Below, one piece after another: positions 1 through 64,000 of a stretch of DNA of 64,000 bases. How positions within the stretch are numbered: position 1 is the stretch's first letter; each line of letters starts with the position of its first letter. Origin of the DNA: an uncultured Chloroflexia bacterium (GTDB taxonomy: Bacteria > Chloroflexota > Limnocylindria > Limnocylindrales > CSP1-4); assembly GCA_963763775.1 (NCBI GenBank), contig CAVXPZ010000004.1:224001-288000 (forward strand). The letters run 5' to 3'. A model generated the notes under the pieces. It saw only the letters and a list, made by a program, of their open reading frames with translations. It had not been told where the DNA came from and did not search any database. A program made the translations under genes and the position numbers.

Positions 1-394
1 AGTACGGCAGCAGCTCGAAGTAGTCGATCGGCCAGTCGTCGGCGATGCCGTCGAGCGAGCGGACGCGGAAGTCGGAGGGGAGGGCGCGCGGCCAGGCGCC
101 CGCGAAGATGATCGTGGAGCCGCCGACCGCGTTGTACATGAGCGGCGAGACCGGGGTGTCGTCCTCGACGATCGGGTAGTCCGCCGCGAGGCCGCGCAGG
201 TTCGGGCTGGTCGCCCAGTCCTTGCGGGCCTTGAGCTCCCAGTCGAGCTTGTTCCCCGGGTAGTCCGCCCGGTCGAGCCAGTCGCCCTGCTCCAGGCACA
301 CCACCGAGAACCCGGCTTCGGCCAGCCGCAAGGCCACGACCCCGCCGGACGCGCCGGCGCCGATGATCAGGACATCTGCTGGTTCGGTGGCCAA
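1..394 (-). CDS. GMC-family FAD oxidoreductase, N-terminal part (runs off window)
   Basis: Manual translation from TTG at 394 with GGAGG RBS: MATEPADVLIIGAGASGGVVALRLAEAGFSVVCLEQG...NAVGGSTIIFAGAWPR; GxGxxG FAD motif and GGST motif. Confidence 0.85.
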   Translation of the reverse strand, partial: MATEPADVLIIGAGASGGVVALRLAEAGFSVVCLEQGDWLDRADYPGNKLDWELKARKDWATSPNLRGLAADYPIVEDDTPVSPLMYNAVGGSTIIFAGAWPRALPSDFRVRSLDGIADDWPIDYFELLPY

Positions 395-447
395 GACTGC
401 CTCCTTCGGCGACGACGGATGCGACCTCGGATCTCGGGACTGGCGGG

Positions 448-1390
448 TCAGGTGCGGGCCGCGGCGCCGGCGATCGGCTCGCGGAGGAGCCCGACCTCGG
501 CGAGGACCGACGCGAGGAACGCGCGCTCGTCGTCGGAGACCGGCAGCAGCGGGCGGCGGACATGGGCGTTCTCGAGGACCGCCGAGGATCCGCAGGCATT
601 CCTTCAGCCGGACGCGGTAGTCGCCGACCGGCGCGGCGAAGACGACGTCGGCGAGTCGCTGCACGCGACGGCCGAGCGCCAGGGCCTCGTCGGTCCGGCC
701 GGCCTGCCAGGCCGCGATCATGTCGACCTGCTCGCGGGTCATCACCGCCCCGAACCCGATGAGGGCGCCGGTCGCGCCGAGCAGGAACGACTCGAGGATG
801 AAGTTGTCGTTGCCGGTCAGGAGCGTGATCCGTCGCGGCAGGTGCTCGAGGAGCCGGGCCGTGTCCACGAACCGGCGGGCGTCGAAGGACGCTTCCTTGA
901 TCGCCACCACGCCATCCACGGCGGCCATCGCCTCGAGCGTGTCCTGCTCGTAGTTGACGCCGGCCAGGGCGGGCTGGAGCTGGAACAGGATCAGCGGCAG
1001 GCCGACGTCGGCGATCGCCTCGTGGTACGCGACGGGGACGCGCGGGTCGAGCGGCTGGCTCAGGTAGGCCGGGATCGGGAAGACGAGCAGGGCATCGGCG
1101 CCGGCGGCCTTGAAGTCCCTGGCCTGACGCACCGCGGCGTCGGTCGACGGCCCGGCGAGCCCGGCGACGATCGGCAGGTCCGTGACGTCGTCGACGATGC
1201 GCAGGATGCGGACCTTCTCGTCGTGCGTGAGGTGCGGGCCCTCCCCCGTGTCGACGTTGATCGCCAGCGCGACCGGGCCCTGCTGGACGACCCAGTCGAT
1301 GTAGGCGCGGAGGGCCGGCTCGTCGATCTGGCCGTCAGCGTCCATCGGCAGCACGGTGGCGGGGATCAGGCCGTCGAGGTTCAGCACCAT
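448..1390 (-). CDS. Dihydrodipicolinate synthase/N-acetylneuraminate lyase family protein (frameshift near 580)
   Basis: Manual translation MVLNLDGLIPATVLPMDADGQIDEPALRAY...DTGEG...VVAIKEAS...LLTGNDNF; C-terminal VRRPLLPV in a shifted frame ending at TGA 448. Confidence 0.85.
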
Positions 1391-1501
1391 CTCTCACTCC
1401 GGTCGCGGGTCGGGCGGGAAGTAATCGTTTGCTATCGTACGCCGCCGGCCGGTGGCGCCGCCTGTCGTGCCACGCGTCTGGCACGACGCGCGCCGATACG
1501 C

Positions 1502-1512
1502 TCGATAATCGA
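1502..1512. promoter_or_regulatory. Palindrome TCGAT-N-ATCGA, candidate operator of the cluster GntR
   Basis: TCGATAATCGA in the divergent DHDPS/SDR intergenic region; same palindrome at 11577-11587. Confidence 0.45.
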
Positions 1513-1533
1513 TCAGATGCAGCGAGGAGCCCG

Positions 1534-2321
1534 ATGAGCCAGCTCGACGTCTTCAGCCTGGCCGGCAAGGTCGCCCTGATCCCGGGCGGCGGCGGCGGCA
1601 TCGGATCGGCGCTGGCGGAGGCGCTCGCCGGCGCCGGGGCCCGAGTGGCCGTGGCCGGGCGCAACCTCGAGAACGGCCAGGCGGCCGTCGCGCGCATCGT
1701 GGCCGCGGGCTCCGAGGGCCTGGCGATCGGCGCCGACGCGACCGAGGAGGCGGACTGCGACCGGATGGTCGCGGAGACGCTCGCGCGGTTCGGTCGCATC
1801 GACATCGTCGTGAATGCCGTGGGCGGCGGCGCGGGCAAGGTCCTGCATCCCGCGGAGGCCTACCCGCGGGCCGATTGGGACTGGATCATGGAACTCAACG
1901 TCCGGAGCACGGTGCTCCCGACCCAGGCCGCGGTCCGGGCGATGATCGAGGCCGGCCATGGCGGCGTCGTGCTGAATATCTCGTCCGTGCGGGCCAACCT
2001 CGGGATCAACGCCGGCTATTCGGCGTATGTCGCCGCGAAAGGGCGCGATCAGCTCGCTGACGCGGCAGTGGGCGACCGAGTGGGCGAAGCACGGCATCCG
2101 CGTCAACGCGATCATGCCGACCTTCGTGGACACGCCGCAGGTCGCGATGCTGCTCGAGGACCCGGCGTTCAAGGCCGGCATCGTGAACCGGATCCCGCTC
2201 GGCCCGGGTCGGCGAGACCCGCGATCTGGTCGGGCCGGCGATCTTCTTCTGCTCCGACGCGACGTCGTTCGTGACCGGCCAGGTCCTCGGGATCGACGGC
2301 GGTCTCACCGCCACGCAGTAG
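1534..2321 (+). CDS. SDR family NAD(P)-dependent oxidoreductase (frameshifts near 2043 and 2200)
   Basis: PGGGGGIG, NAVG, YVAAK, then WAKHGIRVNAIMP and TGQVLGIDGG in shifted frames; GAGGAG RBS. Confidence 0.85.
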
Positions 2322-2350
2322 CCCGCCCCACCTCGAGGAGGACCGTCCCG

Positions 2351-3256
2351 ATGGCGACCGCGCCCGATATGCTCGGACTCGAGCGGGTCACGTCGAACGT
2401 CTACACGACCACGACGCTGCGGGGCTGCAACCCGAGCTTCGTCGTGACGTCGGCCGGGGTGGTCTGCATCGACACGCCGCAGCTGCCGACCAAGGCGGTC
2501 GCGATGCGGCAGGCCGCGGAGTCGCATGGGCCGATCCGCTACCTCATCAACACCGAGAACCACGTCGACCACATCTTCGGGAACCACTGGTACCGCGGCA
2601 TCGGCGACGTCGTGATGCACCAGGCGCTCTACGACATCTTCATGGACCAGACCGCCGCGCTCGACCCGTTCGCCTACGCGCTCGAGGCCATCCCGACCGA
2701 CGATCCCGAGGGCGCGGCGATCCTGCCCGACCGGGACGCCTACTACGCCGATCTGCCGCGCGGGACCGTCGTCTTCACGGGCGACCTGACACTCCGCGTG
2801 GGCTCGCACACGATCCGCTGCCTGTGGACGCCCGGTCACACGCCGGGCCAGCTGGCCGTGCACGTCCCCGAGGAGCGCGTGGTCTTCACGGGCGACACCA
2901 TCTTCTCGGGCTGCCAGACCTGGCTGATGACCTCGAACGTGGACCAGTGGCTCGAGGCTTTGGAACGCATCCGCGCCCTCGAGGACGTCGACCACGTCGT
3001 CCCCGGCCACGGGCCCGTGGTCGATCTCAAGTACGTCGAGACCCAGCGCTCCGTGCTGATGACCTGGAAGGCCGCCGTCTCCGATGCCGTCGCGAAGGGC
3101 TTCTCGCGGGAGGAGACGATCGCGAGCGTCCGGTTCGACGACGCCTTCGGGCCGGTCGACGTCGGGCAGGGCTACATGATGGATCACATCCAGAACAACA
3201 ACGCCGGCTCGCTCTGGGACAAGCTGACCGCGACGAACTACTCGAAGGGCCGCTGA
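2351..3256 (+). CDS. MBL-fold metallo-hydrolase (cyclase-like)
   Basis: TENHVDHIFGN (variant HxHxDH), TPGHTPG, FTGD, VVPGHG; GAGGAGG RBS. Confidence 0.88.
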   Translation: MATAPDMLGLERVTSNVYTTTTLRGCNPSFVVTSAGVVCIDTPQLPTKAVAMRQAAESHGPIRYLINTENHVDHIFGNHWYRGIGDVVMHQALYDIFMDQTAALDPFAYALEAIPTDDPEGAAILPDRDAYYADLPRGTVVFTGDLTLRVGSHTIRCLWTPGHTPGQLAVHVPEERVVFTGDTIFSGCQTWLMTSNVDQWLEALERIRALEDVDHVVPGHGPVVDLKYVETQRSVLMTWKAAVSDAVAKGFSREETIASVRFDDAFGPVDVGQGYMMDHIQNNNAGSLWDKLTATNYSKGR

Positions 3257-3294
3257 CGGCGTCGCGGCGCGGTCGCTGTCGCGGGCGCCGGCGC

Positions 3295-5447
3295 TCAGGC
3301 GCGGCCGGCTTCGACCTCGTCGGCGCGGGTCCGGCCGGCGAGCCGGATCAGGTCCTCGTGGAGCTCGAACCAGATCCCGTGATAGCTGTCGACGCGGGGC
3401 GAGGCGACGAACCGTCCGTCGCCAGCCTGCGCCCCCGCCAGCGCGCGCGCCAGTCGAGCCCGGTAGTCCGCCAGACGATGCGGGCCGGCCGTGGCGGCAT
3501 CGAACCAGGTCGCGGCGTCGGCGTCGATCGGCCGCCAGTCGCTCGAGGACGGCCGCGTCGTAGTCGGGGTCCGTGTGGTCGTTGACGACGCCGGCCGTCG
3601 GCGTCGCGGAGCTGCCAGGCCGTGACGACGTCCTTGACCCGATGGTCGAGCGCCAGGAAGGCGTCCAGCGCGGCCGCGGCGGACGCCGGGCCCCACGCGG
3701 CCCGGTCGGCGTCGAGGAGCGCTGCGGCCCGCGCCGTCCCGACGTCGGTGAGCTTGAGCGCGCCGGCCGAGCTCGCGACGAGCCCGTCGATGGCGAGCTG
3801 ATCGAGGACGGGCTCGACCATCGCCGGTTCGGCGAGGACGGCCTCGGCGATCCCGGGAAGCATGGCGAAGCCCTTGATCGCGATCACGCGCAGGCACCGA
3901 TCCGGCGTCACCTTCCGAGCGGCGACTGGCTCGGCGACGGCCGTGGCGGCGACGGCTCCCGGGGCGTCGGCGCGGGCTGGCGCCGGCTCGATCTCGATGC
4001 CGAGCTCCTCGGCCCAGCCGAGGAGCGTCCGCGCCTCGGGGACGACCTCCTCGGTCGTCGGGATGGCGCCCTCGAAGACCTCGCCGGTGCTGCCGTCGAT
4101 CGTGATGACCTCGCCCGTTCGCAGGGTCCGGTCGCCGATGACGACCTCGCCCTCGCGGACGACGAGATCGGCCGCGCCGACGACCGCGGGGATCCCCCAG
4201 CCGCGCGCCACGACCGCGGCATGGCTCGCGAGTCCGCCGCGCGACGTCAGGACCCCGGCCGCGCGGGCCATCCCGTGGACATCGTCGGGCGACGTCTCGG
4301 CACGCACGAGGATGGCCGGTCGGCCGTCGTCGGCGGCGGCCACGGCGGCTTCGGGGTCCGTGACGATCGGGCCGCTCGCCATCCCCGGCGAGGCCGGCAA
4401 CCCCGTCACCAGCGGCAGCAGGAAGCTGCTCCGGACGCTGGCGGTGGTCGGCGGATCCGCGAGCAGCGGGCGGACACGCTCGACGGCCTCGCGGCGCGAC
4501 AACGGGAATCCCGCGTCATCCGCCATGTCGACAGCGATCCGGAGGGCCGCCTGCGGGCTGCGCTTGCCGACTCGCGTCTGGAGCATCCAGAGCCGCCCGT
4601 CCTCGATGGTGAATTCGATGTCGCAGAGGTCGGCGTAGTGGCGTTCGAGCTCGTCGGCATAGCGGCGCAGGTCCGCGGCGACCGCGGGGAGCCGGGTGTC
4701 GAGGATGTCGATCGGCTCGGTCTGATGCGTCCCGGCGACGACGTCCTCCCCCTGGGCGTCGAACATGACGTCCCCGTACAGGCGGGGCTCACCGGTCGCG
4801 GGGTTGCGCGTGAAGACGACCCCGGTCGCCGACGTGGACCCGCGGTTCCCGAAGACCATCGCCTGGACCGTGACCGCTGTCCCCAGGTCGTCGGCGATCC
4901 CCTCCTTCGCGCGGTAGGCGACGGCGCGATCGCTCCGCCACGACCGGAACACGGCTTCGATCGCGAGGCGCAGCTGTTGCCACGGGTCGGCGGGCACGTC
5001 CGGCACGCCGACGATCGACCGGAATCCCGTTTCGAACCGCTCGCGGCACGCCTGGGCGAACGCGGCGTCACCCGAGGCCCGGGCGAGTCCGGCCGTCGTG
5101 GCCTCGTTCAGGCCGAGGTCCAGGATCGTGTCCATCATGCCCGGCATCGAGACCGGCGCGCCCGAGCGGACGCTGACGAGCAGCGGGTCCGCCGGATCGC
5201 CGAAGCGACGCCCCACGGCGGTCTCCACGTCGCGCATCCGGGCGTGGACCTCCTCGTCCAGACCGGCCGGCCAGCCCTCGGCCAGGTACGTCCGGCACGC
5301 CGCGGTGGAGATGACGAACCCGGGCGGCACGGGCAGCCCGAGGTCGCGCGACATGACGCCCAGGTTCGCCGCCTTGCCGCCGACGAGCGCCTTCGCGTCG
5401 TCGAGCGTGCCAGGGTGGGCGGCGTCGAGCGGGTACGCCCAGGTCAC
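3295..5447 (-). CDS. Pyruvate phosphate dikinase-like protein (ATP-grasp + phospho-His domains) lacking the pyruvate-binding barrel, fused to a C-terminal helical domain (frameshifts ~3530-3600)
   Basis: VGGKAANL, LPVPPGF, LVSVRSGAPVSMPGMMDT, QAMVFGN, FTRNPATG, AQGEDVVAG, DIEFTIE, LQTRVGKR, RGGLASHAAVVARGWG; tail ends DSYHGIWFELHEDL; GTG overlaps upstream stop. Confidence 0.85.
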
Positions 5448-7690
5448 CGGCCCGCCGCCTCGCGGAGCGCGCGCCACACCCGTTCCGGGGTCAGCGGCAG
5501 GTCGCGGATCACCACCCCGGTCGCGTCGGCGACCGCTGCGGCCACGGCCGGCGCGACGCACAGCAGCGCCCCCTCGCTCATCCCCTTCGAGCCATACGGC
5601 CCCGGGCCGTCCTCGTTCTCGATCACGTCGCTCTCGATCCGGTGCGGCAGGTCCAGGCTCGTCGGGATCTTGTAGTCGATGGCCCCGAGGTTGCGGATCC
5701 GGCCCTCATCGTCGTAGAGGTACTGCTCCATCAGCGTGTGGCCGAGACCCATGACCGCGGCGCCCTCGTCCTGGCCCCGGACCTGGATCGGGTTGAGGGC
5801 CTTCCCGACATCCGAGACGGTCACGTGGCGGACGATCGTGATGTCGCCGGTCTCGCGGTCCACCTCGACCTCGATGGCCGTGCAGTTGAACTCGAAGAAC
5901 GCCGCGGTCCCGCCGAGCGGGTGGTCCGGCTCCGCTTCCTTGCGCATCTCGCCGATGCCGATGACCTCGCCACCCAGCCGACCAAGGCCGCGGATCAGGA
6001 CGTCGCGGATCGGCAGGACCCGCTCGCCGATCCGGACCTCGCCGCGCTCGACGACCACGGCCGACTCGTCGACCGACTCGAGGCGCGCGGCCATCGTCCG
6101 GAGCTTCGCCTGGACCGCCCGGCAGGCATCCAGCACGGCGTTGCCCATCAGGACCGACGAGCGGCTCGCCGACGTCTGCTGGTCGTACGGGACGACGGCC
6201 GTGTCGCCCATGACGACCGTGACCCAGTCGACCGGGGCGCCGAGCTCCTCGGCCGCGATCTGGGCGAGGATCGTCCGGGCACCCTGACCCATGTCGGACG
6301 TGCCGGCGAACACCACGACGCTGCCGTCGGCGAGCAGGCGGACCGTGGAGTACGACAGGCCGGTCGTCGGGCCGGACTTGAGGCCGACGGCGATCCCGCG
6401 ACCCCGGCCTGGCGCCGGCGGGGTCCCCCAGCCGATCATCTCGGCCGCACGGTCGACCGTTCGTGCCCAGTCCCCGTCGGCCGGCGTGTCTCCCGGGATG
6501 AACGCATCGCCCCGACGCGCGAGGTTCTGCCGCCGGAGCGCGAGCGGGTCGATGCCGAGGACTCGCGCCGCCTCGTCCATGTTCGACTCGACGGCCCAGA
6601 TCTGCTGTGGATTGCCGAAGCCGCGGAACGCGGTCGACGGGGTCGTGTGCGACAGGATGCTCCGGGCGAGGATCCGCATCGCGGGGACCCGGTACGGCCC
6701 GGACGAGGTGTAACTGCCCTTGCCGACCGTCCGGTCCGCGATGTCCGCATAGGCGCCGATCAGGTAGTTCGCCTCGACGTCGCGGAACACGATCGTGCCG
6801 TCGCGGCGGAAGCCCGTGCGGACGCGGACCGCCGAGGCGCCGCGACGCACGGCCTGGAACGTCTCCTCCAGGGTCAGGATGAGTCGGACCGGCCGGCCCG
6901 CGCGCAGCGCCATGAACGCCACGAGCGGCTCGTACTTCGCGTGCTGCTTGCCGCCGAACCCGCCACCCGGGTCGGGCGCGAAGATGCGCACCTTGGCCAG
7001 CGGCAGGTGGAGCAGGCCGGCGATGACTCGCTGCAGCCAGTTCGGATGCTGGATCGAGCTCCACACCGCGATCCCGTCGCCGTCGGGCGCGGCGATGAAC
7101 CCGTGCGGCTCGATGGCGAACTGCGTGACCATCGGGAACGTGTAGGTGCCCTCGACGACCACCTCCGCGACCGCCGCGTCCACGTCGCCCCAGCCGTAGT
7201 GATGCTCGCGCAGGACGTTGGTGCCGTTGAGCGGGTCGCCCGGCCGGATCGCGGGGTCCTGGACGAGCGGCGCGGCCGGGTCCAGCGCATCGGCGATCGT
7301 GAAGACCGCGGGCAGCGCCTCGTACTCGACCCGGACCAGCCGGGCCGCCTCCTCGGCGGCATCGAGGGTGTCCGCCGCGACCGCGGCGACCGGCTCGCCG
7401 TGGTAGCGGGTCTCCCCCACCGCGAGCACCGGCCGGTCCTGGAACTGCGGTCCGAACCGCGGCATCGGGTCGGGCAGGTCGGCGGCGGTCATGACCAGCC
7501 GGACACCGGGCACCGCCAGGGCCGCGCTGGTGTCGATCGCGATGATGCGGGCGCGTGCGACGTCGACGCTCACGAGCTTCGCGTGGAGCGCGCCTTCGAC
7601 GCGCAGGTCCGCCACGTAGGCCTGGCGGCCGGTGACCCGGTCGAGTCCGCCGACGCGGGCGGGCGACGTCCCGATGCCGGTCTCGTTCAC
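5444..7690 (-). CDS. Xanthine dehydrogenase family molybdopterin-binding large subunit
   Basis: GGGFGGK, AFRGFG, DMGQG, SASRS, GPYGSKGMSE, DLPLTPERV. Confidence 0.93.
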   Translation of the reverse strand: MNETGIGTSPARVGGLDRVTGRQAYVADLRVEGALHAKLVSVDVARARIIAIDTSAALAVPGVRLVMTAADLPDPMPRFGPQFQDRPVLAVGETRYHGEPVAAVAADTLDAAEEAARLVRVEYEALPAVFTIADALDPAAPLVQDPAIRPGDPLNGTNVLREHHYGWGDVDAAVAEVVVEGTYTFPMVTQFAIEPHGFIAAPDGDGIAVWSSIQHPNWLQRVIAGLLHLPLAKVRIFAPDPGGGFGGKQHAKYEPLVAFMALRAGRPVRLILTLEETFQAVRRGASAVRVRTGFRRDGTIVFRDVEANYLIGAYADIADRTVGKGSYTSSGPYRVPAMRILARSILSHTTPSTAFRGFGNPQQIWAVESNMDEAARVLGIDPLALRRQNLARRGDAFIPGDTPADGDWARTVDRAAEMIGWGTPPAPGRGRGIAVGLKSGPTTGLSYSTVRLLADGSVVVFAGTSDMGQGARTILAQIAAEELGAPVDWVTVVMGDTAVVPYDQQTSASRSSVLMGNAVLDACRAVQAKLRTMAARLESVDESAVVVERGEVRIGERVLPIRDVLIRGLGRLGGEVIGIGEMRKEAEPDHPLGGTAAFFEFNCTAIEVEVDRETGDITIVRHVTVSDVGKALNPIQVRGQDEGAAVMGLGHTLMEQYLYDDEGRIRNLGAIDYKIPTSLDLPHRIESDVIENEDGPGPYGSKGMSEGALLCVAPAVAAAVADATGVVIRDLPLTPERVWRALREAAGR

Positions 7691-8163
7691 GATCCGCCGG
7701 CCTCGGCCGCCGCCAGCACGGCCTCGATGATCTGCTCGTACCCGGCGCACCGGCAGAGGTTCCCGGCGAGCCCGTCCTCGACGGCCGCCCGGGTCGGGTG
7801 CGGGTCGATCGCGAGCAGGGCCTTGGCGGCCAGCAGCTGCCCGGGGATGCAGAACCCGCACTGGGCCGCACCGGTCTCGAGGAACGCCGTCTGGAGCGGG
7901 TGGAGCCGGTCGCCCGAGGCGAGGCCCTCGACCGTGGTGACCGCCGTGCCGTCGGCCTCCACCGCGAACATCAGGCAGGCGTCCACGCTCACGTCGTCGA
8001 CGAGGACGGTGCACGCGCCGCACTCCCCGACGAGGCAACAGGCCTTCGTCCCGCTGAGACCGAGGTCGTCCCGGAGCACCTCGAGGAGCGTGTGATGCGT
8101 GGCCACCTCCGCGGTCCGCGCGCGCCCGTTCACTGACAGCTCGATCCGCCGGGTCTCGGGCAT
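7687..8163 (-). CDS. Molybdenum hydroxylase small subunit, 2x[2Fe-2S]
   Basis: GTKACCLVGECGACTV, QCGFCIPG, GNLCRCAGY. Confidence 0.93.
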   Translation of the reverse strand: MPETRRIELSVNGRARTAEVATHHTLLEVLRDDLGLSGTKACCLVGECGACTVLVDDVSVDACLMFAVEADGTAVTTVEGLASGDRLHPLQTAFLETGAAQCGFCIPGQLLAAKALLAIDPHPTRAAVEDGLAGNLCRCAGYEQIIEAVLAAAEAGGS

Positions 8164-9033
8164 CACGACACCGCCTGGCCGGACAGCCGCTCGATCGCGG
8201 TGCCGATGGCCCGAAGCCCGAGGACGTGCAACATCGCGAGGCGGTACTCGGGGCTGGCGCGCATCGATCCCGGCGACGGGCTGGCGTCGACGAAGAGCTC
8301 CTCGAGCCGCGTCAGCTTCGCGCCGTCCGGCGCCGATGGATCCGCGAGCACCCCGGTGTCGTCGACGACGAGCAGCGGTCGAGGCCCGAGGCTGCCGTAC
8401 GCGATCCGCGTCGAGCCCGTCGCACTGACGGCACAGGTCAAGGTCACAGACGCGAGGTCGTGGCCACGGCGACGGGTGCGGCGCACGTGGACCGACGCGG
8501 CTGGCCCGTCCGGACGCGGCAGCTCGATCGCCGTGACCAACTCGCCGGGTTCGAGCGTCGTCACGCCGGACCGGACGAAGAAGCCGTCGATGGCGATCCG
8601 TCGCTCGCCGCTCGGGCCGGCCAGCGACGACCACGGCGCTGTCCACGAGGAGCGCCGGCGCGGTGTCCGCGGCCGGGGAGGCGTTGCAGACATTCCCGGC
8701 GAGCGTCGCGCGGTTCCGGATCTGGGCCGACCCGACGACCGAGGCCGCCTCGGCCAGGGCAAGGTGATCGCGGCGGATCCGCTCGTCGGCCGCGATGTCG
8801 GTCATGACGGTCCGTGCCCCGACGCGCAAGACCCCGTCCGCCTCGCGGATCCCCGCGTCGAGCTCGGCGATGCGCTTGACGTCGACGACGACCCGCGGCT
8901 GGATCGACCCGTCCCGCAGCCGGATGATGAGGTCCGTGCCGCCGGCGAGCAGTCGCGCGTCGTCACCGTGCTCGGCGAGCAGGCCCACGGCATCGGCGAG
9001 CCGGGTCGGCCGTTCGTAGGCGAAGGGTCGCAT
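8163..9033 (-). CDS. Molybdenum hydroxylase medium subunit, FAD-binding (frameshift near 8625)
   Basis: MRPFAYERP, LAGGTDL, QIRNRATLAGNVCNASPAAD; C-terminal half in ORF 8163..8762 (MRASPEYR). Confidence 0.9.
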
Positions 9034-9042
9034 CGTCCGGCC

Positions 9043-9717
9043 CTAGATGGCCCGGTCGACGTCGTCGAGCCAGCGGCGAGCCATGTTCTCGCTGACCTCC
9101 TCGAAGTGGCGCTGGAGCGCGTCCACCACGGCGGCCGCGTCGCGACGTTCGATCGCGGCCTGGATCGGGCCGTGGAGGTCGGCCGACCACGTCGGGTCCG
9201 CCCCGGGGACGACGAGCGTGATGTAGGTCCGCGAGAACGGCTCGAGCGACCGCCAGACGCGGAGCAGGGCGCCGTTGTCGGCCAGCTCCACGATCCGCCC
9301 GTGGAACCGGGCGTCGGCCTCGGCGACGGCATGGCCGTCATCGACTCGGGCGGCGGCGCGCATGGCCTCGAGATGGCCCGCGAGTTCGGCGATATCCGCA
9401 TCGGTCAGCCGGGGCACCGCCAGTCGGGCGCCGAGCGCTTCGAGCGAGGAGCGCACCGCGTACGCCTCGATGATCTCGCGCCGCGACGGGTGGCGGACGC
9501 GTGCCCCGCGGAAGGGCGTGATCTCGACGACGCCCAGCGCCTCGAGGCCGCGTAGGGCCTCGCGGACCGGCGCCTGGCTCGTCCCGAGCTCACGGGCCAC
9601 CTGGGTCTCGATGATCCGGGCGTCGGGCGGGTAGTGCCCGCTGAGGATGCCCTCCAGGATCCGGTCCTTCACCTGATCGGCCAGGACGCTCCTCGGGATG
9701 ATCCGCCCGGTGGCCAT
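9043..9717 (-). CDS. GntR family (FCD domain) transcriptional regulator
   Basis: wHTH ELGTSQAPVREAL...GARV; FCD DARFHGRIV. Confidence 0.92.
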   Translation of the reverse strand: MATGRIIPRSVLADQVKDRILEGILSGHYPPDARIIETQVARELGTSQAPVREALRGLEALGVVEITPFRGARVRHPSRREIIEAYAVRSSLEALGARLAVPRLTDADIAELAGHLEAMRAAARVDDGHAVAEADARFHGRIVELADNGALLRVWRSLEPFSRTYITLVVPGADPTWSADLHGPIQAAIERRDAAAVVDALQRHFEEVSENMARRWLDDVDRAI

Positions 9718-9729
9718 CGACACGGCCGC

Positions 9730-11515
9730 TCAGCGTCCGATCGCGGACGTCGGCGAGCCGGCGGGTCGAGCGGACTCGTCGCGGATGATCTCGACGCGCC
9801 CGGCAGTCCCGTCGAGCCGGAGACGGTCCCCGGTCACGATCCGCTGCGTCGCGACCGACGTGCCGATGACCGCGGGGATCCCGAACTCGCGGGCGAGGAC
9901 AGCCGGGTGCGAGGTGGTACCGCCGGTATCGGTGACGAGTCCGGCGATCTTCGTGAAGAGCACGACCCACGCCGGGTTCGTCATCTGGCAGACGAGGATG
10001 TCTCCCTCGCGGACGTCGTCGAACTCGTCGACGGTCCGCACGACCCGCGCGATCCCCTCGACCGTGCCCGCGGACCCGCCGATCCCGGTGATGACCCGCT
10101 GGTCCTCGGATTGCCGCTGGTAGAACCGGTCCGGATACCCCCAGTTCACGAGATACGGGAACGCGAGCTGCGAGGACGTCACGGTGCCCACCCAGTCGCG
10201 CGGGTGCAGCCGTTGGGCCGCCTCGCGCTCCTCGCGGCGCGCGGCGACGATCCCGCGGGCGTCGATCGCGGTCGGGCTCCCGATGAGGGCTCGCAGCTCG
10301 TTGTAGCGGAGGAACATCACGTCGTCGGGCTGGTCGAGCACGTCCGGCCGCGACCAGTTTGTCGCCGACGGTCAGCAGCACCAGGCGCAGGTGCGCGTTG
10401 GCCCCTTGGTCGATGTAGAAGTGATGATCCGGGGTCAGCGGCGCCATCCGGAGGTTGACCTCGTTGGCGGCCCGCATCTCGTCGAGGGCCGTGCCGGACA
10501 GGCCCTCGAGGATCTCCCGTGACGCCGCCTCGATGTCGAGCCGCATCGCCTCGATCGCGCTCGGGTAGTCGTAGTCCGAGACGAGATAGCCGCGGACGAG
10601 CTCGAGGATCGGCTCCATCTGTTCGCGGGCGGTCGGGAAGATGAACTCGTGGCTCCAGACGGCGTGCCAGCCGAACTCGCGCTGGTAGGGCTCGATCCGC
10701 TCGGTGATGAACCGCTGGCCGCGGGCGCTCGCCCGGAGCGACCCGGCGATCCTGTCGACGTCGTCGGGGGCGAACGCCGCGCGGAGCTCCGGGTCGTCGC
10801 CGACCTCGTCCTTCATCCGCCACAGGGCCTCGATCGAGTCCCAGTTGCGATCCGACGCCGAGTTCTGGAGTCGCCCCAGCAAGGCCTCGTCCACCGAGCC
10901 GCGGGTCTTCTCCATGACCGCACGCAGGTTCAATGTCGCCGAGAGCTGCGCGAAGTTGAGCATCCAGTGGATCTTCCAGTGGCGGTCGTGGACGTCGATG
11001 GCGTCCTCCAGGAGGCACGCGGCGTCGGCCAGGTCCATCTCGTCGGCGGCGTCGAGGCGGGCTTCGAGGAACGCGAAGTTGCGCTCCATCTCGGGCCGCA
11101 GCCGGTCGCGCCACCAGTCGGCGAAGTCGCGGCCGTACACCGGGAGCACGGCGTCGAGATAGGCGCCCATCGTGGTCGCGAACGCCGCGTCGCGCGGCAC
11201 GCGCGCCACATAACTGGCGCTGTACTCGGTGCCCTCGATGCGGAGTCCCGGGTCCGCCGGGATGGCCGTCGTGTACACATAGCCGTTGACGTTCTTGGCC
11301 AGCCAGTCCACCGCGAACGGCGTCCCGAAGCGCCGGAACATGTGGTCGCAGCTGAGCCACCAGCCGCCGATGTCGAAGAACATGGGGCTGACGGGATGCG
11401 GGATGTGCAGGTCGTCGTAGACCCAGAAGAAGTCCTTCTCGGCATCGGACGCCCACGTCACCGGGAACGTCGCGTCCCCCAGGAACTGGCCGAGGATCTC
11501 CTCTGTCGCTGCCAC
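9730..11515 (-). CDS. PEP-utilising enzyme: helical substrate domain + C-terminal phospho-His swivel domain, no ATP-grasp (frameshift near 10345)
   Basis: C-terminal GSAGTVEG...GDILVCQMTNPAW...VTDTGGTTSHPAVLAREFGIPAVIG; PDDVMFL junction; GGAGG RBS before GTG at 11515. Confidence 0.82.
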
Positions 11516-11575
11516 GGGCCGACCCTCCAAGGTGCCACGGGGTTCGGGTTCCACGGACGTCACGTCCGGCGAGTC

Positions 11576-11588
11576 ATCGATCATCGAT
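11576..11588. promoter_or_regulatory. Palindrome ATCGAT-C-ATCGAT, candidate GntR operator
   Basis: In the divergent region between the PEP-utiliser and transaldolase, next to a TATGAT -10-like hexamer; matches 1502-1512. Confidence 0.45.
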
Positions 11589-11626
11589 TATGATAGCCGC
11601 GTCGCGGCGGCGCTCCACGAGGAGGC

Positions 11627-12751
11627 ATGGTGCTCGCTCCAGCCGAGGAAGACCTGATCGACTGCCCGATGCTTCGGACCGTCGTCGATCGCCCGACGGA
11701 CTACTGGAACGACTCGTGCTCGGTCGAGGAGCTCCGCTACGCGGTCGCCCGCGGCGCGACCGGGGCGACGTCGAACCCCAGCATCGTCCTCGAGGTCCTG
11801 CGCAAGGAGCACGCACATTGGGCCGCCCGGATCGCCGAGATGGCGGCCGCCGATCCCGCCTCGACCGAGGTCGACCTCACCTGGGCCGTGATCGAGGAGA
11901 TGGCCGTGCGCGGCGCCGCCGTGCTGGAGCCCGTCTTCGTCCGCGAGGACGGCCGCAAGGGCCGGCTTTCGCTCCAGACCGATCCGGCGAACTACCCGGA
12001 CACCGAGCGGATGCTCCAGCAGGGGCGGCGGTTCGCCACCCTCGCACCGAACATGCAGGTGAAGTTCCCGGCGACGCGGGCCGGGATCGCCGCGATCGAG
12101 GCGGCCACCGCGGCCGGCGTGAACATCAATGCCACGGTGTGCTTCACCGTCCCGCAGGCGATCGCGGTCGCCGAGGCGGTGGAGCGCGGGCTCGATGCGC
12201 TGGCCGCGAACGGCAGCGCGGGCGAGGCCGGCGTGGACGCGACCGCCCTGACGCCCGTGTGCACGATCATGGTCGGGCGTCTCGACGACTGGATGCGCGC
12301 CGTGGCCGAGCGGGACGGGATCGCCGTGCACCCCGACGCCCTGGACTGGGCCGGGATCGCCGCGTTCAAGCGCGCGTACGGGATCTTCCGTGAGCGCGGG
12401 TATCGCACGAGGCTCCTCGCGGCCGCCTACCGGCATCGTCTGCATTGGACCGAGTTCGTCGGCGGGGACGTCGTCCTGACGATGCCGCACGCCTGGCAGG
12501 AGCGGTTCAACGCCAGCGGCATCACACCAGAGGACCGGATGGACGCGCCGGTCGATCCGGGACTCGTCACCGAGTTGCTGGAGCGGATCCCGGACTTCGG
12601 CCGAGCCTATGAGCCGGACGGGATGGCGATCGCCGAGTTCGATGGCTACGGCGCCACGGTGCGGACGCTCCGCGGGTTCATCGGGTCGTATCACGAATTG
12701 GTCGGCGCGGTCCGCGACATCGTGCTGCCCGATCCCGACAAGCGGCGCTGA
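11627..12751 (+). CDS. Transaldolase family protein
   Basis: YWNDS, GATSNP, GRLSLQTDP, QVKFPAT (Schiff-base Lys), INATVCF, MVGRLDD; GAGGAGG RBS. Confidence 0.88.
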   Translation: MVLAPAEEDLIDCPMLRTVVDRPTDYWNDSCSVEELRYAVARGATGATSNPSIVLEVLRKEHAHWAARIAEMAAADPASTEVDLTWAVIEEMAVRGAAVLEPVFVREDGRKGRLSLQTDPANYPDTERMLQQGRRFATLAPNMQVKFPATRAGIAAIEAATAAGVNINATVCFTVPQAIAVAEAVERGLDALAANGSAGEAGVDATALTPVCTIMVGRLDDWMRAVAERDGIAVHPDALDWAGIAAFKRAYGIFRERGYRTRLLAAAYRHRLHWTEFVGGDVVLTMPHAWQERFNASGITPEDRMDAPVDPGLVTELLERIPDFGRAYEPDGMAIAEFDGYGATVRTLRGFIGSYHELVGAVRDIVLPDPDKRR

Positions 12752-12758
12752 AGGCCGG

Positions 12759-13557
12759 TCAGTCCGTCGGGCGGCCGGTCTCCGCCCCGGCGATCGTGCG
12801 AGCCACGCGCCGGGCGTGCTCCCGGTAGGCCGCCTCGAACAGCTCCGCCGAACGCGCCGCCCCGACCACCGCGGCGCTCGTCAACACCGGCGGCAGCTTC
12901 CCTTCGGCCTGGAGCAGCGCCGCGGTCTGGACCTTGATCTCGTTCACGATCGCCGCGTTCGCGACCGTCGATCCCGGACCGATCGGCGTGTCGAGCCCGT
13001 CGAGGCGCACGAGCGCATCCCCAGCCGGCGTGCACAGGTCGATCACGATGTCCGCGTGGTCGAGAAGCCTCGTCCCCGTCGGATGATCAGGGGGCCGCGC
13101 CATCGACTGCGCCACCGACGTCACGGCGACGACCGGCAGACCGCGAGCCTTCGCCCCCATGGCCATCTCGATCGGGACCGCGGTCAGCCCGGACGCAGAG
13201 AACACGATCATCACGTCGGCCGGGGCGAACTGGAAGTTGGCGAGGATCGCCTCCGCGAGGCCGCTCGTCCGCTCGATGAACATCGCCTGACGCTGCCCGT
13301 TGGAGCCGGCCACTTGCGTGTGGAAGGTCATCGAGAGCTCGGCGATCGGGTGGAACCCCGGGTACGAGCCGTAGCGCGGGAACATCTCCTCGAGCGGGAT
13401 GCGCGAGTGCCCGGTCCCGAAGAGGTGCACGAGGCCGTCCTGCGGCGATCGCCCGCGCGGCCAGCTCGGCGGTCCGCGCGATGGCCGGCATCTGGGTCGA
13501 CTCGATCCGGTCGAGGACGGCGCGGGCCTCGGTCAACCACGCTCCGGCGATCGACAC
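12759..13557 (-). CDS. SIS domain sugar isomerase-like protein (frameshift near 13440)
   Basis: HLFGTGHS, FSASG, VVAVTS, ADIVIDL, GPGSTV. Confidence 0.85.
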
Positions 13558-13596
13558 GCGTCCCTCCCCTGCTGGCCGTGGCCCGGCGCGCGAAGC

Positions 13597-13609
13597 TGTC
13601 TAGACAACT
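13597..13609. promoter_or_regulatory. HutC/DasR-type GntR operator TGTCTAGACA(ACT), copy 1
   Basis: Perfect 10-bp palindrome in the SIS/GntR divergent region; identical 13-mer at 16290. Confidence 0.65.
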
Positions 13610-13643
13610 CTGCCATCCTAGGCGCGCCATCATGACACCGTCA

Positions 13644-14372
13644 ATGTCGACCGACCCGACGCCCCGCTACCAGGAGATCGCCGACTACCTGCGGCGGTTG
13701 ATCTCGGCGTCCCGGCCCGGCGACCGGCTGCCGTCCGAAGCGGAGCTGTGCGAGCGATTCGGCGTGAGCCGCATGACCGTCCGCCAGGCGCTGCAGGTCC
13801 TGGCCAACGAGCACCTGCTGGTCCGCCGCCGCGGCGAGGGGACCTTCGCCGCGCCGCGCGTCGTGGCGCGACTGCTCGGATCGCCGCTCTCGTTCACCGA
13901 GAGCATGCGTCGGCGCGGCCTCCGCGCCTCGTCGAAGATGCTGCACGCGGGCTGGATCGAGCCGAGCGTCGAGGACCGCGCGGCCCTGCATCTGCCCGTC
14001 GGCAGTCGGGCGATCGTCGTCGAGCGGCTGCGACTGGCCGACGACCAGCCGATGGCGATCGAGCGGGTCGTCTCGCCGCCGACCTGCGCCGGCATCCTCG
14101 ATGACGATCTCGAGGGCGGGTCCCTGCACGACGCCTTCGAGCGGCTCGGCCGGATCCCCACCCGGGCGCAGGCTCGCGTCTCGGCGCGCCGGGCGACGGA
14201 CATCGAGCGCCGGCTGCTCGGCCTCGATCCGGACGGCGTCGTGCTGAGCGAGAAGCGCACGATCGACGACCAGGACGGGATCCCGATCGAGCGCACCGAG
14301 ACCCTGTACGCCGCCGAGCGCTACGAGTTCGAGGCGGTCCTCCAGCGCGGCACGGACGCCGAGGTCTCCTGA
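13644..14372 (+). CDS. GntR family (HutC/UTRA) transcriptional regulator
   Basis: PGDRLPSEAELCERFGVSRMTVRQAL, GEGTF, SFTESMRRRG and UTRA-like C-terminus. Confidence 0.92.
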   Translation: MSTDPTPRYQEIADYLRRLISASRPGDRLPSEAELCERFGVSRMTVRQALQVLANEHLLVRRRGEGTFAAPRVVARLLGSPLSFTESMRRRGLRASSKMLHAGWIEPSVEDRAALHLPVGSRAIVVERLRLADDQPMAIERVVSPPTCAGILDDDLEGGSLHDAFERLGRIPTRAQARVSARRATDIERRLLGLDPDGVVLSEKRTIDDQDGIPIERTETLYAAERYEFEAVLQRGTDAEVS

Positions 14373-14374
14373 CC

Positions 14375-15280
14375 GTGACGCGGCATCTCGGCCTGGATCT
14401 CGGCGGCACGAACATCAAGGTCGCGGTCCTCGAGCGCGAGGCCGACCAGCAGGCGCCGCGCCAGGTGGCCGGCTCGTCCGTGAAGACCCATGCGGAGCGC
14501 GGTCCCGACGGCGTGGCCGCGGCGATCGTCGACGCGGGACTCGCGGCGATCGACGCCCACGGGCCGATCGCCACGATCGGGGTGGGGATCCCCGGCCTGT
14601 TCGACCGTGCGACGGGCCAGATCACCCTCTTCCCGAACTTCCCTGGGCCGTGGACGGGCTACCCGCTCCGCGACCGGCTGACCGACGGCCTCGGGATGCC
14701 GGTGACGTTCATCAACGACGCCCGGGCGCACACGCTCGCGGAGGCGCGGATGGGTGCCGGGCTCGGCGTGTCGACGATCGCGATGCTGACGCTCGGGACG
14801 GGGATCGGCGGCGGCCTCGTCATCGACGGGAAGCTGCACCTCGGCGCCACCGGGACCGGCGGCGAGATCGGGCATCAGACCGTCCATGACGGCGGGCGGC
14901 AGTGCGGCTGCGGCAATCGCGGCTGCGCCGAACCCTATGCGCAGGCCGGGGCGTTGATGGCGGCGGCGGGGCGCACCTCCGTCGAGGCCGTGTTCGAAGG
15001 GGCGGCGGCCGGCGACGAACGATGCCAGGCGGCGATCGACACCGCCGTCGATGCGCTCGGGATCGCGATCGGCAACATCGTCACGGTGCTCGTCCCGGAT
15101 CGTGTCGTCATCGGCGGCGGCATCTCCGAGGCGGGCGAGCGGATCATGGCCCCGTTGCGGGCCGCGGTGGCACGTCGCACGCCGTTCGTGCCGGCCGGCG
15201 GGCTGGACCTGCGGCTCGCCGAACTCGGACCCGGCGCCGGGGCGATCGGGGCCGCGCTCGCGGGGGCCGAGGCGAGCTAG
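14375..15280 (+). CDS. ROK family sugar kinase
   Basis: GLDLGGTNIK, GIPG, NDARA, LGTGIGGG, EIGH, CGCGNRGC.E. Confidence 0.92.
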   Translation: MTRHLGLDLGGTNIKVAVLEREADQQAPRQVAGSSVKTHAERGPDGVAAAIVDAGLAAIDAHGPIATIGVGIPGLFDRATGQITLFPNFPGPWTGYPLRDRLTDGLGMPVTFINDARAHTLAEARMGAGLGVSTIAMLTLGTGIGGGLVIDGKLHLGATGTGGEIGHQTVHDGGRQCGCGNRGCAEPYAQAGALMAAAGRTSVEAVFEGAAAGDERCQAAIDTAVDALGIAIGNIVTVLVPDRVVIGGGISEAGERIMAPLRAAVARRTPFVPAGGLDLRLAELGPGAGAIGAALAGAEAS

Positions 15281-15319
15281 CAACCTCGCGGGCGCCGCGG
15301 CGCGCCGGCTCGCCCGTCC

Positions 15320-15493
15320 GGCCCTTAGTCACCGGGCGACTGCTATTCCCGGCCCGGGCCGTCGCTGCGCCGGCAGCCGCGCCCTTCCGGTGCCTTCCAT
15401 GCAGCGTGATGCATCGGAGGCGCCGATCCAGCGGCAAGAGAAGCCCCAGTGACGCCCGGTCCCGGCGTAGCAGTCAGGTAGTGACTAGGCGCC
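15320..15493 (+). ncRNA. Rod-shaped structured RNA, 6S RNA-like
   Basis: Nested pairings CTTAGTCAC/GTGACTAGG, GACTGCTA/TAGCAGTC, CCGGGC/GCCCGG, GTCGCTG/CAGTGAC, central bubble, GCCGC/GCGGC, CGGTGCCTTC/GGAGGCGCCG, ATGC/GCAT; four G-U pairs favour + strand; ~174 nt between convergent genes. Confidence 0.55.
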
Positions 15494-15539
15494 ACAGATC
15501 GAGCGGACTCGCCCCGGGCCGGCCCACCCTCCACCGACC

Positions 15540-16259
15540 TCAACGAGCCGCGGCGGCCTCGGTGGCGGCCTTGCGGGCCACGAACTCGTCGAGCATCTCG
15601 GCCGTCTTGGTGGCCCCCGACCGATCCGCGCCGGCATCCATGACCTCGATCAGGGCATCGAGGGTGCGAACGCCGCCCGCGGCCTTGACCTTGACCTTCG
15701 GCGAGACGCTCGCACGCATGAGGCGCAGGTCCTCGAGCGTCGCCCCGCTCGGCGCGAACCCGGTGGACGTCTTCACGTAGTCGGCACCGGCCCGCTCGAC
15801 CGCCTGGCATCCGCGCACGATCTCGTCCTTGGTCAGATAGGCGTTCTCGAGGATGACCTTGACGATGGCCCGGCCACCCACGGCGTCGACGACGGCCCGG
15901 ATGTCGGCCTCGACCTCCGCGTCCATCCCGGACCGGAGCCAGCCGATGTTGATCACCATGTCGAGCTCGGTCGCGCCATCCCCGAGCGCGCGGATCGATT
16001 CGAAGACCTTCGTCTGGGTCTTGTGCGCACCGTGCGGGAAGCCGATGACGGTCCCCACCGCGACGTCGGAGTCGGCGAGCAGTCCCGCGCAGAGGACGAC
16101 GTCGGCGGGGCGGGCGCAGACGGAGGCGACGTGATACCGGGCCGCGATCTCGCAGCCTTCCCGGACCTCGTCGAGGGTCAGCTCGGGCCGCAACAGGGAG
16201 TGGTCGATGGTCTTGGCGACCCGCTCATAGGTCAAGTCGTCGATGGTGAGGGTGCTCAT
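15540..16259 (-). CDS. deoC: Deoxyribose-phosphate aldolase
   Basis: IDHSLLRP, VIGFPHG, ELDMVIN, KVILENAYL, YVKTSTGF, KAAGGVRT. Confidence 0.93.
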   Translation of the reverse strand: MSTLTIDDLTYERVAKTIDHSLLRPELTLDEVREGCEIAARYHVASVCARPADVVLCAGLLADSDVAVGTVIGFPHGAHKTQTKVFESIRALGDGATELDMVINIGWLRSGMDAEVEADIRAVVDAVGGRAIVKVILENAYLTKDEIVRGCQAVERAGADYVKTSTGFAPSGATLEDLRLMRASVSPKVKVKAAGGVRTLDALIEVMDAGADRSGATKTAEMLDEFVARKAATEAAAAR

Positions 16260-16289
16260 GGTGCCCATGATGCCAGCCTTGACCAGAGA

Positions 16290-16302
16290 TGTCTAGACAA
16301 CT
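16290..16302. promoter_or_regulatory. GntR operator TGTCTAGACA(ACT), copy 2, upstream of deoC
   Basis: Identical to 13597-13609. Confidence 0.65.
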
Positions 16303-16312
16303 TCCCGCTCAG

Positions 16313-17137
16313 TCAGCCGGGATGGCGGTGGCCCGCCTCGGTCACGCTCCACCCGCCGTCCACCGCGATCCGCTGCCCCGTGATGTGGCGCGCCTCGTCG
16401 GAGAGCAGGAACAGGGCGGCATCGGCCACGGACTCGGCCGGCAGGAAGCCGCCGGCGAGCGGCTGCTTGCCGGCGGCGTAGGCCGCCGTGACGGGATCGG
16501 CCTGGGCCCGCGTCGACATCGGCGTCGCGACGAGCCCGGGGGCCAGCGCATTGACGCGGATCCCGTGCGGCGCGTAGTAGGCGGCCATCGTCCGCGCCAG
16601 CGAGTCCTCCGCCCCCTTGATCGCGGCATAGGCGTGCGTGGCGAACAGGTCGGGGACGGGGTCGCTGGCCAGGACGCTCGTGACGATCACGATCGAGCCG
16701 CCCGCCGCACGGCCGTGGCCGTCGCTCGGCAGGTCGAGCATCGCCCGCACGACCTCGCGGGCCGCCAGGAAGGCGGGGAGGCCGTTCAACGCGAGCGTCT
16801 CGGTCCATCCCGCCATCGTGATCTCGTGCAGCGGGCCGTCACCGAACCGTCGGCCCGAACCGCCGGCGACCGCGAAAAGGCCATCGATCCGGCCATACGT
16901 GGTGCGGGCGCTCGCGACCGCGGCGACGGTGGCGGCTTCGTCACGGAGGTCGGCCGTCGCAGAGGCGGCGCGGCCACCGGACCGTTCGATGCCGCCGACC
17001 AGGTCGGCGCACGCGGCGGCATCCCGGCCGATCACGAAGACCGCGGCGCCCTCGGCCGCGAACCGCCGTGCCCCGGAGGCCGCGATCCCGCTGGCACCGG
17101 TCACGACGACCACGCGATGTGCGAGCCGATCACCCAT
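16313..17137 (-). CDS. SDR family oxidoreductase
   Basis: VTGASGIA, YAAIK, GIRVNALAPG, ITGQRIAVDGG. Confidence 0.9.
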   Translation of the reverse strand: MGDRLAHRVVVVTGASGIAASGARRFAAEGAAVFVIGRDAAACADLVGGIERSGGRAASATADLRDEAATVAAVASARTTYGRIDGLFAVAGGSGRRFGDGPLHEITMAGWTETLALNGLPAFLAAREVVRAMLDLPSDGHGRAAGGSIVIVTSVLASDPVPDLFATHAYAAIKGAEDSLARTMAAYYAPHGIRVNALAPGLVATPMSTRAQADPVTAAYAAGKQPLAGGFLPAESVADAALFLLSDEARHITGQRIAVDGGWSVTEAGHRHPG

Positions 17138-17176
17138 GGCCCATGTCTACCACACGGCGGCCGGCATCGCCCGCCG

Positions 17177-19111
17177 CTACACCCCTGCGGCGAGCGCGGA
17201 CAGGTCGTACAAGGCGCCGTTGCCGACGCCCTCGACGAGCGTGCCGTTCGCGGTGACCCACGACGAGACGTCCGACGAGCCGCCCCGGCCGCCGGGACCG
17301 CCGCGCCCGCCGAGGAGCACGTATCGGAGCTGGCCGCTCGCGACGTCGGCTTGCAGCTGGGCCAGGGTCGGTGCCGGGTCGCTCCCCGAGAACCCGCCCA
17401 TCGCCATCACCGGCAGCCCGGTCGCGAGCTCGATCGAGCCCGCCTCATCCGCACCGCTCACCGCGACGATCCACGTCGCGCCACCCTGGTTGGCGACGAG
17501 GTAAGAGGTCAGCGCATCGTCGACGGTGGTCCCGCCACCCGGCCCGCCGCCCGCGAACGTGCCCCCGCCACCGGGCCCGCCGAAGCCGGAGCCGGCGACC
17601 GCCGGTCCCGCCGAGGGATCGCCGCCGCCGAGGGCCGTGCCCATCGTGTCGATCGCATACGCCGCGGGACCGGCGAGCAGCACCGCGACGCCGAGGACAC
17701 CAGCCGCGGCAGCCGTCCGTGGTGAGGCATGCCGGGCCGGCACCGCGAGCACGATCGCGACGATGCCGCCGACCACGAGGATGGCGACGCCGAGACCGGG
17801 CGCGAAGTCCGGCGTGCGTGCCAGGAGCTCGAAGGCCCAGGCGGCCGACCCGAGGACGACTGCACCGAGGGCGATCCCGCCCCACACCGACCGGGCGCGG
17901 ATCCGCCAGAGCTCGACCAGTCCGGCGCCGACGAGGGCGCCGATGGCCGGGGCCATCACGACCGTGTAGTAGGAGTGGATGATCCCGGACATGAAGCTGA
18001 AGACCACGACGTGCGTGGCCAGCCAGCCGCCCCACAACAGGTAGCCGGCCCGACGGAGGTCGGTCCGGGGGGCGCGGCGCGACACCCACAGTCCGAGTCC
18101 CGTCGCTCCGGCGGCGAGCGGCAGGAGCCAGCTCACCTGGCCGCCGAGCTGCGCGTTGAAGAGTCTCAGCAGGCCGGGCACGCCGGAGAACCCGCCTCCC
18201 CCGCCAGGACCGCCGCCACCCGGGCCGCCGCCGGCGCCACCGCCCTGGCCGAAGATGCGCCCGAGCCCGTCGTAGCCGAGCAGCAGGTCGACGACGGAGT
18301 TGGTCTGGCTGCCACCGATGAACGGCCGGGCGCTGGCCGGAAGCAGTTCCACGACCGCGACCCACCAACCACTCGCGAGGATGACCGTCACCAACGCGAC
18401 GGCGAGTCCGGCCACGCGGCGGCGCAGCGAGACCGGGGCCGCCACGAGCCAGACGAGCGCAAAGGTCGGCAGCACCAGGTACGCCTGCAGGTACTTGGTG
18501 AGGAAGGCCGCGCCGACGAGGGTCGCGGCCAGCACGACCCAGCGGAGCCGGCCGGCATCGAGGGAGCGGAGCAACGCGTAAGCGGCCACGACCAGGAGCA
18601 GGGTGAGCAGGGCGTCGGGGTTGTCGTATCGGAAGATCAGCACCGCGGCCGGCGTGAGCGCGCACACGAGACCGGCGATGATCGCGGCCACCGAGCCGAA
18701 CGACCGGCGGACCGCGGCCATCAGCACCGCGACCGTCGCGACACCGGCGAGCGCCTCCGGCAGGAGGATGCTCCACGAGGACAGGCCGAACAGCCGGACC
18801 GACAGCCCGATGAGCATCGTGCCGAACGGCGGCTTGTCGACGGTGATGAAGTTCGCGGCGTCGATCGAACCGAAGAACCACGCGGACCAGCTCTGCGCCC
18901 CCGAGAGCGCCGCCGCCGAGTAGTACGTGTTCGCGTACCCGCTGACCGTCAGGTTGACGATGTACAGCACCGCGGCCAACGCGATGACCCCGAGCGTGGC
19001 GGGAAGGACCCACGCCGCGTCGTCGGCGCGGACACCCGTCAGCCGGGCGAGGACGGCCCGGGGCCGCCGGTCGGCGACACCCCGGATGTCTGGCCGGGTG
19101 ATGGCGGTCAT
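17177..19111 (-). CDS. Glycosyltransferase family 39 (ArnT/YkcB-like) membrane protein
   Basis: GYANTYYSAA, FITVDKPP, RYDNPDALL, many TM segments, Gly-rich linkers, PVMAMGGFSGSDP. Confidence 0.88.
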   Translation of the reverse strand: MTAITRPDIRGVADRRPRAVLARLTGVRADDAAWVLPATLGVIALAAVLYIVNLTVSGYANTYYSAAALSGAQSWSAWFFGSIDAANFITVDKPPFGTMLIGLSVRLFGLSSWSILLPEALAGVATVAVLMAAVRRSFGSVAAIIAGLVCALTPAAVLIFRYDNPDALLTLLLVVAAYALLRSLDAGRLRWVVLAATLVGAAFLTKYLQAYLVLPTFALVWLVAAPVSLRRRVAGLAVALVTVILASGWWVAVVELLPASARPFIGGSQTNSVVDLLLGYDGLGRIFGQGGGAGGGPGGGGPGGGGGFSGVPGLLRLFNAQLGGQVSWLLPLAAGATGLGLWVSRRAPRTDLRRAGYLLWGGWLATHVVVFSFMSGIIHSYYTVVMAPAIGALVGAGLVELWRIRARSVWGGIALGAVVLGSAAWAFELLARTPDFAPGLGVAILVVGGIVAIVLAVPARHASPRTAAAAGVLGVAVLLAGPAAYAIDTMGTALGGGDPSAGPAVAGSGFGGPGGGGTFAGGGPGGGTTVDDALTSYLVANQGGATWIVAVSGADEAGSIELATGLPVMAMGGFSGSDPAPTLAQLQADVASGQLRYVLLGGRGGPGGRGGSSDVSSWVTANGTLVEGVGNGALYDLSALAAGV

Positions 19112-19598
19112 CGGTGGCTCCGATCGGTCGAGTCAAGGGACGAGGCGGCAGCCGAGCCGCCGACGCGCGCGGTCCGCCGATCCAGGTCCGGAGCAGGAGG
19201 AACCGGACGACCGTCGCCGCGATGTTGGCCGTGACGAGGACGGCGATCTCGGTGGTCCGTCCCGCGGCCGGGGCCACCAGGCCAAGGAGGACGACCGAAC
19301 CGGACGTGATCCCGAGCGCGACGGCGAAGGCCACGAGTCCCGCGAGCTGGTCGCGCACGACCGTGTCGCGGTCGCGGATCCCGAAGGTCAGGCGCCGATT
19401 CGCCGCGGTGTTGCCGACGGCGGTGACGAGCAACGCCACCCCGTTCGACGCAAGCGGCGACGCGACCGTCCGCAGCAGGGCGTAGAGGATGACGTACGCG
19501 ATCGTGCTGACGACGCCGATGGCGGCGAATCGGATCAGCTGGCCGACCAGCGGCGACGTTCGAAGCCTGTCGGAACGGCCCGAGGCGAGGATCTGCAT
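19108..19598 (-). CDS. GtrA family protein (3' end uncertain, probable frameshift)
   Basis: QLIRFAAIGVVSTIAY, NTAANRRLTF, ANIAATVVRFLLLRTW. Confidence 0.8.
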
Positions 19599-19789
19599 GA
19601 CCCCGAGGCTGCGGCCGGAGTCTGAGCCGAACATGAGAGTCGAAACGGGCGTTGGCGGGTTGCGCCCGGGGGGTGGCGACCGTACGATGCGGTCACCCCG
19701 AGCCGACCACGTACGGGGCTCGTCCACGTTCCACTTCGGTGGCTGGATGCATGAGCCCGCGATGAGCGACCGGGAGCGGAGGTACTCGC

Positions 19790-20950
19790 ATGGCCACCGT
19801 GACGTTCGACAACGTCAACAAGATCTACGGCGACTTCCACGCCGTGAAGGATCTGAACCTCGAGATCGGGGATGGCGAGTTCATGGTCCTGGTCGGCCCG
19901 TCGGGCTGCGGCAAGACCACCAGCCTGCGGATGATCGCCGGGCTCGAGGAGATCTCGTCGGGTGAACTCCGCATCGGCGACCGCGTCGTCAACGACGTCC
20001 CGCCGAAGGATCGCGACATCGCGATGGTCTTCCAGAGCTATGCGCTGTACCCGCACATGTCGGTCCGCGAGAACCTCGCGTTCGGCCTGAAGCTGCGCAA
20101 GGTCCCCAAGCCGGAGATCGAGCGCCGGGTCAAGGAGGCCGCGGAGACCATCCAGCTCGAGAAGCTGCTCGACCGCAAGCCCAAGGAGCTCTCCGGCGGC
20201 CAGCGGCAGCGCGTCGCGCTCGGCCGGGCCATCGTCCGGGAGCCCGCGGTCTTCCTCATGGACGAGCCGCTCTCGAACCTCGATGCCAAGCTGCGCGTCC
20301 AGACGCGCGCCGAGATCGCCCGGCTGCACCAGCGTCTCGGGACCACGATGGTCTACGTCACGCACGACCAGATCGAAGCCATGACGATGGGCACGCGCAT
20401 CGCGGTCATGAGCGAGGGGATCCTCCAGCAGGTCGGGGCGCCGCAGGTGCTGTACGACACACCGATCAACCGCTTCGTCGCCGGCTTCATCGGGAGCCCG
20501 TCGATGAACTTCGTCGAGGTCAAGCTCGACGGCTCCGGGCAGGGCGCGAGCCTCGTCGGCCCGGCCGACTGGCGGATCCCGCTGCCGGACCGCTATCGCG
20601 AGGCCGCCGGCCCAACGACCGGCAAGGTGCACGTCGTCGGGTTCCGGCCGGAGCACCTCGACATCGGCGAGGCCGGTCCCGGCCAGGGCTCGTTCCGGGC
20701 TCGCGCCGACGTCGTCGAGTACCTCGGCAACGAGGAGCTCCTGCACCTGAGCGCCGCCGACGCGGACATCGTGGCGATCGTCAGCTCCGAGCACCACGTC
20801 CGCACCGGCGACATCGTGAACATGGTCGTGCCGCTCGACAAGCTCCACGTCTTCGACGCGGAGACCGGCCACTCGATCGCGCCGGACCTCGCGCCCCTCG
20901 CGGCGGCCATCCCCGCCACGCCGGCGCCGGCGGCGGCGGCCGTCAGCTGA
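19790..20950 (+). CDS. Sugar ABC transporter ATP-binding protein (MalK/MsiK/UgpC type)
   Basis: GPSGCGKT, VFQSYALYPHM, LSGGQRQR, MDEPLSNLDAKLR, TOBE C-terminus. Confidence 0.95.
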   Translation: MATVTFDNVNKIYGDFHAVKDLNLEIGDGEFMVLVGPSGCGKTTSLRMIAGLEEISSGELRIGDRVVNDVPPKDRDIAMVFQSYALYPHMSVRENLAFGLKLRKVPKPEIERRVKEAAETIQLEKLLDRKPKELSGGQRQRVALGRAIVREPAVFLMDEPLSNLDAKLRVQTRAEIARLHQRLGTTMVYVTHDQIEAMTMGTRIAVMSEGILQQVGAPQVLYDTPINRFVAGFIGSPSMNFVEVKLDGSGQGASLVGPADWRIPLPDRYREAAGPTTGKVHVVGFRPEHLDIGEAGPGQGSFRARADVVEYLGNEELLHLSAADADIVAIVSSEHHVRTGDIVNMVVPLDKLHVFDAETGHSIAPDLAPLAAAIPATPAPAAAAVS

Positions 20951-21024
20951 ACGACGAGGCGGATCCGTCCGCTTCAGCCTCGGCCCCGGAGGACACCTCC
21001 GGGGCCGATCTCATCGAACGCGTC

Positions 21025-21570
21025 GTGGATTCCCGGGTCATCCACGAGGGGCGCTACCTGACCTTCCGGGTCGATACCGTCGAGCGCGCCGACGGGTCGC
21101 GCTCGACCCGCGATGTCGCCGGCCACCCGGGCGCGGTCGCGATCGTGGCGGTCGACGACGAGGACCGCGTGCTCCTTGTCCGGCAGTTCCGGCTGCCCGC
21201 CGGGGGCGTGCTGCTCGAGATCCCCGCCGGGACGCTGGACCGCGATCCTGATGGGGCCATCGAGGACCCGTTCGTGGCGGCCCAGCGCGAGCTAGAGGAA
21301 GAGACCGGGATGCGGGCCGGCACGTGGGAGAGCGTCGGGTCGTGGTACTCCGCGCCGGGCTTCACCGAGGAGCGGATGCACCTGTTCTTCGCGAGGGACC
21401 TCGAGCCGGCCGGCGAGGATCGGCTCACGCCCGATCACGACGAGTTCCTGCTCCTCGACCGCCGGCCCTGGCGCGACGCCGTCGCCGCCGTGGAGCGCGG
21501 CGAGATCGTCGACGCCAAGTCGATCGTCGGCCTCTTCTGGCTCGCCCGTCGACGCGAGGCGGCCGGCTGA
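21025..21570 (+). CDS. NUDIX hydrolase (ADP-ribose pyrophosphatase-like); start may be the in-frame CTG at 20947
   Basis: HPGAVAI, VRQFR, EIPAG...AAQRELEEETG, APGFTEE, IVDAKS. Confidence 0.9.
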   Translation: MDSRVIHEGRYLTFRVDTVERADGSRSTRDVAGHPGAVAIVAVDDEDRVLLVRQFRLPAGGVLLEIPAGTLDRDPDGAIEDPFVAAQRELEEETGMRAGTWESVGSWYSAPGFTEERMHLFFARDLEPAGEDRLTPDHDEFLLLDRRPWRDAVAAVERGEIVDAKSIVGLFWLARRREAAG

Positions 21571-22481
21571 TGCCGACGTTGGCCGCCGTCGTCCGCCCCG
21601 CCCGCGCGAGCGACGAGGCGGGCCTGCGTGACGTCATGGAGGCGAGTCTGGCGACCGACGCGATCCCGGGGTTCCTCCGCTCGGATATCGAGCGCGCCCT
21701 GGTCCGCATCGTCCCCGATCCCGCGGGCACCGTGGTCGCCGTGGAGGACGGGCGCGTCGTCGGCTACTGCACGCCGCACCACGACGACCTGACCGTGCAT
21801 CCGGCGTTCCGCCGACGCGGGCACGCTCGACGACTCGTCCCGGCCGCGATCGAGCTCGTCCGTGAACGCGGCCACGATGAGCTCCAGCTCTACGTGCCCT
21901 CGCACCTGCCGGCGTCGCAGGCCTTCGCGGCAGCACTCGGGTTCCGGTACCGCTCGAGCCTCTGGCAGTTCCGCCTTCGCGACGGTCATATGGTGTCCGA
22001 GCCCCACTTCCCGCCCGAGGTCGTGACGCGACCGTTCGATCCGACACTCGATGGCGATATCGACGCCTGGGTCGCGTTCATGCTCGCGGCCTTCGACGGG
22101 CACCCGACGCCGATGACGTGGACGCCCGCGGTCATCGCGCATGTCAACGCGTCCAGCGACTTCGACCCCACGGCCATCCTGCTGGTCGCCCCCGCCGACG
22201 ACCCCACACGACCCGTCGGATTCGCGCGGATCGAGACGGCGCTGGATGAAGCCGGCGCCGTCGTCGGCGACGTCGGGCTGATCGGGGTGCTGCCGGCCTG
22301 GCGCGGACGCGGGCTGGGCCGCGAATTGCTGCGGTGGAGCGTGTCCGACCTGCGGCGGCGCGGTGCCAAGACGATCGAGCTGTCGGTCGAGGCCGCCAAC
22401 GAGCGCGCGACGACCCTGTATCGGGCCCACGGCTTCGAACCGGCGATCGAGTGGCCGCACTGGGTGCTGCCGGCTCGCTGA
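21570..22481 (+). CDS. Tandem GNAT N-acetyltransferase (MshD-like architecture)
   Basis: Two acetyl-CoA motifs VHPAFRRRGHA and VLPAWRGRGLG; NERATTLYRAHGF. Confidence 0.85.
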   Translation: MPTLAAVVRPARASDEAGLRDVMEASLATDAIPGFLRSDIERALVRIVPDPAGTVVAVEDGRVVGYCTPHHDDLTVHPAFRRRGHARRLVPAAIELVRERGHDELQLYVPSHLPASQAFAAALGFRYRSSLWQFRLRDGHMVSEPHFPPEVVTRPFDPTLDGDIDAWVAFMLAAFDGHPTPMTWTPAVIAHVNASSDFDPTAILLVAPADDPTRPVGFARIETALDEAGAVVGDVGLIGVLPAWRGRGLGRELLRWSVSDLRRRGAKTIELSVEAANERATTLYRAHGFEPAIEWPHWVLPAR

Positions 22482-22763
22482 GCCAGGCCGGCGAGGGCGT
22501 CGACCCGGGCGGCGGCGAGGGCCACCGAGCGCATTCCCGGCCGATATGCACCAGGTGCGTGGTATCCGAGCCGACAGGCCCCACACCCATCGATCGGCAC
22601 CGGTTTGACGATCCTGGCTGCACGGTTTCGCATCAAGGTTGCGGTCCTTGGCGACCGGGAGATCGACCGGATGGCGCGTAACAGTCACCAGGTGACTCAA
22701 GGCCGGGGCGACGCTTCGCGACCCCGGCGGCGCCGTTGGGCCAGGCCCCGCGCCGCGGATCCC

Positions 22764-23171
22764 TCAGGACCCGAGGCGAGCCAGCGCGTCCCGGTACAGC
22801 GTCGTCCCGGGGCTGAGCGCCACCGCCAGCCGCAAGTGCGTGCCCGCCTCGGCACGCCGGCCGAGGCGCTTCAGGCTCTGCCCCAGCGCGAAGTGCGCGT
22901 AGTGCGCGGACGGGTCGAGTTCGAGCACCCGCTCGAAGATCGCTCGGGCCATCTCCGGCTGGTTCGAGTTGAAGTAGGCCCGCCCGAGCGCCTCGAGGAT
23001 CGACGCCTTCCCCGGCTCGAGCCGGTCCGCTCGCTCCAGGACGATCGCCGCCTGGGCGTGATGCCGGCCCGCGAGCAGCTCGTGGCCACGCTGGAACAGG
23101 TCGTAGGCGGTCTCGGACTCCGGCTCCTCGCCCGGCTGGCGGGCGGTGGGAGCGTCGCGCTCGTCGTCCAT
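22764..23171 (-). CDS. Tetratricopeptide repeat protein
   Basis: TPR-like helices ILEALGRAYF...ARAIFERVLELDPSAHYAHFALG. Confidence 0.82.
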   Translation of the reverse strand: MDDERDAPTARQPGEEPESETAYDLFQRGHELLAGRHHAQAAIVLERADRLEPGKASILEALGRAYFNSNQPEMARAIFERVLELDPSAHYAHFALGQSLKRLGRRAEAGTHLRLAVALSPGTTLYRDALARLGS

Positions 23172-23458
23172 GTGGTCGATGGTCGCACGGAAGCCCGGAT
23201 CACGGCCAAGCGTGCCGGTTCGCGCCGACCTCACGTCGATGATCGCGCTCGACGGCAGTCGTGGCGACGCTCACCTTCGGACCCGTCCTATGGCTCGTGG
23301 GTGTGGGGCTCGTCGTGGCCCTCCTCGCCTGGATGGCGTCGCTCGCCCTCGCGTTCGCGGCGTCAGCCCCGCAGGTGGCGTGGGCGTGACGGACGGCGAA
23401 CTGGTGATCGCCGCGGATCACCGGGCGGCGACCCGCGCACCGTGGATCGGAGCCGCGG

Positions 23459-24487
23459 CTACGGCTCTCGGTACGCCCCGAGGTCCACGGGGCGCAGGCG
23501 CGGCGAATCGGTCAGCCCGGGGATGCGCCCACGCTTGGCGATGGGGCGGCCGTCGATCTCCTTGATGTCGCCCGTGAAGTCGATCGGCGTCGCCCCGCTG
23601 ATGTACGACCCGACCGCATACGAGTCGACCGGCGCACCGGCCTCCTTGAAGTACCCGATCCGATCGGGCGTGAGGCCCCCGGACACCACGACCTTCACGT
23701 GGTGGAACCCGGCCTGGTCGAGCCGCGCCCGCACCTCATGGACCAGGTCGGCCGTGACGCGGCCGCGCTCGGACGGGGTGTCGAGTCGGACGCCGTACAG
23801 CCGGTCGCCGAGGGCGTGGGCGACGCGGAGCGCCTCCTCGGCCTCGTCCTTGAACGTGTCCACGAGCACGATCCGGGGCACTTCGGGGCCGATATGCCGG
23901 TCGAACGCGAGCGCCGCCTCGACGGTGTCGCCGAAGATCAGCACCAGCGAGTGCGGCATCGTGCCCGTCGGCGCCAGCCCGGCGAGCCGCGCCCCCGCGG
24001 GCGTGGACGCGCCGACGCAGCCGCCGATGATGGCGGCGTAGTCGAGCACGTCGGTGATGTCAGGATGGATGTGCCGGGCACCGAAGCTGATGACCGGGTC
24101 CGGAGCCGCGGCTCGCACGCAATCGCGGGCGGCGGTCGCCCACCCGGTGGACTGCGCCAGCATCCCGAGGACCGCGGTCTCGTACAGCCCGAACCGGCGA
24201 TACCGAGCCCGGATCCGCAGCACGACCTCCTTCGGCGAGATCGCGTCGCCGTCGTCGAGCGACTCGAGGCACGTCTCGTCGAGGTCGGCCGTCGCGAGCA
24301 CGTGGCCGAGGAGGTTCTTCGCCTCGTCGATGCCGCACAGGACGGCGTCCTCGCGCGCGAAGACCTCCATCGTCACGAGCGGGTCGAGCCCCTCGGACTC
24401 GAGGATCGTGTCCGCGCGGGCGAAGTACACGTCCGCGGAATCACCGGACAGGATCTCGTGCGACGGTCGTGCTCGCTGCATCCCCAT
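23459..24487 (-). CDS. pncB: Nicotinate phosphoribosyltransferase
   Basis: ADVYF, SFGARH, GTMPHS, LVDTFKDE, GVRLDTP, VSGGL, DFTGDIKE, AKRGR. Confidence 0.85.
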   Translation of the reverse strand: MGMQRARPSHEILSGDSADVYFARADTILESEGLDPLVTMEVFAREDAVLCGIDEAKNLLGHVLATADLDETCLESLDDGDAISPKEVVLRIRARYRRFGLYETAVLGMLAQSTGWATAARDCVRAAAPDPVISFGARHIHPDITDVLDYAAIIGGCVGASTPAGARLAGLAPTGTMPHSLVLIFGDTVEAALAFDRHIGPEVPRIVLVDTFKDEAEEALRVAHALGDRLYGVRLDTPSERGRVTADLVHEVRARLDQAGFHHVKVVVSGGLTPDRIGYFKEAGAPVDSYAVGSYISGATPIDFTGDIKEIDGRPIAKRGRIPGLTDSPRLRPVDLGAYREP

Positions 24488-24617
24488 CAGGCCGGGTGGG
24501 CTCCTTGCTCTGGATGAGATCGCCACGACCCCGGGCGCCGGGGCGGAGGTGCCGCGGAGTGTATCGCACGTCCCCCTCGACGCGGCACCCGGGCGGCCGG
24601 CTGCGGCTCCCGAGCGG

Positions 24618-26732
24618 TCAGTGCTTGATGAGGTGGGCGTGCATCCGGTGGCGACGGCGACGGCGGCGGCCGAACACGAACGCGACGATGAGCAGGCCCG
24701 TCAGCACCACGGCCAGGAGGAGCACCGCGAGGCTCATCGCGCGGCCCTGCCCCACCGCGCCGGCCCCCGTCCAGGCGGCGGCGGCCGAGTCCGCGTCCTG
24801 GGCGACCTTCGCGAGATCGCCGCTGGCGAACGCCTCCCGGGCGCTCGCGAGGTCGGCGTCGGGTGAGACGTCCATCAGCCCGAGCGCTGTGAACGGACCA
24901 TCGCCGGTCGGCCGGCTGGCGACCGCCGCCGTGTAGTGGTCGATGGCCTGGAGCTCGGCGGTCGCCTCGGCCGTCGCGCCCGCGAGCCCGGCATCGCCCT
25001 CGAAGGCCGCCTGCATCGCGGAAGGCGGCGTCAGCCCCGCGTCGGTCGCGGCCTGCTCGACGGCGGATCGCTGGTCGAGCACGGTCCCGACCTGGTCGAG
25101 GAGGGCCGTGGCGTCGTCGAAGCGCCAGGCTCGCATCGCGTCGCGGATCGCGCGGGGCAGCTGCCAGTCGCCGGCCTCCGCGACCACGGCGTCGTACCGC
25201 GTGCGCGCCGCGGCACGGGCGTCGAGCAGCGGCAGGTCGGTGTCGCGCGCGACCCACGTCCGCCAGAGGTCGTCGTAGTCGGCGCTCGTCCGCGCCTCGA
25301 GGAGATCGAGGAACCCTCGCCAGTCCGGTGGTCCGTCGACCAGCTCGGGCGCCGCGTTCCCGGTGCTCGCCGCATTCCCCGCGCCCGTCCCGGTCCCCGC
25401 CGTCGCACCGGTCCCCGCGCTCGCACCGGCCCTGGTCGCCGGCGTCCCGCCGGCCGGCGGCTGATACGCCCCGATGCGTCCCGCGGCGTCGGCCCAGACC
25501 GCCTGCAGCCCGTCGTCCCCGGCTCGCTTGGCGATGGCCCGAGCGAGGGCCAGCGTTGCCGCGTAGGCGTAGTCCTCGGTGGCGGCCGACTCCCGACCGA
25601 CCGCTCCCCACGCGTTGAGGGGGATCTTCGACTTCTCGAGCTTGGGCGTCATCACATCGCCGGTCGCCTTGACCTTGAGCGCCTTGGCCGCCTCGAGGCC
25701 GTAGTACGAGGCGAAGGCCTCGTTCGCCCAGCGGTCGGCGAGGAGCGCCCCGTTGAACCAGCTGTGCGCCGACTCGTGGAGGACGACGAAGTCGTTGGCG
25801 TAGTAGGCGATCTCGACGAGCCCCTTGGCGGGATCGAAGAGCCCGGCGTAGCCCCCGGTCGACCGACTCACCGCTTCCTGGACGACGAGCGGCTCGGTGC
25901 GCGGCCACGGCAGCCCGATGGCGGTGCTCAGCGCCGGCAGCCCGCGGGCCACGAGGTCGCCGACCTTCTTGCGCCAGGCCTTGTCCTCCGGCCAGGAGCG
26001 GACGGTCAACGCGACGGGGGTCCCGGCGATGACCGGCTTGACGGTCGTGGTGGCGTACGCCCCGGGGCGGTCGCCCACGAGGAACGCGTAGAACGACAGC
26101 GGCTGGGCGAGGCGCCCGGTCCGGAACACCGTGCGGCTCTTCGCATCGGTGCTCGGCGCCGGGATCCGGCCGCCTTCGACGTCGACCCGATAGCCCGCCG
26201 GGAACGTGACCGTGACGCTGCCGCCCGGCGTGGCGTCGCTGGCGAACGCCCAGACGGGGAACGACACGAGCGAGTCCCCGATGCGGATGTTCCGCGTGGG
26301 CTTGCCGCCTGGATCCGCGATGTCGAACCGGAGCGTGACCTTGGCCGACTGCCCGCCGTACAGGCGTTTCGCGAGGCCGAGCCGCAGGATCGTGTAGTCC
26401 TTCGTGCGCTTCGACGCGCGGACGCTCGGCGACCCGCTCCCGGCCCAGGTCAGGTGGTACGCCGACGACTGTGGCATCACCGCGAGGAAGCCGTGGTCGA
26501 AGTAGTAGCGGGTGGTCTTGGTGTCCTTGAGGTGATTCGCGAGCGTGAGGTCGACCGTGACCCGGACGCGGTGCTGGGCGGGTTGGACCACGTACCGGGC
26601 GTCGCCGGTGATGGTCAGGTCCGGCGTGGCCGCGCGGACCTCCGCCGTCGACCCGGGTGCGGCGAGCAGCCCGACCGCCGCGACGATCGCGAGCAGGAGC
26701 GACAGCATGCGCGTCGAACCCGGGCGCCTCAT
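24618..26732 (-). CDS. Secreted, C-terminally membrane-anchored gluzincin (M1/MA-like) metallopeptidase
   Basis: Signal peptide; VLHESAHSWF...WANEAFASY (HExxH...E); C-terminal TM followed by RRRRRR. Confidence 0.75.
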   Translation of the reverse strand: MRRPGSTRMLSLLLAIVAAVGLLAAPGSTAEVRAATPDLTITGDARYVVQPAQHRVRVTVDLTLANHLKDTKTTRYYFDHGFLAVMPQSSAYHLTWAGSGSPSVRASKRTKDYTILRLGLAKRLYGGQSAKVTLRFDIADPGGKPTRNIRIGDSLVSFPVWAFASDATPGGSVTVTFPAGYRVDVEGGRIPAPSTDAKSRTVFRTGRLAQPLSFYAFLVGDRPGAYATTTVKPVIAGTPVALTVRSWPEDKAWRKKVGDLVARGLPALSTAIGLPWPRTEPLVVQEAVSRSTGGYAGLFDPAKGLVEIAYYANDFVVLHESAHSWFNGALLADRWANEAFASYYGLEAAKALKVKATGDVMTPKLEKSKIPLNAWGAVGRESAATEDYAYAATLALARAIAKRAGDDGLQAVWADAAGRIGAYQPPAGGTPATRAGASAGTGATAGTGTGAGNAASTGNAAPELVDGPPDWRGFLDLLEARTSADYDDLWRTWVARDTDLPLLDARAAARTRYDAVVAEAGDWQLPRAIRDAMRAWRFDDATALLDQVGTVLDQRSAVEQAATDAGLTPPSAMQAAFEGDAGLAGATAEATAELQAIDHYTAAVASRPTGDGPFTALGLMDVSPDADLASAREAFASGDLAKVAQDADSAAAAWTGAGAVGQGRAMSLAVLLLAVVLTGLLIVAFVFGRRRRRRHRMHAHLIKH

Positions 26733-27259
26733 CCCGCGAACAGCTCCGGCAGCCGACCCGCGAACCGCTCGAGGAGCGCCGCGTTCCGCGAGACCCGATC
26801 GGCCTGGCCGGGCGGGACCTTGCCGCCGATCCAGATCCAGCCGATCGATTCGTCGAACAGTCGGTCCGAGATGCCCACCACCCGAGCGAGCGCCAGCCCC
26901 AGTCCGTCGGCGTCGGCCGCCGCCATCGGCATCTCGACCGCGAGCACCGGGCGCTCGTCCTCGCTGACGCTGAACTTCGCGAACGGGAACTCGTCGTTCC
27001 AGCGCAGGAGCTTCCGATACGACTTGCGGAACATGTCGTTGAGCGGCGGCGCGTAGTGCGCCCAGACGATGACCGCGAGCGACGGGTCGAGGATGACCGT
27101 CACGCGGAGGTCGAATCGGCGGCGGCCGTCGAGGACGAGATCCCAGGAGGCGATCCCCTCGCGTTCGGCTCGTTCGACCGGTTCGAGGCCCAGGTCGGCG
27201 AGCCAGCGCTCGACGTCGGCCGGGCGCACGGCGGGAGCGCCGGGGTCGGCGTATGGCAT
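26729..27259 (-). CDS. YbjN-domain protein
   Basis: YRKLLRWNDEFPFAKFSVSED pattern typical of the YbjN/chaperone-like fold. Confidence 0.65.
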   Translation of the reverse strand: MPYADPGAPAVRPADVERWLADLGLEPVERAEREGIASWDLVLDGRRRFDLRVTVILDPSLAVIVWAHYAPPLNDMFRKSYRKLLRWNDEFPFAKFSVSEDERPVLAVEMPMAAADADGLGLALARVVGISDRLFDESIGWIWIGGKVPPGQADRVSRNAALLERFAGRLPELFAG

Positions 27260-27314
27260 GGCCCGCGGAGTCTAGCCGAGAACCGTCCGGGACCGCCTCA
27301 GCAAGGGCGCGCGG

Positions 27315-28658
27315 TCACTCGTCGGGGTCGCGCCGCTTGTTCCGCGATGCGCCGACGATCACGCGTGGCGCACCAGGTTCGAGATCGCGGGCGCGGCCGG
27401 CCGCGGCCTTCGGCTCCACCGACTCGCCGCTGCGCACGACCCGTCCGACGAAGTCGGAACTCCGGATGTCAGCGGCCACGCGCACATTCCGCCCGATGCG
27501 GACGCTGCGAGGGATGACCGCGCGCTTGCCGACCACCGTGATGCCGGTGTTCAGCCGGCCGGGCTCCTGCTTGTTGGGCTTGTCGGGGAAGGGTCCATCG
27601 CCGACGAGGGCCCCCTGCCCGACGACGACCTCCTTGTCGAGGATCGCCCGGTCGACGACGGCGCCCGAGCGGATGACCGAGTCGAACATGACGATCGAAT
27701 CGCGCACGACCGCGCCCACGCCGACACGGACCCCCGGGGACAGCACCGAGTTCACGACGGTGCCCTCGATCACGCAGCCGTGGCTGATGAGGCTGCGATG
27801 GACCTGGGCCGTGGGCCCGACCTTCGCCGGCGCGCGCTCTTCCGAGCGGGTGTGGATGATCCAGTCCTTGTCGTACAGGTCCAGCTCGGGGCCGTCCTCG
27901 AGGAGCGCCATGTTGGCCTCCCAGTACGACTGGATCGTCCCCACGTCCTGCCAGTAGCCGTTGTAGCGGTACCCGTAGACCCTCGCCCCGGCCTCGAGCA
28001 TCGCCGGGATGACATTCGCCCCGAAGTCGACGCGGTCCTCGCTCAGCCACCGGCGCAGCGTCTTCTTCGAGAAGACGTAGACGCCCATCGACGCGAGGTC
28101 GCTCTTGGGCTGCTTCGGCTTCTCCTGCCACTCGGTGACTCGGTCCTGCTCGTCGAGCGCGAGGATCCCCATCCGCGAGGCCTCGGCGAGGGGCACCCGG
28201 CGGACCGCGATCGTGACGTCGGCGCGGTGCCGGCGATGCGCGGCGACGAATGGCTGGTAATCCATCTTGTAGATGTGGTCGCCGGCGAGCACGAGCACCG
28301 TGTCCGCCGAGTCGTGCTCGATGACGTTGAGGTTGCGCAGGACGGCGTCGGCCGTGCCCCGATACCACTCGGCGACCCGGCCGCGGGCGATGTACGGCTG
28401 GAGCAGCTTGACGCCGCCGGTGTTGCGGTCGAGGTCCCATGGCCGCCCGAGGCCGATGTGGTCGTTGAGGGACCGTGGGTTGTACTGGGTCAGGACGACG
28501 ACGTCATCGACGTCGGAGTTGATGCAGTTGGACAGCGTGAAATCGATGATCCGGTACTTGCCGCCGAACGGGACCGCGGGCTTGGCCCGTTCCTGGGACA
28601 GGATGGACAGCCGCTCGCCCTCCCCGCCGGCGAGGATCACCGCCATCGTCCGCTTCAT
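27315..28658 (-). CDS. glgC: Glucose-1-phosphate adenylyltransferase
   Basis: [60 protein letters not shown]. Confidence 0.96.
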
Positions 28659-28795
28659 CGGTCCCGCCTCCAGTCCTGGGAACCTGAGCCCGTGGGACGC
28701 GCCCCGTGCGCCGATGCTAGCACGGGCATCCCCGGCGTCGGTGAACGGGGTGTTCGCAGCGGGTCAACAGCGCGAGGACCTCGCGCGACCGGACG

Positions 28796-30217
28796 CTAGA
28801 GGAACAGTCGCGGGTTGACGAAGGTCCCGTTCAACATCACCGCCCAGTGGAGGTGGGCGCCCGTGGAGTGCCCCGTGTTCCCCTCGTAGCCGATGACCTG
28901 CCCGGCGTGCACGTGGCTGCCCTGCCCGATGTTGCCTGGGTATGCGGGCTTCATGTGCGCATACCAGGTCTGCAGGTTGGAGCTGTGCGCGATGATCACG
29001 ATCCAGGCCGGGTCGGCGCCGTCGGCGTAGTTCCAGCCGATGTATGCGATGACGCCGTCGCCCGAGGCGCGCACCTTCGTCCCCGACGGCGCCACGATGT
29101 CGATGCCGCGGTGGAAGTGGGCGCAGCTGCCCAGCGGCGGCTCCCAGGTGAACCCGGTGCACCCGAAGTTCTGGGTCACCGTGCCGGACATCGGCCACTG
29201 GAGCGTGCCGTTGTAGTCGGACGGGATGTTGCCCTGCTGGGTCTGCTTGCGGACGATCGCGGCGATCTTGCCGGCCAGCCGCTTCTGCGCGGCAGCCGCC
29301 GCGGCCAGCGCGCGTTTCGCGTTCTTCTTGTTCGCGTTGATCTTGGCGTAGGTCGCGCGCTGCGCCGCCAGGTTCTTCTGGGTGGCCCGCTCGAGCTTGC
29401 GCAGCTCCGCCTTCGCGACCTTGAGCTCGCCCAGGCTCGCGTCGAGCTCGCGCTTCTGCGCGGCGGTGTCGAGTCGCAGGCTGTTCGTGCGGTCGCGGGT
29501 GTCGCCGACCGTCTCGTGGAGCGCGGCCAGCGTCTCCTGGTCGCGCGAGATCTGCTCGGCCAGGGCCTTGTCCTGTTCCCCGACGTCAAGGTAGTAGCTC
29601 ATCTGCGTGAGCATGTCGGTGAAGGTCTGGCCGGACAGGAACGACTCGAGCATGGACGTCCGGTCCGTGTCATAGGCGCTGCGGAGCCGGTCGGCGAGGA
29701 GGCCCTGCCGCTCGCGCAGCTCCTCCTTCTTCACCGTCTCGCGAGACTCGTAGAACAACAGCAGCCGGTCGAGCTTCGCGAGGTCGTTCACGAGGCCGTC
29801 GTACTTCGACTGCACGACCGCGATGCGGTCGCCCATCCGCGTGATCTTGCGGCGGACGACCGTGAGGTCGGCGTTGATGCCCGCGAGCTGATGCCGGGTC
29901 GAGGCGATCTCCGCGGCGAGCCCGCGCTGCAGCGCCTCGAGCTGCTTGACCTGCGCTTTCTGGTCGGCGACTTCCTTCTTCTGCTGGGCGAGCCGGGCCC
30001 GCGCGTCGCTCAATTCGTCGCCCTGGGCCGCCGGCGGGTTCACCGGAGCGCCGAGGAGGCCGAACACGAACGGCATGAGCAGGAGGAGCGCCACGATCCG
30101 TCGGTTCGAGGGACCCCGCCGCGGCCTGGGCGCCGACGCCCACCCCGAGCCATCCGGCAGCGACGGCACCAGCGGCACGATGGGCGGCGTGGTCAGCGTC
30201 GGACGGTCGCGGTCCAT
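28796..30217 (-). CDS. Coiled-coil M23 peptidase (murein hydrolase/EnvC-like); start uncertain
   Basis: TM/signal, long coiled coil, [29 protein letters not shown]. Confidence 0.9.
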
Positions 30218-30520
30218 GCGACGGTCGGTCTTGAGGCCTCTCACGTGGGCGATGTCATCGTGCGAGCAAGCTCCGTGGTTCGCGGCGGATCCGGAGATCC
30301 ACGCGGCGCCTTGTCGGCTACGCCCGCCGGTTCATCGCCGTCCCGATCGGGCACGACCCCAGGACGACACCGGCATCAAGGCATTCTACCGTCGGAGTCT
30401 AGACAGGGCCTCCCGGCCGCCCAATGGGACCTTGGTCCTATCGATGACCCGGACCCTGGGCGCCGGACGTCTGGCGCGAGAGGCCATCGGCGGGGCGGCT
30501 CCCCCGCTGCCGCGGAACCC

Positions 30521-31162
30521 CTACGGCCGGATCAGCACCGCCCAGAGCGCCCCGATGATCAGGAACGGGCCGAAGGGCACGTACGAGCGGCGGCCGATCC
30601 GGCGCGCCGCCAGCAGCACGGCAAGCGAGAGGCCCGCCACGATCAACCCGATCAGCACACCGCTGAGCGCCCGCTCGCCACCGGTCATCAGGCCGATGCC
30701 GATGAGCAGTTTCACGTCACCCATGCCGAACGCCCCCGCACCGAACGGGATCGAGGGCAGGTAGAGCACCGCCGGGATCAGGATGGCGGCGGCGATCGCG
30801 AGGACGACCTGGTCGCCGACCAGCGGGTTCTGGCCGCTGAGCGCGTACAGCAGGGCGACCGGGATGACCGGCAGGGTCAGCTCGTCCGGCAGGATCCGCT
30901 GGTCGAGGTCCGTGGCGAGGCCCACGACCAGCGTGACGAACCATGCCCCGAACAGCAGGGCCGCGAGGGGCACCGCGCCGAACCGGACCGTCAACAGCCC
31001 GAAGCAGACGACCCCGACGCCGGCCGTGAGCACCGTGCGCCAGTCGACGCGGCGGCCCGGGGGATGCTCCTCGTCGTGCTCGGGCCAGCGGGTGGCGAAG
31101 CGGTCGGCGACGACGCCGAGGATGCCCCCGGCGACCGCCAGCCCGATCGCGAGTGCGTCCAA
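30521..31162 (-). CDS. Prepilin peptidase (A24 family)
   Basis: TDLDQRILPD, GMGDVKL, VPFGPFL, multiple TM segments. Confidence 0.88.
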   Translation of the reverse strand: MDALAIGLAVAGGILGVVADRFATRWPEHDEEHPPGRRVDWRTVLTAGVGVVCFGLLTVRFGAVPLAALLFGAWFVTLVVGLATDLDQRILPDELTLPVIPVALLYALSGQNPLVGDQVVLAIAAAILIPAVLYLPSIPFGAGAFGMGDVKLLIGIGLMTGGERALSGVLIGLIVAGLSLAVLLAARRIGRRSYVPFGPFLIIGALWAVLIRP

Positions 31163-31173
31163 ACCGGGTGGCG

Positions 31174-32688
31174 TCAGTCGGCGGCTGCGCCCGCGAGCGC
31201 CAGCTCGACGAGCGTCGCATGCGACGCGCCGGTCGCGCCGCGTGGCGCGTACGAGGTGGGCTTGCGGAAGTACGCGGTCCCGGCGATGTCGAGGTGGACC
31301 CACGGCTTCGTGACGAACTCGCGCAGGAAGAGCCCGCTCTTGACGAGCGAGCCCTCGGCACTGCCCGAGTTCTGGAGGTCGCCGTACCACGACTCCATCT
31401 CGGGCACGTAGTCATCGACGAGCGGCAGCTGCCAGTAGCGCTCGCCGGCCCGGTCGCCGGCCGCGACGACCTGGTCGTAGAAGTCCTGCGGGCGACCGAA
31501 CGCGCCCGTCACGAGGTGGCCGAGCGCGCGAGAGACGGCGCCCGTGAGCGTCGCCACGTCCACGACGTGCGTGGCGCCCAGCTGCTCGGCGTACGTCATC
31601 GCGTCGCCGAGGATGAGCCGACCTTCGGCATCCGTGTTCGTGATGTCGACCATCTTCCCGTTGAGCGCGCGGACGATGTCGCCGGGCCGCGTCGAGTGCG
31701 GGCCGGGCATGTTCTCGACGGCGGGGGCGAGGGCCAGGAGCGGGGTGCCCGGGGCGAGCCGGGCGACGGTCGCGATGGCCGCGATCACGGTGCAGGCACC
31801 GGTCTTGTCCATCTTCATCTCTTCCATCCGGTCCGACGGCTTGATGCTGATGCCGCCCGAATCGAAGCAGACGCCCTTGCCCACGATCGCCAGGTGCCGC
31901 CCGAGCGCGTCGCGCTCCCCGGCGCCGCCGGACCGGAGGACGATCATCCGCGGCGGGTTGTCGCTGCCCCGCCCGACGGCCATGAACATCCCCATGCCGA
32001 GCTCGGTGGCGCGGTCGGGTTCGATGACGTCGATCCACAGGCCGCACTCGTCCGCGATGGCCCGGGCCTCGTCCGCGAGGACCTCCGGGCTGACGTCGTT
32101 CGAGGCGCGGTTCGAGAGCGTCCTGGCGAGGTTCGCGCCTTCCGCGATGATCCGGCCGCGATCCGCCGCCGCCTCGACGGCCGTGGCGTCCGCGTCGGCC
32201 GGGACGATCAGGACGATCTCGTCGAGGTCCGGCGGCGTCGATTCAAGGGATTCGCGGTAGATGGCCTGCGGGTCGTACGAGCCCTCGATCAGCCCGCGCG
32301 CCACCAGCGTCGCCGCGATCTCGAGGCCTTCGCCGAGACCATCGGCGAGCGGGGTCAGCCAGAACGCCATGCGGCTCACGACACGACCCGCGAGCCGCCG
32401 CTCGGCGGTGGCCGCGGTCCGCACCACGGTCTCGCGGTCGAGGCCGTCCGCGTCGCCGGCGGCCACGACGACCACGCGGCCGACCGGGATCTCGCCCGAT
32501 GCCGCGAGGGCCGAGGCGTAGCGCTTCGAGCGCAGCTCGCCGAACGCGGCCAGCCCGCGGAGCTCTCCGCCGGACCGTCGGTCCAGCTCGTCGAGGAGCC
32601 CGTCGAAGGCGACCTCGCCGACGATCGGGACGACGAGCACGTCGGCATCGACGTCCCAGGGCTGCTCGGTGACGACTCGAACGTGCAC
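31174..32688 (-). CDS. pepA: Leucyl aminopeptidase (M17)
   Basis: VGKGVCFDSGGISIK, MKMDKTGA, NTDAEGRLILGD, DVATLTGA, WVHLDIAG. Confidence 0.93.
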   Translation of the reverse strand: MHVRVVTEQPWDVDADVLVVPIVGEVAFDGLLDELDRRSGGELRGLAAFGELRSKRYASALAASGEIPVGRVVVVAAGDADGLDRETVVRTAATAERRLAGRVVSRMAFWLTPLADGLGEGLEIAATLVARGLIEGSYDPQAIYRESLESTPPDLDEIVLIVPADADATAVEAAADRGRIIAEGANLARTLSNRASNDVSPEVLADEARAIADECGLWIDVIEPDRATELGMGMFMAVGRGSDNPPRMIVLRSGGAGERDALGRHLAIVGKGVCFDSGGISIKPSDRMEEMKMDKTGACTVIAAIATVARLAPGTPLLALAPAVENMPGPHSTRPGDIVRALNGKMVDITNTDAEGRLILGDAMTYAEQLGATHVVDVATLTGAVSRALGHLVTGAFGRPQDFYDQVVAAGDRAGERYWQLPLVDDYVPEMESWYGDLQNSGSAEGSLVKSGLFLREFVTKPWVHLDIAGTAYFRKPTSYAPRGATGASHATLVELALAGAAAD

Positions 32689-32844
32689 GATGATCGGGCC
32701 TCCGACAGGTTCGATGACGGCGCCGGGCGACGAGGCCCGACGAGACTCCGCGATGGGCTCCGCGCAGTGTACCCGCGGCCCGAGGCCCGGGAGGCGGGGC
32801 GATGACGGACGCGGCGCGTCAGGTCACCGCCAGGATCCGACGAG

Positions 32845-33810
32845 CTAGGGCTGGGGCGAGGGCGAGGCGTCCACCTCGGGCTCGAGGGCGTCCGAGAGGT
32901 GGGCGCGGGCCTCCTCGATCGCCACGACGGCCCCGTTGAGCCCGCCCTGCGCGATGTCGCCCATGATCACGACCAGGCCACGCGAATCGGGCGGGAGCTG
33001 GGCTCGGGCGGCCTTCTCGGCGGTGATCGCCTTGCGGACCTTCGAGGTGACCTTCCCGCCGACCGAGTCCAGCGCGTCGTACAGCCCCGACAGCGCCTTG
33101 TCGTAGACGGCGTTGCGCTCCAGCCACTGGTCGAGGACCGTGACGTCGACCGTGTTCGCGAGGCGGTCGCGGAACGCCTTGCTGTCGGTGATGACCTTGC
33201 TGGCCCCCTTGAGGGTCTTGATGGCCGTCGCGTACTTGGCGTCGCGTCCCTGGGCGGCCGCCTGGGCGACGAGCTGGTCATGCTGGGCGAGCTGCGTGGC
33301 GAGCCGTCCCGCCGCCGACGACGACACGGTCAGGCGATCCCAGGCGGGCTGGAGGTCGTCGGTGGCGCGGACGGCGCGGACCAGGCGGTCATAGCGCTGC
33401 AGGAGGGCCGGCGAGACGTGGAGCGGTGCCTCCGGCGTCCGCACGAACGGAAGCCCCGCCAGCGACGCATCGAGGGTCTTGGCCCGCCGCTCGATCGCGA
33501 CGAGCCGCGCATCGCCGGCCGCGATCGCCGTGTCGACCGTGTCCGTGTTGCCGGCGACGGTGGCCGCGAGGGCGCCACGCGCCTGGGCACCGAGATCGTC
33601 GACATCGGCCGACAGGAGCACGAGTTCCGCCTCCGCGGCGTCCAACGCGCTCGCGAGCGCGGCGTCGCCCGTGTAGACGAGTCGCGACTGCTCGGCGCGG
33701 CCGGTCCCCGGATCGGTGGCCGCGACGATGCCCGCCCCGCCGAGCGAGATCACGACCACGGCGATCAGCCAGCCGATGACGGCGACGAGGTGTCGCAGGC
33801 GGTCGGTCAC
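32845..33810 (-). CDS. Hypothetical exported alpha-helical protein
   Basis: GTG start overlapping the upstream stop; N-terminal TM, Ala/Lys-rich helices. Confidence 0.65.
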   Translation of the reverse strand: MTDRLRHLVAVIGWLIAVVVISLGGAGIVAATDPGTGRAEQSRLVYTGDAALASALDAAEAELVLLSADVDDLGAQARGALAATVAGNTDTVDTAIAAGDARLVAIERRAKTLDASLAGLPFVRTPEAPLHVSPALLQRYDRLVRAVRATDDLQPAWDRLTVSSSAAGRLATQLAQHDQLVAQAAAQGRDAKYATAIKTLKGASKVITDSKAFRDRLANTVDVTVLDQWLERNAVYDKALSGLYDALDSVGGKVTSKVRKAITAEKAARAQLPPDSRGLVVIMGDIAQGGLNGAVVAIEEARAHLSDALEPEVDASPSPQP

Positions 33811-34779
33811 GCGGGCGCGGCTCCGTGCAGGACGTCCCCGCGCATGGCCTGGTCGCGGGCCTTCGTCCGCAGGTAGCCGAGCTCGCCCGGTGAGGTCCCG
33901 AGGCATGAAGCCGAACCGGGTGGGGATGGTGTCCAGCGGGCCGATGTTGTCCAGGCGAAGCTGGCGGAGCTGGTCCGTGGCCACCGGGAACGGGAGGTGG
34001 ACGAACTCGGCCGTGCCCGCGACGAGCCCGATGAGCGGCACGGGCATCGGGATGACGATCCGCCGCTTGCCGAGCGCGGCGAGCACCTCGGCCGTGATCT
34101 CCCGGTACGTCCAGTACCTCGGGCCGCCCAGGTCGAAGGTCCCGCCGACCGTCGCAGGATCCGCGAACGTCGCGACCACGATCCTCGCCACATCGCCGAC
34201 GTGGATCGGCTGGAACCGGCTCTTGCCGTCGCCCGGCACCGGCATGACCCCCGGGGACAGCCGGGCGAGGTCGGCCACGATGTTGAAGAACCCGTCGCCC
34301 TCGCCGAACTGGAGCGAGGGCTTGAGGATGGTCCAGTCGAGCGAGGAGGCGACGACGAGCGCCTCGGCCTTCGCCTTCGAGCTGGCGTAGTGGAGCGTGG
34401 GATCGTCCGCGACGCCCATGGCACCCATGTGGACCAGGCGGCGCACGCCGGCCGTGGCCATGGCATCGATGACGGCGCGGGTCCCCTCGGTGTTGACGAG
34501 CCGGAGCTCCTCGCCGCCGTCGAGGTCCCGGGGGATCGCGACGAGATGGAGGACGGCATCGACGCCGGCCATGGCCGGCGCCAGGGTCGCGGGCTGCGTG
34601 ACATCGCCGGTCCGGGTCTCGACCCGGTCGCGCCAACCGGCGGGCAGGCGCTCCAGGACGAGCTCGCCGCCGCCGGGCGTTCGAACGAGCGCCACCACCG
34701 AGTGGCCGGCCTCGAGCAGCGCCGGCACGGTCCAGCTCCCCACGAAGCCGGTGGCGCCGGTGACAAGGATGGTCGACAT
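33807..34779 (-). CDS. NAD-dependent epimerase / NDUFA9-like atypical SDR (frameshift near 33890)
   Basis: VTGATGFVG, YASSKAKAE, WTILKPS, FQPIHVGD. Confidence 0.88.
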
Positions 34780-34885
34780 GCGGTGGTGATCCTCGGGGTT
34801 GCGGGCCGGGCCCCGTGCCGGCCGTCGCCTTCGGTTCGGTCGAGGATCCGAGATGGATGCCTTCGAGGCATCGTAGCATCGACCG

Positions 34886-35969
34886 ATGACCACCCCCGGC
34901 GACGCCGACCCGACGGATCCGGACCGCCGGGCCATCCGCCGCCTCGTGCGGGCGATGCCCAAGGCCGAGCTGCACCTGCACCTCGACGGCTCGCTGCGGA
35001 TCGACACGGCCATCGACCTCGCGCGCACGCGCGCCATCGATGCCCCGGCCGACTGGGTGGGCATGTCGCGGGCGCTCATCGCCCCGATGCCGTGCGCCGA
35101 CCAGGCCGAGCTGCTGCGGGCCTTCGACCTGCCGATCGCGCTGATGCAGGACGCCGACGCCCTGGAGCGGATCACCGCGGAGCTCGTCGAGACCAAGGCC
35201 GCCGACAACGTCCGCTACGTCGAGATCCGCTGGGGGCCGCTGCTCCACGTGGCGGGCGGCCTCAGCCTCGACGACGGGATCGCGGCCGTCTGCGATGGGG
35301 CAGCGGCGGCGGCGGCCCGGACCGGGACGACGGTCCGGCTCATCTGCACCGCCCTGCGCTCCCACGACCCGGAGGCGAATGTCGTGCTGGCCGAGACCGC
35401 CGTCCGATTCCGCGACCGCGGCCTGACCGGGTTGGGACCTTGCCGGCGGCGAGGCGGCGTTCCCGGACCCGCTGCTCCACGCCCGAGCCTTCGAGGCCGC
35501 CCGGGCCGGGGGCCTGCGGATCACCCTGCACGCCGGGGAGTGGGGCGGCGCCGCGCAGGTGCGCCGAGCCCTGGCGATGGGACCGGAACGCATCGCCCAC
35601 GGGCCCGGCGCGATCGACGACGCCGGGTTGTGCGCGGACCTGCGCGCACAGGGCGTGTCGCTGGACCTGTGCCCGAGCTCGAACTGGCAGGCGGGGATCG
35701 TCCCGAGCGTCGCCGCCCATCCCCTCGCCGCCCTGCACCGGTCCGGCGTGCCGGTGACGCTGTCGACGGACGACACGACGGTCTCCGACATCACGCTGTC
35801 GGAGGAGTACGGGCACGCCCTCGAGGCGATCGGGCTGACGCTGCCGGAGCTGTGGGCGATCGACCGTCGAGCGCTCGACGTGGCGTTCGCCGACGAGGCC
35901 GTCCTCGCTCCGCTGCGGACCGAGTTCGACGACTGGGCGCGAGGCATCCCCGAACTCGGCGCAGCGTGA
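34886..35969 (+). CDS. add: Adenosine deaminase (frameshift near 35440)
   Basis: MPKAELHLHLDGS, YVEIR, TLHAGE, RIAHG, LCPSSN, LSTDD. Confidence 0.88.
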
Positions 35970-36017
35970 TGGTTGCGGGGACTACAACCTGAGCCGTCGG
36001 GGCAGTACATTCCCCCT

Positions 36018-39000
36018 ATGCAATGCCCCGCGTGCGGGACGGTCAACGAGGCCGGCCGGAAGTTCTGCCATGAGTGCGGCGAGAAGCTGGCCGCCACGTG
36101 CCCGTCGTGCGGGTCGGCCAACACGCCCGGCGCGCGCTTCTGCGGCGAGTGCGGGACGAAGCTGGCGAACGGGGATGGGGCACCCGCCGGGGCGCGCGCC
36201 GGGGGCTTGAACTCGGGGCGCGCCGTCGGTGCGGCCGCCGCCCCGGTCGCCGAGCGGCGCCTCGTCAGCATCCTGTTCGCGGATCTCGTCGGGTTCACGG
36301 CCATCGCCGAGGGCCGCGACGCGGAGACCGTCCGCGAGCTGCTCTCGAGCTACTTCGACCTGGCGCGCGACGTCATCACCCGCCACGGCGGGACGGTCGA
36401 GAAGTTCATCGGCGACGCGGTCATGGCCGTCTGGGGCGCCCCGGTCGCGCGCGAGGACGACGCCGAGCGCGCCGTCCGGGCAGGGCTGGAGCTCGTGGAC
36501 GCCGTCCGCGCGCTCGGGCCGGAGGTGCGGGCCCGCGCCGGCGTCCTGACCGGCGAGGCGGCCGTGACGCTCGGTGCGACCGACCAGGGCATGGTCGCCG
36601 GCGACCTCGTGAACACCGCCTCGAGACTGCAGTCCGTCGCCGCGCCCGGGACGGTCCTGGTGGGCGAGGCGACCCAGCGAGCGACCTCGCAGGCGATCGC
36701 GTACGAGCCGGCGGGTGACCAGGTGCTGAAGGGCAAGGACGCCCCCGTCGCCGCATGGCGGGCGCTGCGGATCGTCGCCGAGCGGTCCGGTCGCGGGCGC
36801 TCGGACCGGCTCGAGGCGCCGTTCGTGGGACGGGACGCCGAACTCCGTCTCCTCAAGGACCTGTTCCACGCCACCTCGAAGGAGCGGCGGGTCCGGCTCG
36901 TTTCGATCACCGGCCAGGCCGGCATCGGCAAGTCGCGCCTGGCCTGGGAGTTCGAGAAGTACGTCGACGGCGTCGTCGAGCGGGTCATGTGGCACGACGG
37001 CCGGTCGCCCGCGTACGGCGAGGGCATCACGTTCTGGGCCCTGGGCGAGATGGTCCGCAGCCGCGCCGGGCTCGCCGAGACCGACGACGCGGAGACGACG
37101 CGCGCGAGGATCGCGGCGATGCTCGACGAGTTCGTCCCCGACGAGACCGAGTGCCGCTGGATCGAGCCGGCCCTGCTGGCCCTCCTCGGGGTCGACGAGG
37201 CGCCGCTCGGCGGCCGCGACGAGCTGTTCCGGGCCTGGCGCACGTTCTTCGAACGGGTCGCCGGGACTGGCACCGTGGCGCTCGTGTTCGAGGACCTGCA
37301 TTGGGCCGATGGCGGTCTGCTCGACTTCATCGACCACCTGCTCGAGTGGTCGCGCGGCGTCCCGATCCTGATCATCACGCTGGCGCGCCCGGACCTCCTC
37401 GTGCGCCGCCCCGACTGGGGCGCGGGCCGGCGGAACTTCCTCGCCCTCGGGCTGGAGGCGCTCGACGACGACGCGATGCGCGAGCTGCTCGCCGGACTCG
37501 TGCCCGGGCTCCCGGCCGCGTCCGTCCGCTCGATCATCGACCGGGCCGACGGCATCCCGCTCTACGCGGTCGAGATGGTCCGGATGCTGGTCGGCGACGG
37601 CCGGCTGCGCGAGGTGGACGGGCGGTACGAGCCCGTCGGCGAGCTTGGCGAGCTGGCCGTGCCCGAGACGCTGCAGGCGCTCATCGCGGCCCGGCTCGAC
37701 GGCCTCGACGCCGGGGACCGGACGCTCCTCCAGGACGCCGCGGTCCTCGGACAGAGCTTCACGATCGCGGCGCTGGCGGCTGTCAACGGCGGGACCGAGG
37801 AAGCCATCGGGGCCCGGCTCCACGACCTGGCCGGGATGGAGCTCGTCGAGCAGCTCATCGACCCGCGCTCGCCGGAGCGCGGCCAGTACCTGTTCGTGCA
37901 GGCCCTGATCCGCGAGGTCGCCTACGGGACGCTCGCCAAGCGCGACCGCGCGGTCGCGCCATCTGGCGGCCGCGCGCTACTTCGAGTCGCTCGGCGAGGA
38001 CGAGCTGGCCGGAGCCCTCGCGACCCACTACGTCGCCGCGTACGAGGCGGTCCCCGAGGGGCCGGAGGGCGATGCGCTCGCGGTCCAGGCACGGCTGGCG
38101 CTCGTCGGGGCCGCCGACCGGGCGATGGCCCTGGGCTCGCCGGAGCAGGCCATGACGTTCCTGACGCGGGCCGACCACCGTCACGACCGATCCGGCGGAG
38201 CGCGCGAACCTCCTCGAGCGGCTCGGCCGCGCGGCGGCGTCGGCGGCACGACCCGAGGTCGCCGTCGCCCATCTCACGGAGGCGATCGAGATCCGTCGGA
38301 GCCTCGGCGACGAGCCGGCCGCCTACCGGGCGACCCTCTGGCTGGCGGAGGGGTACATGTCGGGTCGTCTCGTCGAGAAGGCCTCGCCGGTGCTCGAACA
38401 GGCGGTCGCCTACGGCGCGGGCGACGCGGACGAAGCCGGACATGGCGGCCATCCTCGGCGCTGCTGTCGCGCGTCCGAGCGCTCGAGCAGCGTCTGCACG
38501 AGGCGGTCGCGCTCGCCGATCGGGCGCTCGAGATCGCTGAGCGGCTCGACCTGTACGAGGTGCTCGCCGAGCGCCCTCATCACCAAGGGCGACATCCTCG
38601 CGCGGCCACGGTCGCCCGATCGAGGGTCTCAGCCTGATCATCGACGGCTCGCGAGCTCGCGAACGACTACACCCTGCCGGCGATCGAGAGTCGGGCGCTC
38701 ACCAGCCTGACGATCGTCATGGCCTCGCGCGACGTGCGGGCCACCTGGGATCTCGAGCAGGAGGCGATCGCCTTCGCCCGGCGGATCGGCCGGCGCGACA
38801 TGGAAGCTGACGCGTCATCGGGAACGCCGGGGAGGACGCCATCCGCCTCGGCGAATGGGACTGGATCGCCGACGAGATCCGCGCGTTCAGCGATATCGAC
38901 CTGCCGCTCGGCAGCCGCACTCGGGATGGCCTTCGCGGCGACGGTCCCGAAGGTCCTTCGCGGGGATCCCGAGGCGCCCGCGACCGTCGCCGAGGTCCGT

Positions 39001-39592
39001 CGCTGGGCGATCATCGACGCGCACGACAGCGACTTCGGATCGTCGGCCGCCGACATGGAGGCGTGGGTCGCCCTCGCTGACGGCGCCTTCGCCAAGGCCC
39101 GCGACGCCTGGTTGACGCAGGCCGAGGCAAGCGACACGAATGCCCCATTCGCGCTGCCACGGGCCGGCAAGTCGGCCGTCCTGGCCGGTGACGCGGCCGG
39201 CGCGCGCGATGCCCTCGACCGGCTGACCCTCAACGGCACACGCGGTCGCGTCATCGACATCGAGCGCCTGACGATCGAGGCCGGGATCGCCGCGATCGAC
39301 GGACGGACCTCCGAGGCCGTGTCGGCCTTCCGCGTGGCGCTGGCGGCGATGGGCCGAGATGGGCCTGCCGTGGGACCAGGCCTGGGCGGCATGGACGGCC
39401 GTCGTGGCGCTGGGACCGACGGTGCCGGAGGCTCGAGCCTGGGGCGCGGCGACTCGGCCGATCCTCGAGCAGCTCGGGGCACGGCCACTGCTCGCCCTGC
39501 TGGACGACGCGCTCGGTGACTCGGGCGGCGCGAGCTCGTCCTCGCGCGACGGCGCCGGGTCGGGGATCGCGGAGCGGTCCCGAGGCGGCTGA
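36018..39592 (+). CDS. Double zinc ribbon + class III nucleotidyl cyclase + AAA/STAND ATPase + TPR protein (several frameshifts after 37950)
   Basis: CPACG...CHECG...CPSCG...CGECG; LFADLVGFT, EKFIGDAVMA, GDLVNTASRLQ; FVGRD, GQAGIGKSRL, EDLHWAD; helical C-terminus across frames. Confidence 0.85.
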
Positions 39593-39607
39593 CCGCCGAC
39601 GTCGGAA

Positions 39608-40457
39608 TCAGCCCGCCGCGATCGAGTCGAGCGCCGCGGCCAGCTCGTCGGCGTCCGCGGCGATGGCGTAGGGGCGTTCGGCCTCGGGCAGCGCGTCCAC
39701 CTGTTCGCGCGTCGTGACGCCGGTCAGCATCAGGACGCAGCGCGCACCGACGGCATGCGCCGCGATGAGGTCCGTGGCGATGCCGTCGCCGATCATCACC
39801 GCGTCGTGGACGTCGCGGCCGACGGCCTCCGCCGCGAGCTGCAGGAGATGGGGCGCCGGCTTGCCGATCGAGAGCGGCACGACGCCGGACGCCGCCTCGA
39901 CGAAGGCCGCGACCGCACCGGCCCCGGGACGCAGCCCGCGCTCGGTGGGGTAGATCGGGTCGCGGTTCGTCGCGATGAACCTCGCCCCGGCGCGGATGCA
40001 GTCGTTGGCGGCGGCCAGTCGCAGGTAGGTGAGGTTCGGGTCGAGGCCGGTCACCACGGCGTCCGGCTGACCGGCAGCCGCCCAGCCATCGATGCCCTCC
40101 TGGTGCATCCGGGTCGCGGCGGCTCCCGACGTCACGACATCGAGGCCGACGTCGCGGAGCTCGCGCTCGAGACCGCCCGCCCCGACCACCAGGACGCGGC
40201 GGATGCCGGTCTCGTGGGTGACGATGTGCATCGCGGTCGCCCGGGCGGACGACACCACGGTCTCGGGACGTGACCGGCGCGCCCATCGAGGCCAGGCGGG
40301 TCACGTAGTCGGCGCGGTAGTGCATCGAGTTGTTCGTCACGTAGACCACGTCGTCGCCCAGGGCGGCGCGAGCGGCGAGGACGGCGGCGACGCCCGGGAC
40401 CGGCGCGGTCCCGCGGTACACGACCCCGTCGAGGTCCACGAGCAGGAGGAGCGACAC
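39608..40457 (-). CDS. HAD-IIA (NagD-like) phosphatase (frameshift near 40270)
   Basis: DLDGVVY, VTNNS, ATNRD, IGKPAP, MIGDGIATD, MLTGVT. Confidence 0.88.
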
Positions 40458-40502
40458 GGCCCGATCGTAGCGGCGCCGCGCCGGCCGCGTACGATGGCGG
40501 TC

Positions 40503-41126
40503 ATGGCCCGCACCGCCTCGCTCCCCGCCGACCCGTTCGCGAGCACCGACTGGCTGCTGATCGACGGGACCAACCTCCTGCATGCCCTCGCGAAGTCGAA
40601 GGTGGCCGCCCCGCGATCGGCCTTGATCGGGCGCATCCGAGGCATCGTGCCGACGTCCGTTGCGATCGACGTGGTGTTCGACGGACCGTCGGAGCCGGGG
40701 CTGCGCGGCGAGCGCATCGCGTCGGGCCTGCGGGTCCGCTACAGCGGCGGACGCACGGCCGATGCCGTCCTGCTCTCGCTCGTCGACGAGACGCGCGTCA
40801 GCGACGGCCCGCTCGGCACCGCGGCGATCCTCGTCGTCACCGACGACCGCGACCTCCGTCACGGCCTGCAGAACCGCGGCGCGCGGACGGCCGGGACCGC
40901 GTGGCTGCTCGGTCGGCTCGAGCGGACGGGGCGCTCCCGCGACGGGTCGAGCCTCGGCCAGGCGCCCAAGACGATGCCCGCTGCCACGGGTTCCGGGACC
41001 GCCGCCGGGTCGGCCGGCGACCGCGACACCGAGGACGAAGGCCGCTGGGAACCGGGGCGTCGTGCGACCGTCAAGAAGGGCAACGCGCGACGTCGGCCGC
41101 GGCACCATCCGGGCCGCAACGGCTGA
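40503..41126 (+). CDS. NYN/YacP-like PIN-fold protein
   Basis: LIDGTNL, VVFDG, TADAVL, VVTDDRDL. Confidence 0.75.
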   Translation: MARTASLPADPFASTDWLLIDGTNLLHALAKSKVAAPRSALIGRIRGIVPTSVAIDVVFDGPSEPGLRGERIASGLRVRYSGGRTADAVLLSLVDETRVSDGPLGTAAILVVTDDRDLRHGLQNRGARTAGTAWLLGRLERTGRSRDGSSLGQAPKTMPAATGSGTAAGSAGDRDTEDEGRWEPGRRATVKKGNARRRPRHHPGRNG

Positions 41127-41161
41127 CCGCGGACCGAGGCCCACGCTGCTAGGATGCGCCC

Positions 41162-41641
41162 GTGATCGTCGACACCCTGAACCAGATCTGGACCACGATC
41201 CTCGACGTGACGGCCATCTTCGTCACGCCGGACTGGAACTTCCTGATCCAGACGCTGCCCTTCCTGATCCTGCTCGGCGTGGTCATGCCGTTCCTCACGT
41301 TCACGGCCCTCGGATCGATCATCTATCTCGCCCGGAAGCCGCGCGCGAAGGTCTCGTTCGTCGAGGGCCCGCAGGTCGCGACGCTCGGGGCGGACGGCGA
41401 GCCCGTGTTCCCCGTCGGCTTGCCGCACTGCCGTCGCGACCGCCTCATCTTCCCCTCGGGCACGAACCGGTGCGACGCCTGCCGCGATGAGCTGACGGTG
41501 ATCTGCCCGATGTGCGGCCTCGGCCGTCTCGCGCTCGTCGATACCTGCACGAACTGCGGCCTGGTCCTGAAGGTCAAGCCGAAGGCCGTCGCGGTCCGGA
41601 CCTCCGCCGGCGCCAAGCCGGGCGGCGCCGCGGCCGCCTGA
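41162..41641 (+). CDS. Membrane protein with C-terminal Cys-rich double zinc ribbon
   Basis: Hydrophobic N-terminus; CRRD...CDAC...CPMC...CTNC. Confidence 0.7.
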   Translation: MIVDTLNQIWTTILDVTAIFVTPDWNFLIQTLPFLILLGVVMPFLTFTALGSIIYLARKPRAKVSFVEGPQVATLGADGEPVFPVGLPHCRRDRLIFPSGTNRCDACRDELTVICPMCGLGRLALVDTCTNCGLVLKVKPKAVAVRTSAGAKPGGAAAA

Positions 41642-41661
41642 CGGGAGGGCCGCTCACACCC

Positions 41662-42606
41662 GTGTCGCTCGAAGTCCTCTCCTCGACCCTCTTCTCGATC
41701 GGGGTCCTGCTCGTCACCATCGGATTCGCCGCGCACGTCGGTCACGCGGTGATGCTGGCGAACGGCCGCCGGACCTTGCCCGCGATCGTCACGGCCCCCC
41801 AGCCGGCCTATGCCGGCGTGGTGACGGGCTCGTTCGTGACCAGCCAGAGCCACGCTGCCGCGTCCGGGCCGACCACCTCGGCGTCGCCGACGCCGCTCTC
41901 CCGGGTCGCGATCGGCATCACGTTCATCGCCTTCGTCACGCTCGGCGTCTCGATCCTCGCGCGCGCCATCGTCGTCGGGCGCGGGCCGTGGGGGAACATG
42001 TTCGAGTTCAGCGTCGCGTTCGCGTTCTCGATGCTCGGCGGCTACCTCTTCCTCCAGCGCCGCTACCCCATCCGATCGATCGGCTTCATCCCCACGGGCG
42101 TGGCCCTCGCGATGCTGCTCTACGCCTCGAGCCTGCCGTCCGAGATCAAGCCGCTGGTCCCCGCGCTCCAGAACGCGCCGCTCCTGACGATCCACGTCGG
42201 GATGGCGGTGACGGCGTACGGCATCTTCGCGACGAGCTTCGCCGCCGGGATCGCGTACCTCGCCCAGGGTCAGGGCGACCGCTTCTCCTGGCTGCCGTCG
42301 CACAAGGTGCTCGACGAGGTCGCGTATCGCGCGGTCATCATCGGCTTCCCGATCTTCGCGACGATGATCATCCTCGGGTCGTGGTGGGCCTCGATCGCCT
42401 GGTCCCGCTACTGGGGCTGGGACCCGAAGGAGACGGCCGCCCTCGTCACGTGGCTGACGTATGCGATCTACCTCCACGCGCGCAACCAGCGCTCGTGGGC
42501 TGGGCGCCCCGCCGCATTGCTGCTCGTCGTGGGGTTCGGGATGGTGCTCGTCACCTATTCCGGGTCGCTCTGGTTCAGCGGCCTGCACGCGTACTCGGGC
42601 CTGTGA
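41662..42606 (+). CDS. ccsA: Cytochrome c biogenesis protein, system II (CcsA/ResC)
   Basis: PWGNMFEF, LVPALQ...IHV, WSRYWGWDPKET (WWD), YLH, GLHAY. Confidence 0.92.
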   Translation: MSLEVLSSTLFSIGVLLVTIGFAAHVGHAVMLANGRRTLPAIVTAPQPAYAGVVTGSFVTSQSHAAASGPTTSASPTPLSRVAIGITFIAFVTLGVSILARAIVVGRGPWGNMFEFSVAFAFSMLGGYLFLQRRYPIRSIGFIPTGVALAMLLYASSLPSEIKPLVPALQNAPLLTIHVGMAVTAYGIFATSFAAGIAYLAQGQGDRFSWLPSHKVLDEVAYRAVIIGFPIFATMIILGSWWASIAWSRYWGWDPKETAALVTWLTYAIYLHARNQRSWAGRPAALLLVVGFGMVLVTYSGSLWFSGLHAYSGL

Positions 42607-42610
42607 CGCC

Positions 42611-43330
42611 GTGAAGGTCCGGAGCATCACCGTCGTCGGGCTCCTGATCTTCACCACCACCGCCATCTGGGGGTGCGACGCGTTCGGCACGCCGAAGCCC
42701 AGCCGGACGCCGATCGGGGCCGCCGCGTCGCCGAGTCGGGTGCCGTTGCCGCAGACCGGCGGCAGCGAACCGCCGGTCGCGAGCCCGACGGCCACGCCGG
42801 TCGAGCCCTCAGCCGCGCCCGAGGCGTCGGCCTCCCCCGATGACGACCTGGAGCCCGACGGGTCGCAGGAGCCGGACTCGTCGTCGCTGCCGGGCGACCC
42901 GTTCGGGAAGGCCGAGGCCACCTACCGGAATGGGTCCGCGACGCTCACGATCGGCAAGCAGGTCATCGCGCTCGGACGGCTCGCCGGCACCGGGACCTAC
43001 TTCGCGGAGTTCGGCGCCGACGTCATCTGGACCGGCGACGAGGGCTGGTACGTGCAACTCGGCGGCGCGAAGCCGTCGAAGGGCCCGATCGGGATCCCCG
43101 CGTACATCGCGCTCGACTGGGTCCATGACGGCCAGCACTGGACGAGCTGGGACGAGGACGGCTGTCGCGTGACGATCCTCGAGGCCGACCCGGGCGGGGT
43201 CCGCGGCATCGCCAGCTGCTCGAACATGCGCTGGGTCGACGCGATCGCCGGCGCGCTCGCCGACGAGCCGACCCCGATCCTGGGCCAGGCCCCGTTCTCG
43301 GCGGCGGTCACCTTCGTGGCGAGGCCGTAG
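42611..43330 (+). CDS. Hypothetical lipoprotein
   Basis: Signal peptide with IWGC lipobox-like site, Pro/Ser-rich linker, beta-rich C-terminal domain. Confidence 0.6.
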   Translation: MKVRSITVVGLLIFTTTAIWGCDAFGTPKPSRTPIGAAASPSRVPLPQTGGSEPPVASPTATPVEPSAAPEASASPDDDLEPDGSQEPDSSSLPGDPFGKAEATYRNGSATLTIGKQVIALGRLAGTGTYFAEFGADVIWTGDEGWYVQLGGAKPSKGPIGIPAYIALDWVHDGQHWTSWDEDGCRVTILEADPGGVRGIASCSNMRWVDAIAGALADEPTPILGQAPFSAAVTFVARP

Positions 43331-43355
43331 GACCGAAGACGCTGGACCGGCGGCG

Positions 43356-44393
43356 TCAGCGGGTCCGGGTCACCTTGACGATGCTGCGCGGGGCGTCCGG
43401 GTCCTTGCCCCGGGCGATCGTCAGGTGCATCGCGTGGAGCTGCCCCGCGACGATCGTCGCGATCGGGGCGATCCATTCGGCTGCGGCAGGTGGCAGCTCG
43501 ATCGGCCGCGTCGCCAGCGCCAGGGCGTCGGATCGGTCGGAGAGGACCGTGAGGTCCGGGTCGAGGTCGGCGCGCAGCAGCCGCAGCTGCTCGACGAGTC
43601 CCGCCGCCGCCGGGCCGTCGCGGACGATCGCGATGACCGGCACGCCGTCCTCGACGAGCGCCACCGGTCCGTGGGCGAAGTCCGCCGCGGAGTACGGGTC
43701 GGCGAACACGTGCGCGAGCTCCTTGATCTTGATCGCCCACTCGCGGGCGGTCGCGTACTCGTAGCCGCGCGCGACGATCAGGGCCCGGCTGGCGGCCGCG
43801 TGGGCCCGCGCCGCCTCGGCCATGGCCGGCTCCAGGGCGAGGACCGCGGCGATCGCGTCGGGCACCGCGGCGACGGCCGCACGGTCCGCCTCGTCGTCGC
43901 TCAGCGCGGCGGAGAGCGCCGCGATCGCGAGGACCGAGGTCGTATACGTCTTGGTCGCCGCGATCGCCCGTTCCGGGCCGGCGGACAGGGCGATGGTCCA
44001 GTCCGCGGCCACACCCAGCGGCGAGTCCGGGTCGTTGGTCAGCGCGACGGTCGGTGCCCCCTGCCGGCGCGCCGCGTCCACGACCGCGACGATGTCGGGG
44101 GACGCCCCGGACTGGCTGATCGCGATCACGAGGCTGTGGCGGAGCCCCGGGTCCGCGCCGTAGACCGACACCACGGACGGCGTGGCCAGCCCGGCGGTCA
44201 GCCCGTGCCGGATCCCGAGGACGTACTGCGCGTAGATGGCCGCGTGGTCCGACGTGCCGCGGGCGACGATGACCACGTGCTCGATGTCGCGGGCACGGAT
44301 CGCGTCCGCGAGGGCGGCCACGGGTCCCGACTGCGTCGCGAGGAACCGGGCCGCGGCCTCGGGCTGCTCGAGGATCTCGTCGCGGAGCGTCAT
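43356..44393 (-). CDS. Tandem SIS domain protein (GlmS isomerase-like / glucosamine-6-phosphate deaminase type)
   Basis: EILEQP, ARGTSDHA, ISQSGASPD, AATKTYT, KIKEL, FAHGP, KVTRTR. Confidence 0.9.
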   Translation of the reverse strand: MTLRDEILEQPEAAARFLATQSGPVAALADAIRARDIEHVVIVARGTSDHAAIYAQYVLGIRHGLTAGLATPSVVSVYGADPGLRHSLVIAISQSGASPDIVAVVDAARRQGAPTVALTNDPDSPLGVAADWTIALSAGPERAIAATKTYTTSVLAIAALSAALSDDEADRAAVAAVPDAIAAVLALEPAMAEAARAHAAASRALIVARGYEYATAREWAIKIKELAHVFADPYSAADFAHGPVALVEDGVPVIAIVRDGPAAAGLVEQLRLLRADLDPDLTVLSDRSDALALATRPIELPPAAAEWIAPIATIVAGQLHAMHLTIARGKDPDAPRSIVKVTRTR

Positions 44394-44554
44394 CGGAAGC
44401 GATGGTACCGGCCTCCGCGGCCCCGGACCGCTCGGACCCGTGTGGTATGGTGGATGCACTGCCACCCCTTGTGGCGATGCTCCGCGTGGTCGACCCCCTT
44501 TTCGAACGGACCGTGCGATCTGCTCTCCGTGTTCGGGAAGTGTTGGAGGTCCTC

Positions 44555-44758
44555 ATGACCACCGGTACCATCAAGAAGGTCGTCGCCGATCGCGGCTTCG
44601 GCTTCATCACCGCCGAGGATGAGAAGGAATACTTCTTCCATCGCGGCGCGCTCGACTCCTCGCTCGATTTCGATCGCCTCACCGGTGGTGAGCGCGTCGA
44701 GTTCGACGTCGAGCAGAGCCCCAAGGGTCCGCGCGCGAACAAGGTTCACGCCGCCTAG
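44555..44758 (+). CDS. Cold-shock domain protein
   Basis: GTIKKVVADRGFGFI...FFHR...VEFDVEQSPKGPRANKV; GGAGG RBS; ~95-nt leader after a TGGTATGGT extended -10. Confidence 0.93.
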   Translation: MTTGTIKKVVADRGFGFITAEDEKEYFFHRGALDSSLDFDRLTGGERVEFDVEQSPKGPRANKVHAA

Positions 44759-44767
44759 GCCCTGACC

Positions 44768-44796
44768 GGACGGCCCGTCCCAGGACGGGCCGTTCC
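44768..44796 (+). terminator. GC-rich hairpin after csp
   Basis: GGACGGCCCGTCC/GGACGGGCCGTTCC; no U-tract. Confidence 0.5.
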
Positions 44797-44941
44797 ATCC
44801 CCGCGTTCACACCACGAGCACGGTCGCGACCCGTCGTCGAGCAACGGCTCGGCTCGTTCCGCCACCGCTGCCGACTCGCCACCGCTGGCCCGCCCCTCGT
44901 TCAGGGCACCCTGCGCGGGTCGGATCGAGAGGACTGACGCC

Positions 44942-46126
44942 ATCGTTCGAACCGCCTTCGTCTCCACCTACCCACCGCGTCGCTGCGGTATCGCGACCTT
45001 CACGCACGACCTCGCCGCCGCCTCGAGTGGGCGCGAGATCGTCGCCCTCCTCGACCCAGAACCCGGTGTCCCGTACCCGATCGAGGTCCACCACCGGGTC
45101 CGTCGCGACGAGCGACCCGACTACATCCACACCGCGCATGCCCTCTCCACCTGCGTCGACGTCGTGTCGATCCAGCACGAGTACGGGATCTGGGGCGGCG
45201 CGGACGGCGAGTACGTCCTCGACTTCGTCCGCGCCCTGGACCTCCCCGCGGTCGTCACGCTCCACACCGTCCTGCGGAAGCCCACCGAGCGCCAGCGCGC
45301 GATCCTGATCGAACTCGTCGGCCACGCGGCCGCGACCGTCGTGATGTCGAAGGCCGCCGCCACCCTGCTGTCCACCGCCTACGGCGTGGACCCGCGACGC
45401 GTGGAGATCATCCCGCACGGCGTCCCGGACCTGCCCCTGGTCGCCTCCGAGACCGTGAAGCCGCGCCTCGAGCTCGCCGGCCGCGACGTCATCCTCAGCT
45501 TCGGCCTCCTCGGCCAGGGCAAGGGCTACGAGCTGGCGATCGATGCGCTCCCGGCGGTCGTCGCCGAGCATCCGAACGCGATGTACGTGATCGTCGGCGC
45601 GACCCATCCCGACCTGATCCGCAACGAGGGCGAGGCCTACCGGCATGCCCTCACCGCCCGAGTCAGGGCCCATGGCCTGACCGATCACGTCCGGTTCGTC
45701 GACCGGTTCGTCGGCCGCGTGGAACTGACCCGCTGGCTCGAGGCGGCCGACGTCTTCGTCACGCCTTATCCCAATCTCGACCAGATCGTGTCGGGCACGC
45801 TGTCGTACGCCATGGGCGCGGGGCGGGCCGTCGTCTCGACACCGTACGCGTACGCGTCGGAGCTGCTCGCGGACGGCCGCGGCGTCCTCGTCGAGCCCGG
45901 GTCGCCGGCCAGGTTCGCCGTGGCGCTCAACGACGTCCTCGGCGACGACCCCAAGCGGGCCGACATCGGCCGGCGCGCCCACGAGCACACGCGCGGGATG
46001 ATCTGGCGGGAAGTCGGCGCGGAATACCGTCGACTCTTCGAACGCGTCGCCCTCGAAACGCCCGAGGACCTGACCGACCGACCCACGACGACGCGGTCCA
46101 CCGCCATGGCGGTCGTCAATGCTTGA
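44942..46126 (+). CDS. Glycosyltransferase family 4 (probable ATC start)
   Basis: In-frame upstream extension IVRTAFVSTYPPRRCGIATF; QHEYG, FGLL...KGYE, SGTLSYA; AGAGGA 8 nt before ATC. Confidence 0.85.
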   Translation: MVRTAFVSTYPPRRCGIATFTHDLAAASSGREIVALLDPEPGVPYPIEVHHRVRRDERPDYIHTAHALSTCVDVVSIQHEYGIWGGADGEYVLDFVRALDLPAVVTLHTVLRKPTERQRAILIELVGHAAATVVMSKAAATLLSTAYGVDPRRVEIIPHGVPDLPLVASETVKPRLELAGRDVILSFGLLGQGKGYELAIDALPAVVAEHPNAMYVIVGATHPDLIRNEGEAYRHALTARVRAHGLTDHVRFVDRFVGRVELTRWLEAADVFVTPYPNLDQIVSGTLSYAMGAGRAVVSTPYAYASELLADGRGVLVEPGSPARFAVALNDVLGDDPKRADIGRRAHEHTRGMIWREVGAEYRRLFERVALETPEDLTDRPTTTRSTAMAVVNA

Positions 46127-47288
46127 CGCCGACGCCATCGGCCGGCCGGGCGAGCTGGCCCCGCTCTACCTCGTGAGCCGCGAGCATCTCGACGAGCTCT
46201 CCGACCAGATCGGGATCATGCAGCACGCGATCGGGTCCAAGCCGGACCCGGCGCACGGCTATTGCGTCGACGATGTCGCCCGCGCCCTCCAGGTCGACCT
46301 GCTCCACGGCCGGGAGCTCGGCTGGGCGACCGTGGCCGAGCGTGCGTGGAGCAATCTCCGGTTCCTGAGCACCGCGTTCGACGCGGAGATCGGCGGGTTC
46401 CGCAACTTCCGCCGCGTGGACGGCTCGTGGCTCGACGGCCGCAGCTCCGACGACAGCCAGGCGCGGGCCATGCTCGCCCTAGGCGAGACCATCGCCGGTG
46501 CATCCGATCCGCGGATGGTCTCCTTCGCGACGTCGCTGTTCGACCAGGCCCTGCCCGAGGCCCAGCGGCTGCCTGCACTGCGAGCCCAGGCGTCCGTGAT
46601 GTTGGCGTGCGACGCCGTCATGCGCGTGGCCCCGACCGGTGAGACCGCCCGGGCCTACCGACTCCTCGCCGGCCGGATCCGGGCGCTCCTCGGGTCGCGG
46701 GCCGCGGCCGCCTGGCCCTGGCCAGAGCCGGCCCTCACGTACGAGAACGCCCTCCCGGTCCGCGCGATGATCGTGGCCGGCCAGTACCTCGACTCGCCGC
46801 CGGTCATCGATGCTGGGCTCGCGATGCTCGACTGGCAGATCACGGCGCAGACCGCCGACGCCGGGCACCTGTCCCTCATCGGCAACGGCTGGTGGCCGCG
46901 CGACGGCGAACGGTCGAGGTTCGATCAGCAGCCGGTCGAGGCCACCGCGCTCCTGCTGGCGGCCGAGTCCGCGTACGAGGTCTCCGGGCTCGAGCGCTAC
47001 CGCACGACCATGGAGCAGGCGTACGCCTGGTTCCTCGGCGCGAACGATATCGGCGCGGTCGTCGCCGACCCGATCCGCGGCGCCTGCGGCGACGGGCTGA
47101 CCCCCGCGGGCATCAACACCAACGAGGGCGCCGAGTCGACGCTCATGTGGCTCATGGCCCTCGAGCACATCCGCGCGCTGCGTCAGGGCCGGCCGACGCC
47201 GCCGCCCGTCGCCGAACGTCGCGAGGGTGCGGCGGGTGCCGGCGCGGCGCCCGACATCGAGCGTCGCGCCCTGGCCGGGGTCGCATGA
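46119..47288 (+). CDS. (alpha/alpha)-barrel glycosidase-like protein associated with GT4
   Basis: GIMQHA, GYCVDDVARAL, WPWPEPALTYENA, FDQQPVE, WFLGAND, NEGAEST. Confidence 0.75.
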   Translation: MLDADAIGRPGELAPLYLVSREHLDELSDQIGIMQHAIGSKPDPAHGYCVDDVARALQVDLLHGRELGWATVAERAWSNLRFLSTAFDAEIGGFRNFRRVDGSWLDGRSSDDSQARAMLALGETIAGASDPRMVSFATSLFDQALPEAQRLPALRAQASVMLACDAVMRVAPTGETARAYRLLAGRIRALLGSRAAAAWPWPEPALTYENALPVRAMIVAGQYLDSPPVIDAGLAMLDWQITAQTADAGHLSLIGNGWWPRDGERSRFDQQPVEATALLLAAESAYEVSGLERYRTTMEQAYAWFLGANDIGAVVADPIRGACGDGLTPAGINTNEGAESTLMWLMALEHIRALRQGRPTPPPVAERREGAAGAGAAPDIERRALAGVA

Positions 47289-48244
47289 CCCGCGCCCACG
47301 AAACGATGCTGTTCACGCGATCGGCGGCGAACCCGATCCTGACCGCCGCGGATGTCCCCTACCCCGCGAACACGGTCTTCAACCCGGGGGCGGCCCAGGT
47401 CGGCGACGAGACGATCCTCCTGGTCCGTGTCGAGGACCTCCGCGGGATCTCGCAACTCCACGTCGCGCGCAGCAAGGACGGCGTCACCGATTGGCGTTTC
47501 GACCCCGAGCCGCTGCTGCGATCGGACGTCGAGAAGCACCCCGAGGAGATCTGGGGCTGCGAGGATCCGCGACTGACGTGGCTCCCCGAACGCGAGGAGT
47601 GGGCGATCGCCTACACGGCCTACAGCCGTCGCGGACCGCTCGTCTCGCTGGCGATGACTCGCGACTTCGCGAGCGTGCGCCGGCTGGGTCCGGTCATGCC
47701 GCCGGAGGACAAGGACGCCGCCCTCTTCCCGGACCGCATCGATGGTCGCTGGGCGATGATCCACCGCCCGTCCCCGCTCCGCGGCGGGGCGCACATGTGG
47801 ATCTCGTACTCGCCAGACCTCCGCCACTGGGGCGACCACTCGCTGATGCTCGAGGCCCGCGACGGCGCCTGGTGGGATGCCGGCAAGATCGGCCTCGGCC
47901 CGCCGCCGCTTCGAACGGCCGAGGGATGGCTCGTGATGTACCACGGCGTCCATCTGACGGGCGACGGACCCATCTACCGCGCGGGCCTCGCCCTCTTCGA
48001 CCTCGCGGATCCGCAGGTCCTGCTCCACCGGATGGACGAGTGGGTCTTCGGGCCGTTCGAGCTGTACGAGCTGACCGGCGACGTCGGCAAGGTCGTCTTC
48101 CCGTGCGGCTGGGTCCACGACGAGGCTACCGACCAGCTGCGGATGTACTACGGCGCCGCCGACTCGTCCGTGGCGCTGGCGACCGCCACGTTCAGCGAGG
48201 TCCTTGCGAAGGTCCTCGCGGCCCCGGGCACCGTTCCCGCCTGA
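47285..48244 (+). CDS. Glycoside hydrolase family 130 (mannoside phosphorylase/hydrolase-like)
   Basis: VFNPGA, GCEDPR, DKDAALFP, HRP, KIGLG, YHGV, VVFPCG, YYGAAD. Confidence 0.9.
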   Translation: MTRAHETMLFTRSAANPILTAADVPYPANTVFNPGAAQVGDETILLVRVEDLRGISQLHVARSKDGVTDWRFDPEPLLRSDVEKHPEEIWGCEDPRLTWLPEREEWAIAYTAYSRRGPLVSLAMTRDFASVRRLGPVMPPEDKDAALFPDRIDGRWAMIHRPSPLRGGAHMWISYSPDLRHWGDHSLMLEARDGAWWDAGKIGLGPPPLRTAEGWLVMYHGVHLTGDGPIYRAGLALFDLADPQVLLHRMDEWVFGPFELYELTGDVGKVVFPCGWVHDEATDQLRMYYGAADSSVALATATFSEVLAKVLAAPGTVPA

Positions 48245-48263
48245 CGGTCCCTAGACTCCGCGC

Positions 48264-51129
48264 ATGTCGCGGGACCGCCTCCTCGGCCGGACCGAGGAAC
48301 TCGCCATCATCGAAGCGTTCCTCGGGGCCATCCCCGGTGGTGCGCATGCCCTCGTCATCTCCGGCGAGGCCGGCATCGGCAAATCCGTCCTCTGGGAGGA
48401 GGCCGCCGCCCACGCTCGCGCCCGGACCGACCTCACCGTTCTGACCGCCCGCGCCACCGAGTCCGAGAGCGGCCTTGCCCACGTCACGCTGACCGACCTG
48501 TTCGGGGCCTGGGTGTCAGCCGAGCCACCCGCGCTGCCCGAGCCGCAACGCGACGCACTCGATGCCGCGCTGCTGCGCGGGCCGGCGACGACGCCACCCG
48601 ACCCGCGAACCATCGGGACCGCCGTCCTCTCGACGCTCCGCCAAGCCGCCGATCGAGGACCGGTGGCACTGCTGATCGACGATGTCCAGTGGGTCGACGC
48701 GGCCTCGGCAGAGGCGCTCGCGTTCGCGATCCGGCGCCTCGCTGACAGCGCCGGTCGCCGTGATCCTCGCGATCCGCACGACGCCTGGTGCGACCCCGAT
48801 CGCCCTGGCCGAACCAGTGGTCGCCCGAGGCGGCGTCACCGAGCTCCGGCTCGGGCCGGTCTCGCTCGGCGTGCTGCACCAGCTCGTCCTCGAGCGGGTC
48901 GGGACGGCGCTCACCCGACCGCAGGTCACGCGGCTTGAGGCGGCGTCGAGCGGCAATCCCCTTGTGGCGATCGAGATCGCCCGCGAACTGGCGCGGCGCG
49001 AGACCTGGCCCCTGCCCGGCGAACCGATGCCGATCCCGGCGTCCGCGTCCGCCCTCCTGGAGGAACGCATCGGGCGCATGTCTGCGGGCGATCGCGAGGT
49101 CCTGTTCGCCGTCGCGGCGACGGCCGTCCCGACCGTCGGCCAGGTGCGGCTGGTCGTCGCCGAGGCCGATATGCCACTGGAGCACGCCCGGTCGGAAGGC
49201 CTCATCGAGGTCGACGGGCACGACCGGATCCACTTCATCCACCCCCTGATGGCGTCGGCCGCGTTGCTCGCCATCCCCGTCTCGGAGCGTCGCCGTCTCC
49301 ATGCCCGGCTCGCCGAGATCGCCACGACCCTAGAAGACCGGGGAAGACACCTCGCGCTGGCCACGGATCCGCCGTCCGCGGACGCCGCCGCCGCGCTCGA
49401 TGCCGCCGCCACCTCGGCCCGATCCCGCGGCGCGACGGCCGTCGCCGCGGAGTGGGCCGAGCGGGCAGTCGCGATGACGCCGTCCGACGACCGAGCGGCG
49501 TGGACCGCCCGCGCGACCCGGGCGGGTCGCTGGCTGGCGGAGGCAGGGGAGATCGGACGCGCCCGGACGCTCCTGACGGAGGCGATGCCATCGATGCCGG
49601 CGGGCGATGGCCGGGCAGCCGCGAGGCTCGTGCTGGCCCAGATGGTCGCCTGGGAAGGCGAGGCCGAGGCCGCGCTGATGTGGTGCGAGGCGGGACTGGA
49701 GGAGGCCGTCGATGCGGCGCTGCGCGCACGACTCCTGTTGCGCATCGCATTCCAGACCGAGGACCTGGACACGTCCCGGGCGATCGAGGCCACCGAAGCA
49801 GCGATCGCGGAGCTCGACGGCCCGGCCGGCGACGCCGAGCCGGACCTCCTTGCCTGCGCGCTGTTGCAGGTGGCGACCCTCCGACTCGCCACGGGCGCCT
49901 GGATCGACCGGCCATCGGTCGAGCGCGGGATCGCGCTCCTCGGGCCGGCGCCCCGCCTGTCGCCCGACGGCGACGAGCTGCCAGAGAGCCTGCGCGCCCA
50001 CGCCATGGTGTGGGCGCGTGCCGTGGATCTTGACGACCTCGCCGGCGGGTTCGCGTTGCAGCAGGCCGAACGGGAACGGAACCTCGCGCGAGGGTTGGAC
50101 CGGGCCCTGCCGGTGGTCATCGGGGAGATGACGATGACCGCGCTTTGGATGGGCGACTGGTCCGAGGCCACGACTCGCGCCGACGAAGCTCGCGCCATGG
50201 TCGGCCAGACCGGGGCCACGACGCAGGCGCGGAGCGCTGCGCTGGCCGCGCGCGCCTTCGTCGATGCGTATCGAGGGAACCTGGCCGCAGCGGAGACCGG
50301 CGCCAGGGCCGGCCTCGAGCTGTCGGCCGACGCGGGCGATTGGCTCAAGGCGCGCCACGTCGCCGTGCTGGGGTTCCTGGCGTTGACGCGTGGCGAGGCG
50401 GCGGACGCGGCCACGATCCTGGGCACGCTCTTCGACGAGTTCCGGGCCGGCGGCAATCGCGAGATGCTCGGCCATCGGTTCGTGGGCGACCTCATCGACG
50501 CGGCCGCTGCGGCGGGCGACATCGATCGGCTCCGGACGGTCACGGAGTCGCTCGCCACGTCCGAGTCGGCGGTGCCTCGGCCTTGGATCCGGACGATGGC
50601 CGCCCGCGGGCGAGCCCTTCTGACCGCCGCCGACGGCGATCTGGACGGCGCGATGACGGCCATCGAGGCCGCCCTCGAGCATGCCGACACCCTGCCGATG
50701 CCGTTCGAGCACGCCCGGACCGAGCTCATCGCGGGTCGGATCGCGCGACGCCGGAAGGAACGGCGTCGGGCCACGGACCACCTCGAGCGGGCACAGGCCA
50801 CGTTCGCCGATCTCGGGTCGGCGCCGTGGGTGGCGATCGCGTCGGCAGAGATGGCCCGGACCGGCCGTCGGGCGGCCGCGACCGATGCCCTCACCGAGAC
50901 CGAGGAACGGGTCGCCCGTCTGGCGGCCAGCGGCCTGACCAACCGCGAGGTCGGCGAGGCGGCGTTCCTGACGCCGAAGAGCGTCGAAGGCGTGCTGGCA
51001 CGGGTGTATAGCAAGCTCGGGATCCGATCGCGAGCCGAGCTCGGGGCGTGGCTGGCCGCGCATCCGGATGCCCAAGACCACCGATCGGAGGCCCCCGACC
51101 CGGCTGAGGCGCCCGGGCCCGTGGGCTGA
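48264..51129 (+). CDS. LAL/MalT-type AAA ATPase + LuxR HTH regulator (frameshift near 48745)
   Basis: LLGRTEE, GEAGIGKS, DDVQWVD, GNPL; C-terminal LTETEERVARLAASGLTNREVG...YSKLGIRSR. Confidence 0.88.
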
Positions 51130-51135
51130 CGGGAC

Positions 51136-51178
51136 CGGGATTCCCCCGTTTCGCCGGCGGGTGCCGCTGGCCTAGCGT
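51136..51178 (+). promoter_or_regulatory. Candidate regulator site CGGGATTCCCCCG and -10 TAGCGT
   Basis: Imperfect palindrome immediately after the LAL gene, ~25 bp before a TAnnnT hexamer and a GGAGG RBS. Confidence 0.35.
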
Positions 51179-51213
51179 CGGCGTCGTCGACCCCGCCGCA
51201 CCCGGAGGCCTCG

Positions 51214-52230
51214 ATGGCTCGCCAGTCCCGTCTTCTCGTCGGTCTCACGTCCCTGGTCGCGATCGCGGTCCTCGGCGGCTGCGTCGCCTCGGGCCCGTCC
51301 GGATCCGCGTTCGCGTCAGCCCCGTCGGCCGCTGCGTCCGGCCAGACGTCCGCGACCGCCCCCGCCCCGGCCGCCTCACCGGCGGCATCGGCATCGACGA
51401 CTGCGGCCTCGCCGACCCAGGTCGCGCTCGACATCGACGTCGGTGGGCGGACGCTCCACCTGTTCTGCATCGGCGACGCGCCCTCCGGCGTACCGACCGT
51501 GATCGGCGAGGGCGGCCTCGAGGGCGACTCGCGCACCTGGAACGCGATCTTCTACGAGGTCGCCGCGAGGACCCGCATCTGCGCGTACGACCGCGCCGGC
51601 CTCAACCAGAGCCAGCCGGCACCCGAGACGTCGCGGACGACGCAGGACTCCGTCGACGACCTCGCCAAGCTCATCGTCGGGGCGAAGCTCAAGGGTCCGT
51701 TCGTCTTCGTCGGCCACTCGAGCGGTGCCTGGAACGTGGCCCTCTTCGCGAGCCAGCACCCGGACGAGGTGGCCGGCGTCGTCCTCGCCGACCCGCGCGG
51801 ACCGCACGTGTCCGGCGCATGGCTCAAGGCCCTCCCGGCGAAGGCGACCGGCGAGCCCGAGGCCGTGCGTCTCAACCGCGAGGAACTGACCGTGTTCGAG
51901 ACCGACCCGAGCCTCAACGAGGAGCACGTCGATCTGCGGGCGAGCCAGGCCGAGGCGAATGCCGTCCTCGATCGGAAGGCGCCGCTCTTCGGCGACCACG
52001 CGCTGGTGGTGATGAGCGCGGCGCACACGCCGGACTCGTGGTCCGACCTGCCAGAGGCGCTGAGGACCACGTTCGACCGGATCTGGTTCGACGGGCAGAA
52101 GGCACTCCTCAAGGAGTCGACCCGGAGCGAGTTCGAGACCATCGACGACAGCGACCACGACCTGCCCGGTATGCGCCCGGACGCGGTGTCGGCGGCGATC
52201 CTCAGGGTGCTCGACGAGGTCGGCTCGTGA
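51214..52230 (+). CDS. Alpha/beta hydrolase lipoprotein
   Basis: LGGC lipobox, Ala/Ser linker, YDRAG, GHSSG nucleophile elbow, SDHD. Confidence 0.85.
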   Translation: MARQSRLLVGLTSLVAIAVLGGCVASGPSGSAFASAPSAAASGQTSATAPAPAASPAASASTTAASPTQVALDIDVGGRTLHLFCIGDAPSGVPTVIGEGGLEGDSRTWNAIFYEVAARTRICAYDRAGLNQSQPAPETSRTTQDSVDDLAKLIVGAKLKGPFVFVGHSSGAWNVALFASQHPDEVAGVVLADPRGPHVSGAWLKALPAKATGEPEAVRLNREELTVFETDPSLNEEHVDLRASQAEANAVLDRKAPLFGDHALVVMSAAHTPDSWSDLPEALRTTFDRIWFDGQKALLKESTRSEFETIDDSDHDLPGMRPDAVSAAILRVLDEVGS

Positions 52231-52511
52231 CGAACGCGGCTGCGGGGGGCGGGCGTGCGCCTGCAGCATCGGCCTTCCTCGCCGAACGGTACTGGCCCGG
52301 CGTCACCGTACCGGCGGCCGCCGCGGCCACCGCGCGGCTCGCCGGGCCCGCGGCCAGGGTCATCGAGACCATCGTTGCGACGGGCGACGAGGTCTGCCTC
52401 TGGGTCGTCGAGGCCTCATCCGAAGACGCGGTCGACGCGGCCTTCCGGGCGGCGGACATCCCGCTCCACCGGATCAGTCCGGCCGTGCGCATCGATGGCA
52501 GCCGTCGCTGA
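52227..52511 (+). CDS. Small DUF4242/SCO4226-like protein
   Basis: FLAERYWPG...DEVCLWVVEASSEDAV...IPLHRI; GTGA overlap with upstream gene. Confidence 0.6.
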   Translation: MTNAAAGGGRAPAASAFLAERYWPGVTVPAAAAATARLAGPAARVIETIVATGDEVCLWVVEASSEDAVDAAFRAADIPLHRISPAVRIDGSRR

Positions 52512-52537
52512 TCGCTGACCGCGCCGCGACCCGATCC

Positions 52538-52720
52538 CTGCCAGATGCCAACCAGGCGGGCATCGGTCAGGACGATCGGACTGACGGATCGCCCGGTCAC
52601 GGCCGAGGATCAGCCCGCTGATGCGAAACCGTGCGGGGTCGCGCATCACCGGACGGCGTATGCCCTCGACCAGCCGGTCGTCGGCCACTGACGATGGCTC
52701 TCCTGAGTGGCATCTGGCAG
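52538..52720. repeat. Segment bounded by perfect 13-bp inverted repeats
   Basis: CTGCCAGATGCCA (52538-52550) and TGGCATCTGGCAG (52708-52720). Confidence 0.55.
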
Positions 52721-52790
52721 AAACGCCGCCGGGGCGCCCCGACAGCCACGCCCCGACGGCCACCGAGCACCCCCGCCGTCACCACGATAC

Positions 52791-52804
52791 CGAACAGATG
52801 TACG
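52791..52804. promoter_or_regulatory. LexA (Cheo-type) box-like site
   Basis: CGAAC-AGAT-GTACG, one mismatch to CGAAC-N4-GTTCG, overlapping TACGAT at 52801. Confidence 0.45.
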
Positions 52805-52814
52805 ATATCAACCC

Positions 52815-52932
52815 TGTGCACGACCCGTGGACAAGCCACTCCCCGCCGGTGGACAACCCCACCACGCGACCGTGGACGATCCGCCCGGAACGGTGGACGA
52901 ACCGGCCCTGAGCGTGGGCTGAGCGTGGATGA
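52815..52932. repeat. Phased array of DnaA-box-like 9-mers
   Basis: TGTGCACGA 52815, CGTGGACAA 52826, GGTGGACAA 52848, CGTGGACGA 52871, GGTGGACGA 52892, CGTGGGCTG 52913, CGTGGATGA 52924. Confidence 0.55.
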
Positions 52933-52949
52933 GCACGAAACGCTCGAAA

Positions 52950-52998
52950 CCACCACATCTAGCGGCTGGCCACCCGAACGTACCACTACATCTTGTGT
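52950..52998. promoter_or_regulatory. Tandem NrdR boxes
   Basis: CCACCACATCTAGCGG (52950-52965) and CCACTACATCTTGTGT (52983-52998), 33 bp apart, resembling acaCwAtATaTwGtgt, upstream of an RNR gene. Confidence 0.8.
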
Positions 52999-53006
52999 TT
53001 TCGGGC

Positions 53007-53035
53007 TTGACTGTGCGACCCGACCAGCGTAACGT
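53007..53035 (+). promoter_or_regulatory. Sigma70-type promoter of nrdJ
   Basis: TTGACT-17 bp-TAACGT. Confidence 0.7.
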
Positions 53036-53199
53036 TCTTGGGGTCGCCTGATCACACCGAGACGCCCACACTCGCTCCCGCCGGCCCCACTCGCCGGTCC
53101 GGAGTGGCCCCCAGGATCACCTCGGCTACCACGACGACAAGCGAAACGCGGCAGCTACACGAGCCGACCGCGGATGGACGGACGGAGGAGAGAGCAACG

Positions 53200-56100
53200 A
53201 TGGCGCGAGGCAACGGCAGCACGGTCCCGGTCATGGCCCAGGCAAGCGGCGAAGCGGCGGCGACACAGACGCCCGCCAAGACCCCCAAGACCAAGACCGT
53301 CGGCCGTCATGCCGGCCCGTGGGGCGCCTCCTTCGACGGCACCGAGCCGGACGGCAAGACCGCCGTCAAGGGCCTGACCTTCGAGCGCCGCTGGACCCGC
53401 CCGGGCATCCATCCCTACGACGAGATCACCTGGGAGTACCGGACCGCCGGCATCGCCAACGAGACCGGCAAGTCCGTCTTCGAGCAGAAGGACGTCGAGG
53501 TCCCCGACTTCTGGTCGCAGCTCGCCGTCAACGTCGTCGTCAGCAAGTACTTCCGCGGCCACCTCGGCACGCCGGAGCGCGAGACCAGCGTCCGCCAGCT
53601 CATCGACCGCGTCGTCAACACCATCGCGGGCTGGGCCGAGACCCAGCACTACTTCGCGACGGACGAGGACCTCAAGGCGTTCCAGGCGGAGCTCACCCAC
53701 CTGATCGTCCACCAGAAGATGGCGTTCAACTCGCCGGTCTGGTTCAACGTCGGCATCGAGGCCCAGCCGCAGTGCTCGGCCTGCTTCATCAACTCGGTCC
53801 AGGACACGATGTCCTCGATCATGGACCTCGCCAAGACCGAGGCGATGCTCTTCAAGTTCGGCTCCGGCGCGGGCAGCAACCTGTCCCCGATCCGCTCGAG
53901 CCACGAGAAGATGGCCGGCGGCGGCACCGCCTCGGGCCCCGTCTCCTTCATGAAGGGCTACGACGCGTTCGCGGGCGTCGTGAAGTCGGGCGGCAAGACC
54001 CGGCGCGCGGCGAAGATGGTCATCCTCGACGCCGATCATCCGGACGTCCTCGAGTTCATCGATTCGAAGGCGCACGAGGAGCAGAAGGCCTGGGCCCTCA
54101 TCGAGGCCGGCTACGACCCCTCGTTCACCGGTGAGGCCTACGGCAGCGTCTTCTTCCAGAACGCGAACCACAGCGTCCGCGTGACCGACGACTTCATGAA
54201 CGCGGTCGTCGAGGACAAGGACTGGACCACGCACGCGGTCGTCGGCGGCGAGCCGATGGACACGTACAAGGCCCGCGACATCTTCCGCAAGATGGCCGAC
54301 GCGGCCTGGATCTGCGGCGACCCGGGCATCCAGTACGACACCACCATCAACGACTGGCACACCTCGGCCAACACGGACCGCATCTACGCGAGCAACCCGT
54401 GCTCCGAGTACATGTTCCTCAACGACACCGCGTGCAACCTCGCGTCGCTGAACCTCATGAAGTTCGTGAACGCGGACGGCGAGTTCGACCCCGAGGCGTA
54501 TCGCTACGCGGCCAAGCTGACGCTGACGGCGCAGGAGATCCTCGTCGACAACGCGAGCTATCCCACGCCGCGCATCGAGGAGAACAGCCACAAGTTCCGC
54601 CCGCTCGGGCTGGGGTACGCCAACCTCGGCGCCCTGCTCATGAGCCGCGGCCTGGCCTACGACTCGGACGAGGGCCGCAACTTCGCCGCCACGCTGACCG
54701 CGATCATGCACGGCGAGGCGTACAAGCAGTCCGCGATCATCGCCCGCGACCACGGCGGCCCGTTCGTGTCCTACAAGGAGAACGAGGCGCCGTTCCTGCG
54801 GGTCATCAAGAAGCACCGCACGGCCGCCTACCAGATCCCGACCAACGGCGTGCCCAAGGACCTGCTCCGCCACGCCACCGAGGTCTACGACCAGGCGCTC
54901 CAGCTCGGCGAGCAGTACGGCTACCGCAACGCGCAGGTCACCGTGCTCGCGCCCACGGGCACCATCGCCTTCATGATGGATTGCGATACGACCGGCGTGG
55001 AGCCGGACATCGCGCTCATCAAGTACAAGAAGCTCGTCGGCGAGGGCTACCTCAAGATCGTCAACCAGACCGTCCCCGCGGCCCTGCGCAAGCTCGGCTA
55101 CGGCGCCGAGGAGGTCGACGAGATCCTCGCCTACCTGACCGAGCGCGAGACCATCGAGGGCGCGCCGCACATCAAGCCCCAGCACCTGCCGGTCTTCGAC
55201 TGCGCGTTCAAGCCGGCCAACGGCGAGCGGTCCATCCACTACATGGGCCACGTCCGGATGATGGGCGCGATCCAGCCGTTCATCAGCGGCGCGATCAGCA
55301 AGACCGTGAACATGCCCGAGGCCGCCACGGCCGAGGAGATCGAGAAGGTCTACCTCGAGGGCTGGAAGCTCGGCCTCAAGGCGATCGCGGTCTACCGCGA
55401 CAACTCCAAGCGCAGCCAGCCGCTCTCGACCAAGAAGCTCGAGGGCGACGCCAGCGTCTCGACGGCGGCCGTCAGCGAGGAGCTCGAGAAGCTCCAGAAG
55501 CAGCTCGCGCGAGCCCAGGCCGAGGCGGCCCTGCCGCATCGACGCCGGCTCCCGTCCGAGCGGACCGCGGTCACCCACAAGTTCGAGATCTCCGGCCACG
55601 AGGGCTACATCACCGTCGGCCTCTACCCGGACGGCCAGCCCGGCGAGATCTTCCTCAAGATGGCCAAGGAAGGGTCCACGGTCAGCGGCCTCATGGACTC
55701 GTTCGCGACGACCGTCTCGGTGGCGCTCCAGTACGGCGTGCCGCTCAAGGACCTCGTGAACAAGTTCGCGCACGTCCGCTTCGAGCCGATCGGGCTTCAC
55801 CGGCAACCAGGAGATCCCGATCGCGAAGTCGATCGTGGACTACATCTTCCGCTGGCTCGGGTCGCGGTTCCTGACGGACGACGACAAGGCCAACCTCGGA
55901 CTCATCGACCGGTCCGCGGTCGTGGACGACGTGCCGGCCAACCCGCTCGCGGCGGGCATCGCGGCCTTCACCTCGTCGGCCCCGGCTGACGCGGTCGCCG
56001 AGACTCCGGCGCCGCCGGCACCCGCCACCGAGGCCAAGAGCGACGAGACCGATACCCCGAAGGCGACCGCCGTCGCGGCCGCACCCGAGGTCGCGGAGCC

Positions 56101-56343
56101 AGCGCCCAAGGCCGAGCTCGCGGTCGTCGCGACCAACGGCCACACGAATGGGCACGCCGCCAACGGCAACGGGAACGGCCACGGCGCCGCCGCGCCGATC
56201 ACCCTGAACCTGGGCGGCCAGAAGGTCAGCTTCCAGACCCAGGCCGACGCCCCCAGCTGCGCCGACTGCGGCTCGATCATGGTCCGCAACGGCAGTCGTG
56301 CTACAAGTGCCTCAACTGCGGGAGCACTTCGGGTTGTAGCTGA
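53200..56343 (+). CDS. nrdJ: Vitamin B12-dependent (class II) ribonucleotide reductase with TSCPD domain and C-terminal zinc ribbon (frameshifts near 55790 and 56298)
   Basis: FNSPVWFN, QCSACF, GGKTRRAAKM, SNPCSEY, ACNLASLN, RPLGLG, APTGTI, GAISKTVNMP, RRRLP; CADCG...CLNCGSTSGCS. Confidence 0.93.
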
Positions 56344-56362
56344 GGTCCATCTCGACGGACGT

Positions 56363-56393
56363 GAAAGCCCAGCCGGATCGGCTGGGCTTTCTT
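56363..56393 (+). terminator. Intrinsic terminator after nrdJ (possibly bidirectional)
   Basis: GAAAGCCCAGCCG-GAT-CGGCTGGGCTTTCTT. Confidence 0.8.
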
Positions 56394-56427
56394 CGTGGGG
56401 TCAGCTCGGGCGCGAGGCCCGACGTGA

Positions 56428-57009
56428 CTAGCGATCGACCTTGGCGCAGTCCGCGACGCCGGCCGCGATCGCGTCGTTGAGCAGCGCGGCCTGCGTCTGG
56501 ACGCCCTTCGCGTAGTCGGCCGCGAAGGTCGCGGTGTCGCCGCTGTTCGCGGCCGTGATCTGCTCGGCGTTCAGGTCGACGTGCCGCTGGATGTCGGCCA
56601 CGAGTGACGACCAGGCCGACTGTGCCGATGGCGGCGCGCCGAGCGCCTGCATCTCGCTCAGCCAGGTGCGGAACGTCTGGTCGGTCTTCATCAGGAATGC
56701 CGCGACGGCGGCGAACTTCGATGCGTCCGGTTTCGTCGGGTTGAAGCTCGGGACCGGGAAGGACCCCTCGGCGTCCTTGAGCTCCCGGGCATGGGCGCAT
56801 GCCGCGAGCGCCTTGGTCGCGAAGTCGCTGCCGACCGCTGGGGAGCCACCCGGCGAAGCCGCGCTCCCCGAGCAACCGGCGACCGCGATGGCACCGAGTG
56901 CGGCGATGGCGAAGGCCGTGCGGACGCGACCGAGACCGCGAGACGACCGGATGGGCCGGTCGCCGACTCGTGGCGAACGGATCGACGGAGCTGGCGGGTC
57001 GTCGGACAT
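56428..57009 (-). CDS. Hypothetical lipoprotein
   Basis: VAGC lipobox; helical domain with two further Cys. Confidence 0.65.
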   Translation of the reverse strand: MSDDPPAPSIRSPRVGDRPIRSSRGLGRVRTAFAIAALGAIAVAGCSGSAASPGGSPAVGSDFATKALAACAHARELKDAEGSFPVPSFNPTKPDASKFAAVAAFLMKTDQTFRTWLSEMQALGAPPSAQSAWSSLVADIQRHVDLNAEQITAANSGDTATFAADYAKGVQTQAALLNDAIAAGVADCAKVDR

Positions 57010-57099
57010 GCCCGCAGGGTATCGAGCCGCCGTCACGACACCGTCGCGGACGTGGATGCGCTCAGGCGGCGCCGCGGGACACAGCCGTCTCGGCTCGCC

Positions 57100-57387
57100 T
57101 CAGGCGGCGGTCGCCTGCATGCGGTTGCGGCCCGAGAAGCCGCCGCCGGCCCACGTGAACAGGTCCATCGCCACGGCGATCGCCAGCCACACGAAGTCCA
57201 GGCCGGTGGCGCCGCCGGGGAACACGATCGTGTACATCAGCGTGGTCCACGGCAGGAACAGGAAGCCCAGGAACGGCCCGATGAACGTGCCGAACGTGGC
57301 GCCCCAGCGGGCCGGCTCCAGGAGCCACCAAAGGACGATCGCGGCCCTCGGCCCGAACAGGAACAGCGTCGAGATGAGACAGCACAT
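57100..57387 (-). CDS. Small integral membrane protein
   Basis: MCCL...GPR...LGFLFLPWTTLMY; three hydrophobic segments; GGAGG RBS. Confidence 0.7.
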   Translation of the reverse strand: MCCLISTLFLFGPRAAIVLWWLLEPARWGATFGTFIGPFLGFLFLPWTTLMYTIVFPGGATGLDFVWLAIAVAMDLFTWAGGGFSGRNRMQATAA

Positions 57388-57449
57388 CGAGGTGGGGGTC
57401 CTCCGGGTCGAACTGACGGTAGCCGTAGTGTAGGCGCCGTCCTCGTGGG

Positions 57450-58310
57450 CTACGGCTCGATCGTGATCGAGTCCAGCATCGTCTGGAGCTCGGCCTGGTC
57501 GGCCTCGGTGGTCCCCGCGTACGACGCGGCGTCGATGACGATCGGCGTGCCGTTCACGTCGACGACCCAGAGCCGGTGGAGTTCACCCGGCCCGAGGCCG
57601 GTCCGGACGTCACCGTTCGTGCCATCCCAGAGGAGGAGCTGGCCGGCGTCGCACTGGCTGAAGTCGAACCCGAGCAGGATCAGCGTCTCGAGGTATTGCG
57701 CCGGGTAGCCGGCGAAGGTGGTCGCCCGGGGTCGGATGGCGGCCGGCGCGAGCGGCGAGTTCGAGTAGGGCGGCATCCTCGGGTCCTGGCCCCACCAGTC
57801 GGCGAGGGCCTCTGCCTGGCCGGCCGCCGTCGCCATGAGCGCCGGATCGGCGACCACACCCGCCGCCCATCGGCACGGGAAGACCTGCACGTCCCGGAGG
57901 CTCCAGGCTCCGATGGACATCCCGGCCGGGGCCTCGCCGAGCCCCTTGACGTACATCCCGTCCGTGGCCTCCTGCCATCCGCCCGGCAGGGCCATCGAGA
58001 CCCGGAGCGGCAACTGGCCGTCCGGGACGAGCCGGACGGTGCCGGCCTCGGCGGGCATGGCGACGAAGGTGGGCAACGGCGTGGCGGACGGGTCGAGGCT
58101 CGGCGCGCCGGGGGTCGGCGATGGGCGTGGCGCGGGGGAGGGCTCGCTCGAGACAAGCCCGGAGGGCGCGGGCAGGACCGACGCCTCGAGGGCGAGCGAC
58201 GGCACGACCTCGCTCGACGTCGGCCCCTTCGTCAGCAGCGCGAACGCGACGAGGCCGACCCCCGCGAGGATCACCACGACCGGCCTCCAGCGACGGGGCC
58301 GGGCCGTCAC
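57450..58310 (-). CDS. Hypothetical membrane-anchored exported protein
   Basis: N-terminal TM, Pro/Ser linker, LPGGW...WVVDVNG...MLDSITIEP. Confidence 0.65.
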   Translation of the reverse strand: MTARPRRWRPVVVILAGVGLVAFALLTKGPTSSEVVPSLALEASVLPAPSGLVSSEPSPAPRPSPTPGAPSLDPSATPLPTFVAMPAEAGTVRLVPDGQLPLRVSMALPGGWQEATDGMYVKGLGEAPAGMSIGAWSLRDVQVFPCRWAAGVVADPALMATAAGQAEALADWWGQDPRMPPYSNSPLAPAAIRPRATTFAGYPAQYLETLILLGFDFSQCDAGQLLLWDGTNGDVRTGLGPGELHRLWVVDVNGTPIVIDAASYAGTTEADQAELQTMLDSITIEP

Positions 58311-58390
58311 GCCCTGGAACGCGGCGCCCGGTCGGCGGCGGCCCCTCGACCGGCTCTGGCGGATCCTGCTTCGTTGTCATCCGCCTCGCG

Positions 58391-58774
58391 CTACTTCGCG
58401 ATCTCCCAGATGTGGCCCGCCGGGTCGGCGAAGCAGGCGGTCCGGATGCCCCACGGGCGGTCGATCGGCCCGTTGATGAGCGTCACGCCGCGACGTGCCA
58501 GCTCGGCGCACATCGCATCGACGTCGTCGACGGCGAGCGTGAACTGGTACCGCGAACCGGCCTCGGGCGACGCGACGGTCGCCGGCGCGATGAGCTCGGG
58601 CGCCTCGCGTACGTCGAGCAGGTTGATCAGCGTGTCGCCGAACTTGAACACGGCCGAGTTCGGGTCCTCGTAGTACACGGGGAGGCCGAAGACCTCGAGG
58701 TAGAACCGCTTCGTCGCCGCCAGGTCCTCGGCGAACAACGTGATGGCGCTGATGCCGCCCGGCCACGAACCCAT
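58391..58774 (-). CDS. VOC/glyoxalase family protein
   Basis: ITLFAEDL...FYLEVFG, VDDVDA, PWGIRTACFADPAGHIWE. Confidence 0.88.
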   Translation of the reverse strand: MGSWPGGISAITLFAEDLAATKRFYLEVFGLPVYYEDPNSAVFKFGDTLINLLDVREAPELIAPATVASPEAGSRYQFTLAVDDVDAMCAELARRGVTLINGPIDRPWGIRTACFADPAGHIWEIAK

Positions 58775-59030
58775 GCTCGGTCCCCTTCCCCGTTCCGCGG
58801 CGCGCGCTCTGGGCGCGCTCGTCGAGCCATCGTAAGGGGGCACGAAGGATGCTGCCGCCATCGCCCGGCGCGACGGTCGACGGCTACGGCAGACTGACGC
58901 CATGACCGAAGTGGACGCGACCGCGGAGCCGTTCCCGCTGCGCGACCGCGGCCGGTCCGGACGCCAGCGCGGCCTGCGCCGCTTCGACGACCCGGCCGGC
59001 GCCTGACCCAAGTCACCAAGGAGGGCTTCG

Positions 59031-59384
59031 ATGCTTCGCGTCGGTTCGATCGTCATCCGCGTCGACGACCTCCCGCTCCAGCGGGCGTTCTGGACGGCGG
59101 CCCTCGGGTACGTGGCGCGCGACGGCGATGGCGACGACTTCGCCCTGCTCCACCCGCCCGACCGGAACGGGCCGAACGTGTCCCTCGACAAGGTCCGTTC
59201 CACGGTCCAGATCCCGCCGCGGATCCATCTCGACCTGTACGCCGAGGACCAGGCGGCCGAGGTCGCGCGGCTCATCGCGCTCGGCGCCACCGAAGTCCAT
59301 TGGGACAAGCGCCCGGCCGATGCCGACTACGTGATCCTCGCCGACCCCGAGGGCAACCGCTTCTGCGTGATCGACGCGAGCTAG
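59031..59384 (+). CDS. VOC/glyoxalase family protein
   Basis: AFWTAALG, RIHLDL, LADPEGNRFCV. Confidence 0.88.
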   Translation: MLRVGSIVIRVDDLPLQRAFWTAALGYVARDGDGDDFALLHPPDRNGPNVSLDKVRSTVQIPPRIHLDLYAEDQAAEVARLIALGATEVHWDKRPADADYVILADPEGNRFCVIDAS

Positions 59385-59448
59385 GTCGAGCTGGGCCGCC
59401 GCGCACGGGACGCGCGACACGAGCCGCGCGAGCCGCCAAGATACGGGC

Positions 59449-59724
59449 ATGACGACCGACGAGATGCCCTGCACGCACCTGGACCAGATCCACGAGGTGA
59501 CCCCGTCGGCCGAGGGCTGCGAGGACTGCCTCCGGATCGGCGGCCGGTGGGTCCATCTGCGGCTGTGCCTGACGTGCGGGCACGTCGGCTGCTGCGACTC
59601 GTCGCCGAACCGTCACGCCTCCAAGCACGCTCGGGAGGTCGGCCACCCGATCGTCCGCTCCTTCGAGCCGGGCGAGGACTGGGTGTGGTGCTTCGTCGAC
59701 GAAGTGGCCCTCGAGCTCGCCTGA
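59449..59724 (+). CDS. UBP-type zinc finger protein
   Basis: CTHL, CEDC, WVHLRLCLTCGHVGCCDSSPNRHASKH, WCFVD. Confidence 0.9.
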   Translation: MTTDEMPCTHLDQIHEVTPSAEGCEDCLRIGGRWVHLRLCLTCGHVGCCDSSPNRHASKHAREVGHPIVRSFEPGEDWVWCFVDEVALELA

Positions 59725-59764
59725 GCCCGCGGCGTCAGGCGGTCGTCGGAGACGACGCCGGCGG

Positions 59765-60211
59765 TCACGCGGCCGCCTCGATCGGGACCTGCTGCAGGCG
59801 CCAGTCGCGCTTGACCTCCTGGACCAGCCACGTGTTGCCGTCCGGGTCCTGGAACGTCGCGAACGTGGCGTAGCTGCGCCGCTCCGGGTCCACCCCGGCC
59901 TCCTGGCCCGCCTCGCCGTAGTGGAAGATCTCACTGACCGTCATGCCGCGCCCGACCAGCTCGGCGCGCGCCGCCTCGATGTCGCTGACGATCAGGTGCA
60001 GGCCCTGCAGCGAGCCCGGGGGCATCGTGCCGATCCCGACGCCGATGGCGATCGCGCAGGCCGATCCGGGCGGGACGAGCTGGACGACGCGGAACTCCGG
60101 TCCGTGGCTCGAGTCGACCAGCAGTTCGAAGCCGGCCTGCTCCATGTAGAAGGCCTTGGCGCGGTCGACGTCACTGACGGGGACGACGATGAGCTCGAGT
60201 GTCCAATCCAT
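59765..60211 (-). CDS. VOC/glyoxalase family protein
   Basis: MDWTLELIVVPVSDVDRAKAFY, VQLVPPGSAC, FQDPDGNTWLVQE. Confidence 0.9.
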   Translation of the reverse strand: MDWTLELIVVPVSDVDRAKAFYMEQAGFELLVDSSHGPEFRVVQLVPPGSACAIAIGVGIGTMPPGSLQGLHLIVSDIEAARAELVGRGMTVSEIFHYGEAGQEAGVDPERRSYATFATFQDPDGNTWLVQEVKRDWRLQQVPIEAAA

Positions 60212-60391
60212 GGGCCTGTGCCTCCAGTCCGGTGCGGCCGGGCGGCCGGACGGCCGATCTCCCGTGACGACACAGGGTGGCAGGACTCGGCGGACCCTGC
60301 CGTCGCGGGCCTCGACGGCGTGACCAGCTGGAATCATCGAGGCCCGCCAGTCGGGGACCGACCGGCGGGCCTGGAGCGCTCGGGAAGGTCC

Positions 60392-63043
60392 CTAGCGGAC
60401 CGTGATGAACTTGTCGACGTCGACCCTCGGGTGACCGGACGTGCCGCTCACCTTGATCGTGATCGTCCGCTTGGCGCTGGACGTCCACGACCACGACCCG
60501 ACGACCTTCGATGCCTGGCTCGTCGCCGAGAACAGGCTGATCGAGCCGACGAACTTGCCGTTGATGTAGACCTTGGCGCTGCCGCGGGTCGGGCCCGTCG
60601 GCGCGGCGAGGACCACCTGCCGACCGGTGAAGGTCAGGCTGGCCTTGCGGCCGCTGACCGAGGCGAAGTGCGTCGTGCCACCGGCGTACGACGTGCTCCG
60701 CGACGTGCTCCACGACCCGGTGTACTTCACCGTGGACACGGTGTCCTGGTAGCCGCCGAGATGGAACGTGGTGCCCATGACCCAGGCCGACTCGTTGCCG
60801 GCCGCGTCGACGGCGCGGACGCGGAACCGGTAGTCCTTACCGGTGGACAGCGCGCGGTCCAGGTGCTTGTTCGCGGTGGCGCCGACGGTCACCCACGCAC
60901 CGGTGTTGGTCCTCTGGGCGAGGACGTAGTGGTCGATGCCGCTGCCGGCGTCGGCTCCGGTCCAGCTGATCCGGATGACCGGCGACGCGCCGTGGAGCGC
61001 GAGGCCGACCGGGATGGAGCGCTTCGGCGCCGTGACGGTGGGCTTGGTCGTGTCCGGCCGGAGGCCGAAGAACACGCCCACTCGGCCGTCGAGCGAGTCG
61101 GAGTCCCACGAGACAGCGCCGGGGGCGCCGACCGCCGGGTCGCCGATGCCGTCGCCGTCGACGTCGCCGATCGCGACGGCGTCACCCGCGAAGGCATGTG
61201 TCACGTCGCCGTCGATACGCACCCAGTGCGTGTCGAGGACGTCGAAGTTCTCGTCCGTCAGGACGGCGGCGCCGCGGACCAGGAAGGCGCTCCCAGCGCC
61301 CTCGCCGTTGTTCCCGTCGAGCGCGGCGCCGATGAGGGCGTCCGATCGCCCGTCGTGGTTCGTGTCGCCCATCGCCACGTCGTTGCCGAGCGTGTCGGAG
61401 GGTGCCGCGATGCGAAGGACGCGGGCGCTGGTGGAGGTCGCGAGGTGGTCGATCGAGGTGTTCGTGCTGGCGCCGCGGACGATGGAGGCCGCCCAGTCGA
61501 AGCCGGGGTGCACGATGACGATGTCGGCGAAGCCGTCGCCGTCCATGTCGCCGCTGCCGACCGCGGTGATCCCGAGGTCCTCGTCGCCACCGATCTTGAA
61601 GCCCTGGCCCGATGTGAGCGCACTGGCGTCGATGTTCGACATGGCGGTCTGGCCGTAGACCACGGTCGCGTTCGAGCCGTGCCCGGTGCCGGAGCCGATG
61701 ACGACGTCCGCACGGGTGTCGCCGTTGACGTCGCCACCGGCGACGGAGGAACCGCTGCCGGCACCCGCGCCGGAGATGTGGACGCCGCGAGCGGCGAGGG
61801 CCGCCAGGTTGACGTTGGTGAACGAGGTCCCGCCGAACACGACGTCGACGCCGCCGGCGCCACTGGCGAGACCCGGGGAGCCGATCACGATGTCGTCGTG
61901 GCCGTCGCCGTTGACGTCGCCCACGCCCGCGATCGCGCGGCCGGTCAGGTCGCCCGCCGTGGATCCGGTGATCGTCGCGCCCTGCGCGGCGGTCATCGTG
62001 GTCACGTCGAGGTCGGCGATCGTCGCCGAGCCGAAGACGACGTACACGACGCCCTTGCCCGAGGCGGCGCCCTCGGCGCCGATCAGGAGGTCATCGATGC
62101 CGTCGCCGTTGAGGTCGCCGGCGTTCGCGAGCGAGCGGCCGAAGCCGACCCCGCTCGGTCCGTCGATCCGGATGCCGGCGCCGGCGCCCAGGGCGCCGAG
62201 GTCCAGGGTCGCGAAGGTCGCGCGCCCGAAGGCGACGATGACGTACCCCGGATCGACGACGGGCTGGTTCGAGGTGGTGGTCCCGCCGATCGCGAGATCG
62301 GCCTTGCCGTCATGGTTGAGGTCGGGGGTGCCGATGGCGCCGCCGAGCTGGTCGCCGCCCGCAGGGCCGTCGAGCCGGATGACGGCGTCGGCGACCGAGG
62401 CGACGTTCGCCGTGGCGCGCACGTTGATCCGCCCGTCCGTGGTGGCCCCGTCCTTGTCGGTGGACTGCACGCCGACCAGCGTCGTCGTGGAGTCGGGCCA
62501 CTGGCAGCGGAGGGTCTTCACGTCGGGATCGGCGGTGTCGCCCGTCGCCTTGACGGTCCCGGTGCCGCAGTCGGCCGTGTTGGTCAGCGTGTCGCCCGGC
62601 ACATCCGTGGCGGTGTACTCGAAGACGCGGTCCGACGCCGAGAAGATCGGCACGAAGTGGGGGCCGGTCGTGGACGCGACCGGCGGGATGTTCAGCGCGT
62701 TGACCGTGAAGGTCGCGGTGTTGAAGCCGTCCGTGTCGGTCGCCTTGACGGTCACGACGGTCGATGCAGGCCCGTCAGGAACGGGCATCGACCAGATCCA
62801 CCGTCCCGCGTTGTCGGGGTCGGCCTCGATGGTGCCGACGTCCGCGGAGAGCGTGACGGTGTCGCCGTCGGCCTCGGTGAACGTCCCGCCCATCTCGGCG
62901 GTCTGGCCCTCGTCGACGTCGACGGTAGCGGCATCGACCGTGATGTCGGGCGGCGTGGCCGCCAGCACCGCCGGACCCATCGCCATCGCGGCGAGGAGGA
63001 GGACGGCGAACGTGGCAATGAAGCGGCGGCGGCGCAAGCGCAT
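60392..63043 (-). CDS. Secreted FG-GAP (integrin-alpha-like beta-propeller) protein with Ig-like and Fn3-like domains
   Basis: Signal peptide; seven DxxxDG repeats; YRFRVRAVDAAGN; basic beta-sandwich C-terminus. Confidence 0.8.
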   Translation of the reverse strand: MRLRRRRFIATFAVLLLAAMAMGPAVLAATPPDITVDAATVDVDEGQTAEMGGTFTEADGDTVTLSADVGTIEADPDNAGRWIWSMPVPDGPASTVVTVKATDTDGFNTATFTVNALNIPPVASTTGPHFVPIFSASDRVFEYTATDVPGDTLTNTADCGTGTVKATGDTADPDVKTLRCQWPDSTTTLVGVQSTDKDGATTDGRINVRATANVASVADAVIRLDGPAGGDQLGGAIGTPDLNHDGKADLAIGGTTTSNQPVVDPGYVIVAFGRATFATLDLGALGAGAGIRIDGPSGVGFGRSLANAGDLNGDGIDDLLIGAEGAASGKGVVYVVFGSATIADLDVTTMTAAQGATITGSTAGDLTGRAIAGVGDVNGDGHDDIVIGSPGLASGAGGVDVVFGGTSFTNVNLAALAARGVHISGAGAGSGSSVAGGDVNGDTRADVVIGSGTGHGSNATVVYGQTAMSNIDASALTSGQGFKIGGDEDLGITAVGSGDMDGDGFADIVIVHPGFDWAASIVRGASTNTSIDHLATSTSARVLRIAAPSDTLGNDVAMGDTNHDGRSDALIGAALDGNNGEGAGSAFLVRGAAVLTDENFDVLDTHWVRIDGDVTHAFAGDAVAIGDVDGDGIGDPAVGAPGAVSWDSDSLDGRVGVFFGLRPDTTKPTVTAPKRSIPVGLALHGASPVIRISWTGADAGSGIDHYVLAQRTNTGAWVTVGATANKHLDRALSTGKDYRFRVRAVDAAGNESAWVMGTTFHLGGYQDTVSTVKYTGSWSTSRSTSYAGGTTHFASVSGRKASLTFTGRQVVLAAPTGPTRGSAKVYINGKFVGSISLFSATSQASKVVGSWSWTSSAKRTITIKVSGTSGHPRVDVDKFITVR

Positions 63044-63202
63044 CAGCGCATCTCCTCGTCTCGGGCGAGTGGTCCTTTTGGGCCAGGGTCGCATCCGTAT
63101 GGGCTACGTCCCGCAACGTCACCACGGCCCGGCCCAAAGGTCAAGCGACTTCGGTGCGCCCCCGCACCTGAACCGTCGATCCGGCGGGGCCGGCCGGCCG
63201 GG

Positions 63203-63643
63203 TCAGAGCTCGACGCCCTCGCCGTAGCGCTCGCGGTGGTCGAGCGGGATCAGCGGTTTCTCGCCACGGGCCTTGATCTGCTGGACCGACCACGTGTTCC
63301 CGTCGGGGTCCGTGAAACCGAAGAACGTGCCGCCATCGCGCTCGTCGAAGACGGTCATCTCGCTGACCTCCACACCGCGGTCGACGAGCTCCTGCCGGGC
63401 CGCCTGCGCATCGGCGACCACCAGCTGCAGGCCGCGCATCGATCCCGGCGCCATCTCGCGCTGCGACGGGAGATCGCCGATGACGATCGAGCAGCCCGAG
63501 CCGTTGGGCGTGAGCTGGACGACATGCATCCATTCGTTGGTCGTGTCGTGGTCGAGGTGGAAGCCCACCTTGTCGCGATAGAACGCGACCGCGGCATCGA
63601 TGTCGGCGACGGGCAGCAGCACGACTTCGAGGGTCCAATCCAT
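63203..63643 (-). CDS. VOC/glyoxalase family protein
   Basis: MDWTLEVVLLPVADID, VQLTPNGSGC, FTDPDGNTWSVQQ. Confidence 0.9.
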   Translation of the reverse strand: MDWTLEVVLLPVADIDAAVAFYRDKVGFHLDHDTTNEWMHVVQLTPNGSGCSIVIGDLPSQREMAPGSMRGLQLVVADAQAARQELVDRGVEVSEMTVFDERDGGTFFGFTDPDGNTWSVQQIKARGEKPLIPLDHRERYGEGVEL

Positions 63644-63679
63644 GCGATCTCCTCCGGTTCCAGGTCGAGGGAGGCCAGC

Positions 63680-64000
63680 CTACCGGGCGAGGCCCACCGG
63701 CGGGCGTTCGCCACCGAAGGCGCCCGGCGTGACGCCGAGGAACCGCTTGAACCGGTGCGTCAGGTGCGCCTGGTCGAAGAAGCCCACGTCCGCCGCGACG
63801 TCGGCCAACGGGCGGCCATCGAGGATCCGCGTCCGCGCCAGGTCGAGGCGGCGGGCGACGAGATAGGCGTGCGGCGTGATGTGGAACGCCGCGACGAAGG
63901 CGCGCGTGACCTGCGTCGGGCTCGCGTCGAGTCGCCGGGCGGCCGCCGCGACGGTGACGGTCTCGGTGACGTGCTCGTCCAGGTAGGCGCGGAAGGCCTC
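63680..64000 (-). CDS. AraC family transcriptional regulator, C-terminal part
   Basis: Manual translation EAFRAYLDEH...TRAFVAAFHITPHAY...ADVAADVGFFDQAHLTHRFKRFLGVTPGAF. Confidence 0.85.
   Translation of the reverse strand, partial: EAFRAYLDEHVTETVTVAAAARRLDASPTQVTRAFVAAFHITPHAYLVARRLDLARTRILDGRPLADVAADVGFFDQAHLTHRFKRFLGVTPGAFGGERPPVGLAR

Follow-up and report, generated by a model that had tools for sequence, protein, structure and literature searches.

A described system of comparable content is the 3hpd cluster of Ensifer adhaerens HP1, which contains genes for a molybdenum (Mo) hydroxylase, a GntR regulator, a PPDK and a PEP-utiliser (bioRxiv 10.1101/2020.01.08.898148). As far as the accessible part of that report extends, 3-hydroxypyridine (3HP) was not converted by HpdA1-4 alone but was converted once orf9 (PPDK) and orf10 (PEP-utiliser) were added, growth was lost when the dikinase genes were knocked out, both genes being genetically required, and the authors did not detect a phosphorylated intermediate. 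HpeHI, CreHI and PpsAB are described, in the accessible sections of two further papers (PMC12167813, PMC9618137), as homologous phenol dikinases, the characterised members sharing ∼45% identity and the Cre, Hpe and Pps pathways each starting with phosphorylation.

We have analysed a gene cluster from an uncultured soil Chloroflexota bacterium in which a Mo hydroxylase is combined with an ATP-driven pair of phosphate-transfer enzymes. The cluster lies in the window, the whole 64-kb stretch of DNA that was analysed, and we are largely confident that it is a catabolic module of the 3hpd type, in which a dikinase is coupled to a Mo hydroxylase.

Gene content, control and conservation

All of the families named in an earlier note on this DNA were placed by Pfam and NCBIfam scans and by tblastn with intact orthologues, and the tightly coupled minus-strand operon that it proposed is real. 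Gene order is PEP-utiliser, GntR/FCD, Mo-hydroxylase subunits M, S and L, and PPDK-like, with intergenic gaps or overlaps of ≤10 nt, the PPDK-like start overlapping the L stop codon. SDR and MBL genes, DHDPS and GMC genes and a divergent transaldolase gene flank the operon. The features are as follows.

∼11545..9730, minus: PEP-utiliser (PpsA/HpeH/RPH-like, ∼600 aa; PF00391)
9723..9043, minus: GntR-family regulator with FCD ligand domain, intact (PF00392, PF07729)
9033..8163, minus: Mo-hydroxylase FAD (medium, M) subunit, frame-broken (PF00941)
∼8166..7687, minus: Mo-hydroxylase small [2Fe-2S] (S) subunit, intact (PF00111, PF01799)
7690..5444, minus: Mo-hydroxylase large (molybdopterin, L) subunit, 748 aa, intact (PF01315, PF02738, PF20256)
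5447..∼3298, minus: PPDK-like protein (truncated PPDK), frame-broken (PPDK_N and PEP-utilizers matches)
∼2357..3256, plus: MBL-fold hydrolase, ∼297 aa, intact (PF00753)
1534..∼2321, plus: SDR-family dehydrogenase, frame-broken (PF00106 and PF13561, matches split across two ORFs)
1390..∼451, minus: DHDPS/NAL-family class I aldolase or dehydratase (PF00701, E 1e-37)
394..2 (window edge), minus: GMC-family FAD oxidoreductase, N-terminal part (Pfam and NCBIfam FAD/GMC N-terminal matches)
11627..12751, plus: transaldolase-family gene, intact (PF00923, E 8e-42)
1505..1516: operator-like near-palindrome ATAATCGATCAG, in the DHDPS/SDR divergent region
11580..11591: operator-like near-palindrome ATCATCGATTAT, between PEP-utiliser and divergent transaldolase

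The same palindrome had been noted in both divergent regions, and this observation holds, as the 64-kb window contains exactly two copies of ATAATCGAT, at 1505-1513 (plus) and 11583-11591 (minus), one in each region. ATAATCGATCAG lies 29 nt upstream of the SDR start. Allowing ≤2 mismatches, the 12-bp ATAATCGATTAT is enriched, with 65 occurrences in 659 kb (window plus related loci) versus a mean of 1.8 and a maximum of 5 in 20 shuffles. Across loci, sites are located upstream of the PEP-utiliser, SDR, transaldolase, GntR and MBL starts; 9 of the 37 scanned sequences contain no match. The GntR/FCD regulator is the candidate binder of the palindrome.

The GMC gene, to which the L028 GMC protein aligns over aa 1-131 at 77% identity (tblastn), runs off the window start and an aldehyde dehydrogenase gene is next, upstream of the window, the full gene and ALDH being visible in L011. 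MBL is a gene separate from SDR, aligns with its intact orthologue over aa 6-295 at 77% identity in a single frame (tblastn) and has homologues of 44-47% identity in the Bacillota clusters L040 and L041. The transaldolase gene diverges from the operon, with which it shares an operator region, and adjoins the PEP-utiliser in related loci (L014, L017, L018, L020, L022, L023, L025, L029, L030, L031 and L045). In a Pfam scan SIS, ROK and DeoC genes, like the transaldolase, are found near the cluster, and transketolase-like genes occur in L040. A dedicated phosphatase gene was not recognisable within the window.

M, S and L are present in all 12 orthologous loci of the genus and the PEP-utiliser and PPDK-like genes in 11 each, in several gene orders. 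Where the PEP-utiliser is at least 39% identical, a Mo hydroxylase is adjacent in 16 of 23 loci, its L subunit lying no further than 10 kb away, compared with 2 of 57 for more distant homologues. The proposed co-occurrence of both swivel/dikinase proteins with the Mo hydroxylase, often together with MBL, is therefore also seen in other genomes. The Mo-linked loci at this identity belong to Chloroflexota, Actinomycetota, Acidobacteriota and Bacillota, two more short contigs carry M, one of them from Rhodobacteraceae, and the same core is present on the Thermomicrobium roseum megaplasmid.

Frame breaks: assembly error or decay

Five genes contain a total of seven uncompensated single- or double-base indels relative to the intact orthologues of L012. 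DHDPS has a +1 indel near 579, which moves the last ∼40 codons to another frame (tblastn), SDR has +1 indels near 2037 and 2203 and is spread over three frames, and PPDK-like has indels near 3528 and 3590. M is divided between two frames by a +1 indel near 8624, its N-terminal half being falsely fused to S, and the PEP-utiliser is split into two ORFs by a +1 indel near 10340. The indels generate false long ORFs joining DHDPS to GMC, SDR to MBL and M to S. Relatives carry intact genes: DHDPS and GMC are in different frames in L015, L016, L019 and L020, M is in one frame in L012, L014, L015, L016, L018, L019, L020 and L022, S is a separate gene, SDR is intact in L012 (261 aa), intact PPDK-like orthologues have 708 aa, and the PEP-utiliser is one 612-aa ORF in L012 and keeps to a single frame in eight relatives. 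Assembly errors are therefore the probable cause of the apparent fusions and splits. An adenosine deaminase fragment (35427-35966) and a luciferase-like gene upstream also appear split.

The alternative, that the frameshifts are real mutations and the cluster is a set of decaying, non-functional pseudogenes in this genome, is unlikely, although the most probable of the alternatives considered. It would account for the frameshift density, seven in ∼11.5 kb, which exceeds that in six long housekeeping genes (∼19.5 kb in total), five of which are whole, and is consistent with the absence from this genome of an HprK-like P-loop gene found in many relatives. However, the sixth housekeeping gene, uvrA, is itself spread over three frames, the adenosine deaminase fragment and luciferase-like gene look split as well, and few-contig genomes elsewhere in the genus are likewise fragmented, even more so at this locus, for example in L017. 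Versions lacking the P-loop gene also occur in L015, L018, L019, L020, L021, L025 and L028. Decay is further opposed by the nature of the breaks, five of the seven being one extra base: in-frame stops and large deletions are absent, GC3 bias is kept past the shifts, segments downstream remain 62-89% identical to orthologues, and L, S, GntR, MBL and transaldolase are intact. The most likely origin of the seven breaks is thus errors in the assembly consensus rather than decay of the genes.

The two swivel-histidine proteins and the order of steps

The PEP-utiliser comprises an N-terminal substrate-type domain and a C-terminal swivel-His domain with the motif TDTGGTTSH. It matches the RPH structure 5fbs (E 1e-27, RPH C-terminal part aligned) and over its full length it aligns with an HpeH-type protein from an Hpe-like cluster (25% identity, E 2e-39), so that the earlier analogy to phenylphosphate synthase and RPH was correct. 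This identity is low compared with the ∼45% shared by the characterised phenolic members, which counts against the main explanation.

The PPDK-like protein consists of an ATP-grasp domain, a swivel-His domain and, fused to these, a domain of ∼200 aa that combines a winged helix with a four-helix bundle, and the swivel motifs of both proteins are intact (GGTTSH in the PEP-utiliser, GGLASH in PPDK-like). It scores 501 bits against NF004531 (cut-off 456) and matches PPDK structure 1vbg (E 9e-116) only up to ∼residue 550 of the chain, and a Pfam scan that included the relatives' orthologue gave no match to PEP-utilizers_C, the PEP/pyruvate-binding domain. In the predicted model of the fused domain (pLDDT 90), residues 8-81 match MarR-type winged helices (Z 11-12, rmsd 1.1-1.5 Å over ∼73 residues); the rest forms a four-helix bundle in which His, Asp and Glu positions are invariant, and is no known regulator fold. 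In Actinomycetota and Proteobacteria the homologue of this domain is encoded by a gene of its own: in Diaphorobacter a 206-aa protein (36% identity, 8e-28) is adjacent to a PEP-utiliser and a short PPDK, and in M. avium a short PPDK adjoins a 201-aa protein, the PEP-utiliser being two genes off. Some records label the stand-alone homologues transcriptional regulators. The description of the pair as two half-enzymes was therefore inexact. The second swivel His falls outside a two-component model, is unexplained and also counts against the main explanation. Genome-wide there are only three swivel and two PPDK_N domains, one of each belonging to a canonical PPDK elsewhere (932-aa frame), which leaves PPDK-like as the sole ATP-grasp dedicated to the PEP-utiliser. 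The best structure match of L is 4-hydroxybenzoyl-CoA reductase alpha (1rm6, 6e-98), followed by quinoline oxidoreductase (1t3q), and every NCBIfam equivalog model for L falls below its cut-off.

We infer that the two swivel proteins are partners. The core would be an XDH-family Mo hydroxylase (FAD, 2Fe-2S and Mo subunits) with a split small-molecule dikinase of the RPH/phenylphosphate-synthase type, under GntR control. The ATP-grasp would come from the truncated PPDK, which also brings a swivel His and the winged-helix/helical-bundle module, and the ∼600-aa PpsA/HpeH-like protein would bind the substrate in one domain and pass phosphate to it from the swivel His. A (hetero)aromatic substrate would have a hydroxyl phosphorylated at the expense of ATP, the phospho-ester rather than the free compound would be handled by the Mo hydroxylase or the surrounding pathway, and the phosphate would be taken off later. 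The operator-sharing SDR and MBL, DHDPS and GMC (with ALDH) and transaldolase may process side chains or ring-cleavage products. Taken whole, a GntR-controlled catabolic regulon with a split dikinase, a Mo hydroxylase and assembly-error frame breaks is the explanation we favour, with moderate confidence. Against it stand the failure to detect a phosphorylated intermediate in Ensifer, the gene differences from 3hpd, the lack of a recognisable phosphatase gene in the window and the nine scanned sequences with no operator match.

By analogy, phosphorylation of the substrate hydroxyl may precede hydroxylation of the product, an order we propose tentatively. The earlier note had the Mo hydroxylase acting first, probably the reverse of the actual sequence, and its further steps, ring opening by MBL and processing by SDR, GMC and aldolase, are purely conjectural. 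In a fuller version of that order the Mo enzyme would introduce a hydroxyl group (lactam) into an N-heterocycle, phosphorylation by the dikinase would turn the new group into a leaving group and MBL would open or dephosphorylate the ring. Mo hydroxylases do produce an enol/lactam OH of the very type that could be phosphorylated by RPH-type dikinases, MBL stays in the neighbourhood even in Bacillota, and co-occurrence of the core fits either order equally. A dikinase acting after hydroxylation is, however, hard to square with the failure of HpdA on 3HP without orf9 and orf10, and the characterised relatives Hpe, Cre and Pps, in the accessible accounts, all phosphorylate first; we consider the hydroxylation-first order improbable.

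Less probable still is that the swivel-His proteins never touch the substrate and instead have a regulatory or maturation role, with the hydroxylase, a cofactor or a regulator as possible phosphorylation targets and the winged helix as DNA or ligand sensor. The MarR-type match, the regulator annotations of stand-alone homologues, a PpsR-type kinase/pyrophosphorylase in the Oscillospiraceae cluster L041 and the lack of a detected intermediate in the accessible Ensifer account are in keeping with this. In contrast, the domain architecture of HpeH, with its RIF-binding-like small-molecule domain, is complete in the PEP-utiliser, the dedicated GntR and operator already account for regulation, and the helical bundle is no known regulator fold. 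A pathway step rather than enzyme maturation is suggested because 43%-identical PEP-utiliser homologues occur without a Mo enzyme on the available contigs (L042-L044) and phosphoesterase-type genes differ by variant (PHP in L028 and L040, metallophosphoesterase in L041, His-phosphatase in L033).

The transaldolase, DHDPS-family, SDR and GMC genes are more reminiscent of sugar or sugar-acid metabolism than of aromatic catabolism, which also counts against the main explanation. Nevertheless, a non-phosphorylative Entner-Doudoroff-type route, with SDR as sugar dehydrogenase, MBL as lactonase, the DHDPS-family protein as keto-deoxy-acid aldolase, the Mo enzyme as aldehyde oxidoreductase and PPDK-like converting pyruvate to PEP, is very improbable, for while the families fit on paper, the nearby sugar-type genes agree and glyceraldehyde dehydrogenase alpha/gamma models match L (1e-102) and S (9e-50), both below cut-offs, PPDK-like has no PEP/pyruvate-binding domain in a genome with a canonical PPDK, a dehydratase was not seen, the core kept across phyla is hydroxylase plus RPH-like dikinase, accompanied outside this class by cyclase, FAH and ABM genes typical of aromatic routes, and the best structure matches of L are those given above.

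Comparison with known systems

The present locus and 3hpd contain the same core gene kinds, a likeness drawn by description, not by sequence, and the present cluster is without the separate SRPBCC subunit and the maleamate-pathway genes that are features of 3hpd in its accessible description. The statement in the earlier note that no characterised pathway has this gene set was wrong, as Ensifer HP1 possesses the same core and requires its dikinase genes. The pairing of a Mo hydroxylase with a dikinase pair thus has one published genetic precedent, the breakdown of 3-hydroxypyridine.

Gene content and reading frames

The locus was mapped with Pfam and NCBIfam scans of long ORFs, a codon-position GC plot and tblastn with intact orthologues. 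The source genome comprises 3.30 Mb in four contigs and is rated 87% complete; the window lies on contig 4 and has a G+C content of ~72%. Among the names attached to close homologues of its proteins are 'Chloroflexi bacterium CSP1-4' and 'Candidatus Limnocylindrales'. All gene families named in the earlier note were recovered by the Pfam/NCBIfam scans and tblastn, in the order and orientation claimed, with six minus-strand genes abutting or overlapping by a few bases.

Genes of the locus (window positions, strand, product)
394..2, minus, GMC oxidoreductase, continuing past the window edge
1390..~451, minus, DHDPS-family protein
1534..~2321, plus, SDR
~2357..3256, plus, MBL hydrolase
5447..~3298, minus, PPDK-like protein
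7690..5444, minus, molybdenum hydroxylase L subunit
~8166..7687, minus, molybdenum hydroxylase S subunit
9033..8163, minus, molybdenum hydroxylase M subunit
9723..9043, minus, GntR/FCD regulator
~11545..9730, minus, PEP-utiliser
11627..12751, plus, transaldolase (TAL)

Several ORFs in the window appear fused (DHDPS-GMC, SDR-MBL and M-S) and the PEP-utiliser is cut into two ORFs. The two halves of the PEP-utiliser share one frame in eight related loci, as do those of M in eight, and the DHDPS and GMC genes occupy different frames in four. In the intact reference locus, L012, the PEP-utiliser, PPDK-like protein, SDR, MBL and DHDPS-family protein are 612, 708, 261, 297 and 313 aa, respectively. 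Aligned to the DNA of L012, the window shows seven indels that are not compensated. Five are insertions of one base (near 579, 2037, 2203, 8624 and 10340), and the remaining two are +1 near 3528 and -2 near 3590. After each break the shifted frame retains 62–89% identity to its orthologue by tblastn, and L, S, GntR, MBL and TAL are uninterrupted. Outside the locus, rpoB, rpoC and two copies of dnaE each occupy one frame and uvrA occupies three (G000:C1:356573-359434, in the source genome). The ORF at window 35427-35966 (+) corresponds to the C-terminal half of an adenosine deaminase only, the gene appearing split, and directly upstream of the window a luciferase-like monooxygenase also appears split and runs into a shikimate-dehydrogenase-like gene (L011:4684-6612 (-)). 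Fragmentation of the same kind occurs in other few-contig genomes of the genus and is far worse at one related locus, L017. A search of public reads returned two soil runs containing 6–7% of the sampled words, with short contigs derived from relatives and no indel rows. The seven breaks are probably consensus errors of the assembly; real decay of this copy of the gene cluster is possible, since the local density of breaks is high.

The flanking genes are generic, and the sequence does not reveal the substrate. PDB searches with the DHDPS-family and MBL proteins returned generic family matches only. The idea that SDR, MBL and GMC mirror a pyridoxine pathway (pyridoxal dehydrogenase, 4-pyridoxolactonase and pyridoxine oxidase) is unsupported, as the MBL reaches 24 bits on the pyridoxolactonase model, whose cut-off is 325 bits; no structure labelled 4-pyridoxolactonase occurs among its PDB matches at E <= 0.001. 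A sugar-type cluster adjoins the locus at window 12759-17146 (SIS (-), GntR/UTRA (+), ROK kinase (+), DeoC-family aldolase (-) and SDR (-)) and is syntenic in the related loci L017 and L021. Upstream of the window start (L011:1-14400), the catabolic neighbourhood extends through the remainder of GMC, an aldehyde dehydrogenase, the luciferase-like monooxygenase and shikimate-DH-like gene, a FAH-family hydrolase, an amidohydrolase and a branched-chain-type ABC permease. Region 58394-63679 holds a run of at least four glyoxalase/VOC-family ORFs on both strands, next to which lie a gene for an FG-GAP repeat protein of 903 aa and, at the window end, one for an AraC-type regulator. Three relatives carry a second, paralogous molybdenum hydroxylase set (M, S and L; ~35% identity) between the DHDPS-family gene and SDR (L012:1997-6214 (+), and genomes G016 and G017); the window lacks this set.

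The conserved core, its variants and its operator

Conservation within the genus was assessed at 12 orthologous loci from 11 genomes. M, S and L are present at 12/12 loci; the PEP-utiliser at 11/12, the missing one corresponding to a contig end; the PPDK-like protein at 11/12, not being found in L014; SDR at 10/12; MBL at 9/12; the DHDPS-family gene at 7/12; and a transaldolase of the window type at 6/12. Linkage is thus kept among these loci while gene order changes.

Screening species-representative genomes with an alignment of 19 sequences yielded 80 loci, whose neighbours were identified by local tblastn. A molybdenum L subunit is encoded within 10 kb in 16 of the 23 loci in which the PEP-utiliser is at least 39% identical, these 16 belonging to Chloroflexota classes, Actinomycetota, Vicinamibacterales and Bacillota/Oscillospiraceae. 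A further two of the 23 are short contigs ending in the M subunit, one from Rhodobacteraceae, and the rest consist of one 7.4-kb contig, one locus with an S-like match only, and three Anaerolineae/Caldilineae loci (L042-L044) without molybdenum subunits on the contig examined. At the distant loci (<39% identical) an L subunit is found in only 2/57.

Pfam domains at nine loci, and the annotation of the Thermomicrobium roseum megaplasmid, distinguish three variants. The Limnocylindria variant encodes the fused PPDK. The variant of Actinomycetota, Thermomicrobium and Thermogemmatispora combines an ATP-grasp-only partner with cyclase, FAH and ABM genes. In the Bacillota variant the partner is again ATP-grasp-only, and is accompanied by a P-loop protein of 298 aa, an MBL 44–47% identical to that of the window, and PHP or metallophosphoesterase genes. 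Loci with the ATP-grasp-only partner are those of T. roseum, L033, L035, L038, L040 and L041. In T. roseum DSM 5159 (L024, NC_011961.1, 59-69 kb) the core consists of a PEP-utiliser (48% identical), L (39%), the ATP-grasp-only partner and GntR, together with the cyclase, FAH and ABM genes, and adjoins a Tm-1-like/UPF0261 and PEP-hydrolase-like pair and an ABC transporter. A 205-aa hypothetical protein beside the ATP-grasp there was considered as a homologue of the PPDK-like C-domain and rejected, giving a weak DUF4202 match. The 298-aa protein, which carries a P-loop-like motif (GESNHGKS), belongs to no Pfam family and lies between GntR and M in many relatives, among them the reference locus (L012:14288-15184 (-)), was detected in 18 of the loci searched, Bacillota and Anaerolineae included; it is absent between window positions 9033 and 9043 and has no tblastn match in the whole source genome assembly. 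One Oscillospiraceae MAG encodes a PpsR-type kinase/pyrophosphorylase (PF03618), a regulator of swivel-His enzymes, between MBL and the L gene (L041:4743-5654 (+)).

The palindrome proposed in the earlier note for both divergent regions, ATAATCGAT / ATCGATTAT, is borne out, exact copies within the 64 kb occurring at 1505-1513 and 11583-11591 only. The 12-mer ATAATCGATTAT, allowing up to 2 mismatches, matches 65 sites in 37 sequences (659 kb), compared with a mean of 1.8 and a maximum of 5 over 20 mononucleotide shuffles; 9 of the 37 sequences contain no match. Most of the sites, which come from several phyla, are no more than ~100 nt from the start of a PEP-utiliser, SDR, TAL, GntR or MBL gene, and almost all of them precede it. 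Thus, SDR-MBL, and through the shared divergent regions TAL and DHDPS-GMC, are tied to the regulon of the operon. The GntR/FCD protein of the cluster is the obvious candidate to bind the operator.

The hydroxylase and the two swivel-histidine proteins

By domain set, M/S/L is a three-subunit molybdenum hydroxylase of the XDH/CODH family: L carries PF01315, PF02738 and PF20256 (hammerhead and two MoCo-binding domains), S carries PF00111 and PF01799 (two 2Fe-2S domains) and M carries PF00941 (FAD_binding_5). In the alignment of L with its T. roseum homologue, the glutamate of the C-terminal SEG motif, presumably equivalent to the catalytic Glu of XDH, falls at GVGE. The best PDB sequence matches of L are 4-hydroxybenzoyl-CoA reductase (1rm6, 6e-98) and quinoline 2-oxidoreductase (1t3q, 2e-76), and every substrate-specific NCBIfam equivalog (XdhA, 4-HBCR, CODH, PaoC etc.) scored below its cut-off, the best reaching 453 against 995 and 451 against 780.

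The PEP-utiliser possesses a C-terminal swivel (PEP-utilizers mobile) domain (PF00391, E 2e-26), in which TDTGGTTSH, fitting the catalytic motif T/SxxGGxxxH, is present in both the window copy and L012. The N-terminal ~500 residues matched no family in the Pfam library scanned; a newer family, PF27448, is the precomputed database annotation for the protein. Residues 395-595 align to RPH 681-866 (PDB 5fbs, E 1e-27), residues 48-595 align to 41-602 of an HpeH-type protein from an Hpe-like cluster on a Rhizobium plasmid (25% identity, E 2e-39), and the middle regions of RedH, PigC and PRK08296 also match. The C-terminal RPH alignment and the end-to-end HpeH-type alignment identify the PEP-utiliser, at the level of sequence, as an H/PpsA-type component of RPH-like dikinases in a clade of its own. 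The 25% identity to the HpeH-type protein is below the published figure of ~45% pairwise identity among characterised phenolic H/PpsA members (PMC12167813). Homologues numbered 4494 at E <= 0.001 among 8000 candidates scored, the best 120 all being at least 83% identical. Single-sequence AF2 prediction of the full protein gave a pLDDT of 38.9, too low for the model to be of use. A Variovorax plasmid match proved to be a fragmented, PEP-synthase-like locus and was uninformative, and in a Vicinamibacterales MAG a SnoaL-like domain is located at the N-terminus of the PEP-utiliser ORF (L038:9509-11713 (+)).

The ATP-grasp and swivel domains of the PPDK-like protein are closely related to those of true PPDK (1vbg, E 9e-116), the alignment stopping near chain residue 550. 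Residues 53-520 pass the short-PPDK model NF004531 (PRK05878; 501.2 bits, cut-off 456), the PPDK equivalog TIGR01828 is failed (529.8 bits, cut-off 843), and the Pfam scan detected no PEP/pyruvate-binding TIM barrel (PF02896). The 708-aa orthologue is composed of PPDK_N, PEP-utilizers and an extra domain, unlike the ~40-kDa swivel-free ATP-grasp of the I/PpsB type. The swivel His motif GGLASH is kept in five intact or partly intact orthologues, the window copy and one proteobacterial homologue. A canonical PPDK is encoded in a 932-aa frame on contig 1 of the source genome, and genome-wide there are three swivel and two PPDK_N domains. Therefore, the PPDK-like protein is the sole dedicated ATP-grasp available to the PEP-utiliser in this genome.

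The swivel is followed by a ~200-aa C-domain ending ...SPRVDSYHGIWFELHEDLI. This fusion is real, as the domain follows the enzyme without a break both in many-contig MAGs and in a large number of metagenome proteins. AF2 with a 30-sequence alignment modelled the C-domain at a pLDDT of 90.2; in the model, residues 8-81 resemble MarR-type winged helices (VIA-align; Z 11–12, rmsd 1.1–1.5 Å over ~73 residues) and residues 83-206 are predicted to form a four-helix bundle, with generic helical-bundle matches only. A Foldseek search of the model against the PDB returned nothing at E <= 0.001, and Pfam/NCBIfam scans of the C-domain and three stand-alone homologues gave sub-threshold winged-helix hints only. 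On Diaphorobacter, Mycobacterium and Streptomyces plasmids a homologue of the C-domain is encoded next to a short PPDK by a gene of its own (~200 aa); Rhodococcus records contain two-piece matches of this type. The Diaphorobacter and M. avium clusters also include a PEP-utiliser, and the 206-aa Diaphorobacter protein shares 36% identity with the C-domain (8e-28). The separate gene elsewhere indicates that a three-gene set has been reduced to two genes in this lineage. Complex prediction of the PEP-utiliser with the C-domain gave a score of 0.04 (mark, 0.32), which speaks neither for nor against binding. The PPDK-like protein's own swivel His, the second of the pair, and its winged-helix/bundle module may act in a His-to-His relay or in docking or sensing. 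In G019, a many-contig genome of the genus, L and the PPDK-like protein are read in a single 1708-aa frame with no stop between them (L019:1114-6240 (+)); a TTG at the junction, near 4095-4117, could still start a second protein, and an L-PPDK fusion or a lost stop codon are both possible.

Proposed reaction order and relation to known systems

The genetics of Ensifer adhaerens HP1 bear on the order of the reactions. According to the 2020 preprint, HpdA1-4 converts 3-hydroxypyridine (3HP) into 2,5-dihydroxypyridine only with orf9 ('pyruvate-phosphate dikinase') and orf10 ('PEP-utilizing protein mobile subunit'), which are located with a GntR gene, orf7, in the 3hpd cluster; 2,5-dihydroxypyridine is the sole product with the dikinase genes and none is formed without them, and knock-out of either orf9 or orf10 abolishes growth on 3HP (bioRxiv 10.1101/2020.01.08.898148). 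In the same study no intermediate was detected, the role of the dikinase pair is left open by the authors, and 3hpd-like clusters are described as widespread and variable in gene order across Actinobacteria, Rubrobacteria, Thermoleophilia and Proteobacteria. Our full-text search found no later paper resolving the mechanism or linking molybdenum hydroxylases with these dikinases beyond this 2020 preprint, to which a journal version or subscription papers may add. Among the plasmid-search matches listed (40 of 260 and 40 of 131) there were no Ensifer records.

Of the interpretation in the earlier note, the dikinase-coupled molybdenum hydroxylase core is upheld; the proposed sequence of hydroxylation followed by ATP activation is less favoured, as the Ensifer genetics speak for the reverse. 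Because product formation there depends on the dikinase genes, phosphorylation followed by hydroxylation is, tentatively, the best-supported order on our analysis. ATP bound to the ATP-grasp would pyrophosphorylate a swivel His, with loss of the gamma phosphate; the phosphorylated His of the PEP-utiliser would then phosphorylate a substrate hydroxyl in the RIF-binding-like pocket, the resulting ester would be acted upon by the molybdenum hydroxylase, and the phosphate would finally be taken off by a hydrolase. Phosphoesterase families differ between the locus variants and this, together with the Mo-less contexts of 43%-identical homologues, argues for a step at the level of the substrate over one in enzyme maturation.

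A wider proposal, which we consider unlikely as it stands, is that a class of molybdenum hydroxylases, spread over at least four phyla, takes phosphate esters of aryl or heteroaryl compounds, and not the free compounds, as its substrates. The phosphate would derive from a His-to-His relay, passing from the PPDK-derived ATP-grasp/swivel protein to the second swivel protein and on to the substrate, candidates for which include substituted 3-hydroxypyridines. In Limnocylindria the relay would be docked or gated by the winged-helix/four-helix-bundle module of a new family, and the phosphate would activate or trap the substrate for hydroxylation and be removable afterwards. We know of no molybdenum enzyme for which a removable phosphate has so far been shown to activate or trap the substrate for hydroxylation. 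If phosphate esters are the true substrates, they would represent a new activation strategy for heteroaromatic catabolism and for molybdenum-enzyme chemistry. Limnocylindria-type Chloroflexota are common in soil metagenomes, where the module is abundant. The experimental handle on a dikinase-dependent molybdenum hydroxylase has been a single genetic study, which leaves the mechanism open. Added here are a core of swivel protein, ATP-grasp, M/S/L and GntR conserved across phyla with an operator in common; a cultivable carrier, T. roseum, as a practical experimental model; two forms of the ATP-grasp partner, one fused to a new domain; and a single candidate partner in this genome. Why a molybdenum hydroxylase needs a dikinase is therefore directly testable.

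Known systems resemble the locus in part. HpeHI of Rhodococcus rhodochrous GD02, CreHI of Corynebacterium glutamicum and PpsAB of Thauera aromatica are described as two-component RPH homologues in which the phenolic hydroxyl is phosphorylated first, a carboxylase or P450 then uses the phospho-ester and a phosphatase acts last (JBC 2025 and PNAS 2022; PMC12167813, PMC9618137). As in these accounts, the PEP-utiliser appears from its sequence to combine a RIF-binding-like domain with a C-terminal swivel, lacks its own ATP-grasp, has its partner encoded beside it and belongs to a catabolic cluster. In contrast to the systems so described, the partner is a PPDK-derived ATP-grasp with a swivel and an extra domain rather than a 40-kDa ATP-grasp-only protein, and the downstream enzyme is a molybdenum hydroxylase rather than a P450, biotin carboxylase or UbiD carboxylase. 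RPH (PDB 5fbs, 5hv1) shares the three modules, ATP-grasp, substrate domain and swivel His, but is a single chain acting in antibiotic resistance, whereas the window modules are divided between two proteins with a second swivel in a catabolic context. The PPDK-like protein differs from PPDK in carrying a ~200-aa domain in place of the PEP/pyruvate TIM barrel. The hydroxylase has the three-subunit composition and domain set of 4-hydroxybenzoyl-CoA reductase, quinoline 2-oxidoreductase and other XDH/CODH enzymes, but its M-S-L order and obligate dikinase neighbours are distinctive.

The closest counterpart is 3hpd. The earlier note knew of no characterised pathway with this gene set; the window core is, however, of a known kind, matching the 3hpd gene set in the preprint's description by its content of a multi-subunit XDH-family molybdenum hydroxylase, GntR, a PPDK-annotated protein and a PEP-utiliser. 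Set against that description, the window lacks the separate SRPBCC subunit (HpdA3) and the maleamate-pathway genes hpdBCDE; scans of the ORFs at 1-16 kb and over the 14 kb upstream detected no member of the SRPBCC/CoxG, NicX-type, isochorismatase or maleate-isomerase families. It also differs from 3hpd, as described, in the winged-helix/helical-bundle domain fused to the PPDK-like protein, in its SDR, MBL, DHDPS-family, GMC and transaldolase flanks, and in belonging to Chloroflexota. The window core differs from the known kind in the absence of SRPBCC and maleamate genes, the flanking set, the phylum and the domain-fused, swivel-bearing, PPDK-derived partner.
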